This document shows positions 1 through 64,000 of a stretch of 64,000 nucleotides of DNA, one piece after another. The translations under genes were made by a program, and so were the position numbers. Numbering within the stretch: position 1 is the first letter of the stretch; the number at the start of each line of letters is the position of its first letter. Under the pieces are notes generated by a model, which was not told where the DNA came from, did no database searches, and saw only the letters and a program-made list of their open reading frames with translations. Source of the DNA: Escherichia coli (GTDB lineage: Bacteria > Pseudomonadota > Gammaproteobacteria > Enterobacterales > Enterobacteriaceae); assembly GCF_003334335.1 (NCBI RefSeq), contig NZ_QOWQ01000018.1; one strand, given 5' to 3'.

Positions 1-13750: not shown

Positions 13751-14111
13751 GTTTCCGTGTCCATCCTTGTTAAAACAAGAAATTTTACGGAATAACCCAT
13801 TTTGCCCGACCGATCATCCACGCAGCAATGGCGTAAGACGTATTGATCTTTCAGGCAGTTAGCGGGCTGCGGGTTGCAGTCCTTACCGGTAGATGGAAAT
13901 ATTTCTGGAGAGTAATACCCAGTCTGTTTCTTTGATAATTGCGCTGTTTTTCCGCATGAAAAACGGGCAACCGACACTCTGCGCCTCTTTGAGCTGACGA
14001 TAACCGTGAGGTTGGCGACGCGACTAGACACGAGGCCATCGGTTCACACCCGGAAAGGCGTTACTTTGCCCGCAGCTTAGTCGTCAATGTAAGAATAATG
14101 AGTAAGTTACG
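13751..14111 (+). promoter_or_regulatory. rne 5' leader (autoregulatory UTR, ~361 nt in K-12); start approximate
   Basis: Long non-coding interval between rluC and rne; K-12 rne is known to carry a long structured leader through which RNase E autoregulates. Boundary not determined from sequence. Confidence 0.5.
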
Positions 14112-17100
14112 ATGAAAAGAATGTTAATCAACGCAACTCAGCAGGAAGAGTTGCGCGTTGCCCTTGTAGATGGGCAGCGTCTGTATGACCTGGATATCGA
14201 AAGTCCAGGGCACGAGCAGAAAAAGGCAAACATCTACAAAGGTAAAATCACCCGCATTGAACCGAGTCTGGAAGCTGCTTTTGTTGATTACGGCGCTGAA
14301 CGTCACGGTTTCCTCCCACTAAAAGAAATTGCCCGCGAATATTTCCCTGCTAACTACAGTGCTCATGGTCGTCCCAACATTAAAGATGTGTTGCGTGAAG
14401 GTCAGGAAGTCATTGTTCAGATCGATAAAGAAGAGCGCGGCAACAAAGGCGCGGCATTAACCACCTTTATCAGTCTGGCGGGTAGCTATCTGGTTCTGAT
14501 GCCGAACAACCCGCGCGCGGGTGGCATTTCTCGCCGTATCGAAGGCGACGACCGTACCGAATTAAAAGAAGCACTGGCAAGCCTTGAACTGCCGGAAGGC
14601 ATGGGGCTTATCGTGCGCACCGCTGGCGTCGGCAAATCTGCTGAGGCGCTGCAATGGGATTTAAGCTTCCGTCTGAAACACTGGGAAGCCATCAAAAAAG
14701 CCGCTGAAAGCCGCCCGGCCCCGTTCCTGATTCATCAGGAGAGCAACGTAATCGTTCGCGCATTCCGCGATTACTTACGTCAGGACATCGGCGAAATCCT
14801 TATCGATAACCCGAAAGTGCTCGAACTGGCACGTCAGCATATCGCTGCATTAGGTCGCCCGGATTTCAGCAGCAAAATCAAACTGTACACCGGCGAGATC
14901 CCGCTGTTCAGCCACTACCAGATCGAGTCACAGATCGAGTCCGCCTTCCAGCGTGAAGTTCGTCTGCCGTCTGGTGGTTCCATTGTTATCGACAGCACCG
15001 AAGCGTTAACGGCCATCGACATCAACTCCGCACGCGCGACCCGCGGCGGCGATATCGAAGAAACCGCGTTTAACACTAACCTCGAAGCTGCCGATGAGAT
15101 TGCTCGTCAGCTGCGCCTGCGTGACCTCGGCGGCCTGATTGTTATCGACTTCATCGACATGACGCCAGTACGCCACCAGCGTGCGGTAGAAAACCGTCTG
15201 CGTGAAGCGGTGCGTCAGGACCGTGCGCGTATTCAAATCAGCCATATTTCTCGCTTTGGCCTGCTGGAAATGTCCCGTCAGCGCCTGAGCCCATCACTGG
15301 GTGAATCCAGTCATCACGTTTGTCCGCGTTGTTCTGGTACTGGCACCGTGCGTGACAACGAATCGCTGTCGCTCTCTATTCTGCGTCTGATCGAAGAAGA
15401 AGCGCTGAAAGAGAACACCCAGGAAGTTCACGCCATTGTTCCTGTGCCAATCGCTTCTTACCTGCTGAATGAAAAACGTTCTGCGGTAAATGCCATTGAA
15501 ACTCGTCAGGACGGTGTGCGCTGTGTAATTGTGCCAAACGATCAGATGGAAACCCCGCACTACCACGTGCTGCGCGTGCGTAAAGGGGAAGAAACCCCAA
15601 CCTTAAGCTACATGCTGCCGAAGCTGCATGAAGAAGCGATGGCGCTGCCGTCTGAAGAAGAGTTCGCTGAACGTAAGCGTCCGGAACAACCTGCGCTGGC
15701 AACCTTTGCCATGCCGGATGTGCCGCCTGCGCCAACGCCAGCTGAACCTGCCGCGCCTGTTGTAGCTCCAGCACCGAAAGCTGCACCGGCAACACCAGCA
15801 GCTCCTGCACAACCTGGGCTGTTGAGCCGCTTCTTCGGCGCACTGAAAGCGCTGTTCAGCGGTGGTGAAGAAACCAAACCGACCGAGCAACCAGCACCGA
15901 AAGCAGAAGCGAAACCGGAACGTCAACAGGATCGTCGCAAGCCTCGTCAGAACAACCGCCGTGACCGTAATGAGCGCCGCGACACCCGTAGTGAACGTAC
16001 TGAAGGCAGCGATAATCGCGAAGAAAACCGTCGTAATCGTCGCCAGGCACAGCAGCAGACTGCCGAGACGCGTGAGAGCCGTCAGCAGGCTGAGGTAACG
16101 GAAAAAGCGCGTACCGCCGACGAGCAGCAAGCGCCGCGTCGTGAACGTAGCCGCCGCCGTAATGATGATAAACGTCAGGCGCAACAAGAAGCGAAGGCGC
16201 TGAATGTTGAAGAGCAATCTGTTCAGGAAACCGAACAGGAAGAACGTGTACGTCCGGTTCAGCCGCGTCGTAAACAGCGTCAGCTCAATCAGAAAGTGCG
16301 TTACGAGCAAAGCGTAGCCGAAGAAGCGGTAGTCGCACCGGTGGTTGAAGAAACTGTCGCTGCCGAACCAATTGTTCAGGAAGCGCCAGCTCCACGCACA
16401 GAACTGGTGAAAGTCCCGCTGCCAGTCGTAGCGCAAACTGCACCAGAACAGCAAGAAGAGAACAATGCTGATAACCGTGACAACGGTGGCATGCCGCGTC
16501 GTTCTCGCCGCTCGCCTCGTCACCTGCGCGTAAGTGGTCAGCGTCGTCGTCGCTATCGTGACGAGCGTTATCCAACCCAGTCGCCAATGCCGTTGACCGT
16601 AGCGTGCGCGTCTCCGGAACTGGCCTCTGGCAAAGTCTGGATCCGCTATCCAATTGTACGTCCGCAAGATGTACAGGTTGAAGAGCAGCGCGAACAGGAA
16701 GAAGTACATGTGCAGCCGATGGTGACTGAGGTCCCTGTCGCCGCCGCTATCGAACCGGTTGTTAGCGCGCCAGTTGTTGAAGAAGTGGCCGGTGTCGTAG
16801 AAGCCCCCGTTCAGGTTGCCGAACCGCAACCGGAAGTGGTTGAAACGACGCATCCTGAAGTGATCGCTGCCGCGGTAACTGAACAGCCGCAGGTGATTAC
16901 CGAGTCTGATGTTGCCGTAGCCCAGGAAGTTGCAGAACAAGCAGAACCGGTGGTTGAACCGCAGGAAGAGACGGCAGATATTGAAGAAGTTGTCGAAACT
17001 GCTGAGGTTGTAGTTGCTGAACCTGAAGTTGTTGCTCAACCTGCCGCGCCAGTAGTCGCTGAAGTCGCAGCAGAAGTTGAAACGGTAGCTGCGGTCGAAC

Positions 17101-17297
17101 CTGAGGTCACCGTTGAGCATAACCACGCTACCGCGCCAATGACGCGCGCTCCAGCACCGGAATATGTTCCGGAGGCACCGCGTCACAGTGACTGGCAGCG
17201 CCCTACTTTTGCCTTCGAAGGTAAAGGTGCCGCAGGTGGTCATACGGCAACACATCATGCCTCTGCCGCTCCTGCGCGTCCGCAACCTGTTGAGTAA
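14112..17297 (+). CDS. rne: Ribonuclease E
   Basis: 1061 aa [30 protein letters not shown]...; catalytic N-terminal half plus Arg/Pro/Glu-rich low-complexity C-terminal scaffold. Confidence 0.97.
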
Positions 17298-17317
17298 TAA
17301 TTAGCTCAAAGTAATCA

Positions 17318-17346
17318 AGCCCTGGTAACTGCCAGGGCTTTTTTAT
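17318..17346 (+). terminator. Rho-independent terminator downstream of rne
   Basis: Hairpin agccctgg-taact-gccagggct followed by a T-run. Confidence 0.8.
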
Positions 17347-17492
17347 TTCATCTTTGAATCAACATATTAAAATTCATCGAATGGCATCCTTGCTAACCAA
17401 CAATGCAAAATAGGCAAAAAAATGCCCGCCCCAGCGATCCCAGAGCAGGCAGACAAAACATACCCAGTTTCATGATATGTTTTAAAGCGAAA

Positions 17493-18446
17493 TTATTTGC
17501 TGAGCTGGAAGAGCGACAATCCCTGCATATCGGTAAATGCTTTATACGATGCCTGCAATGCCGTTTGCTGCATGATGTAAGATGAAATAGTTGCATTCCA
17601 GTCCACATCAACCAGATCGCTCATCTGCTGCGTTTGCCCTAAAGCGCGATCGCTACCTAATGAATCCAGCGACTCCAGTTCGTTCAGCTGCGTGCCTAAT
17701 TCCGCGCGAACAGTCAGCACATTGTTCAGCGAGTTTTTCAGTCCGCGGTTGGTTTTATCTAACGCCGCAGCGGCGGTTTCTTTATCCGCTTCGCTATCCG
17801 CGACCGGCGTTTTCAGGGCTGCGATGGCACTATCCAGCATGGCAAAAAGATTGGTTTCAGAAGCGCTACCGTCTGGTTCCGCTACCGCGTTGCTGGTAAT
17901 ACTGTCGAAAATTTTGTCACCCGTGTGCCCTATCACCATCGAACGCGAAGCATCGACCTGTTGTTTAATACTTTCTGCTCCACCGACGTATTTCCCTTTC
18001 TCTTCGCTAAACGGCGCAGTCTCTGTTTTATAACCGGCAAAAATGTAGCGCCCGTTACCGTCAGTGGTGTTTGCCAGATTCAGCAACTGGTCACGAAGCC
18101 CCTGAATATCCGTAGCCAGCGAGGCCCGGTCATCGTCACTCAAGGTGCCATTGCTGGCGTAGACAATTTTTTCCTGAGCATTCTGGATAGCAGTGGTGAC
18201 CTGGCTAAGTACACTCTCTTCCAGTGACACTTTTTGAGTGGCGAAAGTACGCGCCAGCGTGTACTGGCTGTTTTGCGCCTGTGCCTGGGAGAGAACTACG
18301 GCTTGTGATGCAGCAATGGGATCGTCAGAAGGGTTAACGACTCGCTTACCCGTCGACATCTGTTCGCCGTACTTCATCCATTCTGCCTGAGAATTGGTGA
18401 TACCACGTATGTTTTGCTGGTACATCATCTGTGTACTGAAACGCAT
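17493..18446 (-). CDS. flgL: Flagellar hook-associated protein 3
   Basis: 317 aa, flagellin-like N/C termini; position after flgK. Confidence 0.94.
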   Translation of the reverse strand: MRFSTQMMYQQNIRGITNSQAEWMKYGEQMSTGKRVVNPSDDPIAASQAVVLSQAQAQNSQYTLARTFATQKVSLEESVLSQVTTAIQNAQEKIVYASNGTLSDDDRASLATDIQGLRDQLLNLANTTDGNGRYIFAGYKTETAPFSEEKGKYVGGAESIKQQVDASRSMVIGHTGDKIFDSITSNAVAEPDGSASETNLFAMLDSAIAALKTPVADSEADKETAAAALDKTNRGLKNSLNNVLTVRAELGTQLNELESLDSLGSDRALGQTQQMSDLVDVDWNATISSYIMQQTALQASYKAFTDMQGLSLFQLSK

Positions 18447-18457
18447 CTTATCTCCCC

Positions 18458-20101
18458 TTAGCGAATGTTAATCAGCGCATCAAAAATCGCGTTTGCCGTC
18501 TGCAGAACCTGCGCATTCGCCAGGTAATACTGCTGAAAACGTTGCAGATTTCCGTACTCCTCATCGAGATTGACACCGGAAATCGACTGCTGCTGATTGG
18601 AAAGCTGCGTCACCACATTACCTTGCGTGGCGCTACTGGTTTTCAACGTCGCGGTTTTATTACCGATATCACTCACTAACGAGGCATAAGCGTCGTTAAA
18701 GGATTTCGCACCGCCCACCGTTTTACTGTTGCTTTGCAGATCCAGCAGGGCCTGACCGTTGCGGTTATCGCTATCACCCGCATCTTCTTCGCTCGCCATC
18801 GCTATTTTCGCTTCGTCGGTGATTAATACATCCATGTTGACGATGGCGTCACTTACTGGTTTCAGCGTGAAGCTGTCGTTAACGGCAGGCGTTCCTGTAA
18901 ACGTCAACTCCAGACCATCAAATGCCACTTTACCGTTGGCATCCGGCGTCACCGTAAAAGTGGTATTGCTGGCAAGGCGGGTGACCTGCCACTGATTATT
19001 ATCGAACGAGATTTTGTAATCTGTCGCCAGTACCGCGGAGGCATCAGTTACCGTGGCACCGATCGCAACGTCACCTTTGTTTTTCGTGTTTTGCAGAACC
19101 GCGGGCTTACCGATAGCAAAGAAATCTTCACCGGCATCGCCGTTAGCATCAAATCCGGCTTTGTGTTGGGTGTTGAAAGCCTCGGCAAATGCCAGCGCCA
19201 GTTGTCCAAGCGTATTACGCGTCTGGTCCAGATCCTGAGAACGGAATGTCAGAATGCCGCCCAGCGACCCGGTATTCAGTAATTTCTCCGGGATCTCAAT
19301 ATTGCCTGCCGTCCCATCAACATAAGCGACAGTCGTACGAGAAGGGTCAGCGCTGGAAGGAACTGCCGCCAGTTGCCGCGCCGTACTTCCCTGAACCAGT
19401 GAGTAACCATTGGCCATCGTGATGTTATAAGTGCCGCCATCCTGAACGCTGACTTCTACACCAACAATCTGGTTTAATTCGCTCACCAGTTGATCGCGTT
19501 GATCCAGCAGATTGTTAGGTGACGCCCCTGCCCCCACGCCTGTCAGGCGCGAGATTTGATCGTTCAGGCTGGCAATTTGTTTAGCGTAGTTGTTGATCTG
19601 ATCAACGCTGGCACCTATCGCGATATTGACCTGTTTGTCCTGGTCGCGCAGATATTGATCGGTGGTTTTAAACTGATTCACCAATCCTTCTGATTTCCCA
19701 ATCAGCGCCTGGCGCGCTGCCGGGTCTTCCGCGTTACTCACCAGCGTTTGCAGGCTGGTGAAGAAATCCTGCATCTGTGTTGCCAGCGAAGAGGTACTGG
19801 TGGAGAGCATATTGTCGATTTTCGACATCTGCTCATAGCGGGCAGTCAGACCGCTACTTTGCGTCTGCGCCGCACGTAACTGGTTGGTAATAAACGCATC
19901 ATACTCACGCTGCACACCAGAAACGTAGACACCATTGCCAACCCAGCCGCCAGCGCCCAACGTGCTATTGGCCTGCGCCATAATAGTGGTTTGGCGGGTA
20001 TATCCGGCAACGTTATAGCTGGAGATATTATTACTTGCCGTATTTAACGCCGCCTGGGCCGCGTTCAGTCCGCTCATGGCGTTATTAATCAAGCTGGACA
20101 T
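18458..20101 (-). CDS. flgK: Flagellar hook-associated protein 1
   Basis: 547 aa MSSLINNAMSGLNAAQAALNTASNNISSYNVAGYTRQ...; matches FlgK. Confidence 0.95.
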   Translation of the reverse strand: MSSLINNAMSGLNAAQAALNTASNNISSYNVAGYTRQTTIMAQANSTLGAGGWVGNGVYVSGVQREYDAFITNQLRAAQTQSSGLTARYEQMSKIDNMLSTSTSSLATQMQDFFTSLQTLVSNAEDPAARQALIGKSEGLVNQFKTTDQYLRDQDKQVNIAIGASVDQINNYAKQIASLNDQISRLTGVGAGASPNNLLDQRDQLVSELNQIVGVEVSVQDGGTYNITMANGYSLVQGSTARQLAAVPSSADPSRTTVAYVDGTAGNIEIPEKLLNTGSLGGILTFRSQDLDQTRNTLGQLALAFAEAFNTQHKAGFDANGDAGEDFFAIGKPAVLQNTKNKGDVAIGATVTDASAVLATDYKISFDNNQWQVTRLASNTTFTVTPDANGKVAFDGLELTFTGTPAVNDSFTLKPVSDAIVNMDVLITDEAKIAMASEEDAGDSDNRNGQALLDLQSNSKTVGGAKSFNDAYASLVSDIGNKTATLKTSSATQGNVVTQLSNQQQSISGVNLDEEYGNLQRFQQYYLANAQVLQTANAIFDALINIR

Positions 20102-20134
20102 GGAGGTTCCTTATAAGCCTTCAATTACAGAGTA

Positions 20135-20161
20135 TTATCGGCAGCGACCCGCCGGACTTGA
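20135..20161 (-). promoter_or_regulatory. Putative sigma-28 (FliA) class 3 promoter for flgKL
   Basis: Minus strand reads tcaagtcc-N11-gccgataa against consensus TAAAGTTT-N11-GCCGATAA, in the flgJ-flgK gap; -35 match is weak. Confidence 0.35.
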
Positions 20162-20166
20162 GTTAT

Positions 20167-21108
20167 TCAGAACAGATTATCAATGTTCATACTGTAGGTT
20201 TTGCTCACCTTGTCGCTTATCGATTTCATCTGCTGAATCATGTTGGTGAGTTTGCGGGCATAGTGAGGATCGGTGGCATAGCCCGCGTCCTGTAGGGCCT
20301 GCGCCCCCTGTTCCGCACTCGCGGCGGTCGTCACGGCGGCGTAGCGCGGGTTACGCGTTAACAGCCCAACGTAATCCGACAAGGCTTCCAGATACGAGCT
20401 GTAGACGCGAAACTTCGCTTTTACTTTCTTCGCTTCGCCGTTTTCATATTCAGTCGTGGTGATTTCAGTAACTGGCCCTTTCCAGTTGCCAGAGGCTTTG
20501 ACACCAAACAGGTTATAGCTCGGCTCGCCGTTTTCGCGGCGGATTTGCCGTTGCCCCCAACCAGATTCCAGTGCCGCCTGAGCGAGGATCAAATGATGTG
20601 GCACACCGCTTTGCTGGCTTGCCAGTTGGGCGGGCAGCGAGAGTTGCGCGAGGAATGCTTTACTGTCACCCGGCAGCGAATCATCGTAGTTACGTGGCAC
20701 GGCCTTTTGCACCAGCTGCGAAAGCGCCTGATTTTGATAACGCACCACAGTTTCGAGCGGGAATTTCATCGGTGCTGCTGGCGTGGACTCCTCTGGCAAT
20801 GGTTGTTCTGGCGTCATCTGTTTAACCATCATCTCTGCAAGCCCCAGACCTTTGCCCGCCGTCATCTGTTGGGCAATCTGCTGGTCATACATACTGGTAT
20901 ACAGGCGAGTGTGCTCGCTGCTGAACAGGCCATCTTTTGGTAAAGCGTCGCGCATGCTTTTCAACATCATCTGCACGAACATCCCTTCCACCTGACGGGC
21001 CACCGGACGGATATTTGCCGCCGGATCTTCGCCCGCTTTCGCCTTTAGTTCGTTGAGTGATTGCGCATCCCAGGCCGCACTTGCCAGTAGTTTGCTGTCG
21101 CTGATCAT
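20167..21108 (-). CDS. flgJ: Flagellar rod assembly protein / peptidoglycan hydrolase
   Basis: ORF 20167..21138; start placed at ATG 21108 ([16 protein letters not shown]..., 313 aa), overlapping the flgI stop as ATGA. Confidence 0.93.
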   Translation of the reverse strand: MISDSKLLASAAWDAQSLNELKAKAGEDPAANIRPVARQVEGMFVQMMLKSMRDALPKDGLFSSEHTRLYTSMYDQQIAQQMTAGKGLGLAEMMVKQMTPEQPLPEESTPAAPMKFPLETVVRYQNQALSQLVQKAVPRNYDDSLPGDSKAFLAQLSLPAQLASQQSGVPHHLILAQAALESGWGQRQIRRENGEPSYNLFGVKASGNWKGPVTEITTTEYENGEAKKVKAKFRVYSSYLEALSDYVGLLTRNPRYAAVTTAASAEQGAQALQDAGYATDPHYARKLTNMIQQMKSISDKVSKTYSMNIDNLF

Positions 21109-22205
21109 CAGATGATTTCCAGTTTTGCCCGCAGACATCCCGCACTTTGCATTGATTGCAGTATGGACATCAGATCCATCGGCGTAGCGCCCAGCGCATT
21201 GAGCGCGCGCACCACGTTATTGAGGCTGGCGCTGGAACGTACGCTTTGCAGCGAACCGCCGCTCTGGCGTAAATCGATCTGCGTTTGTGGAGTAACCACA
21301 GTCTGTCCACCACCAAACGGTGTATCTGGCTGGCTGACATTGGCCTGACGATTAACTGTTACTGAGAGATTCCCCTGCGCTACCGCGCAGCTGTCGAGGG
21401 TCACTTCGCGATTCATCACCACCGAACCGGTGCGCGAGTTAATCACTACTTTAGCGTCCTGCGGGGTGACATTAACCTGCATATTCTGAATATCGGCAAG
21501 GAAGCGGACCTGGGAACTGTTGCCACTCGGTACGCGCACCTGAATAGTCCGCGCATCTAACGCGGTGGCGCTGCCATATCCACGCACGCGGTTGATGGTG
21601 TCAGCGATTTGCTGCGCCATGCTGAAATCTTCGTCGTTAAGTTGCAAATTAAGGGTATTCCCGACGCCAAACTGGCTGGGCAATTCACGTTCAATAACCG
21701 CACCATTGGTGATCCGTCCACCGTTCAGTTGGTTAACCTGAACACTGCTACCGCCAGCGGAGGCTCCTGCGCCGCCAACCAGAATATTGCCCTGCGCCAG
21801 CGCATACACCTGACTGTCAACGCCCTTAAGCGGTGTCATCAACAACGTACCTCCACGCAAGCTTTTGGCATTTCCCATGGAAGAAACCACCACATCGATG
21901 GTTTGCCCCTGACGTCCAAACGGAGGAAGTGACGCTGTCACCATTACCGCAGCGACGTTTTTTAGCTGCATATTGGTGCCCGTCGGAACGGTAATTCCCA
22001 GCTGTGAGAGCATGTTATTAAGCGTTTGTGTGGTAAACGGCGTCTGGGTTGTCTGGTCACCGGTGCCATCCAGCCCCACCACCAGACCATAGCCAATCAG
22101 TGAGTTTTGCCTTACCCCCTGAACACTGGTGAGATCGCGAATACGCTCAGCCTGAGCCGCCGTCGTGACCAGTAGAAGAATTAATGCAGAGAGAAATTTA
22201 ATCAC
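21108..22205 (-). CDS. flgI: Flagellar P-ring protein
   Basis: ORF 21108..22208 opens with tandem GTG-GTG; the second gives [19 protein letters not shown] (365 aa) with a signal peptide. Confidence 0.93.
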
Positions 22206-22216
22206 CACAGCCTCAC

Positions 22217-22915
22217 TTACATTGGCGACAGGTTAAGGAAGAAACGCTGCAACCAGCCCATATTTTGCGCTTCGTTAATGTAGCCATTGCCTACGTATTC
22301 AATGCGCGCATCCGCCACCTGAGTAGACGGTACGGTATTGCTGCCGCTGATAGTGCGTGGATTAACCACGCCAGAGAAGCGAATAAATTCGGTACCCTGA
22401 TTAATGGCAATCTGTTTTTCACCCACCACATGCAGGTTGCCGTTGACCAGTACCTGGTCAACCGTCACCGTCAACGTGCCGCTAAAGGTATTGCTGGCAT
22501 TGGCCCCGCCCTTTCCGTTGAACGTGTTACCACCGGAGGCTTCGACATCGGCACGAGCGTTACCAAACAGCCCCTGCAAATAGCGCGGCACAGTATCAAA
22601 GCCAAAATTAGTTTTACCGTCACGGCTGGCATTCGCAGAGGAGCTTTTGCTGGCGCTGACGTTCTCCTGCAACACGATGGTCAGCGTATCGCCAATATTG
22701 CGTGGTCGACGATCTTCAAACAGCGGTTGATAGCCATAGTTAATCGGCTGAGCAGACTGGAAAATAGAACCGTTGGCGACGGGCGTCGGACCGGGAACCG
22801 GTTGTGCACTGGTCGCCCCCTGCACCAGCGGCGTGGAGGGTATCCAGGCGCAGCCGGTTAGTGAAAGCACCAACAAGCTGGAAATGGCATAAGTATGCGC
22901 AGCGTTTTTTTGCAT
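22217..22915 (-). CDS. flgH: Flagellar L-ring lipoprotein
   Basis: ORF 22217..22930; start at ATG 22915 ([22 protein letters not shown], lipobox), 232 aa. Confidence 0.93.
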
Positions 22916-22967
22916 GGCTATCATCTTCAAAAATCAGTAAACCGGTGAACCTGCCACCGGTTAAGCC

Positions 22968-23768
<801 letters not shown>

Positions 23769-23795
23769 TTAGTGACAAAGTGCATATGTCTTCTT

Positions 23796-23830
<35 letters not shown>

Positions 23831-23921
23831 AGTGCTCGCAAAATCGATAAATTGCGATTGCCCCCATAGACCCGATAAACTTGCGCATCGGGCAACTTAT
23901 ACTTGTCATGTATCCTTTCAA

Positions 23922-24677
23922 TTAACTCATCGACAGCAGTTGGTTGGCACGGCCTGCGTTATCATCGACGCTGCTGATCACCTTCATCTGCATTTCAAAA
24001 CGCCGCGCGCTGGCAATCATGTCGCTCATTGCCGCAACGGCATTGACGTTACTGCCTTCCAGAACCCCCGACATCACACGCAAGGTTGGATCTGCCTGCA
24101 GTACCGGCCCACGCGTGGCCTGGGTTTCTGCGCTTAAACGAAAAATGCCGTCGTCACCGCGCTGCACTTCGCTGCCCGTGGCTTTCACCAGTTTAAGACG
24201 CCCTACTGGCGCAACCGTATTTGCCGGATCGCCCGGATTGAGCGCCGAGATTGTGCCATCGGCAGCAATAGTGATTTCCGCCCCTTCCGGCACAGCAATT
24301 GGCCCAGCCTCGCCTATCACCGGATGCCCCTGAATTGTCAGTTGCCCGGTGGGATCAACCTGAATGCTGCCATTACGCGTATACCCTTCGCTGCCGTCAG
24401 CGGTCTGCACGGCCAGCCAGCCATCCTGCTGCAACGCGACGTCCAGCGGGCGCGAGGTGTAATCCATTTTGCCGGGCGTCATATCTGCGCCCGGCGTTGA
24501 CGCCGTGACCAACGTGCGCGTGGGCAGAGAAAGCCCTTCCACTGGCACCGCGCGTAAAGCATTCAACTGCGCGCGAAAACCGGGCGTTGAGGCATTGGCC
24601 AGATTACTGGCGGTTACCGCCTGTTGATTCAGTGTCTGGCTGGCTGCTCCCATCGCGGTATAAATTGCGTGATCCAT
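23922..24677 (-). CDS. flgF: Flagellar proximal rod protein
   Basis: 251 aa; rod-protein N-terminal motif; gene order. Confidence 0.94.
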   Translation of the reverse strand: MDHAIYTAMGAASQTLNQQAVTASNLANASTPGFRAQLNALRAVPVEGLSLPTRTLVTASTPGADMTPGKMDYTSRPLDVALQQDGWLAVQTADGSEGYTRNGSIQVDPTGQLTIQGHPVIGEAGPIAVPEGAEITIAADGTISALNPGDPANTVAPVGRLKLVKATGSEVQRGDDGIFRLSAETQATRGPVLQADPTLRVMSGVLEGSNVNAVAAMSDMIASARRFEMQMKVISSVDDNAGRANQLLSMS

Positions 24678-24696
24678 TGAGCTATCCCGTCAGCGA

Positions 24697-25905
24697 TTAG
24701 CGTAAGTTAACCAGCGTGTTGAGGATCTGGTCCTGGGTTTTGATGGTCTGGGCGTTAGACTGATAGTTACGCTGGGCAACGATCATATTGACCAGTTCTT
24801 TACTGAGATCGACGTTGGACGCTTCCAGCGCACCGTTGGTCAGGGTGCCAAAGTTTCCCGTCCCGGCTGTCCCCAACAGCGCCACGCCAGAAGATTGCGT
24901 CGCAGACCAGACGTTGTCGCCTTCGGATGCCAGACCTTCGTTGTTGGCAAAGTTCGCCAGTACAATCTGCCCCAGCAGTTGGGTTTGTTCGTTGGAATAG
25001 TTGCCGACAACCGTACCGTCATCATTGATTTGATAACTCACCAGATCGCCCGGTTTGTAGCCGTTCTGGGTGGTTGCCACAATATTGTTAGCGCCGGTAT
25101 TTTGCTGCATGGAGTTGAGGAAGCTCAGACTAAACGTGGCGGGTTCTGCACCGTTAATTGCGCCGGTTGCGATATTATTCGCCATCGCACCATCCACTAA
25201 TGTGCCATTAGCATTAAATTCCAGTGTTGTCGCTGTCTTCGCAATGCTGTTTGGATCACTGCTATCCTGGGTGTAGACCTGCCAGTTATTATCCCCGGTC
25301 TTCACAAAGTAGACGCTCATGTCATGAGCATTACCCTGACTGTCGAAAACAGTCACCGAACCTTTTTTGTTATAGCTATCCGCATTGCTGGCGCTGAATG
25401 GCGTAACAGTAGGAAGCGGATCACTGGAATTCAGGTTGATCTGCATCGATGCCGTGGTGGTAGTTTTCGCTGCCATCAGGGTATTCGGGATCGAAATATT
25501 GGTCGGATTCGCCCCTTGCTGAATAGTCGGCGGCGTACCGGTTGCCGGGTAACCCGTCAGCTGTAAACCTTGCATATTCACCAGGTTACGGTTTTCATCC
25601 AGCTTAAATTGTCCGTTACGGCTGTAGAACACCGAACCGTTGCTGTCTACCAGACGGAAAAAACCGTTCTGGCTGATAGCAACGTCCAGACCTCGCCCGG
25701 TGTTGGTGGTCGTGCCATCGGTAAAGTCCTGAGTGATACCGGCAACTTTTACCCCCAGTCCCACTTTCGAACCGGCAAACATATCGGCAAAAGAGGCCGT
25801 GCCTGATTTAAAGCCGTAGGTGGCGGAGTTGGCGATATTGTTGCCAATAACATCGAGGTTGGTGGCGGCAGCGTTTAATCCGCTAACCGCTTGAGAAAAG
25901 GCCAT
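24697..25905 (-). CDS. flgE: Flagellar hook protein
   Basis: 402 aa MAFSQAVSGLNAAATNLDVIGNNIANSATYGFK...; matches FlgE. Confidence 0.95.
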   Translation of the reverse strand: MAFSQAVSGLNAAATNLDVIGNNIANSATYGFKSGTASFADMFAGSKVGLGVKVAGITQDFTDGTTTNTGRGLDVAISQNGFFRLVDSNGSVFYSRNGQFKLDENRNLVNMQGLQLTGYPATGTPPTIQQGANPTNISIPNTLMAAKTTTTASMQINLNSSDPLPTVTPFSASNADSYNKKGSVTVFDSQGNAHDMSVYFVKTGDNNWQVYTQDSSDPNSIAKTATTLEFNANGTLVDGAMANNIATGAINGAEPATFSLSFLNSMQQNTGANNIVATTQNGYKPGDLVSYQINDDGTVVGNYSNEQTQLLGQIVLANFANNEGLASEGDNVWSATQSSGVALLGTAGTGNFGTLTNGALEASNVDLSKELVNMIVAQRNYQSNAQTIKTQDQILNTLVNLR

Positions 25906-25929
25906 GACTGACTCCTGAAATGTGAAGGC

Positions 25930-40003: not shown

Positions 40004-40579
40004 ATGAAAAAAAGCCTGCTTGGTTTAACCTTCGCGTCCCTGATGTTCTCTGCCGGTTCAGCGGTTGCCGCCGATTACAAAATTGACAAAGAAGGTCAGC
40101 ACGCCTTTGTTAATTTCCGCATCCAGCACCTTGGCTATAGCTGGTTATACGGCACCTTTAAAGATTTCGACGGTACTTTTACCTTTGACGAAAAAAATCC
40201 GGCTGCCGATAAAGTGAATGTGACAATTAACACCACCAGCGTCGATACTAATCACGCCGAACGCGATAAACATCTTCGCAGTGCAGATTTCCTCAATACC
40301 GCAAAATATCCACAGGCAACATTCACCTCCACCAGCGTGAAGAAAGACGGTGACGAACTGGATATTACCGGCGATCTGACGCTGAATGGCGTAACCAAAC
40401 CCGTCACGCTGGAAGCGAAATTAATTGGTCAGGGCGACGACCCATGGGGTGGTAAACGTGCAGGCTTCGAGGCCGAAGGCAAAATTAAGCTCAAGGACTT
40501 CAATATCAAGACAGATTTAGGTCCAGCTTCTCAGGAAGTGGATCTGATTATTTCAGTGGAAGGCGTACAGCAGAAGTAA
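40004..40579 (+). CDS. yceI: Periplasmic polyisoprenoid-binding protein YceI
   Basis: 191 aa with signal peptide; 4-nt after yceJ. Confidence 0.92.
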
Positions 40580-40591
40580 GCGTGAAATGTT

Positions 40592-40612
40592 GCCGGATGG
40601 CACGCATCCGGC
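40592..40612. terminator. REP-like hairpin / bidirectional terminator between convergent yceI and yceA
   Basis: gccggatg-gcacg-catccggc perfect stem-loop. Confidence 0.5.
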
Positions 40613-40620
40613 AATGATAT

Positions 40621-41673
40621 TTATTCTGTTGGATCAGGAATGCACAGTGTTGTATTCAGACGTCCACGAGACTTATTAAAGATCTTATTGCCATTTTCAC
40701 GTCCTGCCCGACGGCGTCGCTGTTCTTCTGGCGGTAACGCGCTTTCTTCGCAGCAAATCTCACTACAACAACCTTTGTATTTTTCCGCGCATACTGGACA
40801 CTGAATAAACAGCAGGTGGCAGCCATCATTTTTACAGTTGGTATGGCTGTCGCACGGCGCGCCGCACTGGTGGCAATGCGCGATAATCTCATCCGATATA
40901 CGTTCGCCCATCCGCTCGTCAAAAACAAAATTTTTGCCAATAAAACGCACCGGCAAGCCCTGCTCGCGCGCCTTACGGGCGTATTCAATAATTCCGCCCT
41001 CGATATGCCAGACTTTGTTGAATCCGTTATGTTTCATCCAGGCACTGGCCTTTTCACAACGAATGCCGCCGGTGCAGTACATGACGATTTTTTTATCTTT
41101 ATGTGCCTGCATCATCTCGACTGCTTTTGGCAGCTGCTCACGGAAGGTATCTGCCGGAATTTCGAGCGCGTTTTCAAAGTGCCCCACTTCATACTCATAG
41201 TGGTTACGCATGTCGATAAATAGTGCATCGGGATCGTCAAGCATGGCGTTCACTTCCGCCGCTTGCAGATACTCACCAACATTGCTGGCATCAAAGTGAG
41301 GATCGTCAATACCGTCGGCAACAATGCGATCGCGTACCTTCATGCGCAGTACCCAGAAGGATTTCCCGTCATCATCCAACGCGATATTCAGGCGTAAACC
41401 CTCTAAAGCCGGGTCGAAGGCATAGAGCTGCGCGCGAAATGTTTCAACATTGCTCGCAGGTACGCTGATTTGCGCGTTAATGCCCTCATGCGCCAGATAC
41501 ACTCGCCCAAAAACATTCAGCGCGGTAAACAGCTGATATAAAGCGTCACGGGTCGCCTTAGGATCGGCGATGTGGAAATACTTGTAAAACGAAATGGTGG
41601 TTCGCGGTTCGCTCTCAGCCAACATTTTGGCTTTTAGCGCGTCGTTGGAAATGCGGTTGTGTAACACTGGCAT
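40621..41673 (-). CDS. trhO: Rhodanese-domain tRNA U34 hydroxylase TrhO (YceA)
   Basis: ORF 40621..41727; start at ATG 41673 ([32 protein letters not shown]..., 350 aa); Cys-rich C-terminus. Confidence 0.9.
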
Positions 41674-41897
41674 GGTGTACGGTTCCTGCGAGATGGGAAA
41701 GTAAAAATCCGCGGCATGATATAGCAATTATCGATAATTAACATCCACACATTTTACGCTACATTTGCGCATTAAAAATTATTTGTTATTTACAAGCGCG
41801 GCAATTTCGCCCAGTCTTCAGCCACAAATTTTGGTTGCGGGCGAAAAAATGCGACAATACATACAATTGCCCGAATAGGTTGAAAAACAGGATTGAT

Positions 41898-42818
41898 ATG
41901 ACGAATCTACCCAAGTTCTCCACCGCACTGCTTCATCCGCGTTATTGGTTAACCTGGTTGGGTATTGGCGTACTTTGGTTAGTCGTGCAATTGCCCTACC
42001 CGGTTATCTACCGCCTCGGTTGTGGATTAGGAAAACTGGCGTTACGTTTTATGAAACGACGCGCAAAAATTGTGCATCGCAACCTGGAACTGTGCTTCCC
42101 GGAAATGAGCGAACAAGAACGCCGTAAAATGGTGGTGAAGAATTTCGAATCCGTTGGCATGGGCCTGATGGAAACCGGCATGGCGTGGTTCTGGCCGGAC
42201 CGCCGAATCGCCCGCTGGACGGAAGTGATCGGCATGGAACACATTCGTGACGTGCAGGCGCAAAAACGCGGCATCCTGTTAGTTGGCATCCATTTTCTGA
42301 CACTGGAGCTGGGTGCGCGGCAGTTTGGTATGCAGGAACCGGGTATTGGCGTTTATCGCCCGAACGATAATCCACTGATTGACTGGCTACAAACCTGGGG
42401 CCGTTTGCGCTCAAATAAATCGATGCTCGACCGCAAAGATTTAAAAGGCATGATTAAAGCCCTGAAAAAAGGCGAAGTGGTCTGGTACGCACCGGATCAT
42501 GATTACGGCCCGCGCTCAAGCGTTTTCGTCCCGTTGTTTGCCGTTGAGCAGGCTGCGACCACGACCGGAACCTGGATGCTGGCACGGATGTCCGGCGCAT
42601 GTCTGGTGCCCTTCGTTCCACGCCGTAAGCCAGATGGCAAAGGGTATCAATTGATTATGCTGCCGCCAGAGTGTTCTCCGCCACTGGATGATGCCGAAAC
42701 TACCGCCGCGTGGATGAACAAAGTGGTCGAAAAATGCATCATGATGGCACCAGAGCAGTATATGTGGTTACACCGTCGCTTTAAAACACGCCCGGAAGGC
42801 GTTCCTTCACGCTATTAA
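41898..42818 (+). CDS. lpxL: Lipid A biosynthesis lauroyltransferase (HtrB)
   Basis: ORF 41835..42818; start at ATG 41898 ([24 protein letters not shown]..., 306 aa). Confidence 0.94.
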
Positions 42819-42825
42819 ATCTCCC

Positions 42826-42856
42826 ATGCCGGATGCTTCAGAATGGCATCCGGCAT
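42826..42856. terminator. REP-like hairpin / terminator after lpxL
   Basis: atgccggatgc-ttcagaatg-gcatccggcat stem-loop 8 nt after the lpxL stop. Confidence 0.5.
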
Positions 42857-42989
42857 TACCACAGCAAATCCCCCTGATTTAGCGATAAAAGCTCTCTGGA
42901 TTGCGCCCCCTGGAAGTCGGGCGCATAATTAGTGTGCTTATCTTTTCTTCTTATGTTCACCGCGCCTGGCGCACCAACAGCGGATTGCT

Positions 42990-44216
42990 ATGTCACCCTG
43001 TGAAAATGACACCCCTATAAACTGGAAACGAAACCTGATCGTCGCCTGGCTAGGCTGTTTTCTTACCGGTGCCGCCTTCAGTCTGGTAATGCCCTTCTTA
43101 CCCCTCTACGTTGAGCAGCTTGGCGTTACCGGTCACTCCGCCCTGAATATGTGGTCCGGTATTGTCTTCAGCATTACATTTTTATTTTCGGCCATCGCCT
43201 CACCGTTTTGGGGTGGACTCGCCGACCGTAAAGGCCGAAAACTCATGCTATTACGCTCTGCCCTCGGCATGGGCATCGTGATGGTGTTGATGGGGCTGGC
43301 ACAAAATATCTGGCAGTTTTTGATCCTGCGGGCGCTTCTTGGGTTACTTGGCGGATTTGTCCCCAACGCTAATGCTCTTATCGCCACACAAGTACCGCGT
43401 AATAAAAGCGGCTGGGCGCTGGGTACGCTCTCCACAGGCGGCGTTAGTGGTGCGTTGCTCGGCCCAATGGCTGGCGGCCTGCTCGCCGATAGCTACGGCT
43501 TACGTCCGGTATTCTTTATTACCGCCAGTGTGCTCATACTCTGCTTTTTCGTCACCCTGTTTTGCATCAGAGAAAAATTCCAGCCGGTCAGCAAAAAAGA
43601 GATGCTGCACATGCGGGAAGTGGTGACATCACTTAAAAACCCGAAACTGGTACTCAGCCTGTTTGTCACTACGTTAATCATCCAGGTGGCGACGGGCTCA
43701 ATTGCCCCCATTCTGACGCTGTATGTCCGCGAACTGGCGGGTAACGTCAGTAACGTCGCCTTTATCAGTGGCATGATCGCCTCGGTGCCAGGCGTGGCGG
43801 CTCTGCTAAGTGCACCACGACTCGGCAAACTTGGCGATCGAATCGGACCCGAAAAGATCCTGATTACAGCGCTGATCTTTTCTGTACTGCTGTTGATCCC
43901 AATGTCTTACGTTCAGACGCCATTGCAACTTGGGATTTTACGTTTTTTGCTCGGTGCCGCCGATGGTGCACTACTCCCCGCCGTACAGACACTGTTGGTT
44001 TACAACTCGAGCAACCAGATCGCCGGGCGTATCTTCAGCTATAACCAATCGTTTCGTGATATTGGCAACGTTACCGGACCATTGATGGGAGCAGCGATTT
44101 CAGCGAACTACGGTTTCAGAGCGGTATTTCTCGTCACCGCTGGCGTAGTGTTATTCAACGCAGTCTATTCATGGAACAGTCTACGTCGTCGTCGAATACC
44201 CCAGGTATCGAACTGA
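42990..44216 (+). CDS. mdtG: MFS multidrug efflux transporter
   Basis: 408 aa [30 protein letters not shown]...; matches MdtG. Confidence 0.94.
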
Positions 44217-44298
44217 TTTTTCGCCTTTCATACTTGCAAAAGCGGAGAATCAGCTATCCTTTTCCCTGAAACCTCATCAACTCAAAGGGAGAATCGTG

Positions 44299-44673
44299 AT
44301 GACCATGTACGCAACGCTTGAAGAAGCCATTGACGCTGCACGCGAAGAATTTCTTGCAGACAACCCCGGCATCGACGCCGAAGATGCGAATGTGCAACAG
44401 TTCAATGCCCAAAAATACGTTTTGCAGGACGGCGACATCATGTGGCAAGTTGAGTTTTTTGCCGACGAAGGGGAAGAAGGTGAATGTTTACCTATGCTTA
44501 GCGGTGAAGCCGCGCAAAGTGTTTTTGATGGCGACTATGATGAGATAGAGATACGCCAGGAGTGGCAGGAAGAGAATACATTACATGAATGGGACGAGGG
44601 GGAATTTCAGCTTGAGCCACCGCTGGATACCGAGGAAGGACGCGCAGCAGCTGATGAGTGGGATGAACGTTAA
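44299..44673 (+). CDS. msyB: Acidic protein MsyB
   Basis: ORF begins at GTG 44296 but ATG at 44299 gives MTMYATLEEAIDAAREEFLADNPG... (124 aa), highly acidic. Confidence 0.93.
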   Translation: MTMYATLEEAIDAAREEFLADNPGIDAEDANVQQFNAQKYVLQDGDIMWQVEFFADEGEEGECLPMLSGEAAQSVFDGDYDEIEIRQEWQEENTLHEWDEGEFQLEPPLDTEEGRAAADEWDER

Positions 44674-44901
44674 TCACTCATACGGGCCATGATGAATGTC
44701 GATCGGCAGCAGTAAAGTATCAAAAACCAGAGAGAATGGCAGATCAAGGATCGTGACATAACGCCAGGCGGAGTCACGCACATCCCATTGCACACCGGGA
44801 TAATATTGGTTGCCATGCCCCTGCCCCGGTATAGTGCGACTAATAATGCTGCCACAGCCACTCAGCAAGGTCACCATGATGCTCACCACAATTAAACGCA
44901 T
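44674..44901 (-). CDS. yceK: Lipoprotein YceK
   Basis: 75 aa MRLIVVSIMVTLLSGC lipobox; matches YceK. Confidence 0.9.
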   Translation of the reverse strand: MRLIVVSIMVTLLSGCGSIISRTIPGQGHGNQYYPGVQWDVRDSAWRYVTILDLPFSLVFDTLLLPIDIHHGPYE

Positions 44902-44916
44902 TTGATACCTCTTTCG

Positions 44917-44949
44917 TAAAAAAATACCGGCATAACGCCGGTATTTTTA
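44917..44949. terminator. Bidirectional rho-independent terminator (distal end of opgGH operon)
   Basis: A-run, hairpin ataccggc-ataac-gccggtat, T-run; reads as a terminator on either strand. Confidence 0.6.
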
Positions 44950-44964
44950 TTGGCTCGTTGTTTT

Positions 44965-45066
44965 TGCCGGATGCGGCGTGAACGCCTTATCCGACCCACA
45001 AAGTCTTGCAAAATCAATAAATTGCAGGAACGATGTAGGCCTGATAAGCGTAGCGCATCAGGCAAC
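44965..45066. repeat. BIME: two REP palindromic units
   Basis: tgccggatgcggcgtgaacgccttatccgacccaca and gtaggcctgataagcgtagcgcatcaggcaac, immediately downstream of the opgH stop. Confidence 0.8.
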
Positions 45067-45073
45067 TACGTTT

Positions 45074-49256
<4,183 letters not shown>

Positions 49257-49538
49257 TCAGCACGCTGGCTCATGGATTAAGCACCTGATTGCAACCGTTT
49301 TCACTTTCCGTGCTTCTCCTAAAGACAGAAGCATCGACTTCGTGTAGGGTTTGCCAGCAAATTTATTTATCAACCGTCTTACAGACGCTTCCATTCTGGT
49401 TAGTGGTAGCGATGATGCTATGCATAAAAACCTTGAAGCCTGCGCCTGGCGCGGTCAGGTCGGTGTCACTATGGCAACAAGCCTAAAGGCATAACCCGAC
49501 AGGGATAAGACGAAAAATCCGAGATTAGTTAACCATAT

Positions 49539-50696
49539 ATGAACCCAGTACCCGCGCAACGTGAATATTTCCTCGACTCCATCCGCGCCTGGCTGATGTT
49601 GTTAGGGATACCTTTTCATATTTCTTTAATCTATTCGAGCCATACATGGCATGTGAATAGCGCCGAATCATCATTGTGGCTGACCCTTTTTAATGACTTC
49701 ATCCACTCGTTCCGCATGCAGGTATTTTTCGTTATATCCGGCTACTTTTCCTACATGCTTTTTTTACGCTATCCCTTGAAAAAATGGTGGAAAGTACGTG
49801 TCGAACGTGTAGGTATCCCGATGTTAACAGCCATCCCCCTACTGACATTACCGCAATTTATTATGCTGCAATATGTCAAAGGAAAAGCGGAAAGTTGGCC
49901 TGGGCTGTCATTGTATGACAAATATAATACGTTGGCCTGGGAATTAATATCACACCTGTGGTTTTTACTGGTGTTAGTGGTCATGACGACGCTGTGCGTA
50001 TGGATATTTAAGCGCATCAGAAATAATTTAGAAAATTCTGATAAAACGAATAAAAAATTCTCGATGGTAAAACTATCGGTGATTTTTTTATGCCTCGGCA
50101 TCGGTTATGCGGTAATAAGAAGAACGATTTTTATTGTGTATCCGCCCATTCTGAGTAATGGCATGTTCAATTTTATTGTCATGCAAACGCTGTTTTATTT
50201 GCCGTTCTTTATCCTCGGCGCACTGGCTTTCATTTTCCCTCATCTTAAAGCCTTGTTTACCACGCCGTCTCGTGGCTGTACCCTTGCAGCAGCATTGGCG
50301 TTTGTCGCTTATTTACTCAACCAGCGCTATGGCAGTGGCGATGCCTGGATGTACGAAACCGAGTCGGTGATCACCATGGTCCTCGGTCTGTGGATGGTGA
50401 ATGTGGTCTTCTCCTTTGGCCACCGTTTGCTTAACTTCCAGTCAGCGCGGGTGACTTATTTTGTTAACGCATCGCTGTTTATCTATCTGGTTCACCACCC
50501 GTTAACGCTGTTTTTCGGCGCATACATTACACCGCACATCACCTCCAACTGGCTTGGTTTTCTCTGTGGCCTGATATTTGTAGTAGGGATTGCGATAATT
50601 CTGTATGAAATTCATTTGCGCATCCCGTTACTGAAGTTTTTGTTCTCTGGTAAACCGGTTGTTAAGCGTGAGAACGATAAAGCACCAGCCCGTTAA
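49539..50696 (+). CDS. opgC: OPG succinyltransferase (MdoC), membrane acyltransferase
   Basis: 385 aa polytopic acyltransferase-3 family; divergent from opgG. Confidence 0.92.
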
Positions 50697-50703
50697 GCCA
50701 CAT

Positions 50704-52134
50704 TTACAATAACCATTCCACGGGCAATATCGACGCCAGTCTGACCATAACCCGCTTCCAGAAACTGGTGGCGGGTTCTTTTTTGAGAATAATCTCTTTC
50801 TTTGCATGACGATCAACCCAGTTGATCCGTCCCCACCTGTCCAGACGGAGCTGCCAGGCCGCATCATACTGGCTCTGAATAAAGCGTTTATCAATTAACT
50901 GTGCCAGCGTTTCGCTCTCTATCACGAAGCCCATTTCAGTATTGAGCAATGTTGAACGCGGATCGAAATTGAAAGAGCCGATAAACACCGTTTTACCATC
51001 GATGCTAAAGGTTTTAGCATGCAGGCTGGCTCCGGAATTACCGGTTATGCCGCGATCGTGTAACGTACTACTTTGTTCACGCGTCGGCTTGAGTTCATAT
51101 AATTCCACGCCATAGCGGAGCAATTTTTTGCGCCAGCGCGCGTATCCGGCATGGACGACAGCAACATCGTTAGCGGCAAGAGAATTGGTTAGGATCGCAA
51201 TCTTTACCCCTTTTCTCACCATCCGTAAGAGTTGCGCCACACCTGCGCGTGTCGGTACAAAATAGGAAGAGATAATATCGATGCGTTCACTGGGTGAGCC
51301 CATGATATCGAACAGGCGCTGCGGTAACAGTGAATGCCGTTTTGCCTTGCCCTCCCCTTTCGCCGGATCATCACTTAATAAACGTGTCTTCGCCCAGATA
51401 AGCGGCAATGTTCCATCAACCAGATGATTTATAAATGGACTGGATTCCATTTTGCGTAAATAACGATGCGTCATGGCATCGTTATGCCAGGAGGCGGGTA
51501 ACTCGATGCGATCCGCCATTTCACCCTCCGGGACATCCAGCACCTGCTGTAAGGGTGAAACCGATTTGCAATACCAGTAGCGGGCGAAATCATCGGCAAC
51601 GTCCTCTACCACGGGTCCTATTGCCATGACATCTAAATCCGAAAAAAGTGGCTCCTCCCCTGCTCCAAAATAGGCATCACCAATATTTCGTCCTCCCACC
51701 AGGGTCACCACGCCATCGACAGTGAAACTTTTATTGTGCATACGGCGATTAAGACGGGAAAAGTCGGTGATATAACCAAGCGGACGCAGCAAGCGAAACG
51801 AGAAAGGATTAAAAAGCCGGACTTCAATGCGTGGATGACTGTCAAGCAAGCGTAAAATGTCGTCAAGTCCGGGCGTATTGTTGTCGTCCAGCAACAAACG
51901 GACGCGAACGCCACGCTTTGCTGCGGCTAACAGGGCGGAAAACAGTAACCGACCCGACATATCGTCCTGCCAGATGTAATACTGAACATCGAGCGTATGC
52001 TCTGCCATTTCGGCCAGACGATACCGGGCGGCAAACGCATCCAGACTTTTCTCCAGAGGAAAAAGGCCACACTGACCGGGATGTTGCGAACACAGTGGCA
52101 GCACCGCGCTCGCCAGCCGGGGCAAATCATTCAT
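50704..52134 (-). CDS. clsC: Cardiolipin synthase C (YmdC), phospholipase D family
   Basis: ORF 50704..52194 with two HxK(x)4D motifs ([18 protein letters not shown]); start placed at ATG 52134, overlapping ymdB stop. Exact start uncertain. Confidence 0.88.
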
Positions 52135-52660
52135 CTCCTTGTTGGGTAAGGAGTCTTTCGTAGAGGTGGGCGTTTTCTTCATCATAACAGACAAAGTATA
52201 CCTGTTCGGGTAAAGCGTGACGGGTAATAAATTCTGAAACGGTTTTTACTGCGATTTCAGCCGCTGCCGCACGAGGGTAACCATAAACCCCAGTACTGAT
52301 TGCAGGAAAAGCCACTGACGTATAGCTGTTTGCCGCCACCAGTCGTAGGCTATTGAGATAGGCATCCTGCAAAAGCTGGTCTTCGTTTTGTTCACCACCA
52401 CGCCAGACTGGCCCGACGGTGTGCACTACGGCTTTAGCGGGAAGATCGCCTGCAAGCGTAATAACGGCATGCCCCGTAGGGCAATCGCCCTGCTGTTGCC
52501 TGACTTTTAAACAAGCATCCAGCAGGGCCGGACCCGCTGCGCGATGAATGGCCCCATCGACGCCGCCGCCTCCCATTAATGACGGATTAGCCGCATTCAC
52601 AATCACATCAACGGCCAGTTTGGTAATATCACCCTGCACAACATGAATACGCGTTTTCAT
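52127..52660 (-). CDS. ymdB: Macrodomain O-acetyl-ADP-ribose deacetylase
   Basis: 177 aa [43 protein letters not shown], macro domain. Confidence 0.95.
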
Positions 52661-52754
52661 AACGCCTCCTTACACCTTCTTGTTTCTTAAGTGTACAGCA
52701 GGCTTTTTGGTTAAATCGCATTTTTCTGCTCAGCAACGTGAGTTGTTCAGAAAC

Positions 52755-53519
<765 letters not shown>

Positions 53520-53577
53520 ATTCTTCTCCCGAAAAAAAACAGGGCTTGCGCCCTGTTTCTGTAATACAAATGATGTA

Positions 53578-54033
53578 TTAGTACTGATGAGCGGTCGCGT
53601 TGTTACCAAAGCCAACCTGAGTCACGTTGACGGAGGAGTTAGATGCAGTCTGGTCAACTGCAGCACCGTTGCCACCACCGAACTGTTTAACCGTCATTTC
53701 AGAATTTTTGCCGTTCCACTGATCAAGAGTAGCGCTGTTACCGAAGCCACGTTGGGTCAGATCGATTGAGCTGTCATCTGAGCCCTGACCAACATCTGCA
53801 CCATTACCGCCGCCATGCTGGGTAATAGTCAAGTCAGAGTTACGGGCATCAGTTTGCAGAGCAAGTGCAGAGTTACCGCCACCGTACTGGTAAATGTTCA
53901 GCTCAGAATTTGGGCCGCTATTATTACCGCCACCACCGTGGTTACCGCCGCCGCCGTACTGAGGAACAACACCTGCCAGAGCGCTACCGGAGAATACGAT
54001 TGCTGCAATTGCTGCTACTTTTAAAAGTTTCAT
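53578..54033 (-). CDS. csgA: Major curlin subunit
   Basis: 151 aa with signal peptide and Q/N/G-rich imperfect repeats; matches CsgA. Confidence 0.97.
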   Translation of the reverse strand: MKLLKVAAIAAIVFSGSALAGVVPQYGGGGNHGGGGNNSGPNSELNIYQYGGGNSALALQTDARNSDLTITQHGGGNGADVGQGSDDSSIDLTQRGFGNSATLDQWNGKNSEMTVKQFGGGNGAAVDQTASNSSVNVTQVGFGNNATAHQY

Positions 54034-54073
54034 GTAAAACCCCCATCGGATTGATTTAAAAGTCGAATGGAAA

Positions 54074-54529
54074 TTAACGTTGTGTCACGCGAATAGCCAT
54101 TTGCGACTGTCTCTGCACTACAATTGCCGTTTTTTGAGTACCATACTGTGTAATATTTGCTTTATTACCAGAACCTTTCTGGATAATCATCGCAGTATTA
54201 CCATAAGCACCTTGCGAAATACTGGCATCGTTGGCACTGCCCGCCTGATCAATATATGCAAGGTTATAATCTCCTGTCTGGTCAATCTTTGCCCGGTTGC
54301 TACTACCTTCTTGCGCAACAACCGCCAAAAGTTTTGAGCCTCCCTGCCGTAACTGAGCACTATTATTAGTCCCAGCTTGACCAATTATGGCTGCCTGATT
54401 AAATGAAGACTTACTCAATTCATTTACCGCGAAGTTATATTCTGAATTAGCTAAATCATAACCTGCTGCGGCTGCAATCCCAGGCGCACCCAGTATTGTT
54501 AACATCATAAATAACAATTTGTTTTTCAT
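54074..54529 (-). CDS. csgB: Minor curlin / nucleator
   Basis: ORF 54074..54556; start at ATG 54529 (MKNKLLFMMLTILGAPGIAAA..., 151 aa). Confidence 0.95.
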   Translation of the reverse strand: MKNKLLFMMLTILGAPGIAAAAGYDLANSEYNFAVNELSKSSFNQAAIIGQAGTNNSAQLRQGGSKLLAVVAQEGSSNRAKIDQTGDYNLAYIDQAGSANDASISQGAYGNTAMIIQKGSGNKANITQYGTQKTAIVVQRQSQMAIRVTQR

Positions 54530-55283
54530 GTTGTCACCCTGGACCTGGTCGTACATTTAAGAAATTAAATCATTTCAACTTGGTTGTTAACGCAACCTGT
54601 ATTTTGTTAACGCTGCGTTACGATGGAAAGTATGTCTGCGGAAATATTTTTAATAACTCACCCGCGCGTTGTATTTTTCTTTTTTAGTTCATACCAAAGT
54701 ATTAAAACCCACGTAAATACGCTGTTATCTACGCAAAAAAATATTTTGTTTTCTTTTAAATCTCCGTTTTCCGCTATCAAAAAGCACCAGACAGTCATTC
54801 TTCTTGCCCGTCGCTGATTGCTGCGATATGTCTTGCGCACAAGCCGTGACAAACCTCGTCTTTTTGCAGTAAAAAATTGTCCACGGAGGTGTGGAGAAAA
54901 AACAAGAACGTTTTACATGACGAAAGGACTACACCGAAATATTTTTTATATGCATTATTAGTAAGTTATCACCATTTGTATGATTTTTTAAAATTGTGCA
55001 ATAAAAACCAAATGTACAACTTTTCTATCATTTCTAAACTTAATAAAACCTTAAGGTTAACATTTTAATATAACGAGTTACATTTAGTTACATGTTTAAC
55101 ACTTGATTTAAGATTTGTAATGGCTAGATTGAAATCAGATGTAATCCATTAGTTTTATATTTTACCCATTTAGGGCTGATTTATTACTACACACAGCAGT
55201 GCAACATCTGTCAGTACTTCTGGTGCTTCTATTTTAGAGGCAGCTGTCAGGTGTGCGATCAATAAAAAAAGCGGGGTTTCATC
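54530..55283. promoter_or_regulatory. csgBAC / csgDEFG divergent intergenic control region
   Basis: 754-bp AT-rich non-coding interval between divergent csgB and csgD; in K-12 it holds both promoters, multiple regulator binding sites and the sRNA-targeted csgD leader. Sites not mapped here. Confidence 0.7.
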
Positions 55284-55934
<651 letters not shown>

Positions 55935-55938
55935 AGCC

Positions 55939-56328
55939 ATGAAACGTTATTTACGCTGGATTGTGGCGGCAGAATTTCTGTTCGCCGCAGGGAATCTTCA
56001 CGCCGTTGAGGTAGAAGTCCCGGGATTGCTAACTGACCATACTGTTTCATCTATTGGCCATGATTTTTACCGAGCCTTTAGTGATAAATGGGAAAGTGAC
56101 TATACGGGTAACTTAACGATTAATGAAAGGCCCAGTGCACGATGGGGAAGCTGGATCACTATAACGGTCAATCAGGACGTTATTTTCCAGACTTTTTTAT
56201 TTCCGTTGAAAAGAGACTTCGAGAAAACTGTCGTCTTTGCACTGATTCAAACTGAAGAAGCACTAAATCGTCGCCAGATAAATCAGGCGTTATTAAGTAC
56301 GGGCGATTTGGCGCATGATGAATTCTAA
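55939..56328 (+). CDS. csgE: Curli secretion specificity factor
   Basis: 129 aa with signal peptide; matches CsgE. Confidence 0.95.
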
Positions 56329-56352
56329 ATAAAAAATTGTTCGGAGGCTGCA

Positions 56353-56769
56353 ATGCGTGTCAAACATGCAGTAGTTCTACTCATGCTTATTTCGCCATTA
56401 AGTTGGGCTGGAACCATGACTTTCCAGTTCCGTAATCCAAACTTTGGTGGTAACCCAAATAATGGCGCTTTTTTATTAAATAGCGCTCAGGCCCAAAACT
56501 CTTATAAAGATCCGAGCTATAACGATGACTTTGGTATTGAAACACCCTCAGCGTTAGATAACTTTACTCAGGCCATCCAGTCACAAATTTTAGGTGGGCT
56601 ACTGTCGAATATTAATACCGGTAAACCGGGCCGCATGGTGACCAACGATTATATTGTCGATATTGCCAACCGCGATGGTCAATTGCAGTTGAACGTGACA
56701 GATCGTAAAACCGGACAAACCTCGACCATCCAGGTTTCGGGTTTACAAAATAACTCAACCGATTTTTAA
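56353..56769 (+). CDS. csgF: Curli assembly component
   Basis: 138 aa [33 protein letters not shown]...; matches CsgF. Confidence 0.95.
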
Positions 56770-56795
56770 GCCCCAGCTTCATAAGGAAAATAATC

Positions 56796-57629
56796 ATGCA
56801 GCGCTTATTTCTTTTGGTTGCCGTCATGTTACTGAGCGGATGCTTAACCGCCCCGCCTAAAGAAGCCGCCAGACCGACATTAATGCCTCGTGCTCAGAGC
56901 TACAAAGATTTGACCCATCTGCCAGCGCCGACGGGTAAAATCTTTGTTTCGGTATACAACATTCAGGACGAAACCGGGCAATTTAAACCCTACCCGGCAA
57001 GTAACTTCTCCACTGCTGTTCCGCAAAGCGCCACGGCAATGCTGGTCACGGCACTGAAAGATTCTCGCTGGTTTATACCGCTGGAGCGCCAGGGCTTACA
57101 AAACCTGCTTAACGAGCGCAAGATTATTCGTGCGGCACAAGAAAACGGCACGGTTGCCATTAATAACCGAATCCCGCTGCAATCTTTAACGGCGGCAAAT
57201 ATCATGGTTGAAGGTTCGATTATCGGTTATGAAAGCAACGTCAAATCTGGCGGGGTTGGGGCAAGATATTTTGGCATCGGTGCCGACACGCAATACCAGC
57301 TCGATCAGATTGCCGTGAACCTGCGCGTCGTCAATGTGAGTACCGGCGAGATCCTTTCTTCGGTGAACACCAGTAAGACGATACTTTCCTATGAAGTTCA
57401 GGCCGGGGTTTTCCGCTTTATTGACTACCAGCGCTTGCTTGAAGGGGAAGTGGGTTACACCTCGAACGAACCTGTTATGCTGTGCCTGATGTCGGCTATC
57501 GAAACAGGGGTCATTTTCCTGATTAATGATGGTATCGACCGTGGTCTGTGGGATTTGCAAAATAAAGCAGAACGGCAGAATGACATTCTGGTGAAATACC
57601 GCCATATGTCGGTTCCACCGGAATCCTGA
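56796..57629 (+). CDS. csgG: Curli secretion channel lipoprotein
   Basis: 277 aa MQRLFLLVAVMLLSGC lipobox; matches CsgG. Confidence 0.96.
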   Translation: MQRLFLLVAVMLLSGCLTAPPKEAARPTLMPRAQSYKDLTHLPAPTGKIFVSVYNIQDETGQFKPYPASNFSTAVPQSATAMLVTALKDSRWFIPLERQGLQNLLNERKIIRAAQENGTVAINNRIPLQSLTAANIMVEGSIIGYESNVKSGGVGARYFGIGADTQYQLDQIAVNLRVVNVSTGEILSSVNTSKTILSYEVQAGVFRFIDYQRLLEGEVGYTSNEPVMLCLMSAIETGVIFLINDGIDRGLWDLQNKAERQNDILVKYRHMSVPPES

Positions 57630-57644
57630 CAGATAAAAAAGCCG

Positions 57645-57717
57645 GAATTATCATCCGGCATTTTACTGTTTAAGCGAAAGCGTGAGTGCCCCTCACGCTT
57701 TATTTTTGATTTCCTGC
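57645..57717. terminator. Two hairpins forming convergent terminators for csgG (+) and ycdZ (-)
   Basis: A-run + gccgga...tccggc + T-run (57645..57674) and agcgtgag-tgcccc-tcacgct + T-run (57689..57717). Confidence 0.6.
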
Positions 57718-58184
57718 TCACGGTGCGCCGTCTTTGCACTACGCGCCGCCAGCCACAGGCCACTGTTTTTCATTGCGTAACCAAATATCAGCCCAAGCGC
57801 CAGCGAAGGTAACACCAGTTTCCAGTCACCCTGCCCGGCAAACGTCGCGCATGCGCCTATAAACGTCCCCGGAACAAATGAAAGCAGCAGCTGTTTGGCC
57901 TGAATACACATCAGAAACGCGACAATACCGGTTATGACATAACCGAGAATTTCCAGATGTGGTGCCAGTGCACTACCGTAAATAATGACCATCGCCCACA
58001 CCACGCCACTAAGCAGGGTTGCAGCGGAGATCGCCAGCCCTTTCAGCCCACCTTGCGGGCAGGCAAAGTAGGCCGTACAGCCCAGGAAGCCCGCCCAGCT
58101 TAGTAAGCCCAGGGAAACAGCCACCCATCCCCAGATACCGGAGAGAATGCCTGTTGTGATTGCAATAGAGAGAAGTATGTTCAT
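57693..58184 (-). CDS. ycdZ: Inner-membrane protein YcdZ (DUF1097)
   Basis: ORF 57693..58232; start at ATG 58184 (MNILLSIAITTGILSGIWGW..., 163 aa). Confidence 0.88.
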   Translation of the reverse strand: MNILLSIAITTGILSGIWGWVAVSLGLLSWAGFLGCTAYFACPQGGLKGLAISAATLLSGVVWAMVIIYGSALAPHLEILGYVITGIVAFLMCIQAKQLLLSFVPGTFIGACATFAGQGDWKLVLPSLALGLIFGYAMKNSGLWLAARSAKTAHREQEIKNKA

Positions 58185-58285
58185 GCCGCGCATGATAGCA
58201 GAAAACGCGGCCATGAATGAGATCGAGCACACATTTTATGCAACAACAAATTATCCGTTGCAGTTATGAGTGACGTAGATCACAC

Positions 58286-58840
58286 TTATTCTTCAGAATC
58301 TTCTTCCAGCTCGTCCCACATTGCACTAATGGCATCGCGGGTTAGCGGTGCCATGGTGCGCCAGAAAGGCGTGGTTGCATGGGCCTCCACTTTGCCAAGG
58401 AACGCACCACACCAGGGTAACAGATACTCACTGAACAGTGTTTCCAGTGCTTCGCTCTCATCTTCCGTTGACTGATCTTCCAGCCAGGAAGCTGCGAGCA
58501 GCAATGTGCCGATGTGATCGGCTGGCGTATCCGCTAATGGCATCCCTCGCTCAGAAAGAAAAGCGCGCACTTCCGCTTCCGTCGCGCCCTCAACCCATGC
58601 GCTACGATATGGCGGCACAGCACATTCATCGCCGATAAACAACGCATTGTAATCGGCAGAGACTTGCGTCATATCACAGCTTTTCTGCAAACGTGTCAGC
58701 AACTCATCCTGCTCCAGTGGCCAGTTCGCAGCCAGTTTCCCCTCACGAATCAGGGTAAACAGCGGCACCAGTAAAGGATCTTGTGGTTGGCGGTAATAGA
58801 GCGAACCCAGCACACGACAGAGGATAGAAAACTCGTTCAT
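58286..58840 (-). CDS. ycdY: TorD-family chaperone YcdY
   Basis: 184 aa MNEFSILCRVLGSLYYRQPQDPLLVPLF...; matches YcdY. Confidence 0.92.
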   Translation of the reverse strand: MNEFSILCRVLGSLYYRQPQDPLLVPLFTLIREGKLAANWPLEQDELLTRLQKSCDMTQVSADYNALFIGDECAVPPYRSAWVEGATEAEVRAFLSERGMPLADTPADHIGTLLLAASWLEDQSTEDESEALETLFSEYLLPWCGAFLGKVEAHATTPFWRTMAPLTRDAISAMWDELEEDSEE

Positions 58841-58863
58841 TAATATATTTCCATTACTAGTAA

Positions 58864-59601
58864 TTAAAGGTCTGCAAATTCCGCAATCGGTGCCATACCG
58901 CGAGATTCAAGGAAGTTCAGTAAGCGGCGCGGAGAAACATTCAAAATGCGCTCTGGCGGAAAATCTACCGCGTCGAGGATTTTAAGACACTCTTCAAATT
59001 CCCCCATGGTAAACGCGGTGTGAGAATCCGAGCCTAATGCCACCCAACCTCCAGCATCACGTACCGCTGCGGCTACCTCACGACAGTTGTCTTCACTGCC
59101 CTTACGTGAGTGTAAAAATGAGGAATTATTGATTTCCAGCGCCACCTGATGTTTCGCGGCTGCTTCAGCAACGGCTTTCACATCTATTTCATATTTGGGA
59201 TTTCCGGGATGGCTTATTATATGCACATTGCCGCTGGCGATAGTGGCGATCATCGCTTGTGTATTGGTCGCTTTGTCATGTGGCGCAAAAACCGGCTCAT
59301 GAAAACCGGCAATAATTAGATCCAGCGAGTCAAACATTTTACCGCTGCAGTCAATTTCACCATCAACATTTTTAATGTTAGCTTCGATGCCGCGCAGGAT
59401 CCCTACCCCATCAACCACTCGCGGCCAGATACGCATGTTAATGAAGTGCCAGTGATGCGGCGCATCTTCCATATCCGGGCCATGATCGGTGATCGCAAAA
59501 AGTTTAATGCCCTTTTGTTTGGCCTGGGCAATGTAATCACTTAATGTGCTATATGCATGTGTGCTGGCAACGGTATGCATATGAAGGTCGACGGGATACA
59601 T
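58864..59601 (-). CDS. ycdX: PHP-domain zinc phosphatase YcdX
   Basis: 245 aa [23 protein letters not shown]..., PHP metal-binding His motif. Confidence 0.94.
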
Positions 59602-59655
59602 AACTCTCTCCTGTATTCAATTCCCGCCAAGGATAGCAGGAATCCTGATGCTTTA

Positions 59656-60633
<978 letters not shown>

Positions 60634-60817
60634 TTATCATTATGATCTACAAAGGCCACCAGCATAACAAATCCGTGGTCGGTGGCAAAAAAAGCAGATT
60701 TCGCTTATTAAAACCACACATTGATTGAAGTTTGAATAAACGCGCGATTTTTTCAAAAAGTTTGTTGACCTCAGGTCATGATTTCCCTAAATTAGCGCCC
60801 GTTCCAGCAAGACAGGA

Positions 60818-60905
60818 ACGACAATTTGGTGAGGTGTCCGAGTGGCTGAAGGAGCACGCCTGGAAAGTGTGTATACGGCAACGTATCGGGGGTTCGAATC
60901 CCCCC
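60818..60905 (+). tRNA. serX: tRNA-Ser (anticodon GGA)
   Basis: 88 nt GGTGAGGTGTCCGAGTGGCTGAAGGAGCACGCCTGGAAAGTG...GGTTCGAATCCCCCCCTCACCGCCA: D-arm GAGTGG, anticodon loop CCTGGAAAG, long variable arm, T-arm GGTTCGAATCC, encoded CCA. Confidence 0.95.
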
Positions 60906-60911
60906 CTCACC

Positions 60912-60945
60912 GCCAGATTACAAGCGCATGTTATTGTTTAACATG
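60912..60945 (+). terminator. Rho-independent terminator of serX
   Basis: Hairpin aagcgcatgtt-attgttt-aacatgcgctt followed by a T-run, 7 nt after the tRNA 3' end. Confidence 0.8.
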
Positions 60946-61064
60946 CGCTTTTTTATTTATCCTTCCAGACAGTATGCCACCGGGTATGCCATCTGAAACC
61001 GGTTTGTATGAGCCGCGATCACATCTTATCGGACAATTTCCGATCTTTAAGCATACTGGCAAAG

Positions 61065-61910
61065 CTATACTGACAGCATGTCAGGATAGTGTTCTGCAAT
61101 AATATCATTCAGTCGCTCAACCAGTTCCGGTTTTCTGAACGTGATATACGCGGAGCCCTTCTTAAAGTATCTGATACTGAACATCTCATCTTCATAGTCC
61201 TCTTTCCCCTGAACAGACTGGATGTGCTCATCCAGATGAATGGTGATGTTTTCCCGATTGTCGGGGATCGGTTTGCCGCTGAACAGGTGCAGCATTCTTT
61301 CCAGGTCGGTAAGTCGATCTGCCTGTTGCCCGCTGTTCAGATGAAATCCCCACCGGTCCCACCTCACCAGATTGTTGACGATAATTTTACTGCCAAATTT
61401 ACAGGGTGAGTTGGTTTTGTAATTCCAGCTCAGCACTCTGAAGACGTTGATCACTCCTCGCTCAAACACGTCATCCTTATTCTGGTGCAGTTGCTCAAAT
61501 GTGCTCCAAATGTTCGCTTCACTGATTTCCGGAAAGTTATCGTACTCCAGTGAGCGGTACCATGTATCACGGGCCTGCGCATCCATTAATGACAGCATCC
61601 CGGAACGTTGCATCAGGCCACGCCAGATTTCGCGATCGAGATTGCGGGTGATGGCTTTCATTGCGGTTTCCGGTTTCTCCATGAGCCAGCAGCCGCAGCG
61701 AAAATCCTGTTTCATGGCCCAGTCCCGGGCGGTTTTACCGCCAATGCTTTCCGTCAGTACCGAGATTTCAGCCAGTTGCCGGATAAGTGTGTCGATTTGC
61801 AGCAGCGCACTCTTTCGTACAGCCAGAATGTGGCGGATACTGGTTGAGCAGATAACGTCCGTATGTCCGTTGACCAGTTCCGGGCGGGAGATTGTGATAT
61901 CTGACATCAT
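61065..61910 (-). CDS. Uncharacterised 281-aa island protein (possibly DUF4942-like)
   Basis: Intact ORF MMSDITISRPELVNGHTDV... with Shine-Dalgarno aaggaaaaacg before the ATG; no recognisable catalytic motif; family assignment from memory of island annotations, not searched. Confidence 0.6.
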   Translation of the reverse strand: MMSDITISRPELVNGHTDVICSTSIRHILAVRKSALLQIDTLIRQLAEISVLTESIGGKTARDWAMKQDFRCGCWLMEKPETAMKAITRNLDREIWRGLMQRSGMLSLMDAQARDTWYRSLEYDNFPEISEANIWSTFEQLHQNKDDVFERGVINVFRVLSWNYKTNSPCKFGSKIIVNNLVRWDRWGFHLNSGQQADRLTDLERMLHLFSGKPIPDNRENITIHLDEHIQSVQGKEDYEDEMFSIRYFKKGSAYITFRKPELVERLNDIIAEHYPDMLSV

Positions 61911-61991
61911 CGTTTTTCCTTTTGGTTTATAAACGAAAACGCCAGCCGTATTCAGGCTGGCGTCAGTGGAATGAAGTCTGGTGAGTAAGAC

Positions 61992-62189
61992 TCACCTGTT
62001 CTGTTGCAGAAGCTGCTGTTGGCGCAGGGTACGGATATCTTCCCTGGCCTGTTCAATGCAGGGCAGCAGTGCTGCTGAATCCGTTTTATCCTCATCGTTG
62101 TCGAAGATAATCCCTGATTCGCAGTCAATATTGTCCTGCAGCCACGCAATCAGAATATCCAGCGCCGTTTCTGTGGTTAATGATTTCAT
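61992..62189 (-). CDS. Small 65-aa island protein (possibly DUF957-like)
   Basis: ORF MKSLTTETALDILIAWLQDNIDCESGIIFDNDEDKTDSAALLPCIEQAREDIRTLRQQQLLQQNR, 16 nt downstream of the YeeW-like stop; acidic, helical; unsearched. Confidence 0.45.
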   Translation of the reverse strand: MKSLTTETALDILIAWLQDNIDCESGIIFDNDEDKTDSAALLPCIEQAREDIRTLRQQQLLQQNR

Positions 62190-62205
62190 GTTGTGAATTT
62201 ACGGG

Positions 62206-62694
62206 TTACCAGTCGAAAGTGGGGAACCCCGGCAGACATTCTGCGCCGGCGTCCAGATGAATGAGACTGACGCCATAACGCCGGGTGAGAGTGACGACCA
62301 GACGACGGAACGTTCTTGACAGGCCCAGGCGTTTAAGCCGCAGAACCGGGTACGACCATGCATCGGTACGTAACAGATAGCCGCTGCCTGTAAAATGAAT
62401 CCATTCTGTTTCGCCGTCGTCATTAGTCTGGTGTGACAGCGAGTACAGCCAGGCGTTGTCCGTTTCCGTGATATGTGCGGTACTGCAACGTATGCCGGTA
62501 AGGGTTGTTAACGGTGGTGGTGTACTGGTTGACTGCTGGTCGGATTTATCGACCACGCGGAGTGAATAACCGTTTTCAGAGACCTTGTTAATCAGTTCAG
62601 CGAGATTAACACCATCGACGTCAACGACAATGCGCCCCATGTTCAGCGCCTGCATGTTAATGCTGTCGGCTTCCGGCGTCAGGGAAAGGTTCAT
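62206..62694 (-). CDS. YeeW-like protein (DUF5983-type), full length
   Basis: 162-aa [57 protein letters not shown]...; its ATG overlaps the CbtA stop as ATGA; position matches yeeW downstream of cbtA. Confidence 0.6.
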
Positions 62695-63074
62695 TGTTTC
62701 GCCTCCTCCGGATGCTTGCCCAGGGTAATGTTATTTACCATTCTGTAATTGTCCCGGGTCATCAGGCCGGTCGCCCTGCGAGCCCGGAGAATATCAATGC
62801 TGTTGATTAACTGAGACGACGGGGCTCCTGCGCTGAATCCCGGCTGGTCAGTTCGTACCAGCACGTATTTTTCAACGAGAAAGTTCACCGCGTCACACAG
62901 TGAAATCCCTGCCTCAATATGCTGCTCAATCACACGTTCATCAGCGAACGGTGTGTCATTCAACGTAAGGCCATAGTGCTGGTCCAGCAGTCGGGTGAGC
63001 AGTGTCTGCCAGATTTCAACCGGAGACGGGCAGCGCGATGCCGCCCGTACGTGTGTGTCGGGTAATGTTTTCAT
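62691..63074 (-). CDS. cbtA: CbtA-family toxin of a type IV toxin-antitoxin system (YeeV/YkfI/YpjF-like)
   Basis: Start at ATG 63074 gives 127 aa [70 protein letters not shown]..., near-identical to remembered YeeV-family toxins. Confidence 0.9.
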
Positions 63075-63154
63075 ACTGAAGATTTTCCTGATATGCAGAT
63101 ATAAGAAATGGAAAAGTGGCGTGGCTGGTGAAAGCACCAGGCCGGAGCAGAAGG

Positions 63155-63535
63155 CTATTCCGGAGGGTTACTTTCCGTTTCGGTCGCAGGATAAACAGCC
63201 AGATAAACGTAACCACAGGAGCCGAGGGTGTCGGCATCGCAGGTCAGCCCTTTCGCATACAGCGTGACGGTATGCTGATGCCGGGGATTCAGTTCACCGC
63301 TGGTGAGCATGAGTTCCAGTTGTTTCATCAGCAGTGGAAAAGCCTGGTCCAGATGGTATGCATCCGCATTGCTGAACCGGCCTCTGATACCGGCGCGGTC
63401 TGCAAGGTAATGCAACCGGTTACCCTCCTGCACCAGACGTGCCCCGAAACAGGGCGTCACGGTGCAGGGCAGCCCCCACCAGGGGCGGTCTTTGTTGTCG
63501 TCGGGAAGCGTTGTCCCGGGGAGTGTGTCTGACAC
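63155..63535 (-). CDS. cbeA: CbeA-family antitoxin of a type IV toxin-antitoxin system (YeeU/YafW/YfjZ-like)
   Basis: Probable GTG start at 63535 gives [54 protein letters not shown]... matching the remembered YeeU N-terminus ([13 protein letters not shown]...). Confidence 0.88.
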
Positions 63536-63545
63536 GATAAAATCC

Positions 63546-63923
63546 TCACAGAAAATCGGTGAATGATAGTTTAACGATGACGGGGCAGCCGGCGCGCAGA
63601 CCGGCTTCGGTGAAGGTATATTCGTTGATGAGAAGGGCCTCATCCACAGCGGCGTCTGAGGTCAGCCAGTCGTACTCGTTTTCCAGTTGACGGTACAACC
63701 AGAAGGCCAGGTCGCGCAGGGCTTCGCTGACTGCGGCTTCCGCATCGGTTGTCATAGCCTGACCAGTCGGACTGTTCCGGGTGACGGTGATATCCATGCA
63801 GTACGGATGGCAGTAACGTCCCCGGTGGTGGATTTCAGCCTGCAGTTGCCAGAAGTTACGCTTCTGCACCGCCTGCAGGGCATCCGCGATACGATGAAGC
63901 TCACGGTCCTGCGGGGCATACAC
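63546..63923 (-). CDS. Hypothetical protein upstream of cbeA (yeeT/ykfH position); start uncertain
   Basis: 125-codon ORF opening with GTG at 63923 (an in-frame stop lies 9 nt upstream); internal ATGs would give 83- or 68-aa products; stop is 8 nt before the cbeA start. Sequence not recognised. Confidence 0.4.
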   Translation of the reverse strand: MYAPQDRELHRIADALQAVQKRNFWQLQAEIHHRGRYCHPYCMDITVTRNSPTGQAMTTDAEAAVSEALRDLAFWLYRQLENEYDWLTSDAAVDEALLINEYTFTEAGLRAGCPVIVKLSFTDFL

Positions 63924-64000
63924 CCATAAGCGCTAACTTAAGGGTTGAACCATCTGAAGAATGCGACGCCTCGGTGCCTCGTTAAGACGATGCCTCGCGT

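Follow-up and report, generated by a model that had tools for sequence, protein, structure and literature searches.

The flgI gene of the Escherichia coli DNA analyzed here, a stretch of 64,000 nucleotides hereafter called the window, opens with two consecutive GTG codons, and the second of them (22205..22203, minus strand), which yields a 365-residue precursor of the flagellar P-ring protein, is very probably the main or sole site of initiation. We infer this from the anatomy of the sequence, from database annotation, from the conservation of the start across species and from the statistics of Shine-Dalgarno (SD) spacing. The second GTG is favored by the RefSeq start, by its distance from the SD core, by its alignment with the conserved start codon of related genera, by the alignment with the 365-residue Salmonella protein and by the published lengths of the leader (19 residues) and of the mature form (346 residues).

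The gene is flgI of the E. coli flgB-L flagellar operon. Positions 21000..23000 are 100% identical to many E. coli chromosomes, including that of K-12 MG1655, in which flgJ, flgI, flgH and flgG are annotated. The order in the collinear K-12 region of RefSeq is flgG, flgH, flgI, flgJ, flgK, all on the minus strand, with flgI between flgH and flgJ. The flgI coding sequence, stop codon included, occupies 21108..22205 (-) and corresponds to RefSeq WP_000589326.1; the upstream gene of the same operon, flgH, encodes the L-ring protein and occupies 22217..22915 (-) according to RefSeq. The flgI product scores 469.4 bits against the NCBIfam model NF003676 (FlgI; cut-off 300), with residues 22-365 covering the full profile; as the profile starts at residue 22, in the mature region, it carries nothing on the N-terminus. 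Residues 1-365 align to residues 1-365 of chain 7bgl_a, the Salmonella protein in a solved LP-ring structure, with E = 1.3e-211, and 11 further PDB entries were matched. Salmonella FlgI (PDB 7bgl, 7clr, 7nvg and others) has 365 residues, as here, and aligns without gaps over 1-365, while PDB chain 9iyc_A (346 residues) aligns to residues 20-365.

On the minus strand, positions 22240..22190 read TTCCTTAACCTGTCGCCAATG TAA GTGAGGCT GTG GTG ATT AAA TTT CTC. The TAA is the stop codon of flgH (22219..22217), and GTGAGGCT lies directly 3' of it. The short gap after flgH holds the GAGG core of the flgI SD sequence (22211..22214 (-)). The first GTG (22208..22206) is a start-like codon one codon 5' of the annotated start and 8 nt from the flgH stop; the second GTG, the annotated and conserved start, is 11 nt from it. 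The initial annotation had placed a GTG GTG pair at 22203-22208 at the head of flgI, and the pair is indeed present there, on the minus strand, a point which had been left unstated. The open reading frame 21108..22208 (-) encodes 366 residues from the first GTG and 365 from the second, so that the first GTG adds a single residue, as had been expected, namely a valine.

When the reading frame is followed back from the pair, an in-frame TAA (22233..22235 (-)) marks the 5' boundary beyond which flgI cannot start. The eight codons between this stop and the pair (CCT GTC GCC AAT GTA AGT GAG GCT) include no start codon, and neither ATG, GTG nor TTG occurs among the 19 leader codons that follow the second GTG. 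The next in-frame start-like codons (22082..22077) lie within the mature protein, and initiation there would lose the signal peptide. One of the two GTGs must therefore be the start of flgI: they are the sole starts that retain the signal peptide, and an ATG option is absent. The claim that flgI initiates at GTG and has no ATG at its start is accordingly borne out by every in-frame codon from the upstream stop through the leader. Its description as a non-canonical start is correct as far as initiation at GTG is concerned, yet GTG is a normal minority start codon in bacteria and is used by 4 of the 66 complete genes in the window, the others starting with ATG (61) or TTG (1); in E. coli, ATG accounts for about 88% of the annotated starts (PMC9825163).

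Being the first start codon of the open reading frame, the first GTG is the one that a longest-ORF rule selects. A reading in which it is the true and only start, with a 366-residue precursor and a 20-residue leader as in the annotation of the UTI89 type, is nevertheless very improbable, in the first place because the SD spacing is too short: the GAGG core lies 2 nt from the first GTG and 5 nt from the second. The predicted duplex of AAGUGAGG with the 3' end of 16S rRNA has an energy of about -6 to -7 kcal/mol. As a local control, the RefSeq starts of the 66 complete genes of the window were used, with coordinates adjusted for an indel of 1 nt that separates the record from the window. In 30 of the 37 genes with a recognizable SD core the spacing is 4-7 nt, with a mode of 5 nt, and in none of the 37 is it 3 nt or less. 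The optimal distance between SD sequence and start has been given as 5-9 nt (PMC7264876); by the criterion of a canonical SD-led site (about 5-9 nt) the second GTG falls within the range and the first falls outside it.

A second complementarity to the 16S rRNA was observed at the pair itself. The segment GGUGAUUA (22199..22206 (-)) runs from the end of the first GTG through the second GTG into the codons after it, and it is complementary to the 3' end of 16S rRNA (AUCACC) with a predicted energy of -9.7 kcal/mol, stronger than that of the GAGG core. The GGTGA motif of GGUGAUUA is part of an extended SD sequence, GAGGTGA, upstream of the start in related genera.

For a comparison across the order, 57 Enterobacterales loci were collected from species-representative genomes with a degenerate DNA pattern for the N-terminus of mature FlgI. 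The set is without S. enterica subsp. enterica, E. albertii and E. fergusonii, its closest outgroups being Salmonella arizonae and two divergent lineages labelled E. coli. Codons were numbered backwards from the mature Glu, which places the second GTG at -19 and the first at -20. In 20 species whose junction has the same layout, flgH stop followed by SD sequence and start, codon -19 is ATG; these include Kluyvera, Siccibacter, Superficieibacter, Silvania and several Enterobacter and Escherichia sp. isolates. Salmonella arizonae and the E. coli lineages have GTG at this codon. Codon -20 takes 11 forms at the 21 junctions of the 20 ATG species and Salmonella arizonae (AAC, ACC, ACT, ATC, ATT, CAC, CCA, CCC, GCT, GTT and TAT), none of them a start. 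Directly 5' of codon -20, 14 loci have an in-frame stop, in most cases the TGA within GAGGTGA or GGGGTGA, which blocks extension of the open reading frame. The order of SD core, 5 nt and start is conserved in its spacing throughout the junctions with the shared layout, and a GAGG or GGGG core at the SD position is common to nearly all related junctions.

These alignments speak against the first GTG as the only start in two further respects, since the aligned codon is a non-start in the relatives and is directly preceded by an in-frame stop in the 14 loci; the Salmonella protein of 365 residues likewise aligns with the shorter form. Outside E. coli a start codon at -20 was found in only two loci, both of a different layout: Entomohabitans has ATG at -20 and ATC at -19, and Tatumella sp. 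JGM118 (L033) has ATG ATG. Salmonella arizonae (L022) resembles E. coli in having GTG at the aligned start codon, with the SD core equally distant, and differs in that the preceding codon is TAT rather than GTG; it has an in-frame GTG of its own two codons upstream (GTG TAT GTG). These junctions suggest that the first GTG most likely arose in the E. coli lineage by a chance substitution, at a position that is spacer elsewhere.

Several loci in the collection are of interest for other reasons. Another in-frame pair of start codons near the flgI start occurs in Photorhabdus loci (e.g. L003, L014), which read ATG GTT ATG. Enterobacter sp. CC120223-11 carries two loci (L030, L031) with a FlgI mature N-terminus in one genome. 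A longer, different leader (MKKHSILFF..., MKHIFMTL...) without the flgH-stop junction is found in several loci including L030; the loci of Citrobacter amalonaticus (L054) and L008, L021 and L049 are noted here beside L030/L031. The loci with the different leader probably belong to second flagellar gene sets of the lateral type.

RefSeq begins flgI at the second GTG in K-12 (WP_000589326.1), in UM146, which is a B2 strain, and in a strain of O157:H7. The comparison with a curated FlgI N-terminus that the initial annotation had proposed therefore comes out in favor of the second GTG in three lineages, which also weighs against the first as the only start. The assignment of a 365-residue product to the second GTG, also made there, agrees with the RefSeq product of all three and with the entry FLGI_ECOLI. 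In an exact-sequence look-up the 365-residue form was found as FLGI_ECOLI and the 366-residue form as FLGI_ECOUT, the latter on 362 contigs. From the second GTG the protein matches FLGI_ECOLI / WP_000589326.1 of E. coli K-12 exactly, and the coordinates of the coding sequence coincide with 21108..22205. FLGI_ECOUT (E. coli UTI89 and others) is the same gene and the same sequence, with 366 residues and a start one codon earlier; its presence in the databases is the other point in favor of the longer precursor, and its start agrees neither with RefSeq nor with the conserved position of the related genera, nor does it have the usual SD spacing. Curated use of the first GTG, the outcome that was to count against the second, is thus absent from these three RefSeq genomes and present, in name only, in FLGI_ECOUT. 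The start at the first GTG is a minority annotation. A literature search on the flgI start codon or GTG returned nothing relevant.

The choice between the two codons has no effect on the mature protein. The leader, as read from the translation, has a basic N-terminal residue, a hydrophobic core and an Ala-X-Ala site (AQA), and the mature protein begins at Glu20; the Sec signal peptide thus comprises 19 codons (22149..22205 (-)), with cleavage before Glu20. E. coli FlgI has been described with a cleavable leader of 19 residues, export by Sec and a mature form of 346 residues with Glu1 and Ile3 (PMC2885626), and 19 plus 346 residues give 365. Salmonella FlgI also has a cleavable signal peptide and is exported by Sec (PMC8298488). 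As the leader is cut after AQA, mature FlgI is identical whichever GTG is used. The earlier opinion that a difference of one residue is trivial was well founded, for the extra valine lies in the discarded leader and leaves the mature protein unchanged. For the same reason, data on signal-peptide cleavage, which had been suggested as a check, and N-terminal proteomics alike cannot discriminate between the first and the second GTG, the leader being removed. N-terminomics (TRAINSPOTTER) typically misses the start of a protein whose signal peptide is cleaved off (PMC13245402), and the tables of that study contain no entry for FlgI.

Published data on initiation exist from INRI-seq, a cell-free form of retapamulin profiling on synthetic mRNA fragments, in which the annotated start of flgI is the second GTG (PMC9825163). 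[quoted passage not shown] Since the isolated flgI fragment initiates in vitro, initiation is not strictly dependent on the translation of flgH. The peak window of INRI-seq, 12-18 nt from the annotated start (±3 nt), covers both GTGs (PMC9825163), and it is compatible with either.

Use of both codons, in which a small share of the ribosomes, such as those that re-initiate after flgH, would start at the first, would give precursors of 366 and 365 residues and the same mature FlgI. This is unlikely, even though the two are valid in-frame start codons 3 nt apart, the INRI-seq peak fits either, and the flgH stop is merely 8 nt 5' of the first, which a re-initiating ribosome could reach earlier. 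Closely spaced alternative starts are also frequent in E. coli, with 37 cases that differ by 5 residues or less (PMC13245402). The pairs of alternative starts reported from Ribo-RET, INRI-seq and TRAINSPOTTER are likewise nearby in-frame starts that are hard to separate by footprint (PMC13245402, PMC9825163); flgI differs from them in that its products would be identical after leader cleavage and that dual use is here only putative. The 2-nt SD spacing of the first GTG, which has no counterpart among the 37 window genes and lies outside the 5-9 nt optimum (PMC7264876), argues against its use beside the second, as does the fact that none of the related genera sharing this junction conserves a start at its position. 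Moreover, as dual use would be without functional consequence, nothing would select for it.

The occurrence of the pair is not beyond chance expectation. Of all trinucleotides in the window, 4.8% are ATG, GTG or TTG, and a start-like codon in frame and adjacent to the annotated start was found in 5 of the 66 RefSeq genes (flgI, bssS, msyB, mdoG and clsC). The GTGGTG hexamer occurs 61 times in the window, where 31.7 copies are expected from shuffles, and five more copies lie inside flgI. The other adjacent pairs are ATG ATG in bssS (37525, +), GTG ATG in msyB (44299, +), ATG ATG in mdoG (49145, -) and ATG ATG in clsC (52185, -); these four genes carry a one-residue ambiguity of annotation like that of flgI.

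Within E. coli the junction is nearly invariant. The 33-mer 22221..22189, which comprises the SD sequence, the spacer, both GTGs and the first codons, was found exactly in 5412 of 5426 complete E. coli genomes; the other 14 carry a single mismatch, which in one case lies outside the core. In E. coli SCPM-O-B-8794 (L010), which is 89.7% identical over flgH-flgI, no mismatch occurs from -54 to +21 around the first GTG. This mismatch-free island measures 74 nt, equivalent to about 22262..22187 of the window, and substitutions are dense in the signal-peptide codons. In another locus (L023) only 2 mismatches occur within 120 nt on either side of the site, against a divergence of 7.6% overall. Two origins are conceivable for the island of SCPM-O-B-8794: the initiation region may be under constraint, or recombination may have produced a mosaic.

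The near-invariance across the 5426 genomes, the island in a lineage labelled E. coli that is otherwise 10% divergent, and the GTG of Salmonella arizonae would all suit a selected regulatory device, in which GTG GTG acts as a weak or redundant start that sets the output of FlgI relative to FlgH. We give this explanation almost no credence. The 20 related species with the same junction have a single ATG after a variable codon, recombination mosaics explain the mismatch-free island equally well (cf. L023), and adjacent start-like codons occur in the window at chance frequency. When the 101 nt around the flgI start were folded as RNA, the structure was no more stable than that of shuffled sequences (z = 0.21), and it showed nothing meaningful that would favor either codon.

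The flgI region is identical to K-12 (21000..23000); the window as a whole differs from it. Up to position 60915 the window shows 8 substitutions (at 684, 2301, 10735, 18408, 29157, 34385, 34641 and 60639) and one extra T relative to the MG1655-derived record NZ_CP032667.1, the extra T (37256) belonging to a run of Ts that lies closely downstream of dinI. The match to K-12 ends directly after the 3' end of a tRNA-Ser (...CCTCACCGCCA). Beyond this tRNA the K-12 record contains ycdU, a pseudogene and IS3, and the window (60916..64000) contains genes for DUF4942, DUF5983, a CbtA-family toxin and a YeeU-family antitoxin, as annotated in other E. coli. The segment 60916..64000 is the edge of an island integrated at tRNA-Ser, and the window is not K-12.

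For initiation at the second GTG the following course is proposed. The GAGG core 5 nt upstream would position ribosomes on this codon, and ribosomes that finish translating flgH 11 nt upstream of it probably assist; we infer this translational coupling from the anatomy of the junction, in which the flgH stop lies 8 or 11 nt upstream of the two GTGs. The precursor of 365 residues would then be exported and its Sec signal peptide of 19 residues removed, leaving the mature P-ring protein of 346 residues. Any initiation at the first GTG would add one valine to the discarded leader and would not affect the mature protein. At the other end of the gene, the stop codon of flgI (TGA, 21110..21108) and the start codon of flgJ (ATG, 21108..21106) share one nucleotide in TGATG (21106..21110 (-)), a classic coupling overlap.

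One speculative role for the pair was considered, namely that a redundant tandem start permits efficient re-initiation from flgH to flgI despite a weak SD sequence of 4 bp and so helps to match FlgH and FlgI for the 26:26 LP ring. We consider it quite improbable; if it were true, the near-invariance of the E. coli junction would reflect selection. The tandem GTG at flgI is ordinary and already known, and it matters very little. Its practical effect is that entries for one gene give 365 or 366 residues and that residue numbering is off by one between them. The start of flgJ is extended in the same way by the longest-ORF rule, to an upstream ATG at 21138 (-) (323 residues, against 313 as annotated), and that of flgH to an upstream TTG at 22930 (-) (237 residues, against 232 as annotated). 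The longest-ORF rule over-extends genes, and flgI, flgJ and flgH are all cases of this in the window.

Follow-up and report, generated by a model that had tools for sequence, protein, structure and literature searches.

Comparative evidence suggests that translation of clsC in Escherichia coli may start inside the upstream gene ymdB

Introduction

Where does the translation of clsC begin in Escherichia coli? ClsC is one of the three cardiolipin synthases of this bacterium and makes cardiolipin from PE and PG (Tan, 2012, as described in papers citing it), and its gene is part of what the title of Kim & Kim (2017) calls the ymdAB-clsC operon. The question touches on the relation of ClsC to the neighboring gene: clsC clones that carry ymdB have long been observed to make more ClsC, and the title of Sawasato & Bogdanov (2024) states that the ymdB product is not required for the substrate specificity of ClsC. 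There is no intergenic initiation region for clsC, and every start signal lies inside the 3' end of ymdB. The resulting uncertainty about the start is genuine and does not stem from a misreading of the sequence. It is an already known and ordinary annotation conflict, between curated K-12 and PGAP, and has been flagged as inconclusive in the literature. The present analysis, which draws on annotation, published initiation profiling, local RNA signals and comparison across Enterobacterales, suggests that clsC translation starts about 60 bases inside ymdB.

Results

The locus encodes ClsC

The window, that is, the whole 64,000-nucleotide stretch analysed (E. coli contig NZ_QOWQ01000018.1), carries the ymd, cls and csg genes on its minus strand within an opgC-clsC-ymdB-ymdA-csgC-csgA-csgB region, with opgC on the plus strand, convergent with the minus-strand genes around clsC (Table 1). 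The gene order in K-12 is the same (csgBAC-ymdA-ymdB-clsC-opgC), and the ymdB-clsC junction is 100% identical to that of K-12-type genomes. The translation contains two HKD motifs (HxKxxxxD), HNKSFTVD and HAKTFSID; its matches to the ClsA and ClsB NCBIfam models are sub-threshold, and clsC is the annotated name in 5,424 of 5,426 E. coli genomes. Thus, by identity and synteny with K-12 b1046, the gene is that of ClsC, the PLD-superfamily cardiolipin synthase C, and the names ymdB and clsC given by an earlier sequence-only reading of this DNA hold. The reading frame of clsC is +1 relative to ymdB, and an in-frame ATG from which this frame runs without a stop up to the conserved domain is present inside ymdB.

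Table 1. Features of the ymdB-clsC junction (window positions).
Feature	Position	Strand	Remarks
ymdB CDS	52660..52127	-	177 aa; macro-domain O-acetyl-ADP-ribose deacetylase; stop TGA at 52129-52127
clsC longest ORF	52194..50704	-	496 aa from TTG 52194
TTG start candidate	52194 (52192..52194)	-	496 aa; first possible start; weak SD-like CAGG 7 nt upstream
ATG start candidate	52185	-	493 aa; PGAP start; 59-nt overlap with ymdB
ATG start candidate	52182	-	492 aa; site flagged by TetRP
Leu171 codon CTT of ymdB	52150-52148	-	precedes Thr ACC; clsC-frame TTA at 52149-52147
Predicted 6-bp hairpin CUCCUU/AAGGAG	52135..52153	-	-6.2 kcal/mol; masks SD
Shine-Dalgarno AAGGAG	52140-52135	-	ymdB codons Gln174-Gly175-Asp176
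ATG start candidate	52134 (52132..52134)	-	476 aa; 8-nt overlap; choice of the sequence-only reading
TTG start candidate	52125 (52123..52125)	-	473 aa; 53,665 Da; 1 nt past ymdB stop

Candidate starts and their annotation

Five candidate starts were found. The sequence-only reading had listed four of them, TTG 52194, ATG 52185, ATG 52182 and ATG 52134, each exactly placed, and had missed TTG 52125. The two upstream ATG codons form a pair (52180..52185, minus strand) made by the ymdB codons TAT-GAT-GAA, which encode Tyr159-Asp160-Glu161. The choice of the sequence-only reading was ATG 52134, for which the length of 476 aa and the overlap of 8 nt are correctly calculated. However, this codon is used as a start by neither curated K-12 nor PGAP, nor by any annotated genome record examined, and no annotation uses TTG 52194. 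The curated start of K-12 MG1655 (NC_000913.3, b1046, NP_415564.2; 1,422-nt CDS) is TTG 52125. Comparison with the curated ClsC length, the check that had been proposed for ATG 52134, thus yields 473 aa from another start and goes against that choice. PGAP places the RefSeq start at ATG 52185 in all seven E. coli records sampled (e.g., WP_001307714.1), and public databases carry 473-, 476-, 492- and 493-aa versions of exactly the same protein. The computed mass of the 473-aa form matches the 53,666 Da at which the lipid literature quotes ClsC; a search of the literature for experimental support of the curated TTG start found none.

Published initiation profiling

Tetracycline profiling in vivo (TetRP), which examined in-frame NUG codons up to 60 nt away, reported for ymdC, the gene annotated here as clsC, an alternative ATG at -57 giving a protein that begins MKKTPTSTK (Nakahigashi, 2016; PMC4909307). 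This ATG corresponds to window position 52182. The read depths in three replicates were 0/30.1/16.1 at this ATG vs 0/0/5.7 at the annotated TTG, and the authors classified the site as "not conclusive (5' ORF)," since it is inside the coding region of the upstream gene; no N-terminal peptide was recorded for it, and no call was made at ATG 52134 (PMC4909307). INRI-seq, an in vitro method, used for this gene a synthetic RNA spanning -30 to +153 of the TTG at an estimated concentration of about 316 pM (PMC9825163). This RNA holds the hairpin, ATG 52134 and TTG 52125, and the upstream ATG codons lie outside it. The signal at the annotated TTG 52125 was 0 in 5/5 replicates, and no alternative site was called at ATG 52134 although it is on the RNA; the method detects 70% of annotated starts and misses 30% (PMC9825163). 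The in vivo Ribo-RET value at the annotated clsC start is also 0, and the TRAINSPOTTER N-terminomics data contain no ClsC entry. De novo initiation at TTG 52125 and ATG 52134 is, therefore, weak or blocked on naked RNA, and the INRI-seq silence is compatible with a start located further upstream as well as with a TTG that depends on the translation of ymdB.

Shine-Dalgarno sequences, hairpin and promoter

The coding strand in the clsC frame reads ...GAC UCC UUA CCC AAC AAG GAG AUG AAU GAU UUG CCC... at the junction. The AAGGAG in this stretch is 9 nt upstream of TTG 52125 and has an anti-SD duplex energy of -8.5 kcal/mol, the strongest of all candidates, and it directly abuts ATG 52134. The usual spacing of a functional SD is at least about 4 nt, and the 0 nt of ATG 52134 falls below it. 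SD pairing is essentially none at ATG 52185 and ATG 52182 (-3.8 and -2.8 kcal/mol, respectively), and in E. coli K-12 the SD-like pairing of TTG 52194 is only -3.8 kcal/mol. It is the rare Gly codon GGA of E. coli ymdB that creates AAGGAG; the opposite arm of the predicted hairpin, CUCCUU (52153-52148), consists of the Leu170-Leu171 codons of ymdB, and the prediction is restricted to E. coli and its nearest clade. With TGA-T-TTG at the junction and the SD inside ymdB, the arrangement has the geometry of stop/start coupling. An Rfam search of the junction gave no known RNA element, and a consensus scan of the minus strand within ymdB gave no sigma-70-like promoter. As a separate matter, the LPLC in the E. 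coli N-terminus was considered as a cryptic lipoprotein signal and rejected, with Leu at -1, a hydrophobic stretch that is too short and a Cys that is not conserved.

Comparison across Enterobacterales

The genome scan covered 80 clsC loci, with ymdB directly upstream of clsC in 23 Enterobacteriaceae loci, including one (L010) in which only a 5'-truncated ymdB remnant remains, and in two Mixta loci. Alignments were anchored on the Leu of the conserved TRLGRAI motif. In 10/22 enterobacterial ymdB-clsC loci, the stretch that separates the 52185/52182-equivalent cluster from TRLGRAI contains no ATG, GTG or TTG; these loci include Lelliottia, Leclercia, Pseudescherichia, Enterobacter, Superficieibacter, Siccibacter and Kosakonia. 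A start at the position of TTG 52125 is absent in most genera, and an equivalent of ATG 52134 is missing from most other genera.

TGA-T-TTG together with AAGGAG is common to E. coli and an Escherichia clade of about 94% identity. E. albertii has TTA for TTG and AAGGCG for AAGGAG, and it keeps the upstream ATG pair, the open frame and the ATG equivalent to 52134. Four Citrobacter loci have TGA-T-ATG at the position of TTG 52125, and C. sedlakii has the TTG and lacks the 52134-equivalent ATG. C. werkmanii is the one lineage whose long frame contains stops. Its upstream ATG has also been lost, and the ymdB stop and clsC start overlap as ATGA, so that the junction start is the sole option there. 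ymdB ends earlier in Cedecea and Buttiauxella and is followed by 1 nt and then GTG or TTG; the geometry of a stop, 1 nt and a start has thus recurred independently in Citrobacter (ATG) and in these two genera.

Two further cases concern a degraded ymdB. In Phytobacter, ymdB ends about 115 nt earlier and a relic of a ymdB 3' end precedes clsC; stops interrupt the ymdB frame of this relic, and its ATG and clsC frame (MTIKMPEE...TRLERAV) have stayed intact. Intestinirhabdus retains only a ymdB remnant truncated at its 5' end, and the internal ATG is the sole start available to clsC. The Mixta genes do not overlap, and clsC there has a normal SD and an ATG 17 codons before the TRL motif. Overall, the N-terminal tail of ClsC ranges from about 5 to 25 residues among Enterobacterales and is short in the intact orthologues of C. 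werkmanii, Hafnia and Pluralibacter. Because the tail length varies in this way, the long and short forms of ClsC are probably both enzymatically competent. Among roughly 2,000 E. coli genomes with a variant junction, the six variant junctions sampled keep all starts, and no natural knock-out of either start was found in this sample. TTG 52194 is conserved and comes from the Phe-Val codons TTT-GTC of ymdB (TTT in 17/19); the SD-like pairing of its equivalents reaches -6.2 to -8.3 kcal/mol in several genera.

Stop avoidance in the long clsC frame

The long clsC frame is open in 21/22 loci, whereas the probability of openness per locus, estimated by codon-usage resampling, was 0.2-0.3 in most loci and higher in those without the Leu-Thr site. 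Stops in the +1 frame were about as frequent as expected in the non-overlapped part of ymdB. The Leu-Thr site is that of Leu171, at which CTG, CTA, TTA or TTG would each create a TGA or TAA stop in the clsC frame. CTT or CTC was present in all 14 de-replicated lineages with Leu-Thr, and in a control these two codons made up 0.37 of the Leu codons before an A-initial codon elsewhere in ymdB and clsC (n=201), resulting in a probability of 0.37^14 = 9e-7 for a site that was singled out after inspection and with lineage independence as an approximation. This approximation is fair because four-fold synonymous sites have reached saturation in comparisons of different genera (identity 0.2-0.55). Restricting the calculation to the six Escherichia/Citrobacter lineages gave 0.37^6 = 0.0026. 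Codons of the unsafe type occurred at the adjacent Leu170 in 8/13 lineages vs 0/13 at Leu171 (Fisher P=0.0016). The openness of the clsC frame is, as judged from these codon comparisons, non-random. Leu171 is upstream of both ATG 52134 and TTG 52125, and keeping it stop-free, therefore, implies entry from the 52194-52182 cluster.

The sequence of the extension itself is weakly constrained because a common E. coli variant (ACC to ACT), which is silent in ymdB, turns a Pro into Leu in the ClsC extension. Synonymous diversity was not significantly reduced in the overlap (ratio 0.70 vs 0.84, P=0.26), and amino-acid-level constraint on the overlapping extension was, accordingly, detected neither by this measure nor from the polymorphism.

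Three other considerations were set aside. The hairpin as the cause of the codon restriction at Leu171 was rejected, since it occurs only in E. coli and its nearest clade and leaves the other genera unexplained. The conservation of the internal ATG was not taken as evidence, since the YmdB residues YDEEN give an in-frame ATG by chance with a probability of 0.64-0.94. The invariant TAT of Tyr159 (12/12) is weak as evidence, with control Tyr columns being equally invariant.

Discussion

From the comparative pattern, we infer, with confidence a little better than even, that the ATG pair 52185/52182 is the ancestral and principal start of clsC in vivo. Several observations favor this pair: some lineages have no other start, stops are avoided in the long frame, both relic cases retain the ATG, E. 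albertii keeps the pair and not the TTG, TetRP hints at initiation there, and INRI-seq is silent at the two junction codons. The Ribo-RET value of 0 at the TTG and the PGAP call of 493 aa in 7/7 genomes point the same way. Initiation at the pair would produce a ClsC of 493 or 492 aa with an overlap of 56-59 nt, its first ~20 codons lying in the +1 frame across codons 159-177 of ymdB. TTG 52125, 1 nt past the end of ymdB, would be an innovation of the Escherichia/Citrobacter lineage. If used at all, it would probably be a secondary start for ribosomes that finish ymdB, because the predicted hairpin hides its SD and would be opened by the translation of ymdB. In these two genera, it may act as a secondary start coupled to termination. 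The link between clsC and ymdB translation within one operon, proposed by the sequence-only reading, is retained in this form, with the coupling mechanism being inferred. Several observations run against the ATG pair, namely the "not conclusive" classification by the TetRP authors, the near-absent SD, an ATG that follows almost automatically from YDEEN, the lack of a significant synonymous reduction and the Pro-to-Leu variant, as well as the strong SD and stop+1 geometry of TTG 52125, the short N-terminus of intact orthologues and an INRI-seq RNA that starts downstream of the upstream ATG codons.

The main alternative is that E. coli relies solely or mainly on TTG 52125, at which ribosomes that terminate at the ymdB UGA and open the CUCCUU/AAGGAG hairpin would reinitiate, 2 nt downstream; the upstream open frame would then be a phylogenetic leftover. 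The curated K-12 annotation has this start, its SD is the strongest of the candidates, at 9 nt and -8.5 kcal/mol, and owes its existence to the rare GGA codon of E. coli. The same stop+1-nt+start geometry recurs in Citrobacter, Cedecea and Buttiauxella, with the equivalent position being the only possible start in C. werkmanii, and the predicted masking of the SD would account for the INRI-seq silence on naked RNA. However, most genera do without this start, E. albertii carries TTA in its place together with a weaker SD, and initiation profiling gave no signal in vitro or in Ribo-RET and only a TetRP depth of 5.7 in one of three replicates. Furthermore, the long frame is open in all six Escherichia/Citrobacter lineages with Leu-Thr (0.0026). 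We regard sole or main use of TTG 52125 as credible but less likely than use of the ATG pair.

The remaining alternatives are less probable still. ATG 52134 is an ATG near the ymdB stop, is kept in E. albertii, which has no TTG, and underlies the 476-aa version deposited on 72 contigs in GenBank submissions; nevertheless, with its 0-nt spacing from AAGGAG, its absence in C. sedlakii and most genera, the lack of a call by TetRP or INRI-seq and its disuse by curated K-12 and PGAP, it is the least supported candidate and very probably not a functional start, and we give a 476-aa ClsC with an 8-nt overlap very little credence. The start chosen by the sequence-only reading is probably misplaced, either 16-17 codons too far downstream or 3 codons too far upstream; that reading had allowed that the true start could differ by a few codons, which is correct in that the start may differ, but the best-supported alternative lies 16-17 codons upstream. 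TTG 52194, which would give 496 aa with a weak SD-like (G)AGCAGG 6-7 nt upstream, is conserved (TTT in 17/19) and has good SD-like pairing in several genera (-6.2 to -8.3 kcal/mol), but the pairing in E. coli K-12 is only -3.8 kcal/mol, TetRP flagged -57 and not -69, the codon is largely dictated by YmdB residues and no annotation has this start, which makes it a similarly improbable choice. Finally, we consider it very improbable that ribosomes shift into the +1 frame close to the end of ymdB and so produce a YmdB-ClsC fusion in the manner of prfB, with an SD-like element and a slow stop. The +1 frame of clsC and the SD-like GGAG/GAGG upstream of the ymdB stop in several genera without a proximal start would suit such a fusion, but the P-site codon before the stop is not a slippery one (with GAA-UGA in E. 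coli and GCA-UAA elsewhere, +1 re-pairing is impossible), the distance from the SD to the stop is unlike that of prfB, and clsC persists in Phytobacter, Mixta and Intestinirhabdus, where no intact ymdB lies in phase with it.

The location of the start signals may help to explain the effect of ymdB on ClsC. We tentatively consider, at less than even confidence, that this effect is exerted in cis and not by the activity of the YmdB protein, that constructs starting at the TTG yield a shortened and poorly initiated ClsC, and that two proteoforms may exist. A cis explanation is plausible because every candidate clsC initiation signal is inside ymdB; the cis elements would be the native clsC start, the first ~20 codons and/or a termination-coupled restart site. 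If both starts are used, E. coli would contain ClsC proteoforms of 55.9 and 53.7 kDa, and if the true start is inside ymdB, the 473-aa protein used in the field would lack the native N-terminus and initiation region. If this is true, the effect of ymdB on ClsC could be tested directly by a few point mutations that are silent in ymdB. Apart from this one open question, the ymdB effect on ClsC, the case amounts to a routine disagreement between annotations over a start site.

Compared with known systems, the curated K-12 ClsC (b1046, NP_415564.2, UniProt CLSC_ECOLI, 473 aa) shares the junction DNA and the gene order, and its start is TTG 52125 and not ATG 52134, which conflicts with the comparative evidence and PGAP. 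The PGAP/RefSeq ClsC (WP_001307714.1, 493 aa) shares the best-supported start, ATG 52185, and implies a 59-nt same-strand overlap and an SD-less start, with TetRP pointing one codon downstream, to 52182. Coupled stop/start junctions of the TGA-N-ATG or ATGA type occur in operons, for example between gene pairs of the trp operon. The clsC junction resembles them in the position of TTG 52125 1 nt past the ymdB stop, in an SD inside ymdB and in the predicted masking structure, and C. werkmanii has a true ATGA overlap; unlike them, its start is TTG instead of ATG and is missing in most genera, and coupling at the stop, therefore, cannot be the ancestral mechanism. TetRP reported 22 genes with two in-frame initiation sites, from which clsC differs in that it was listed as inconclusive by the authors (PMC4909307), and which it resembles in having two plausible in-frame starts 57-60 nt apart.

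Results and Discussion

The junction between ymdB and clsC was compared among the clsC loci of the genome scan, and clsC was found intact behind a decayed extra copy of the ymdB 3' end in one species and behind a truncated ymdB in another. The gap between the two genes was about 115 nt in Phytobacter massiliensis and held a decayed, Kosakonia/Enterobacter-like copy of the ymdB 3' end, the sole present role of which is to serve as the clsC 5' end; this arrangement looks like a ymdB/clsC overlap resolved through duplication or replacement. Only the last 65 or so codons of ymdB were left in Intestinirhabdus alba, with unrelated sequence upstream, and clsC was nevertheless intact; this species thus keeps clsC while having no functional ymdB.

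Features at the ymdB–clsC junction and in clsC homologues
Feature	Position	Strand	Sequence	Basis
ymdB codons Val154-Cys158, just upstream of the internal ATG	window 52186-52204	minus	GTATACTTTGTCTG	
Terminator-like element, reverse complement of the predicted SD hairpin	window 52135-52153	plus	CTCCTTGTTGGGTAAGGAG, then T-rich tail	consensus scan
Recurrent E. coli polymorphism	window 52145-52147		ACC to ACT	
Phytobacter massiliensis junction	L019:1300-1500			
Intestinirhabdus alba junction	L010:1150-1500			
Lipoprotein-type signal or hydrophobic anchor of distant ClsC homologues	about 20-45 codons before the TRLG motif, which is conserved (L042-L082)			strict lipobox regex and inspection

Citrobacter werkmanii (L006) was the only lineage in which the long frame was no longer open and the upstream ATG was lost as well, and a junction indel there altered the YmdB C-terminus to …GDNNGLI (stop) and yielded a canonical ATGA stop/start overlap between ymdB and clsC. 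Within E. coli, the recurrent polymorphism (strains GF66.2 and OkiPb01710) was silent for YmdB Thr172 but replaced a Pro with Leu in the putative extension of ClsC. In the E. coli genome search, 5 of the 5,424 junction matches sat on records classed as plasmids, and the genome FDAARGOS_1304 had a partial match at two places, annotated as 'macro domain-containing protein'.

The synonymous sites of Val154-Cys158 were unusually invariant among genera (TAC, 16/16; TTT, 17/19; GTA, 9/12), and the Glu162 codon past the ATG pair was GAA in 19/19, giving Lys (AAA) in the clsC frame. The invariant bases could represent an SD-independent, U/A-rich initiation context, but similar invariance was present in control columns. 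The terminator-like call over the SD hairpin is almost certainly incidental.

Most non-enterobacterial homologues, including those of Burkholderiales, Pseudomonas and Halomonas among other groups, carried a lipoprotein-type N-terminal signal (e.g. LLAGC|ALPSLEGR) or a hydrophobic anchor; 18 of 40 fitted a strict lipobox regex, and further cases were recognisable by eye. All Enterobacterales proteins were without either element, a difference that is relevant to the question of the membrane sidedness of ClsC.

Follow-up and report, generated by a model that had tools for sequence, protein, structure and literature searches.

The csgB-csgD intergenic region of a natural, K-12-like Escherichia coli isolate is identical to the K-12 curli control region

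Introduction

Does the long, AT-rich interval between csgB and csgD in this Escherichia coli isolate contain sequence changes that could alter curli expression, or is it the control region already known from K-12? The K-12 csgD-csgB spacer comprises 754 bases with an AT content of 65.5% and is the fifth largest between divergent operons (PMC5745457). It is bound by at least 12 proteins and 5 small RNAs (sRNAs) (PMC5745457; PMC4152358; PMC3535384; PMC12388358; PMC12713406) and is matched by few parts of the E. coli chromosome in density of regulation. Single-base changes in the spacer can turn curli and biofilm formation on or off, which makes a comparison between strains worthwhile. The assumption in the original prediction that strain differences at this locus change the biofilm phenotype is well founded: A change in the -10 hexamer of the csgD promoter leads to constitutive curli in O157:H7 (PMC7232329).

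We analyzed the spacer within a 64-kb stretch of E. coli DNA, hereafter referred to as the window, to which all coordinates refer. The original prediction had proposed an alignment to K-12 in search of point changes in regulator sites and sRNA pairing regions, and had held that identity to K-12 would make the interval unremarkable. This alignment revealed zero differences. By the prediction's own measure, the spacer allele is thus already known and unremarkable.

Results

Position and composition of the spacer

The spacer fills the entire gap between two start codons, as read from the list of open reading frames (ORFs) and the sequence (Table 1). The csgB ATG is located at 54527..54529 on the minus strand, in an ORF with its 5' end at 54529, the product of which begins with MKNKLLFMMLTILGAPGIAAAAG, and the csgD ATG begins at 55284 on the plus strand. 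Both genes are divergently oriented around the spacer, and this layout is likewise annotated in K-12 records. Over its whole length, the spacer is identical to that of K-12 MG1655 (754 of 754 bases; NC_000913.3, 1103197..1103950, reverse strand). With csgB(AC) and csgD(EFG) diverging from a K-12 sequence, our data support the predicted 754-bp divergent control region and curli regulatory hub.

The spacer was also said to be the longest non-coding interval in the window and to be strongly AT-rich, and both descriptions are accurate. When the RefSeq annotation of NC_000913.3 is mapped onto the K-12-matching part of the window, the 754-bp spacer is the longest gap between annotated features, followed by gaps of 393 bp (opgC-opgG) and 294 bp (ycfH-ptsG); ORFs are densely packed in the non-K-12 tail of the window. 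The G+C content of the spacer is 34.48%, compared to 50.8% for all 64 kb, and no stretch of the window is more AT-rich: A scan of the 64 kb showed that only 0.7% of all 754-bp segments are as GC-poor as the spacer, that the lowest value (33.2%) belongs to the segment starting at 54494, and that the next separate low-GC region has 38.9% G+C. Length and AT content agree with the published K-12 values, and the low G+C content has been put down to intrinsic curvature and nucleoid-protein binding (PMC12713406; PMC5745457).

Table 1. Features in and around the csgB-csgD spacer, in window coordinates. Bracketed positions are relative to the csgD P1 transcription start unless stated otherwise.
Feature	Position	Strand	Basis and remarks
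csgB coding sequence, left flank, first gene of csgBAC	54074..54529	-	ORF; annotated in K-12 as curli minor subunit CsgB; DNA identical to MG1655
csgB-csgD intergenic control region	54530..55283		754 bp, 34.5% G+C, 100% identical to K-12 MG1655
IS1 insertion sites in five other genomes (L005, L011, L012, L013 and L014, in this order)	54764-54774, 54785-54794, 54829-54837, 54989-54996, 55190-55199		window-equivalent positions
Initial RcdA footprint, predicted	54828..54944 (-308..-192)		coordinate transfer, PMC3535384
H-NS binding region, predicted	54935..55163 (-201..+28)		coordinate transfer, PMC3535384
MlrA palindrome AAAGTTGTACA(12N)TGCACAATTTT	54990..55023 (-146..-113)	-	published site (PMC3509220)
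Direct repeat GTTACATTTAGTTACATGTT, taken as activating OmpR site D1	55077..55096 (centre about -50)	+	read from sequence
RcsB footprint, predicted	55105..55188 (-31..+53)		coordinate transfer, PMC12388358
csgD P1 -10 hexamer TAGATT	55125..55130 (about -11..-6)	+	sequence; wild type, sigma-S-dependent form
csgD 5' untranslated leader, 148 nt	55136..55283 (start +/-1 nt)	+	PMC4152358; PMC12388358
Rfam RF02752 (ES056 sRNA)	55137..55228	+	119.7 bits, gathering score 43; model positions 1-92 of 92
Stem-loop SL1	55201..55256 (-83..-28 from AUG)	+	PMC4152358
Predicted OmrA/OmrB pairing site, 5' half of SL1	55204..55224 (-80..-60 from AUG)	+	RNAduplex
Stem-loop SL2, including Shine-Dalgarno region and AUG	55274..55299 (-10..+16)	+	PMC4152358, coordinate transfer
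csgD coding sequence, right flank, first gene of csgDEFG	55284..55934	+	ORF; K-12 annotation; DNA identical to MG1655

The csgD promoter and its regulator sites

Two independent sources concur in placing the start of transcription from csgD promoter P1 at 55136 (+/-1 nt): The csgD leader is 148 nt long (PMC4152358), and a cloned fragment with a primer ending at window-equivalent 55202 is numbered -335..+67 (PMC12388358). While this literature numbering gives 55136 (C), the Rfam model ES056 and the canonical -12..-7 spacing of the -10 hexamer favour 55137 (A). The mutation underlying constitutive curli in O157:H7, AATCT to ATTCT on the opposite (csgB-sense) strand, corresponds to a single A-to-T change that converts TAGATT into TAGAAT (PMC7232329). 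This change is absent from the window, where position 55129 is T and the hexamer reads TAGATT. A scan for sigma-70 promoter and terminator consensus sequences returned two promoter-like matches, compared to 4.0 expected from shuffles, neither of which is the real csgD promoter. That this simple consensus scan misses P1 is to be expected of a weak sigma-S promoter.

Regulator footprints were transferred from K-12 coordinates with the P1 start set to 55136, and the identical sequence makes this transfer exact for the RcdA footprint. The region predicted to be bound by H-NS coincides with the local G+C minimum of the spacer (28% at 54850..55149). For the MlrA palindrome, we found one exact match in the window and none in 100 shuffles. 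As the spacer sequence equals that of K-12, the csgBAC promoter and the CsgD-binding box must, by the same transfer, be present at the csgB-proximal end. The activating OmpR site D1 is presumably the direct repeat listed in Table 1, as reportedly assigned by Prigent-Combaret et al. 2001. An activating D1 site has been located near -51 in Salmonella, with a homologous D1 in E. coli (PMC13304067; PMC10002515).

The csgD leader

The minimum-free-energy fold of 55136..55310 holds an SL1-like hairpin at about 55204..55254. SL1 is the target zone of the sRNAs OmrA/B, McaS, RprA, GcvB and RydC (PMC4152358). The small SL2 hairpin is not exactly reproduced in this fold of 55136..55310. We also paired the leader with the 5' end of OmrA by RNAduplex, using a sequence which we take to be that of the OmrA 5' end. 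The resulting duplex has a predicted energy of -25.9 kcal/mol, and none of 500 shuffled seeds performed as well. Its position agrees with that of the OmrA/B site in a published review (PMC4152358).

The Rfam match to ES056 begins at the start of csgD transcription and lies wholly within the leader, and therefore most plausibly represents the 5' part of the csgD mRNA and not a separate gene. Elsewhere in the window, matches above the gathering score were obtained for the rne 5' UTR element (13751..14087), SraB (11722..11890, minus strand), the PyrC leader (35822..35871) and ES036 (CssrF; 45000..45042), all of which are expected for a K-12-like region.

Coding potential of the spacer

The spacer might hide an unannotated gene for a small protein or for an independent sRNA. 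It contains four mechanical ORFs of 47-64 amino acids, one of which, a 47-amino-acid ORF with a TTG start (54818..54961; NC_000913.3, 1103519..1103662), has no interruption in any of the six lineages compared, and an sRNA family in Rfam covers the first 92 nt of the csgD leader. We nevertheless consider such a hidden gene very unlikely. In other E. coli lineages, frameshifts or stop codons disrupt all but one of the four ORFs, and the remaining one has accumulated six amino-acid-changing versus two silent substitutions, with no sign of protein-level constraint; hidden protein genes were rejected on these grounds. Nothing is annotated inside the spacer in the RefSeq K-12 record (NC_000913.3), and what ES056 matches is the 5' end of the csgD mRNA.

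Few of the mapped sites fall in the csgB-proximal half of the spacer (about 54575..54830); 26 of the 32 are no more than 200 bp away from the csgD start (PMC5745457). An undescribed function of this half, for example one exerted by the product of the 47-amino-acid TTG ORF, appears equally improbable. If real, it would apply to K-12 just as well and would not be specific to the window.

Comparison with K-12 and other lineages

Positions 1..60919 of the window align to NC_000913.3 (1158478..1097561, reverse strand) with 99.984% identity. In a base-by-base walk along this alignment, we found eight substitutions relative to MG1655 (window positions 684, 2301, 10735, 18408, 29157, 34385, 34641 and 60639) and, as the only indel in 60.9 kb, an extra T in a T-run at 37256 in the bssS-dinI spacer. 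There are no differences from NC_000913.3 between 37257 and 60638, a stretch that includes the csgB-csgD spacer and all seven csg genes, and the differences nearest to the spacer flank it at distances of about 17 kb (37256, left) and 5.3 kb (60639, right). The identity of the spacer is unsurprising, as nine differences in 60.9 kb predict only about 0.1 per 754 bp.

The source strain is a natural K-12-like isolate, not K-12 itself, as is evident from the different island that follows the tRNA-Ser(GGA) gene serX (60828..60915), in addition to the eight substitutions and the indel. The K-12 arrangement (ycdU/IS3 side) is abandoned directly after serX, and the end of the island contained in the window (60916..64000) encodes DUF4942, DUF5983 and CbtA/YeeU-type toxin-antitoxin proteins. 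Positions 40000..64000 are matched best over their full length by natural isolates of soil, poultry, pig, wastewater and human origin.

The spacer does vary in other lineages. When we aligned it to those of O104:H4, O157:H7, ST131, UTI89 and the urine isolate E09, we detected 39 variable columns spread across the interval, among them those of an A-run at 54735/54736 that varies in length by 1-2 bp. The window has the K-12 state at each of the variable columns. The sampled O157:H7 genome differs from the window at 9 of 754 positions (98.8% identity). E09, which originates from China, has a 10-bp deletion at -60..-51 (window-equivalent 55076..55085) that takes out part of the GTTACAT repeat taken as the activating OmpR site; this predicts a loss of csgD activation in E09. 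Given this variability, the curli effect of the single A-to-T change in O157:H7 and a source strain that is not K-12, one could have suspected that point changes peculiar to the strain, in regulator sites or where sRNAs pair, alter curli or biofilm behaviour. The alignment rejects such a variant: With 0 of 754 bases differing from MG1655, we give this reading practically no weight.

Insertions of IS1 in the spacer were seen in at least 10 of the listed records. In five unrelated complete genomes, IS1 occupies five different spacer positions (Table 1), one of which splits the MlrA palindrome, while another is located in the csgD leader at +54..+63. The spacer of the window itself contains no IS1.

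Distribution of the spacer among E. coli genomes

By megablast against 5426 complete E. coli genomes, the spacer was matched in 5372 (5,373 matching records), and at least 80% of it was found in one place in 5330 genomes. Identity was 97-100% in every sampled record with the full interval, and the spacer was located between csgB and csgD in all records examined. The allele of the window, 100% identical, is shared by C600, J53, BL21(DE3), E. coli C and ATCC 8739, as well as by many human, poultry, pig and water isolates. Of 60 rows sampled at even intervals from the megablast ranking, 13 had the exact allele, which corresponds to about one fifth of the matching records.

The spacer was not matched in 54 of the 5426 complete genomes, and H112 retains just its first 61 bases. 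Seventeen records matched at only 80-90%, and six matches were on plasmids. These missing, partial or plasmid-borne matches probably reflect csg deletions, divergent clades or partial copies.

The idea that the AT-rich spacer was acquired horizontally and is silenced by H-NS, and is not a native control region, could draw on a G+C content 16 points under the window mean and on the H-NS binding reported over -201..+28 (PMC3535384), but such a foreign origin was rejected as exceedingly improbable in view of the near-universal presence of the spacer and its position between csgB and csgD in all records examined, of a low G+C content already ascribed to DNA curvature and nucleoid proteins, and of the absence of mobile-element features from the window's spacer.

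Discussion

Our results leave little doubt that the spacer is an ordinary K-12-type control region of csgDEFG and csgBAC, which most likely works as described for K-12. Its position, composition and identity to K-12 are accompanied by an intact MlrA site, -10 hexamer, leader and OmrA pairing site. For the binding and regulatory steps, we infer from sequence identity that the K-12 model, drawn from experiments in K-12 (PMC12388358; PMC4152358; PMC3535384; PMC12713406; PMC5745457), applies to this strain.

According to this model, csgD P1, with its TAGATT hexamer and a start at about 55136, would be read mainly by sigma-S RNA polymerase and activated by MlrA at the -146..-113 palindrome, by OmpR at the repeat near -50 and by IHF. 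Its expression would respond to temperature and osmolarity. H-NS would coat the very AT-rich region from -201 to +28 and thereby silence or damp P1, with CpxR, RcsB (-31..+53), RstA and others as probable further dampers. The 148-nt leader of the resulting mRNA is expected to fold into SL1 and SL2, and the Hfq-dependent sRNAs OmrA/B, McaS, RprA, GcvB and RydC could pair with it and reduce CsgD synthesis. The CsgD protein would then switch on csgBAC from its promoter at the left spacer end.

With the commonest, K-12-type allele and all examined sites intact, nothing in this region leads us to expect an unusual biofilm phenotype. Since the cis region is identical to that of K-12, any curli difference between this strain and K-12 must arise in trans, for example in rpoS, mlrA, ompR or the genes for c-di-GMP enzymes. 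Strains with identical csgD promoters are indeed known to differ in curli through trans-acting defects (PMC6029578; PMC4287979), and sharing the cis region with K-12 is no guarantee of a K-12 curli phenotype.

Among known systems, K-12 MG1655 is the closest: Its spacer has the same length, AT content, bases, flanking genes and orientation, with no difference within the interval, and the eight substitutions and the 1-bp indel in the surrounding 60.9 kb all lie outside the csg locus. The constitutive O157:H7 alleles of ATCC 43895 and FB38 share the locus and promoter architecture, but read TAGAAT where the window reads TAGATT (PMC7232329). Rfam files ES056 as an sRNA family, whereas the whole 92-position model is matched here inside the csgD leader. 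In a comparison based on the literature, the csgD-csgB (agfD-agfB) region of Salmonella enterica shares the divergent operon layout, the OmpR D1, MlrA, IHF and H-NS inputs and leader control by sRNAs (PMC13304067). It differs from E. coli in the first approximately 54 nt of the leader, where homology is low, and in RcsB and H-NS, which act with opposite sign in the two species (PMC12388358).

Follow-up and report, generated by a model that had tools for sequence, protein, structure and literature searches.

The tRNA-proximal end of a probable SRL-PAI-family integrative island at serX in Escherichia coli

The window analysed here is a stretch of 64,000 nt of Escherichia coli DNA, and its positions 60916-64000 very probably form the tRNA-proximal side, attL, of an integrative island of the family that comprises the SRL PAI, OI-43/48 (TAI, SpLE1) and PAI-CFT073-serX. 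The observation of an island at serX is real and supports the original prediction; it is also already known and ordinary. The family is well studied, and in pathogens its cargo consists of virulence, iron uptake, defence or resistance functions (the SRL PAI, the EHEC tellurite/adherence island and UPEC PAI-serX). Significance is slight beyond correct annotation, in which the core/accessory boundary is now placed to the base and the terminator after serX is credited to the island.

When the window was compared in full with K-12 MG1655 by local blastn, positions 1-60919 aligned colinearly and without gaps, in two blocks with 99.98% identity, as expected from the predicted K-12 core gene order up to serX. 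Positions 60920-64000 are the only stretch of the window that lacks K-12 MG1655 coverage, and the claim that only accessory DNA follows serX is therefore right relative to K-12. Alignment places the true divergence at 60916, directly 3′ of the serX CCA; the four matching bases past 60915 are due to chance (GATTAC in the island, TATTTA in the core), and the start proposed earlier, 60906, falls 10 nt within the tRNA gene. The serX gene of the window is that of K-12 and is invariant across K-12-like, O157 and EC5 serX and SCU-104 serW, and the region of the promoter-like site upstream of it is identical in K-12. In the composition profile a G+C signature of an island is not seen, the segment ranging from 49 to 57% and being indistinguishable from the core. 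The features of the junction and the adjoining att arm are as follows.

60765..60793, + strand: predicted promoter-like site TTGACC-17-TAAATT upstream of serX, in core DNA (consensus scan)
60828..60915, + strand: serX, intact tRNA-Ser gene, anticodon GGA (ARAGORN; Rfam tRNA, 53.8 bits)
60902..60915, + strand: att core CCCCCTCACCGCCA, 14 bp, formed by the 3′-terminal nucleotides of serX; crossover site at attL (recurs at distal ends)
60922..60950, + strand: island-borne intrinsic terminator, a hairpin with a 12-bp stem and a T-run (dG -17.5 kcal/mol, z -6.9)
60972..60991, + strand: direct GTATGCCA repeat pair, candidate arm-type integrase sites in the P′ arm of attL (motif comparison)
61027-61036, + strand: TATCGGACAA, common to the attR arm (shared-word comparison of the arms)
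61051-61059, + strand: inverted CCAGTATGC, common to the attR arm (shared-word comparison of the arms)

The hairpin that follows serX had been taken for the native serX terminator; positions 60922-60950 are instead island DNA that replaces it. The same hairpin is present 3′ of serW in SCU-104 and B2C and is missing from the K-12 empty site. The native terminator, gagctcgtacgaaagtacgggctttttttt, is missing on this side of the island in the window and is located beyond attR in O157 and 10034940-2. An Rfam search of 58000-64000 with a permissive E-value matched the tRNA alone, and none of the RtT-like repeats known from the K-12 empty site were found on this island side.

A 25-nt repeat of the serX 3′ end had been proposed as the mark of the distal boundary, yet the real repeat is 14 bp long and is revealed by shorter words only; the 25-mer was absent, beyond the tRNA itself, from the window and from the loci searched to that point. 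The 14-bp core recurs beside the integrase at the distal end of the islands of O157 (locus L007, 27767-27780), 10034940-2 (locus L013, 26927-26940) and CFT073 (locus L017, 3029-3042), where the far-end order is integrase, 14-bp core and native serX terminator. In these three islands the integrase is a P4-type protein of 400 aa with Arm-DNA-bind_3, Phage_int_M and Phage_integrase domains, 99.3-99.8% identical between them. The expected distal tyrosine integrase and partial tRNA repeat are thus borne out in homologous serX islands, that of O157 having been read in O157:H7 YB14-1. Within its 64 kb the window has no integrase and holds the attL copy of the core. The same attL sequence occurs 3′ of serX in EC5, MEI4BO-21, 10034940-2, O157 and CFT073, and 3′ of serW in SCU-104 and B2C. 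For OI-43/48, perfect 14-bp direct repeats TGGCGGTGAGGGGG have been described on both flanks, identical to those of the SRL PAI (PMC3064760).

In the proposed mechanism, a P4-type tyrosine integrase encoded at the opposite end of the island would recombine the chromosomal serX or serW gene with attP, whose core equals the final 14 nt of these genes. Integration would regenerate the tRNA gene with a new terminator supplied by the island, and attR, on the far side of the integrase, would consist of the displaced native 14-mer, the native terminator and the downstream DNA. Integrase-dependent excision and integration are drawn here from the literature, while the junction, the 14-bp core, the genes, the layout and the integrase and repeat of the homologues were read in the present analysis. 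The SRL PAI leaves serX by int-dependent excision, can also use serW, and has fec and aspR-dcuA among its cargo (PMC7545054). The OI-43/48 integrase is 99% identical to that of the SRL PAI, and precise excision of OI-43/48 occurs at approximately 1e-3 to 1e-4 per cell (PMC3064760).

The end module after serX lies on the minus strand and is composed of genes for DUF4942, DUF957, DUF5983, CbtA and CbeA/YeeU proteins and an ORF cut by IS421, arranged as listed below.

61065..61907, - strand: DUF4942-domain protein, 280 aa, the terminal island gene (Pfam PF13708, E 5.5e-65)
61992..62189, - strand: small protein, 65 aa, DUF957 in RefSeq relatives (ORF; WP_000839253.1)
62206..62694, - strand: DUF5983 family protein, 162 aa (Pfam DUF5983_N 1.1e-29, DUF5983 1.3e-20)
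62691..63074, - strand: CbtA-family toxin of a type IV toxin-antitoxin system, 127 aa (Pfam CbtA_toxin, E 1.8e-57, full length)
63155..63535, - strand: CbeA/YeeU-family antitoxin, 126 aa (Pfam CbeA_antitoxin, E 1.2e-52, whole model)
63546..63925, - strand: 3′ portion of an ORF of 227 aa that IS421 interrupts (interrupted versus intact copies)
63914..63925, no strand: GGGCATACACCC, one copy of the 12-bp duplication of the IS421 target site (12-bp overlap between the interrupted copy in L001 and the intact one in L003)
63926..64000, no strand: first 75 bp of IS421 (IS4 family), with its 22-bp terminal inverted repeat ATAAGCGCTAACTTAAGGGTTG at the start (100% identity with the IS421 copies annotated in L001)

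The end-module genes are recognised by DUF-type and toxin-antitoxin models of Pfam alone, and the six ORFs had no matches in NCBIfam or PADLOC. The DUF4942 gene corresponds to RefSeq WP_001431817.1 in relatives; PHROG connects its product weakly with a family of DNA methyltransferases, and no PDB relative of the product was found by sequence. For the 65-aa ORF, Pfam did not report DUF957 (concatenated query) despite the RefSeq name. The fragment of the 227-aa ORF has no Pfam match and falls into phrog_5162, of unknown function; the ORF is intact at 3369-4052 of locus L003 and is annotated in relatives as “hypothetical” or DUF8835.

Antitoxin and toxin genes follow each other in this order on the same strand, separated by 80 bp, and both domains are full-length. 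The toxin is 63% identical to K-12 YkfI and the antitoxin 63% identical to K-12 YafW, and the antitoxin also matches the YeeU structures PDB 2H28/2INW (E ~1e-76). These likenesses, together with the Pfam assignments to DUF4942, DUF5983, CbtA_toxin and CbeA_antitoxin, agree with the earlier description of the cargo as CP4-like. The toxin mechanism is known from published work on K-12, where CbtA blocks the polymerisation of FtsZ and MreB, and CbeA neutralises CbtA via the cytoskeleton without binding the toxin (PMC5624674, PMC5371832). By homology, the allele in the window would act as the K-12 pair does, and the pair probably disfavours loss of the island, a stabilising role.

The motifs next to attL are candidates for sites of the recombination machinery. 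Among the approximately 0.6 Mb of fetched loci, the GTATGCCA pair occurs only beside attL or int/attR of these islands and in one orientation, and the two att arms have 14 8-mers in common versus 0.9 expected from shuffles. Both arms carry GTATGCCA pairs, TATCGGACAA and the inverted half-site, and these are kept despite the unrelated cargo of UPEC PAI-serX, islands of the EHEC OI-48 type and the island in the window. Judged from sequence, the GTATGCCA pairs are candidate arm-type binding sites of the integrase, and TATCGGACAA and the inverted CCAGTATGC may each be a putative integrase, Xis/AlpA or IHF site. It is possible, with the chances falling slightly short of even for both parts taken jointly, that the arm motifs are so far undescribed arm sites of the SRL-PAI-family integrase and that the IS421-marked allele reflects recent hopping between serX and serW or transfer from strain to strain.

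Comparison with named systems places the segment among serX islands. By its published description, the SRL PAI resembles the family of the window in its serX/serW site, 14-bp direct repeat and P4-type integrase (PMC3064760, PMC7545054). Its hallmark cargo (fecIRABCDE, aspartate racemase with dcuA, and Ag43) is present in the EC5 island, and its SRL resistance locus was not seen in the relatives examined. OI-48/OI-43 (TAI, SpLE1) of O157:H7 has the same layout, running from serX through DUF4942, DUF957, DUF5983, CbtA and YeeU to the integrase, the 14-bp repeat, the native terminator and ycdU, and the att arms of OI-48-type O157 islands bear the same paired GTATGCCA motifs. However, the OI-48-type O157 island end aligns with 60916-63697 at only 87.6% DNA identity, the O157 island body carries ter, iha and ure, none of which were seen in the closest relatives of the window, and IS421 is not inserted at this position. 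PAI-CFT073-serX shares with the window the tRNA and the gene order at the serX end, has the 14-bp core at both island ends, and encodes an integrase 99.3-99.5% identical to those of O157 and 10034940-2. It differs in being 113 kb long and in carrying S/F1C pili, salmochelin and Ag43, and its end module contains IS200 and ISEc10 insertions and a frameshifted DUF4942 gene. PAI-CFT073-serX has been listed with the serX islands of UTI89, RS218 and IHE3034 (PMC7545054).

The likeness previously drawn to CP4-6 of K-12 holds for the layout, as there too the intact tRNA gene, thrW, is followed by the toxin-antitoxin end (ykfN, then ykfI/yafW). Onward, CP4-6 has genes for DUF987, RadC, antirestriction, DUF932 and a GTPase, and its integrase gene, intF, is located at the far end and reads inward. 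Unlike the island in the window, CP4-6 uses another tRNA and another integrase, its toxin and antitoxin share 63% protein and approximately 67-69% DNA identity with those of the window, only the ykfN pseudogene region is left of its DUF4942 gene, and genes for DUF957 and DUF5983 are absent between toxin and tRNA.

The serX junction of the window is present in 1143 of 5426 complete E. coli genomes (~21%), counted as genomes in which a single place covers 80% or more of 58000-64000, and the empty site, a contiguous ghrA-serX-ycdU, is found in at least 1390 (at least 26%), K-12 being empty. Occupation of the locus in essentially all E. coli, which the original prediction had named as evidence against an island, is thus not observed. 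Matches to the end module occur in 5126 of the 5426 genomes, at a median of 4 places per genome. The suggestion that the island body is the place to look for strain-specific functions does not extend to the 3 kb inside the window, which belong to the most conserved, most widely repeated and least strain-specific part of such islands; it stands for the variable cargo beyond 64 kb, where near-identical backbones differ completely.

The present state of the island may be approached through EC5 and MEI4BO-21, the two nearest complete-genome relatives, with backbones 99.9-100% identical. The EC5 island extends for approximately 61 kb from serX to an IS1 that abuts pgaA, with ycdU-dgcT gone, and that of MEI4BO-21 extends for approximately 68 kb and ends at an ISKpn26 adjoining a ymdE fragment. 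Neither the integrase nor the 14-bp repeat was found in these two islands, because IS-associated deletions removed the distal end, and for this reason the copy in the window may be immobile. Whether the island in this genome is an immobilised remnant, having lost integrase and attR by IS-mediated deletion and undergoing no excision, is to our judgement an evenly balanced matter, and such a state is compatible with the best explanation of the island's origin. That EC5 and MEI4BO-21 lost their distal ends by different events argues for it, as does the occurrence of the int-attR-ycdU junction in 470 genomes versus 1143 with this attL junction, although attR junctions that continue into RtT-like repeats or other flanks are not included in the 470. 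Against it stands 10034940-2, the only complete genome in which this cargo, with an identical IS421 insertion, is found at serX, and whose 74-kb island keeps an intact integrase and attR. Island bodies, moreover, differ even among the closest backbones, so that relatives are poor predictors for this genome. Among the complete genomes of the collection, none matched both the backbone and the IS421 junction of the window.

It is very unlikely that the segment, as the name CP4 might suggest, derives from a genuine phage and belongs to a cryptic P4-like prophage rather than to a non-phage genomic island. The P4-type architecture of the integrase, the labelling of the analogous CP4-6 as a cryptic prophage in the K-12 annotation and the matches of several proteins to PHROG families would fit a phage origin, but those PHROG families are of unknown function, and no annotated phage structural or lysis genes are present in the window or in the islands of approximately 60-115 kb in relatives. 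The cargo of these relatives consists of Ag43 adhesins, fec/iro iron uptake, restriction-modification with DarTG, ter, ure and many IS elements. The alternative that the segment is part of an ancestral core and was deleted by K-12 and others, to which the module matches in 5126 of 5426 genomes and the core-like G+C content lend themselves, is effectively refuted. In empty sites of many lineages, serX is immediately followed by the native terminator and RtT-like repeats. In occupied sites the 14 bp are duplicated and the native terminator has moved past attR, the identical element is found at serW in strains with an empty serX, and published measurements show excision that brings back the empty site (PMC3064760).

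The last 75 bp of the window (63926-64000), previously counted as island cargo, are the end of an IS421 copy. Its perfect 22-bp inverted repeat and the 12-bp duplication were defined on L001 versus the intact gene of L003, the window holding one IS421 end, and comparison of interrupted with intact copies places the break in the 227-aa ORF after 63925. The length of IS421 in SCU-104 is 1337 bp. The island allele with one IS421 insertion occupies serW or serX depending on the strain, serX and serW being identical tRNA genes.

When the whole window is compared with K-12 MG1655 by local blastn, positions 1-60919 align in two colinear blocks at 99.98% identity with no internal gaps and only 60920-64000 stays uncovered, which confirms the original prediction that the K-12 core extends up to serX and that the tail is the window's only accessory DNA. 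Over 24 kb the core part also matches several phylogroup-A-like genomes at 100% identity (ST361 isolates and the soil isolate MEI4BO-21). By these identities the strain is a very close relative of K-12 over this region, the difference being essentially the occupied serX site.

The sole tRNA of the window is a tRNA-Ser(GGA) at 60828-60915 on the plus strand (ARAGORN on the whole window, with which Rfam agrees). In alignments it is identical through the terminal CCA (60915) in the window, a K-12-like empty site, O157:H7, EC5 and the serW locus of SCU-104. Beyond the CCA the K-12 type reads TATTTAAAGAAGAGCTCGTACGAAAGTACGGGCTTTTTTTT, whereas the window and all island-bearing aligned loci read GATTACAAGCGCATGTTATTGTTTAACATGCGCTTTTTT. 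The junction thus follows the CCA at 60915, and the island start previously placed at 60906 lies 10 nt inside the tRNA. A hairpin with a T-run at 60922-60950 (12-bp stem, dG -17.5 kcal/mol, z -6.9) had been taken for the native serX terminator; since the island loci share the sequence after the CCA and K-12 differs, this reading is not tenable, and the terminator is supplied by the island and moves with it to serW in other strains. Crossover here took place at the tRNA 3′ end, regenerating the tRNA and replacing its terminator with the island's own.

The distal end can be seen in homologues. O157:H7 YB14-1 has the same gene order after serX as the window, and about 77 kb on its island ends with a minus-strand tyrosine recombinase gene, beyond which lie the final 14 nt of serX, CCCCCTCACCGCCA, and then the native terminator of serX and ycdU. 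In CFT073, a DUF4942 gene adjoins serX at one end and an integrase gene and the 14-mer adjoin dgcT at the other, while strain 10034940-2 has both ends as in O157:H7 YB14-1, with the 14-bp copies 74.3 kb apart. The integrases of O157, CFT073 and 10034940-2 are 99.3-99.8% identical proteins of P4-type architecture (Arm-DNA-bind_3, Phage_int_M, Phage_integrase). These three homologues have the distal integrase and partial tRNA repeat that had been anticipated, with a repeat of 14 bp and not of 25 nt. In EDL933, OI-43 and OI-48 occupy serW and serX, each bounded by perfect direct repeats of 14 bp, TGGCGGTGAGGGGG, which the Shigella SRL PAI has in identical form; the integrase shares 99% identity with that of the SRL PAI, and the islands excise precisely, with a frequency per cell of about 1e-3 to 1e-4 (PMC3064760). 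TGGCGGTGAGGGGG is the reverse complement of the CCCCCTCACCGCCA core. Excision and integration at serX and serW are int-dependent (PMC3064760, PMC7545054), and a 2020 review gives serX and serW as the sites of the SRL PAI, names fec and aspR-dcuA as its cargo, and lists serX islands for CFT073, UTI89, RS218, IHE3034 and UM146 (PMC7545054). SRL-PAI-like cargo is carried by the island of EC5, which is among the window's closest relatives (fecIRABCDE, an aspartate racemase with a C4-dicarboxylate transporter, and Ag43). Shared gene order, the distal integrase and 14-mer in homologues, and the match to the literature therefore identify the tail as the attL (tRNA-proximal) end of a member of the known serX/serW island family (SRL PAI, OI-43/OI-48, CFT073 type); this family is well described, so the element is already known. 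That the island is a true prophage is unlikely, as none of the 60-115 kb relatives has annotated phage structural genes. In the island bodies of relatives, a DarT/DarG toxin-antitoxin pair is inserted into a type I restriction-modification operon, separating hsdS from hsdR (hsdM-hsdS-darT-darG-hsdR), and an SprT/M48-like metalloprotease gene comes next (SCU-104 locus 36973-43095; L002 19170-27810; L011 12942-21561).

Genes within 60916-64000, all on the minus strand, were defined from ORF calls, Pfam and RefSeq annotation of identical copies, and are listed here with the adjoining insertion sequence:

61065-61907, minus strand, DUF4942 protein (Pfam/RefSeq)
61992-62189, minus strand, 65-aa protein annotated DUF957 (ORF, RefSeq annotation)
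62206-62694, minus strand, DUF5983 protein (Pfam/RefSeq)
62691-63074, minus strand, CbtA-family toxin (Pfam/RefSeq)
63155-63535, minus strand, CbeA/YeeU-family antitoxin (Pfam/RefSeq)
63546-63925, minus strand, C-terminal part of a 227-aa ORF cut by IS421 (ORF call)
63914-63925, the copy of the IS421 target duplication in the window
63926-64000, first 75 bp of IS421, filling the window's end

No NCBIfam or PADLOC model matches any of the six island proteins. Two solved structures of YeeU, 2H28 and 2INW, match the antitoxin (E about 1e-76), and identity to the CP4-6 counterparts in K-12 is 63% both for the toxin (YkfI) and for the antitoxin (YafW). CbtA inhibits FtsZ and MreB, and CbeA is a type IV antitoxin (PMC5624674, PMC5371832); the pair may help island retention. 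In the K-12 annotation of CP4-6, thrW (+) is followed by ykfN, ykfI (toxin), yafW (antitoxin), DUF987, RadC, yafX and onward, and intF is encoded at the opposite end on the minus strand, which confirms the layout given earlier for CP4-6, with the toxin-antitoxin end beside the intact tRNA. The two islands share this architecture yet are distant in sequence, with DNA identity (~67-69%) only in the toxin-antitoxin genes. The DUF4942 gene is the terminal gene adjoining attL in all these serX/serW islands; residues 85-278 of its product match a PHROG family annotated as DNA methyltransferase (E 1e-16), and the PDB contains no relative of the protein by sequence. Between the DUF957 and DUF4942 genes, at 61938-61964 (-), lies a strong terminator-like hairpin (10-bp stem, 7 G-C pairs), which suggests a DUF4942 transcript separate from that of the toxin-antitoxin, DUF5983 and DUF957 genes.

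Comparison of the interrupted SCU-104 copy of the 227-aa ORF with the intact EC5 copy shows IS421 (IS4 family) to be 1337 bp long, with terminal inverted repeats of 22 bp that match perfectly; the target duplication is 12 bp, GGGCATACACCC. The assignment of 60906-64000 to island cargo thus holds up to IS421, the window's end (63926-64000) being the insertion sequence itself. IS421 occupies the identical position in the same ORF, with the same duplication, in serW islands (SCU-104, ETEC B2C) and serX islands (10034940-2, the window), the sites being window 63914-64000, SCU-104 locus 23009-24370, L002 3640-5000 and L015 5500-6860. This suggests that one IS-marked island allele moved between the two identical tRNA genes, or between strains.

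Among 5,426 complete E. coli genomes, the identical IS421 insertion is found in at least 5. The window junction at serX (at least 80% of 58000-64000 in one place) is present in 1143 and hence is not essentially universal at this locus, and the int-attR-ycdU junction in 470. A contiguous ghrA-serX-ycdU site occurs in at least 1390, a minimum since repeats downstream of serX vary in copy number. The 3-kb module is by no means specific to the strain: some match exists in 5126 genomes (median 4 places per genome), and 2675 contain a near-full-length copy somewhere. Ancestral DNA deleted in K-12 is excluded by the att duplication and displaced native terminator at occupied sites, by the many lineages with intact empty sites, and by the same element at serW in strains with an empty serX.

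The window's backbone and IS421 junction together have no match among the complete genomes of the collection. EC5 and MEI4BO-21, with 99.9-100% identical backbones, match only up to 63925, and their island bodies diverge from each other from 3.7 kb into the island. In neither is the distal end retained: in EC5 (ST361-type) an IS1 abutting pgaA ends the island and ycdU-dgcT is deleted (L004 13201-13992), and in MEI4BO-21 an ISKpn26 beside a ymdE fragment ends it with dgcT retained (L014 19052-20354). Neither island has an integrase or a second 14-mer, and the integrase/attR end was lost independently in the two. Among the complete genomes, 10034940-2 alone (backbone 99.4% identical) combines serX, the window's cargo and this IS421 insertion, and its integrase and attR are intact. 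The window's copy has about equal chances of being complete or truncated, and its present mobility, judged from relatives, is a matter of mixed evidence.

At 57 bp past the core there is a direct GTATGCCA repeat pair (60972-60979 and 60984-60991). In O157, 10034940-2 and CFT073 the attR side has the same pair in the same orientation, immediately outside the start codon of the integrase; in ~0.6 Mb of loci examined the pair is confined to these att flanks. Both arms also have TATCGGACAA and inverted CCAGTATGC, and share 14 8-mers versus 0.9 expected in shuffles. Because the integrase has an arm-binding domain, these motifs are plausible candidates for arm-type integrase sites, in which case the attL side in the window would still be recombination-competent. 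These paired arm repeats are not known to have been described. The GTATGCCA pairs, TATCGGACAA and the inverted half-site are kept on both arms of serX/serW islands with unrelated cargo (window 60972-61059; O157 locus 27628-27692; 10034940-2 locus 26788-26807; CFT073 locus 3162-3181).

Downstream of serX, K-12 has three 181-bp tandem repeats that PGAP annotates as RtT sRNA (L005 7229-7859, a K-12-like empty site; also L008 1023-1579). The final 19 nt of every repeat correspond to the serX 3′ end and include the 14-bp att core, so that the empty site has four potential cores. No RtT repeat is found on the window's side of the island. Island-bearing 10034940-2 has two beyond attR (L013 27109-27303); integration there therefore used the tRNA's own core copy.

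Follow-up and report, generated by a model that had tools for sequence, protein, structure and literature searches.

The open reading frame at 61065–61910 on the minus strand of the window, by which we mean the whole 64,000-nucleotide stretch of Escherichia coli DNA analysed here, is a DUF4942-family gene that forms the end of a genomic island next to the tRNA gene serX. It lies far above chance expectation; it is a real gene in a functional family and no relic. We tentatively favour, by analogy with relatives on conjugative plasmids, a protein that may serve as a non-catalytic establishment or anti-defence accessory, acting upon entry of the element DNA and engaging either DNA or a modification or restriction partner. 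The gene is already catalogued and annotated in E. coli islands, and what is new here is its label and its interpretation for this window.

In the ORF list, the frame opens with tandem start codons (ATGATG) and encodes 281 residues from the first ATG. RefSeq/PGAP places the start at the second ATG (61907), giving a 280-residue protein of 100% identical sequence (WP_001431817.1; window 61065–61907), whose product name is "DUF4942 domain-containing protein". A Shine–Dalgarno sequence, AAGGA, can be read at 61917–61921 on the minus strand, 6 nt from the first ATG and 9 nt from the second. The intact 281-residue frame and good ribosome-binding site described in the first-pass annotation thus stand. 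That annotation also found no assignable motif, and this needs amending: the function is indeed uncharacterised, but Pfam has a named family that takes in the protein. Family membership, judged by a significant match across most of the HMM, is clear, as DUF4942 (PF13708) matches residues 88–277 at E 3.9e-66 and a score of 222.8 over model positions 1–190 of 190. No NCBIfam family was found for the protein at E up to 1. Its PHROGs matches are two families of unknown function and phrog_6263, "DNA methyltransferase", at E 9e-17, the last alignment spanning positions 82–285 of a 548-position profile. Literature searches on the DUF4942/PF13708 family and its plasmid relatives yielded just four passing mentions of DUF4942.

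The family is large. A protein search returned 2067 representative clusters of relatives (clustered at 50% identity, E below 1e-3), and among the best 150 of these 2067 clusters most full-length relatives are stand-alone proteins of about 255–300 residues. The DNA of the ORF is present in 3929 of 5426 complete E. coli genomes (~72%), nearly always on the chromosome, with a median of two copies and a maximum of eight; 3644 complete genomes carry it at 80% coverage or more. Comparison with close copies gave dN/dS values of 0.14–0.32. Frequent disruption was not seen, all 20 of 20 sampled copies being intact; purifying selection maintains the gene in intact form. It is because of the Pfam match, the many clusters of relatives, the low dN/dS and the intact copies that we regard the ORF as a real, functional gene. 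K-12 carries cbeA-cbtA-yeeW without a DUF4942 gene, and this absence probably accounts for the lack of a K-12 name and of an experimental record.

The chromosomal anchor of the island is serX, a tRNA-Ser(GGA) gene located by ARAGORN at 60828–60915 on the plus strand. BLASTN homology to K-12 MG1655 covers ghrA and serX and ends at 60919, 4 nt past the tRNA, which puts the island junction at 60919/60920; the stop codon of the ORF lies 150 nt from the tRNA. Because K-12 homology stops 4 nt after serX and the ORF comes next, the ORF is the terminal island gene, as had been proposed from the first reading of the sequence together with its position beside a toxin–antitoxin module. Directly after serX, the terminator scan found a 12-bp hairpin followed by TTTTATTTAT at 60922–60950 (plus strand), inside island DNA and past the end of K-12 homology. 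This hairpin probably acts as the tRNA terminator at the junction; the apparent serX terminator is thus supplied by the island. The island end that adjoins the tRNA is the toxin–antitoxin/DUF4942 end and not an integrase.

Four genes precede the ORF on the same strand, as judged from the ORF list and the RefSeq annotation. The immediate upstream neighbour is a 65-residue DUF957 gene (61992–62189; annotated by RefSeq at an identical locus), preceded by a DUF5983 (YeeW-like) gene at 62206–62694, a gene for a CbtA-family type IV toxin at 62691–63074 (RefSeq start; the raw ORF extends to 63137) and a gene for a YeeU/CbeA-family antitoxin at 63155–63535 (RefSeq start; raw ORF to 63643). Many complete genomes match segment 60700–62200 of the window, which holds serX, the ORF and the DUF957 gene, at 100% identity. 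One of these, strain EC5, carries an island of ~61 kb between serX and pgaA. Its genes run on one strand toward the tRNA in the order GTPase, Ag43, IrmA, DUF905, DUF932, KlcA-type antirestriction, RadC/JAB, DUF987, a hypothetical gene, YeeU, CbtA, DUF5983, DUF957 and DUF4942. The conserved block that ends in the ORF is KlcA-type antirestriction–RadC/JAB–DUF987–YeeU–CbtA–DUF5983–DUF957–DUF4942. The EC5 island is riddled with IS elements and has no annotated integrase between serX and pgaA, and for these reasons it looks immobilised. EC5 also has an IS1 between csgF and csgG (EC5 locus 15402–16099). The corresponding place in the window (56328–56830) has no insertion and the csgDEFG operon is intact, so the window strain differs from EC5 while sharing the same serX island end.

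Between the DUF957 and DUF4942 genes, at 61938–61964 on the minus strand, the terminator scan found a GC-rich hairpin with a 10-bp stem (7 G–C pairs) and a 7-nt loop, followed by UUUUCGUUUAU. The RNA fold of the 91-nt region has an energy of −28.5 kcal/mol (z = −4.3 against shuffles), bearing out the hairpin and T-run that the first-pass annotation had placed before the ORF on its strand. The further suggestion that the gene is transcribed on its own found no support: the gap between hairpin and ATG is only ~27 nt long and contains no sigma-70-like site. The hairpin is more plausibly a terminator or attenuator of the upstream genes than the sign of a separate promoter. Of 19 diverged island copies (54–92% protein identity), 17 have a comparable GC-rich hairpin and T-rich tail 10–27 nt before the ribosome-binding site, with stem sequences that vary among copies, for example GACGCCAGCC/GGCTGGCGT, GCGCCTGCC/GGCGGGCGC and GGCCCGC/GCGGGCC. 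That the structure is kept while the stem sequence changes suggests a conserved terminator or attenuator, which would govern entry into the DUF4942 gene by regulated read-through. We also considered a plasmid-type single-stranded DNA promoter. In pESBL and F, the ssDNA promoters consist of large stem-loops in which −35 and −10 boxes are rebuilt, and the hairpin was rejected as such a promoter because its stem is just 10 bp.

Relatives of the protein at 31–39% identity were found by tblastn in 4330 of 72,556 plasmids; 3962 of the 4330 are predicted to be conjugative. In five plasmid homologues examined, this identity runs from query residues 1–18 to residue 279, and the ORF protein is homologous in sequence to the plasmid leading-region family YdiA/YgfB (families 24 and 76 of the survey cited below). 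In the IncK2/Z plasmid pSH275-2 and the IncI1 plasmid pESBL-EA11, the DUF4942 gene is the co-oriented ORF nearest oriT/nikA and heads a run of genes that includes ArdA, PsiA, PsiB, a ParB-like protein and DUF905. In IncL/M plasmids (pOXA-48-like), the relative has ssb, an antirestriction gene, JAB/RadC and Hha in its neighbourhood, in the stretch bounded by the partition genes and the relaxase. None of the five plasmid regions has an annotated CbtA or YeeU near the DUF4942 relative.

Leading regions are enriched in anti-restriction, anti-SOS and orphan methyltransferase genes. The enrichment of the DUF4942 family in these regions is already published, in a supplement: DUF4942 is listed among the families enriched in plasmid leading regions, at a median position of 1 from oriT (Samuel et al. 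2024, PMC11541004, Suppl. Table 1). Families 24 and 76 of that survey are the DUF4942 plasmid families, family 76 having 551 members, p = 2e-100 and a median position of 6. Other genes of the island block have their homologues in families 2 (DUF905/YkfF), 3 (DUF932/YafZ/YubP-like, median position 1) and 9 (KlcA) (PMC11541004). Because the DUF4942, DUF905, DUF932/YafZ and KlcA families all recur in the survey table, the island block can be regarded, by analogy, as the chromosomal counterpart of a plasmid leading region. The plasmid homologues lie among the first ORFs after oriT, co-oriented with the transferred strand, whereas the window copy has no such place: no oriT or relaxase is annotated in the window or in the ~61-kb island of EC5 (identical over 60700–62200). 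Since the window has neither, "leading region" is only an analogy for the island copy. The pESBL homologue Hp22, which lies at 68947–69795 of pESBL-EA11 and which we checked in the pESBL record to be the DUF4942 gene, is non-essential for maintenance and transfer in laboratory Tn-seq (PMC4288162).

A second group of relatives joins DUF4942 to a methyltransferase. Metagenome relatives of 460–559 residues, 37–41% identical to the ORF protein, have the DUF4942 domain followed by a core with FxTP, LEPSAGxG and NPPF motifs, and viral-contig (IMG/VR) relatives of 437–674 residues have the same motifs after their DUF4942 domain. The core is that of a gamma-class N6-adenine methyltransferase. The IMG/VR relatives split cleanly, those at 29% identity or above being stand-alone and those at 27% or below being the 437–674-residue fusions. 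The fused proteins have no other, C-terminal, target-recognition domain; from this architecture, the DUF4942 half, together with a short middle insert in the viral-contig forms, would be the sole candidate for engaging the substrate. That insert amounts to an extra ~90 residues between the two domains, with the consensus RPLPFAV...GG...SGCIPD. The viral-contig fusions adjoin genes for a ParB-methyltransferase, a Dcm-like methyltransferase, primase and terminase, and contigs with fusions often stack several orphan methylases (a ParB-methyltransferase or Dcm-like neighbour).

The ORF protein itself lacks all of this catalytic equipment. A Pfam search at E up to 10 found no methyltransferase domain in it; FxTP, SAM-binding and NPPF motifs are missing, and the stand-alone ORFs have no [ND]PP[FYW] motif. 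Aligned with the fused relatives, it ends before motif X. Older annotations call such proteins "restriction methylase" or "restriction endonuclease subunit M". Read as an N6-adenine DNA methyltransferase, the "restriction methylase" label is wrong, with SAM-binding motif I and motif IV, (N/D)PP(F/Y/W), both missing. Nor is there a partner methyltransferase in cis: neither the window, nor the remainder of the island, nor the pESBL leading region encodes one of the NPPF type. Stand-alone homologues of the NPPF core do exist elsewhere: annotated as "ydcA putative adenine-specific DNA methylase" or class I SAM-dependent methyltransferase, they occur on at least 5000 plasmids, and 3894 of the 5000 counted are conjugative. 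These "ydcA" homologues, of ~160 residues (for example OZ026763.1, 45920–46396), form another plasmid methylase family, separate from M.EcoGIX and little studied. As the identity of the core fused to DUF4942, M.EcoGIX was rejected, for it has the beta-class DPPY motif and shows no tblastn similarity.

An AlphaFold model of the ORF protein, built on 61 diverse relatives, has a pLDDT of 89.5 and a pTM of 0.82. In the model, residues 1–17 are disordered, residues 25–160 are helical and residues 175–274 form a small alpha/beta domain. Sequence searches of the PDB, with the single protein or with the 61-sequence profile, found no related solved structure, none of the solved structures matches the model itself, and the 50 best Foldseek matches in AFDB50 are all DUF4942 members or methyltransferase-fused relatives, with no other fold among them. 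On this basis the predicted DUF4942 fold is without a characterised counterpart. The profile and structure searches assigned no housekeeping function to the protein. Conservation extends along its full length, and Trp-96, Trp-117, Thr-137, Ser-161, Asn-167, Asp-202, His-255 and Asn-268 are near-invariant in both the stand-alone and the methyltransferase-fused branches. Because these residues are common to both, the DUF4942 domain probably does the same thing in the two kinds of protein. Ser-161, Asp-202 and His-255, with Asn-167 and Asn-268, are kept across branches at only ~25% identity, and stand along the chain in the order Ser-Asp-His. The pI of the ORF protein is 6.1 and the family median is 7.2, neither strongly basic nor ArdA-like acidic; the reading of the protein as an acidic DNA mimic of the ArdA type was rejected on its pI.

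The conserved polar residues could be taken as the active site of a cryptic enzyme, with Ser-161, Asp-202 and His-255 (and Asn-167 and Asn-268) acting on nucleic acid or a small molecule and the fusions combining two activities. We consider this unlikely. The conservation of these residues across such distant branches fits it, and the lack of a counterpart among solved structures leaves room for a new active site, but the searches turned up neither a known catalytic motif nor a known enzyme fold, and buried polar residues can be conserved for purely structural reasons. It is also improbable that the protein acts in trans as a specificity or regulatory subunit for a separately encoded methyltransferase, such as a YdcA-like plasmid enzyme or the host Dam or HsdM, redirecting or stimulating methylation of incoming DNA. 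Fusion of the domain to a gamma-class core in several lineages, some of them at only 37–41% identity to the query, argues for such a subunit, as do the wealth of "ydcA" cores on conjugative plasmids and the want of any other target-recognition domain in the fused proteins; against it, the island and the pESBL leading region encode no such methyltransferase. A decaying methyltransferase remnant with no present function is extremely improbable. The older "restriction methylase" annotations, the missing catalytic half and the lack of an annotated integrase between serX and pgaA in EC5 would suit a remnant, but the low dN/dS, the intactness of all sampled copies, the prevalence of stand-alone proteins among full-length members of the best 150 of the 2067 clusters, and the conservation over the full length speak against decay.

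The neighbourhood of the gene invites two further readings, both of which the first-pass annotation had floated. As an accessory part of the CbtA/CbeA type IV toxin–antitoxin (addiction) module, the gene would be expected to keep company with the toxin, and in E. coli chromosomes it does end a co-linear YeeU–CbtA–DUF5983–DUF957 block: 3684 complete genomes have the YeeU-to-DUF4942 block at 80% coverage or more, against 3644 with as much of the ORF. CbtA also lies within six ORFs at 21 of 50 stand-alone viral-contig loci. Co-occurrence is nevertheless not obligate. The toxin–antitoxin part is commoner, in 4973 genomes and at 13,991 places compared with 7,291 for the DUF4942 gene; the K-12 module stands alone, the five plasmid regions lack CbtA and YeeU, and a terminator-like hairpin separates the DUF4942 gene from the genes upstream. 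An addiction partner is therefore very unlikely. Islands often carry defence genes, and the gene adjoins a toxin–antitoxin module, so an anti-phage gene carried as island cargo might also be supposed. It finds next to no credence with us: none of the 5027 PADLOC-DB v2 models gave a family match at E up to 1; phages themselves carry the family, which is present in viral contigs and has PHROGs of its own; and its enrichment on plasmids falls in the anti-defence leading region. What survives of the earlier assignment is that mobile DNA very probably carries this as an accessory gene.

Helping mobile DNA to settle in a new host is more likely than phage defence. We return, then, to the establishment or anti-defence accessory as our preferred, if tentative, reading. 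It is suggested by the fact that the family is typical of the conjugative leading region, the part of a plasmid that is first into the recipient, in the company of ArdA, KlcA, PsiB and Ssb. Against it count the dispensability of Hp22 in laboratory Tn-seq, the lack of a cis methyltransferase partner and of an oriT or relaxase in the window, a pI that is neither strongly basic nor ArdA-like, and the want of any fold match pointing to a biochemical activity. The protein would act when the DNA of the element enters a new cell. It would be a non-catalytic module that engages either DNA or a modification or restriction partner, and would not itself methylate DNA. The general role draws on genomic context, and the DNA- or partner-engaging mechanism is one that we infer. 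The chromosomal copy would then be a retained part of a leading-region-like gene set, and may now be largely idle cargo, since the EC5 island has no annotated integrase. A broader proposal is more doubtful: DUF4942 proteins could make up a class of establishment or anti-restriction factors that is new and has no structural precedent. They would be the first product made from incoming conjugative DNA, and the domain would be a non-catalytic module, engaging DNA or a partner, which phages joined more than once to orphan N6-adenine methyltransferases. With DUF4942 ending the CP4-type block, these very common E. coli islands would on this proposal carry a fossil or still usable "leading region", being, or deriving from, conjugatively mobilised elements.

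The gene in the window is ordinary and annotated, and belongs to a large family, with its 2067 clusters, its presence in about 72% of complete E. coli genomes and its relatives on more than 4000 plasmids, where copies occupy the very first position behind oriT. Should the family prove to counter host defences or to steer DNA methylation, the anti-defence repertoire would gain a new fold. There would be consequences for the way in which resistance plasmids (pOXA-48-like, IncI1) establish themselves in new hosts, and the CP4-type gene block, a recurrent feature of E. coli pathogenicity islands, would acquire a functional interpretation. For the window itself the gain is chiefly a correct label and a corrected interpretation, while the family as a whole is a good experimental target.

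Among known systems, the anti-restriction proteins ArdA and KlcA/ArdB and the methyltransferase M.EcoGIX have no sequence or fold similarity to the ORF protein. The DNA mimic ArdA is acidic, which the ORF protein is not (pI 6.1), and M.EcoGIX, a leading-region ssDNA methyltransferase of the beta class with a DPPY motif, is unrelated to DUF4942 or to its fused NPPF core. The fusions of PHROG 6263, "DNA methyltransferase", share the DUF4942 domain and its near-invariant residues with the ORF protein. In the phage and metagenome fusions, the catalytic core resembles M.TaqI, M.BseCI and HsdM, and the ORF protein stops where that core begins.

The closest known system is the E. coli island gene of the orf56/L0010 type. 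The ORF is that gene, identical or near-identical in sequence and found in the same place, ending the YeeU–CbtA–YeeW–DUF957 block in tRNA-linked islands; the SRL island lists it as orf56, related to L0010 of EHEC (PMC6980539). The EC5 island is also like the Shigella SRL pathogenicity island in its fec operon, aspartate racemase, Ag43, capU/virK/lpxM and group II intron. The YdiA/YgfB/Hp22 family of IncI1, IncK, IncL/M and IncHI1B/FIB plasmids resembles the ORF in size, in stand-alone architecture and in its neighbours DUF905, KlcA/ArdB, JAB/RadC and Hha. The plasmid genes adjoin oriT and the relaxase, and the copies examined have no CbtA or YeeU neighbours, whereas the copy in the window adjoins a tRNA gene on a chromosomal island.

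Follow-up and report, generated by a model that had tools for sequence, protein, structure and literature searches.

The gap between the last two genes of an Escherichia coli genomic island raises the question of what the two inverted repeats lying in it do. The first-pass annotation of this DNA had singled out a perfect hairpin at the stop codon of a small island ORF (here hairpin 1), had mentioned a second hairpin with a T-run on the minus strand just before the terminal ORF (hairpin 2), and had taken the two together for an intra-operon terminator or attenuator separating toxin-antitoxin genes from the terminal ORF. Our analyses, which compare sequences and predicted folds, favour a narrower reading as the probable one: hairpin 2 would be a constitutive, leaky Rho-independent terminator within a cbeA-cbtA-DUF5983-DUF957-DUF4942 operon, with hairpin 1 being incidental to it.

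The gene string at the tRNA-Ser end of the island

The window, by which we mean the whole stretch of 64,000 nucleotides that was analysed, is a part of the E. coli chromosome with the order csg-ycdZYX-ghrA, tRNA-Ser(GGA), genomic island, and it includes the tRNA-Ser (serX) end of an E. coli island of the CP4 type. The first 3 kb of the island are taken up by a string of minus-strand genes that reads, in transcript order, ...yeeS, yeeT, a hypothetical gene, cbeA, cbtA, DUF5983, DUF957 and DUF4942 (table 1). The genes are tightly packed, with DUF5983 and the cbtA-family toxin gene overlapping by 4 nt and 16 nt separating the end of DUF5983 from the start of DUF957, and at this end of the string the one gap of any size is that of 81 nt between DUF957 and DUF4942, which is home to both hairpins. 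The DUF4942 reading frame has its first ATG at 61910, and PGAP takes the second one (61907) as the start; AGGA, GGGA or GGAG is kept ahead of the DUF4942 ATG in the homologues. The TGA of DUF957 is the single stop that stands between this gene and the in-frame ATG of DUF4942 (window 61911-61994, minus strand), as is also seen among the loci L003-L019 and L030-L035.

Among the proteins of this part of the island, only DUF4942 was confirmed by Pfam, and searches of DUF4942, DUF957, DUF5983 and the toxin with NCBIfam and PADLOC gave no matches. The gene arrangement is nevertheless a very common one, as, of the 5426 complete E. coli genomes, 4097 contain the DUF5983-DUF957-DUF4942 junction, the median number of copies being two and the maximum nine, and the annotation of the copies always corresponds to these three genes.

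The DUF4942 end of the island adjoins the 3' side of the tRNA. Behind the tRNA-Ser(GGA) gene serX itself (60828-60915, plus strand) there is, at 60922-60950, a 12-bp hairpin with a T-run, presumably the terminator of serX. Past DUF4942, the minus strand showed nothing terminator-like, and the strongest minus-strand terminator candidate here thus precedes the last island gene.

Table 1. Positions of the genes and sequence features discussed in the text (window coordinates).
Feature	Position	Strand	Basis
DUF4942 gene, 281 aa, terminal island gene beside tRNA-Ser	61065-61910	minus	ORF list; Pfam PF13708, E = 3.9e-66
Shine-Dalgarno-like AAGGA, 6 nt before first DUF4942 ATG	61917-61921	minus	sequence
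U-tract UUUUCGUUUAU after core stem of hairpin 2, 7 U in first 9 nt	61929-61939	minus	sequence, terminator scan
Hairpin 2, predicted intrinsic terminator stem-loop, GACGCCAGCC-UGAAUAC-GGCUGGCGUU	61938-61964	minus	terminator scan, fold, conservation
Hairpin 1, GGUGAGU-CUU-ACUCACC on transcript, dG -8.4 kcal/mol	61980-61996	minus	sequence, hairpin scan, fold
TGA stop codon of DUF957 gene	61992-61994	minus	ORF 61992-62189 and PGAP annotation of identical locus L001
DUF957 gene, 65 aa	61992-62189	minus	ORF list; PGAP annotation of identical locus L001
DUF5983 gene, 162 aa	62206-62694	minus	ORF list and PGAP annotation of L001
CbtA-family toxin gene	62691-63074	minus	L001 6892-7275, offset 55799 to window; ORF list
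CbeA/YeeU-family antitoxin gene	63155-63535	minus	L001 7356-7736; ORF list

Hairpin 2 has the anatomy of an intrinsic terminator

Read as DNA along the minus strand from 61964 to 61938, hairpin 2 is GACGCCAGCC-TGAATAC-GGCTGGCGTT, with the core stem being followed by TTTTCGTTTAT. Nine perfect pairs, or ten when a G-U pair is counted, enclose a loop of 7 nt, and seven of the pairs are G-C; the core 8-bp stem (61940-61947/61955-61962) has a predicted dG of -15.4 kcal/mol and the extended form one of -18.4 kcal/mol. The hairpin and T-run that the first-pass annotation had put at about 61937-61955 do exist, but they sit at 61938-61964, with the T-run reading from 61939 to 61929.

In a terminator scan of both strands between 60.5 and 64 kb, hairpin 2 ranks top (10 pairs, 7 GC, tail TTCGTTTATA). 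Its GC-rich stem falls within the range usual for intrinsic terminators (about 5-14 bp, with a loop of 3-8 nt), a U-rich tract follows directly 3' on the transcribed strand, and the whole structure lies downstream of a stop codon and is co-oriented with the gene, beginning 30 nt past the first base of the DUF957 TGA. The U-tract is broken after four U, and in some of the homologues it starts with a C.

Prediction of the fold of the minus-strand transcript, which the first-pass annotation had suggested as a check, returned both hairpins from a 121-nt RNA at -40.2 kcal/mol (z = -4.9 against shuffled sequences), most of the energy coming from hairpin 2 and -8.4 kcal/mol from hairpin 1. Within a context of 271 nt, the nine Watson-Crick pairs of hairpin 2 have pair probabilities of 0.94-1.0 and the terminal G-U pair one of 0.70. 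Perfect 9-bp hairpins occur 24 times in the window, as against 1.65 +/- 1.5 in shuffles, and hairpin 2 is among them; its palindrome pattern is found a single time, the expected number being 0.01. A repeated element of the REP type was considered as another candidate and rejected, the palindrome being present once in the window and always in the DUF957-DUF4942 context.

Conservation of hairpin 2 within Escherichia and beyond

Hairpin 2 is nearly invariant across the Escherichia loci, the few changes consisting of a wobble pair, U-G (GACGTCAGCC), of a mismatched stem top or, in one O157 strain, of a single internal mismatch. Within the E. coli copies, nucleotide diversity is lower in its arms (pi 0.03-0.05) than in its loop (0.175) or in the DUF957 coding sequence (0.093). 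The O157 change, seen in the O157:H7 strain 146N4 (L004), is a G-to-A substitution in the 3' arm at the equivalent of window position 61943 (GGCTAGCG); compared with an otherwise identical variant (L019), it weakens the stem from -17.3 to -10.7 kcal/mol.

The K-12 genome carries a remnant of the locus in CP4-44, between yeeW and yoeD (NC_000913.3 2,078,178-2,078,347; L014 3179-3348), where it is unannotated. What is left comprises the C-terminus of DUF957, hairpin 1 in degraded form, hairpin 2 in intact form and the Shine-Dalgarno sequence, and the remnant is cut off at the start of DUF4942. The sole K-12 copy of hairpin 2 is the one located there (2,078,289-2,078,315, plus strand).

To look further afield, one genome per species was scanned with an alignment of DUF957, which yielded 29 loci. 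Homologues of DUF957 with 58-77% identity, followed by a homologue of DUF4942, were found in Citrobacter, Kluyvera, Superficieibacter, Tenebrionibacter, Edwardsiella, Yersinia, Mixta, Serratia and the strain B14, and at each of these loci the gap contains a GC-rich hairpin, a T-rich tail, an AT-rich box, a Shine-Dalgarno sequence and the ATG. Taken over 30 distinct homologous sequences, comprising those of the taxa just listed together with E. coli paralogues and E. albertii, hairpin 2 is kept in all 30, its dG lying between -10.6 and -17.3 kcal/mol, and of the first 9 nt of the tail 5-8 are T. The distance from the stem to the DUF4942 ATG is 23-35 nt in 29 of the 30 extracts, the remaining one (L040) stopping at that ATG. 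Hairpin 2 is missing from a single locus, that of Lelliottia (L042), in which DUF957 is broken and another gene follows downstream. A terminator scan of the Mixta locus (L029) gave the homologous site as its top terminator-like call; the Serratia homologue was not called by the simple terminator scan, yet it folds at -12.3 kcal/mol and has the tail UUUUGCUU.

In the relatives, it is pairing more than sequence that is maintained, with modest support. Standard pairs account for 95.9% of the alignment cells of hairpin 2, as compared with 18-47% for slid partners, and four of the ten pairs (seven cells) have changed on both sides, as against 1.0 +/- 0.6 pairs in shuffles. Compensated stems include GCCAGTC/GACTGGC in Tenebrionibacter (L025), CGCTACCC/GGGTGGCG in Serratia and CGCCTTCC/GGAGGGCG in B14, and at the base of the stem A-U has been replaced by G-C in four sequences. 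Three more Serratia pairs are concealed by gaps in the MAFFT alignment. To judge from the aligned sequences, the covariation is real but modest, since most lineages share the same stem. Indeed, the stem is CGCCAGCC/GGCTGGCG in most genera, a degree of conservation that is unusually high for a mere terminator and that may be due to a sequence-specific role or to horizontal spread in recent times. The spacer that leads from the stop codon to hairpin 2 (window 61965-61991, minus strand; L022-L043) is unrelated in sequence between the genera. It is C-rich and G-poor in every lineage.

The same enterobacterial module also turned up on contigs labelled as Lachnospiraceae, Arthrobacter, Collinsella and Chryseobacterium (L015-L019, L021, L033). 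Those bearing the first three labels, mostly short, show 92-95% identity to the DUF957 protein of the window, and the one labelled Chryseobacterium (L033, 339 kb) shows 63% identity and matches the Citrobacter-type loci L030-L032. These contigs are most likely mis-binned, mislabelled or contaminant sequences.

Hairpin 1 is probably incidental

The repeat that the first-pass annotation had flagged is real: the sequence of 61960-61999, gcgtcagtgg aatgaagtct ggtgagtaag actcacctgt, contains a perfect 7-bp inverted repeat with a 3-nt loop, GGTGAGT-AAG-ACTCACC on the plus strand. It does overlap the stop of the 65-aa ORF, as had been noted, and only its coordinates, previously given as 61979-61995, have to be moved by one position (table 1). 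On the transcript, the 5' arm reads GG-UGA-GU, i.e. the last two bases of an arginine codon, the UGA stop and two more bases, so that five of its seven bases are set by the coding sequence. The invariance of these outer five bases is therefore uninformative with regard to the structure of the hairpin. Perfect hairpins with a 7-bp stem and a 3-nt loop number eight in the window, the dinucleotide shuffles giving 4.15 +/- 1.9, and with loops of 3-8 nt the figures are 71 and 26.5 +/- 5.6; in view of these counts, hairpin 1 is unremarkable by itself.

Nor does hairpin 1 have the other element of a terminator, as no U-rich tract is present 3' of it on the transcribed (minus) strand, where AGACUUCAUUCC comes after the stem; a weak tail with some T (TGTTCTGTTG) is seen on the non-coding plus strand only. 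Its fate was followed in 21 Escherichia-type loci, made up of 12 annotated ones (84-100% identity), the K-12 remnant, seven species-representative contigs and the window. The stem is perfect in eight of them and has a G-U variant in one, six keep only a 4-5-bp GGTGA/TCACC core, five have the arms split by a CTCA-rich insertion of 9-12 nt, and the K-12 copy is disrupted. In the loci with the reduced core, positions 6-7 of the 5' arm have changed from GT to AT, AG or AA and the 3' arm has stayed as it was, i.e. there has been no compensation, and covariation of hairpin 1 is absent among the Escherichia copies as a whole. Among the species-representative loci of other genera, most have no counterpart of it. 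The first-pass annotation had pointed to homologous islands as the place where the repeat should be sought, and it is thus hairpin 2, rather than the repeat originally flagged, that proves to be maintained there.

Two observations concern the same spot. The insertions in the hairpin-1 loop, found in L005 (about 1675-1700), L006, L010, L016 and L017 at the equivalent of window 61987-61989, have the look of TCTCACTCA duplicated in tandem, so that the site may be prone to slippage. The Citrobacter-type loci L030-L033 (about 1690-1708) have a different 7-bp hairpin, TGAATCA-CCA-TGATTCA, over their own TGA, which is a second, independent stop-codon hairpin and may be a coincidence arising from the self-complementarity of TGA and TCA.

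Hairpin 1 resembles stop-codon hairpins that arise by chance or from TGA/TCA self-complementarity in that a stem of 7 bp with a 3-nt loop occurs at a frequency expected from composition. It differs from them in its 3' arm: in the Escherichia copies diversity is 0.126 in the 5' arm and 0.024 in the non-coding 3' arm ACTCACC, the latter varying less than the DUF957 coding sequence (0.093) or the neutral expectation. On the whole, hairpin 1 is probably an incidental, lineage-specific and poorly maintained stem. A ribosome terminating at the DUF957 stop would, moreover, cover and melt it, and for this reason, together with the lack of a U-run and the poor maintenance, we place it outside the terminator mechanism. 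The notion of an intra-operon terminator thus survives for hairpin 2, for which the GC-rich stem, the U-tract, the conservation across genera and the compensatory changes all speak, and is to be dropped for the flagged hairpin.

A probable partial terminator ahead of DUF4942

If hairpin 2 works as predicted, most transcripts coming in from the toxin-antitoxin genes would be let go by RNA polymerase within the first few bases of the U-tract, and the fraction reading through would carry the DUF4942 message, to be translated from its own Shine-Dalgarno sequence some 20 nt further on. The terminal gene would then be expressed at a level lowered by a fixed step, and the upstream message would have its 3' end capped by a stable hairpin. 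Termination itself, its partial nature and the dependence of DUF4942 on read-through are what we infer from the features described above. A promoter scan of the minus strand from 61.0 to 63.5 kb detected nothing resembling a sigma-70 site, and no promoter-like site was seen at the homologous place in three distant loci.

Partial terminators inside operons are a familiar feature of the E. coli rpsU-dnaG-rpoD and rplKAJL-rpoBC operons. Like those terminators, hairpin 2 is a GC-rich stem-loop with a U-rich tract in an intergenic gap, and it stands before a distal gene with its own ribosome-binding site, no evident promoter and an expected step-down in expression. Unlike those operons, the present one belongs to a horizontally spread module in which genes of unknown function stand beside a type IV toxin-antitoxin pair, and its terminator is a predicted one.

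Published 3'-end maps were consulted for the K-12 remnant. The supplementary tables of PMC7815308 and PMC12207403 (Term-seq) list no 3' end at 2,0783xx, which is uninformative given that the remnant is poorly expressed, nor do they contain entries for yeeW or cbtA; in the tables as consulted, the nearest 3'-end entry is antisense in yoeF (2,078,833, minus strand). A survey of the literature on yeeW/yoeF, on DUF957, DUF4942 and DUF5983, and on Term-seq in pathogenic strains retrieved nothing on the DUF957-DUF4942 junction.

Alternative explanations

The attenuator proposed in the first-pass annotation would mean that read-through into DUF4942 is under control, the switch being an alternative RNA structure, the translation of DUF957, or a protein, such as a factor encoded by the island, that acts on one of the two hairpins. 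Such regulation would make sense of a terminator placed before a gene lacking a promoter-like site, and of the occurrence of a stop-codon hairpin in two separate lineages, Escherichia and the Citrobacter-type L030-L033. However, the 236 nt upstream hold no complement of at least 6 nt to either arm of hairpin 2, and the two hairpins form independently of each other with a probability of about 1; the lack of a complement for an antiterminator and the stability of hairpin 2 in its context argue against an RNA switch. As for translation, hairpin 2 lies 30 nt downstream of the stop codon, which, judging from known footprint sizes, should put the stem outside the reach of the terminating ribosome. 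Further points against an attenuator are the spacer, which is not conserved between the genera, and the lack of covariation in hairpin 1. An Rfam scan of 60.5-64 kb at E <= 1 returned the tRNA and chance matches only, with nothing in 61.9-62.0 kb, and neither a mutually exclusive antiterminator nor a leader peptide nor a ligand or protein sensor was recognized at the locus. We thus regard a regulated attenuator as unlikely, although a protein-dependent mechanism might still act.

Equally unlikely, in our opinion, is that the DUF957 3' UTR makes up an sRNA or a stabilizing module, with hairpin 1 as the 5' stem, the single-stranded AGACUUCAUUCCACU as the seed and hairpin 2 with its U-tail as a terminator of the Hfq/ProQ type, the RNA being released by termination and processing from several copies per genome. 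The layout does invite the idea, as two hairpins flank a single-stranded segment of 15 nt and the whole ends in a terminator; the module, moreover, has the wide distribution in complete E. coli genomes described above, and diversity is low in the 3' arm of hairpin 1 and in hairpin 2. Against this, the segment between the hairpins, where the candidate seed would lie, is more variable than the coding sequence (pi 0.145 vs 0.093) and is unrelated in the other genera, hairpin 1 is not maintained, and Rfam gave no match to it even at E <= 1. The U-tail of hairpin 2 has only four U in a row; as a rule, sRNAs that depend on Hfq require a longer unbroken run. No expression data for an RNA from the DUF957 3' UTR were found in the literature and the supplementary tables. 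Enterobacterial sRNAs derived from 3' UTRs, of which GlnZ is an example (bioRxiv 10.1101/2022.04.01.486790), share with the DUF957 3' UTR an intrinsic terminator, an upstream stem-loop and a single-stranded stretch; the DUF957 3' UTR differs from them in its short, interrupted U-tail, in having no seed conserved outside Escherichia and in belonging to no Rfam family. That the 3' UTR, from hairpin 1 through the CUUCAUUCC segment to the terminator stem-loop, is actually released to act as a regulatory sRNA has only its architecture in its favour, and we hold this to be slightly less likely still. If it were true, three quarters of E. coli genomes would carry, in one to nine copies, CP4-type islands with a trans-acting RNA output.

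The palindrome might instead act as DNA, hairpin 2 being the operator of a dimeric regulator placed over a weak promoter (with the TATAAA/TATATA box just downstream) that drives DUF4942 independently. The strong conservation of the arm sequence between genera would fit such a site, as would the AT-rich TTTATA(T)AA box found 6-8 nt past the stem in most lineages. Yet no site scored as high as 9/12 in the promoter scan, the box is swapped for TTTATCTGC in many E. coli copies, and a transcript starting 7 nt past the box would lose all or part of the conserved Shine-Dalgarno sequence. Serratia and B14 keep the pairing and not the sequence, and several variants amount to G-U pairs, which exist on the sense strand only, a pattern that fits an RNA stem better than a protein-binding site. 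An operator in this position therefore appears very unlikely to us.

Hardly credible at all is a hairpin-assisted read-through of the UGA that would fuse DUF957 to DUF4942. It is true that in 12 of the 13 distinct Escherichia-type variants the gap is a multiple of three (81, 84 or 96 nt) and free of other in-frame stops, and that it is open and in frame also in L030-L033, L034 and L035. The other lineages, however, are out of frame or have stops, with TAA or TAG as the stop codon; in addition, the stop is placed within the 5' arm and not upstream of the stem, the would-be coding spacer holds the terminator and the Shine-Dalgarno sequence, and an open in-frame gap of 27 codons has by our own estimate a chance of about 0.09. 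The variable columns of the spacer are distributed over the codon positions as 9/8/10, compared with 12/9/26 in the DUF957 coding sequence, and since the substitutions in the spacer thus lack codon periodicity, the open in-frame gap is probably a coincidence kept by descent.

Implications for the cbeA/cbtA islands

With hairpin 2 read as a leaky terminator, DUF4942 would be set apart from the toxin-antitoxin-linked genes of the cbeA/cbtA island module by a conserved predicted terminator. A specialist would hardly be surprised by its presence, and its practical value lies in annotation. For expression studies of these islands, it means that equal transcription of DUF4942 and of the genes upstream of it should not be assumed.

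Follow-up and report, generated by a model that had tools for sequence, protein, structure and literature searches.

The CbtA/CbeA, YkfI/YafW and YpjF/YfjZ pairs of E. coli K-12 behave as two-gene toxin-antitoxin systems. The K-12 homologues of the toxin described here owe their toxicity to FtsZ/MreB binding and are subject to rescue by the antitoxin; the copy described here is 88% identical to K-12 CbtA. K-12 CbtA is reportedly toxic, and CbeA is said to rescue without full-length YeeW, the product of the gene that follows cbtA; YeeW would therefore be required neither for toxicity nor for neutralisation. In three-gene toxin-antitoxin systems the third gene is needed for antitoxin stability or regulation and co-occurs with the pair.

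YeeW belongs to the DUF5983 family (PF25638 and PF19419), for which Aec77 is an older name. Homologues are orf54 of the SRL island and L0008 of the LEE island (PMC6980539). The association of DUF5983 with CbtA has been published (mBio 2023, bioRxiv 2026): the gene is described as "always located downstream" of CbtA_toxin in every sequence type except ST11, and toxin-antitoxin-mining pipelines give it as the CbtA "partner" (PMC10790755). The K-12 transcription unit is given as yeeRST-cbeA-cbtA-yeeW (PMC7660256).

Layout of the cbeA-cbtA-yeeW locus

The locus lies in the end of an island that occupies the right end of the window (the whole 64-kb stretch of E. coli DNA that was analysed). Every island gene is on the minus strand. 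The features, in window coordinates, are:

63546-63923, minus strand: C-terminal part of a hypothetical gene
63155-63535, minus strand: cbeA, YeeU-family antitoxin (type IV) of 126 aa; PGAP places a GTG start in the 99.95%-identical locus L001
62691-63074, minus strand: cbtA, long YeeV-type toxin, 127 aa (Pfam CbtA_toxin PF06755)
62702-62709, minus strand: putative Shine-Dalgarno sequence GGAGGAGG, within the last cbtA codons, read from the sequence
62691-62694, minus strand: ATGA stop/start overlap of the cbtA TGA and the yeeW-like ATG
62206-62694, minus strand: YeeW-like gene (DUF5983 family protein), 162 aa plus stop
62518-62685, minus strand: N-domain DUF5983_N, residues 4-59 (Pfam PF25638, E 7e-31)
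62209-62490, minus strand: C-domain DUF5983, residues 69-162 (Pfam PF19419, E 5e-22)
61992-62189, minus strand: 65-aa ORF, "DUF957 domain-containing protein" (PGAP)
61938-61964, minus strand: terminator-like hairpin followed by a T-rich tail, 3' of the DUF957 ORF (consensus match only)
61065-61910, minus strand: DUF4942 gene (methyltransferase-like), 281 aa, the last gene of the island
60828-60915, plus strand: tRNA-Ser(GGA), the island boundary adjoining ghrA-ycdX-ycdY

The flanking pair has the CbtA/CbeA type IV layout, with a CbeA_antitoxin gene (product matching PF06154, E 1.9e-54) preceding a CbtA_toxin gene on the same strand. The Pfam match of the toxin (E 2.2e-59) covers residues 1-113, and the remaining 14 residues (114-127) form a tail that encodes the ribosome-binding site and start of the downstream gene. 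The DUF957 ORF begins 16 nt past the yeeW-like stop and gave no Pfam-A match in a Pfam search; it may correspond to AntiFam ANF00264 of a 2026 preprint. The hairpin that follows is a possible end of a cbeA-cbtA-yeeW-DUF957 transcript, and an Rfam search of the region detected the tRNA alone. The PHROG matches of the DUF4942 product include a DNA methyltransferase family.

An identical operon is annotated in the 99.95%-identical locus L001 of E. coli 503025 (NZ_CP025892). The gene order given there by NCBI is DUF932, antirestriction, yeeS (JAB/RadC), yeeT (DUF987), a hypothetical gene and cbeA, then "TA system toxin CbtA family protein", "DUF5983 family protein", DUF957, DUF4942 and tRNA-Ser. 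The window gene shares its two domains, its length of 162 aa, the 4-nt overlap after cbtA and the downstream DUF957 and DUF4942 genes with the described DUF5983/YeeW loci and shows no material difference from them; the window copy sits at tRNA-Ser(GGA) by ghrA and carries an IS421 insertion upstream of cbeA. Many E. coli and Shigella proteins match its product at 83-97% identity. A megablast search with the 1.1-kb region found 13,578 places, under the NCBI name "DUF5983 family protein", in 4,945 of 5,426 complete E. coli genomes. When seven E. coli loci were sampled over the identity range, cbeA, cbtA, DUF5983, DUF957 and DUF4942 were intact in six, each with a 4-nt cbtA/DUF5983 overlap by PGAP coordinates; the seventh is a LEE-adjacent remnant in which cbtA and DUF5983 are both pseudogenes. 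The window gene is a typical full-length DUF5983/YeeW, and its arrangement is already known and routinely annotated.

The cbtA-yeeW junction and the constraint on YeeW

The plus-strand letters tcat at 62691-62694 read ATGA on the minus strand, where the toxin TGA occupies 62693-62691 and the next ATG 62694-62692. This is the overlap that the initial annotation had reported, and the YeeW-like ORF of 162 aa is, as it also stated, uninterrupted from 62694 to 62206. The putative Shine-Dalgarno sequence (62709-62702) lies 7 nt from the yeeW-like ATG. Conservation of the overlap, which that annotation had put forward as a check, is seen in the six sampled E. coli loci mentioned above and in 17 of 21 distinct intact loci across Enterobacterales, all of which have a start codon at -4, counted from the end of the stop codon of the toxin. 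Fifteen of the overlaps are ATGA (three with an additional ATG at -1) and two, from Erwinia and Winslowiella, are TTGA. Three of the four other loci have a 13-nt spacer containing GGAG and one has an aberrant toxin end. A purine run of the GGAGG or GGGG type is located 6-9 nt upstream of the start in most of the 21. Judged from these alignments, the recurrence of the overlap exceeds chance, the 21 intact loci differing by a median dS of ~1.1.

The sequence features expected for coupling, a stop/start overlap and a ribosome-binding site inside the upstream ORF, are thus present and conserved. The YeeW-like gene is probably in the same operon as the toxin, and the 4-nt overlap with its embedded Shine-Dalgarno sequence would fit coupled translation. 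Ribosomes ending translation of a long-type cbtA would first pass, within the codons of the 14-residue tail, a Shine-Dalgarno sequence of the GGAGG type and would then arrive at the ATGA overlap, and YeeW output should therefore track toxin translation. In a predicted RNA fold of the junction the Shine-Dalgarno sequence is partly paired (z = -1.4, not significant). A 4-nt overlap is the commonest bacterial operon junction and alone is no sign of common function.

Selection was assessed on codon alignments in which 21 intact copies represent E. coli, E. albertii, Citrobacter, Kluyvera, Trabulsiella, Serratia, Erwinia and Winslowiella, with pairwise Nei-Gojobori dN/dS. The ratio is 0.21 for the whole DUF5983 gene (median dS 1.1), with 0.17 in the N-domain, 0.51 in the linker and 0.17 in the C-domain; cbtA as a whole gives 0.18, and the 22-residue C-terminal segment of the toxin (residues 106-127) gives 0.42. 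The substitution pattern marks the 162-aa ORF as a real gene on which purifying selection acts, at a level close to that of the toxin, and the earlier view that it is no remnant holds.

The C-domain ends in F-D-W. In an alignment of 32 diverse members, including the window copy, residues H74, D79, G105, S126 and the terminal W162 are invariant, and they are kept even in relatives at 26-45% identity. An alignment-based AF2 model has a pLDDT above 90 for most of residues 66-162 and low confidence for the N-domain; a single-sequence AlphaFold model was unusable (pLDDT 34). Length is held at 162-163 aa across genera, and in a protein search that returned 1,051 clusters almost every one measures 162-163 aa (mode 162), under the name DUF5983 or Aec77. 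These observations bear on the idea that the ORF is spurious or non-functional and stays open by chance or through the constraint of an overlapping feature. It could draw on the many truncated copies and fragment clusters of DUF5983 and on the neighbouring 65-aa ORF with its lack of a Pfam-A match, but it is at odds with a dN/dS of ~0.2 across a dS of ~1.1, with the invariant residues in distant relatives, with the confident C-domain model and with the steady length. It is scarcely conceivable and is excluded by the selection data.

The family is narrow. Searched exhaustively, a set of 1.84 billion representative proteins yielded only 216 matches, and among the sources found each named one is an enterobacterial genus. 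Profile searches of NCBIfam and PADLOC returned no match for the YeeW-like protein, and PHROGs gave a single match, to a family without assigned function. In a sequence-profile search of the PDB nothing matched, and a search of AFDB50 returned family members only. A glyoxalase-like assignment, made in a 2024 preprint, is unsupported at the scores obtained.

Toxin-antitoxin pairs with and without yeeW

The yeeW gene of K-12 (in CP4-44) encodes 64 aa and also begins in an ATGA overlap with cbtA. It is orthologous to the window gene over the first ~49 codons, which hold the N-domain. Homology to the window locus ends at 62548 (~codon 49) and resumes at 62074 within the DUF957 gene; a deletion therefore removed linker and C-domain together with ~38 codons at the start of DUF957. 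The description in the initial annotation of a short, probably truncated K-12 gene was accurate, and alignment with the window locus identifies a deletion as the cause. The allele keeps exactly the N-domain, in an open ORF. The same annotation had named ykfL and ypjK as further K-12 genes for alignment. The first encodes a hydrophobic peptide, lies at another place in CP4-6 and shows no YeeW similarity, and the 10-kb region around ypjF holds no annotation of the second; nothing YeeW-like follows ykfI or ypjF in K-12. The gene after ykfI, ykfN, resembles the N-terminus of DUF4942 and appears to be a remnant.

The K-12 deletion junction was found at a coverage of at least 80% in 3,881 of the 5,426 complete E. 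coli genomes, mostly at an identity of at least 99%, and accompanies an intact cbeA-cbtA pair in these genomes. As read from the alignments, most E. coli carry the K-12 allele as the product of a single old deletion. By blastn against the same 5,426 genomes, cbtA occurs at 14,770 places in 5,034 genomes, the N-part of yeeW at 12,653 places in 4,921 genomes and the C-domain at 7,748 places in 3,901 genomes (~72%). About 39% of the E. coli yeeW copies are thus without the C-domain (12,653 against 7,748 places), most of them through one event, the K-12 deletion; these place counts are BLAST-based, and many places are inherited copies of a single event.

A survey across species took the toxin, not YeeW, as its anchor. 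It covers 93 non-redundant CbtA places, drawn from the best 80 of 136 confirmed species-representative loci, 10 loci from viral contigs, K-12 and the window, and separates two toxin types. In this sample with the best 80 of the 136, the long toxin (YeeV-type, 122-127 aa, with a C-terminal tail) accounts for 36 places, with both YeeW domains at 22, the N-domain only at 5 and neither at 9; the short toxin (YkfI/YpjF-type, 109-113 aa) accounts for 57 places, with both domains at 0, the N-domain only at 0 and neither at 57. The two-domain form is seen only after a long-type toxin (22/36 against 0/57, best 80 of the 136 included). The 22 include one frameshifted locus (L012) that matches both domain models, so the intact count is slightly generous.

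Fourteen of the 36 long-type loci (again with the best 80 of the 136) have lost yeeW wholly or partly and kept the toxin ORF and the upstream cbeA. The five N-domain-only places of this best-80-of-136 sample are the K-12 allele and a truncation in Buttiauxella. The nine long-type places with neither domain, from the same best 80 of 136 and added loci, comprise five in Kosakonia/Enterobacter with a 7-codon remnant (MTLALIV*), one with DUF4942 straight after the toxin and three at which the island ends. Nearly all yeeW-less or truncated loci surveyed, the best 80 of the 136 included, have an open toxin ORF with cbeA upstream. The initial annotation had named routine truncation in otherwise intact loci as a finding that would speak against YeeW as a third component. 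In copy numbers such truncation is indeed routine; counted as independent events, loss is recurrent and is not the rule.

Obligate co-occurrence of yeeW with the toxin-antitoxin pair, as in a tripartite system, is not what was found. The claim that YeeW is a functional third component is left unsupported by the K-12 truncation in 3,881 genomes, by the 14 of 36 long loci that lack an intact copy and the 57 short loci that have none (best 80 of the 136 included), and by the toxin-free C-domain of about 2,700 plasmids. As in the HigBA-SecB-like toxin-antitoxin-chaperone, omega-epsilon-zeta and PaaR-PaaA-ParE systems, a third gene, here probably co-transcribed, lies beside the pair; unlike in those systems, intact pairs often have no yeeW or a truncated one next to them, and the core domain of YeeW also occurs toxin-free.

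The main rival explanation, a rather unlikely one, is that YeeW serves as a genuine third part of the long-type CbtA/CbeA systems, with an N-domain that contacts CbtA, CbeA, FtsZ or MreB and with stoichiometric co-translation that modulates toxicity or links toxin expression to C-domain activity. Conservation of the overlap and the Shine-Dalgarno sequence across genera would agree with this, as would the restriction of the two-domain form to long toxins (22/36 against 0/57, best 80 of the 136 included), an N-domain undetected elsewhere and under purifying selection (dN/dS 0.17), the open N-domain ORF retained by the K-12 allele and the listing of DUF5983 as CbtA "partner" by toxin-antitoxin mining (PMC10790755). 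Against it, toxin and antitoxin are intact where yeeW is truncated, frameshifted or gone, and the better-conserved C-domain exists toxin-free in plasmids. The three K-12 pairs behave as two-gene systems, and the 4-nt junction is too common among operons in general to weigh in its favour. A more specific form, in which long-type CbtA systems are three-part, the N-domain docks on CbtA, CbeA or their cytoskeletal targets and 1:1 co-translation through the ATGA ties the toxin to a plasmid-derived effector, is clearly unlikely. If it were true, the N-domain-only allele of K-12 would be a functional minimal version and not debris.

The C-domain in plasmid leading regions and a probable role of YeeW

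Distant members of DUF5983 consist of the C-domain alone (~100 aa) or are 188-aa proteins with a different N-part. Pfam detected no DUF5983_N in the 188-aa plasmid forms (hhalign probability 0.9%), and among the copies examined the N-domain was found only in those linked to CbtA. The distant members have no CbtA in their surroundings. In one context DUF5983 is accompanied by DUF932, NikA and a relaxase, in another, on a plasmid, it is followed by DUF932 and an IncFII RepA, and in a third the genes are DUF932, LPD29, DUF5983, SLT, TraM, TraY and TraA. A tblastn search with one stand-alone member found 2,726 plasmids. Klebsiella accounts for 2,366 of them, and 2,231 of the 2,726 are classed as conjugative. 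The order on pKP4 is N6-DNA-methylase, DUF932 and DUF5983, then SLT and traM, which places the gene at the distal end of an F-type leading region. On a Pantoea plasmid DUF5983 lies a few genes past psiA, a hok-like gene and an antirestriction gene.

The stand-alone protein of Klebsiella pKP4 (WP_011977736) has a C-domain that is homologous to that of YeeW and keeps its invariant H, D, G, S and final W; the protein shares DUF932, methylase and antirestriction neighbours with the island gene. Identity is ~30-45% for the stand-alone plasmid proteins, which differ from YeeW in having no DUF5983_N and no adjacent CbtA/CbeA and in their position beside SLT and traM. As a gene of plasmid leading regions the C-domain is independent of the toxin. 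Location in a leading region applies to these plasmid homologues; the window copy is chromosomal, and the neighbours it has in common with them are only DUF932, antirestriction and RadC, which lie with DUF987 upstream of cbeA as annotated in the 99.95%-identical locus. Phage genomes are essentially without DUF5983, with one dubious record in the phage collection searched, and viral contigs yielded only 10 CbtA loci. The label "prophage" for the islands is accordingly unsupported by the DUF5983 gene, which is near-absent from phage genomes.

YeeW is probably a real accessory protein of enterobacterial mobile elements, optional to the toxin-antitoxin pair and with a role that is likelier to be element-related than to concern toxin control. 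The two-domain protein would be encoded by the third gene of an island operon cbeA-cbtA-yeeW(-DUF957). Its C-domain would be an autonomous module of enterobacterial mobile elements, and in the long-CbtA islands a protein of this kind may have been extended by a small N-domain and come to lie, translationally coupled, after the toxin. YeeW would not be obligate in the toxin-antitoxin mechanism, as the pair persists without the full-length gene. Because the C-domain occurs alone at the end of leading regions, on F-type and other conjugative plasmids, beside DUF932, antirestriction and methylase genes, and the same gene set is present in the island, an accessory role for the element is the most likely one, for example in establishment or in handling the host or its defences, with the gene riding in a toxin operon. 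Taken together, the data point to an optional passenger and not to an obligatory third member of the system.

A narrower version of this explanation, rather than a strict alternative to it, would make the C-domain an anti-defence or establishment factor that acts on host defence or DNA-entry processes, and the island copy a fixed relic of a leading region that belonged to a conjugative or integrative element. It is consistent with the position of the C-domain at the distal end of leading regions beside DUF932, N6-methylase, antirestriction, psiA and hok-like genes, with the typing of 2,231 of 2,726 carrier plasmids as conjugative, with the same neighbours in the island and with the near-absence from phage genomes. 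Its basis, however, is location, and the protein has no similarity to known anti-defence proteins; the silence of PADLOC is uninformative here, the scope of that resource being defence and not anti-defence. A literature search returned no paper tying DUF5983 or DUF932 to leading-region anti-defence. As a specific proposal it is very doubtful.

For the accessory protein that we favour, "dispensable" at a K-12-type locus holds only for the C-domain, because the allele retains the N-domain. The contrasts that YeeW offers, between long and short toxins, between full-length and K-12 deletion alleles and between toxin-linked and toxin-free C-domains, could guide experiments. The N-domain was found only in toxin-linked copies and is as constrained as the C-domain, which runs counter to the favoured explanation and would fit a toxin-related role.

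Toxin types and the CbtA tail

CbtA-family toxins fall into two types. The long one (YeeV-type, 122-127 aa) has a C-terminal tail beyond the Pfam domain; the short one is of the YkfI/YpjF type (109-113 aa). A DUF5983 gene such as yeeW is found downstream of long-type toxins only and never of short ones in the survey of 93 non-redundant CbtA places, which includes the best 80 of 136 confirmed species-representative loci. Both the ribosome-binding site and the start of yeeW are located within the tail:
62691-62732, minus strand: residues 114-127 of CbtA, outside the Pfam domain
The C-terminal end of the toxin evolves faster than the remainder, with a dN/dS of 0.42 for residues 106-127 as opposed to 0.15 for residues 1-105 (21 intact loci).

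Decayed neighbours of the toxin

In five Kosakonia/Enterobacter loci (L036, L038, L039, L044 and L045) the TAATG stop/start junction is retained right after the cbtA stop and yeeW is reduced to seven codons (MTLALIV*). This loss is an independent and older event, and the toxin alongside is intact. Two genes in the CP4-6 region of K-12 (L003) were also compared:
L003 5151-5213: ykfN, a 21-codon pseudogene after ykfI
L003 8554-8775: ykfL, a hydrophobic peptide
The similarity of ykfN to the N-terminus of DUF4942 indicates that CP4-6 would once have carried a toxin-DUF4942 arrangement, which occurs at about 13 of the 57 short-type loci of the same survey (again with the best 80 of 136). ykfL was rejected as a YeeW homologue and is an unrelated hydrophobic peptide.

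Flanks of the operon

A small ORF starts 16 nt past the stop of the yeeW-like gene, with no obvious Shine-Dalgarno sequence found ahead of its start:
61992-62189, minus strand: 65-aa ORF, named 'DUF957 domain-containing protein' by PGAP
It has no match in Pfam-A, even at E <= 10, and is probably the same entity as AntiFam entry ANF00264, argued in a 2026 preprint to be a real protein encoded beside DUF5983 (bioRxiv 2026). At the other end, the final 75 nt of the window (63926-64000) depart from the otherwise 99.95% identical E. coli 503025 locus. This stretch is the end of an element that occurs in many copies, with 8,422 places spread over 2,144 E. coli genomes, and in another record the same end adjoins an IS421 (IS4-like) transposase gene. 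Judged from these matches, a copy of IS421 appears to have inserted some 390 nt upstream of cbeA, within the hypothetical gene there, and could alter transcription of the cbeA-cbtA-yeeW operon.

DUF5983 on plasmids and doubtful hosts

On F-type conjugative plasmids, the majority of them from Klebsiella, the leading region ends with a stand-alone DUF5983 gene (L108 6120-7303; L018 1478-3308). It is preceded by DUF932 and followed directly by an SLT gene and traM, and approximately 2,700 plasmids carry it (tblastn with one member). Among the genome_contigs records, near-identical enterobacterial CbtA loci also occur in assemblies that carry the labels Collinsella, Lachnospiraceae, Clostridiales and Chryseobacterium (L021, L023, L035, L037 and L072), which most likely reflects contamination or mis-binning of those assemblies.

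Follow-up and report, generated by a model that had tools for sequence, protein, structure and literature searches.

The window, by which we mean the whole 64,000-nt stretch of Escherichia coli DNA that was analysed, contains a CP4-type island with the tRNA-Ser(GGA) gene serX as its integration site and boundary. On the minus strand of this island, a cbeA–cbtA antitoxin–toxin pair is preceded by an ORF of 125 codons and, at the very end of the window, by the terminus of an insertion sequence. The features listed below were assigned with the help of three related loci, namely L001 (ETEC O6:H16, IS-bearing), L002 (strain 503025, intact) and L003 (strain 10034940-2, IS-bearing), and of L013 (NZ_OZ547571.1), which carries the canonical 214-codon allele of the gene discussed here.

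60828–60915, plus strand: tRNA-Ser(GGA) gene serX, adjoining ghrA (ARAGORN; annotation of L002 and L003).
62691–63074, minus strand: cbtA (toxin), intact (ORF; annotated in L001 and L002 as WP_000854686.1, 'TA system toxin CbtA family protein', at the corresponding place).
63155–63535, minus strand: cbeA (YeeU-family type IV antitoxin), intact, with a GTG start (PF06154, E = 1.9e-54; WP_001285602.1 in L001 and L002).
63546–63925, minus strand: 3' remnant of a 227-aa DUF8835-type gene (gene nt 305–684, residues 103–227 and the stop codon; 100% identical to L002:6147–6526; phrog_5162 match; PGAP).
63585–63587, minus strand: usual stop codon of the family, TGA, changed here to TGC (alignment with L013).
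63914–63925, no strand: one copy of the 12-bp target-site duplication GGGCATACACCC, which flanks both IS ends in L001 and occurs once in the intact gene of L002.
63926–64000, minus strand: terminal 75 bp of IS421 (IS4-like), including a 22-bp terminal inverted repeat at 63926–63947 (same sequence as the IS end of L001 and L003).

The 125-codon ORF occupies positions 63546–63923, directly 5' of cbeA, which in turn is followed by cbtA. It lies on the minus strand; a preliminary description of this DNA had given no strand. That description had recognised from the window sequence that GTG is the only start at full length, which is confirmed by the ORF list of the window. It had also placed the ORF correctly before cbeA, but with the stop codon 8 nt away; with the stop codon at 63546–63548 and the cbeA GTG at 63533–63535, the gap is 10 nt. 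The Shine-Dalgarno sequence of cbeA (AGGA) overlaps the ORF stop codon. ATG codons inside the ORF would yield products of 83 and 69 aa, the first as previously stated and the second one residue longer than the 68 aa given before.

The ORF was found to be identical to residues 103–227 of WP_000086768.1, a 'hypothetical protein' of 227 aa encoded by a 684-nt CDS (hereafter the parent gene), and is thus a fragment of a longer gene rather than the different small gene that had been considered. In strain 503025 (L002), which shares the ghrA–tRNA-Ser(GGA) context, the parent CDS is intact between yeeT and cbeA, the minus-strand order being DUF932, antirestriction (ArdB/KlcA-type), JAB/RadC (yeeS), DUF987 (yeeT), WP_000086768.1, cbeA, cbtA, DUF5983, DUF957 and DUF4942. 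The profile phrog_5162, a PHROG family with its function given as unknown and the only hit in the profile libraries, matched the window fragment at profile positions 97–196 of 201 (E = 4e-16) and the full-length parent with E = 8e-36, and by sequence similarity both the remnant and its parent can be assigned to the DUF8835/phrog_5162 family. The parent allele at this locus differs from the canonical one at its 3' end: loss of the usual stop codon (TGA to TGC at 63585–63587) adds 13 residues (214 to 227 aa) and leads to a new stop 10 nt before cbeA. The 214-aa homologues end in ...RAG, and the C-terminus of the family reads ...TEAGxRxG. The start codon of cbeA also varies, being GTG in the window allele and ATG in L013. 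The copy in L013 (3040–3684) has an internal stop, and its RefSeq product name, 'DUF8835 domain-containing pootine', contains a typing error.

To delimit the insertion, positions 63400–64000 were compared by megablast with 5426 complete E. coli genomes. Hundreds of these genomes were 100% identical up to window position 63925 only, and six over the full length of the query; after 63925 all six continue into the IS421 terminus. With a junction-spanning query, exactly six of the 5426 genomes were found to carry the insertion. A base-level comparison of the window with the IS-bearing L001 and the intact L002 placed the IS421 boundary at 63925|63926. A boundary further to the left was considered and rejected, as the partial matches extending past the junction are other IS421 insertions (for example in sufD) with GGG-N6-CCC targets. 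In L001 the element is 1337 bp long, has perfect 22-bp inverted repeats and is flanked on both sides by the 12-bp duplication GGGCATACACCC. The IS terminus that abuts the interrupted gene is present in the window, positions 63926–64000 being the IS end of L001; the window itself shows one copy of the duplication and 75 bp of the IS, while the second copy and the transposase are visible in L001 and L003. Beyond the junction, both of these loci contain an IS421-family transposase CDS followed by the 5' fragment of the parent gene, DUF987, RadC, an antirestriction gene and DUF932. L003 has the same serX context as the window and is 99.8% identical to it over 4 kb. As the window stops 75 bp into the IS, what follows (the remainder of IS421, the 5' fragment, yeeT) is known only from these related genomes, and an IS-mediated deletion may have occurred in the source genome beyond position 64000.

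According to these data, IS421 transposed into the sequence GGGCATACACCC, corresponding to codons 102–106 of the parent gene, duplicated these 12 bp and thereby interrupted the gene. Read along the gene, the junction is ...AGT TAG CGC TTA TGG GTG TAT GCC: the IS end contributes an in-frame TAG four codons before the GTG, and this GTG, the supposed start of the ORF, is an internal codon (Val103) within the duplicated target. With the frame closed by the TAG of the IS terminus, the GTG of Val103 is the next possible start, and the boundaries of the 125-codon ORF are therefore a by-product of the insertion. We consider it very probable that the ORF is the 3' remnant of an uncharacterised mobile-element gene that was split by IS421.

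The identical IS421 junction was also seen in a second chromosomal setting. In L001 the island lies at infA–tRNA-Ser, next to serW, and in the window and L003 next to serX (ghrA), which suggests that these two tRNA-Ser(GGA) loci have exchanged islands or that an inversion has taken place between them. The duplication GGGCATACACCC at window positions 63914–63925 can be set beside GGGATATCTCCC at positions 2514–2525 of L021 (sufD), where the flanks show further likeness, and IS421 seems to prefer targets of the form GGG-N6-CCC.

In line with the preliminary description, in which the ORF was not recognisable as a YeeT-type protein, hmmscan against Pfam-A (E ≤ 10) returned no match for either the 125-aa ORF or its 227-aa parent, NCBIfam returned none for the ORF, and BLASTP of the ORF against K-12 YeeT produced no alignment at E ≤ 100. 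A clear DUF987/YeeT profile hit, which had been named as the mark of the ordinary gene, was looked for in Pfam-A and not found. The idea that the ORF is nevertheless a divergent YeeT/YkfH protein (DUF987), and hence the ordinary gene before the antitoxin, is favoured only by its position directly upstream of cbeA. Against it stand this lack of Pfam and BLASTP similarity and the presence of a genuine, separate DUF987 gene of 73 aa upstream of the parent gene both in the intact L002 and in the IS-bearing L003, and we regard it as having next to no likelihood. In L003, the closest matching genome, the expected YeeT is located one gene further upstream, past the IS and outside the window. The 'missing YeeT' is thus simply one gene away, and the GTG start is an artefact.

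The preliminary description had also offered a disrupted radC-like (JAB) gene as the source of the ORF, which would be its 3' part. It was right in that the ORF is indeed the 3' fragment of a disrupted gene, but the parent, WP_000086768.1, belongs to another family. The parent had no Pfam match to RadC/JAB (PF04002), BLASTP against K-12 YeeS, a RadC homologue, gave only noise at E > 1, and an intact RadC/JAB gene is found two genes upstream in both L002 and L003, leaving a radC origin extremely improbable. The CbeA_antitoxin profile (PF06154) matched neither the ORF nor the parent.

PGAP marks both halves of the split gene as pseudogenes in L001 and L003, the 3' half as 'incomplete; missing N-terminus', and the window copy, which starts at residue 103, does not contain a complete DUF8835 domain of ~214 aa. 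Of 25 positions that are invariant or almost so among 118 diverse aligned homologues, 14 were located before residue 103, those of a GFxSQGDGAxFEG loop among them. The structure predicted by AF2 for the full-length parent (mean pLDDT 94.6, pTM 0.87) likewise has two helices (residues 17–30 and 38–51) and six strands (53–92) in the segment that is absent from the remnant. Lacking both N-terminal helices, the sheet of six strands and this loop, the remnant cannot fold like its parent, and it is probably neither functional nor expressed. We also considered that the remnant might still be translated from the GTG or an internal ATG, either retaining a partial function of the C-terminal helical half or acting mainly through translational coupling, by bringing ribosomes to cbeA. 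The frame has no stop over 125 codons; the codon that ends it is separated from the start of cbeA by 10 nt and shares bases with the AGGA. Read-through transcripts from the transposase gene, which has the same direction, are plausible. However, neither the GTG nor the internal ATGs are preceded by a Shine-Dalgarno-like sequence, the entire beta-sheet is missing together with over half of the conserved positions, and the occurrence of this state in only six of 5426 genomes gives no sign of selection, making continued translation very unlikely. The favoured interpretation remains that of an inert gene remnant.

Promoter and terminator scans revealed no minus-strand promoter-like site for cbeA–cbtA. 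As the transposase gene of IS421 points in the same direction, a cbeA–cbtA transcript could arise by read-through, and the pair is now probably transcribed in this way. The remnant is covered by public records: it is a RefSeq pseudogene, and an identical 124-aa fragment is present in UniProt (A0A8S7IK49). For the window itself the finding therefore carries little weight, as it concerns an IS-disrupted pseudogene that is already flagged in public annotation.

The intact gene is of wider interest. With a coverage of at least 80%, the parent gene was present in 1942 of the 5426 complete E. coli genomes (36%). The preliminary description had started from YeeT as the usual immediate neighbour of the antitoxin; this holds for K-12 but not in general, since these 1942 genomes carry the extra gene. 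The 73-nt yeeT–cbeA spacer of K-12 CP4-44 (L014, 1540–1612) keeps ~25 nt of the 5' end and ~14 nt of the 3' end of the parent gene. As both ends are retained, the textbook arrangement looks like a deletion derivative, and on the aligned sequences the K-12 order appears to have arisen from the parent-bearing order by a deletion of ~645 bp. The yeeT–cbeA arrangement that serves as the reference for these islands would then be a derived one.

The parent family is large. One search returned 2723 homologous clusters at 90% identity, and 3530 clusters were obtained at 50% identity (E ≤ 0.001). In databases its members are named "antitoxin of toxin-antitoxin stability system" or DUF8835, the latter name having been seen only as a PGAP product in NZ_OZ547571.1. 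The proteins are acidic, with a median pI of 4.7 and a median net charge of -16 (-7 for the E. coli allele). Pfam-A searches with the fragment, the full-length protein and the 118 aligned homologues found nothing, nor did NCBIfam, and PADLOC gave a single non-significant match to JetA (E = 0.014–0.049). Sequence and profile searches of the PDB yielded nothing credible, and a comparison of the AF2 model with solved structures no convincing match. One 374-aa family member, which has a C-terminal extension, contains no Pfam domain, and its genomic context was uninformative.

In Salmonella the gene order is as in E. coli. In Klebsiella michiganensis (L005 and L006, 7610–8996) the parent gene is located between cbeA and cbtA, indicating that it has moved relative to the toxin–antitoxin pair while still attached to it. 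In an ICE-like region of Tistrella, which lacks CbtA/CbeA, a homologue is found among genes for DUF2958, a large ParB_N protein, DUF736 and a relaxase, and on plasmids of Rhodobacterales, Sinorhizobium and Sphingobium homologues belong to cassettes with ssb, DUF932, RadC, DUF6878, ParB-like, zincin (ArdC-like) and methyltransferase/helicase genes. On four alphaproteobacterial plasmids (L011, L012, L018 and L019) the upstream gene overlaps the start of the homologue by exactly 8 nt in all four cases. A conserved upstream partner on these plasmids was considered and dismissed, as the upstream genes are not all homologous (DUF6878 in one, unrelated hypothetical genes in others) and none is YeeT-like. 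A homologue is also carried by 54 phage records, among them a Vequintavirinae coliphage, phages of Acinetobacter and Pseudomonas, and giant Caulobacter phages, which have it inside their terminal repeats. In the two phage neighbourhoods examined it lies within long one-directional runs of small hypothetical genes, and such arrays of lytic phages resemble those of early genes.

This distribution across plasmids, ICEs and phages suggests that the family is part of the accessory or "leading-region" genes of mobile elements and not of the CbtA/CbeA pair. Judging from context, charge and distribution, we propose with low confidence that the intact family may not be an antitoxin but may serve mobile elements early on, in establishment or counter-defence, a role with which the acidic composition is compatible. 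The database names imply another role, that of a third component of the CbtA/CbeA system (an accessory antitoxin or a modulator). Consistent with this, the parent gene directly adjoins cbeA in both E. coli and Salmonella, has its place between cbeA and cbtA in K. michiganensis and is fused in frame to cbeA in some E. coli alleles. These fusions of 342–343 aa (P0004, P0017 and ~13 further E. coli clusters; junction ...RAGLPEDFIVSD) occur in several strains, complete genomes included. Against this role, all of them share one junction and thus represent a single deletion event. An AF2 model of a natural fusion (pTM 0.60), used as a proxy for an interaction, showed no confident packing between the two domains, but was uninformative, as the CbeA half had a pLDDT < 70 owing to a shallow alignment there. 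CbtA/CbeA was absent from the alphaproteobacterial ICE, the alphaproteobacterial and Acinetobacter plasmid loci, the phage loci and the short metagenomic contigs examined, and the K-12 CP4-44 module works without the parent gene. CbeA alone is reported to counteract CbtA (Masuda et al. 2012). A literature search, under the names and the accession tried, retrieved no paper on the parent protein and none backing the antitoxin name. Taken together, a third-component function appears unlikely.

A more specific form of the establishment or counter-defence role can be proposed. DUF8835 could conceivably be an undescribed protein of this kind, with a fold that has no counterpart yet among solved structures, common to conjugative plasmids, ICEs, CP4-type islands and lytic phages, which in enterobacteria became coupled to CbtA/CbeA; we put this forward as a possibility that is rather doubtful as it stands. 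If it is true, the window copy would be an inactivated example of a widespread and mis-named mobile-element function. The family is large and conserved, has no match in the Pfam library searched, is found in about one third of complete E. coli genomes and on many plasmids and phages, and has a confident structural model without a solved relative. It is a modest lead, of relevance for CbtA/CbeA modules as well as for leading-region anti-defence genes.

Four known systems can be compared with the locus. The closest is WP_000086768.1 itself, which is 100% identical to the window ORF over residues 103–227, occupies the same place before cbeA in the same island and represents the same stop-loss allele, whereas residues 1–102 are missing from the window copy owing to IS421. 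The sufD::IS421 allele of strain CS18F shares with the window the IS terminus, the 12-bp length of the duplication and a similar GGG-N6-CCC target, but the target gene is a different one and the window junction is rare (6 of 5426 genomes). YeeT/YkfH/YpjJ (DUF987, PF06174) resembles the ORF as a small-island gene located 5' of cbeA-type antitoxins in CP4-type islands; however, yeeT is a separate gene, the parent of the ORF is three times longer, and the two show no sequence or profile similarity. Finally, like ArdA and ArdB/KlcA, the intact family is acidic, is encoded on plasmids, ICEs and phages and occurs in cassettes with ArdB-type antirestriction, RadC, DUF932, ssb, ParB-like and ArdC-like genes. 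No homology of the parent to PF07275, PF03230 or the anti-defence entries of PADLOC and PHROG was found, and in the absence of sequence, profile or fold similarity to ArdA and ArdB/KlcA the likeness to these proteins is one of genomic context and composition.
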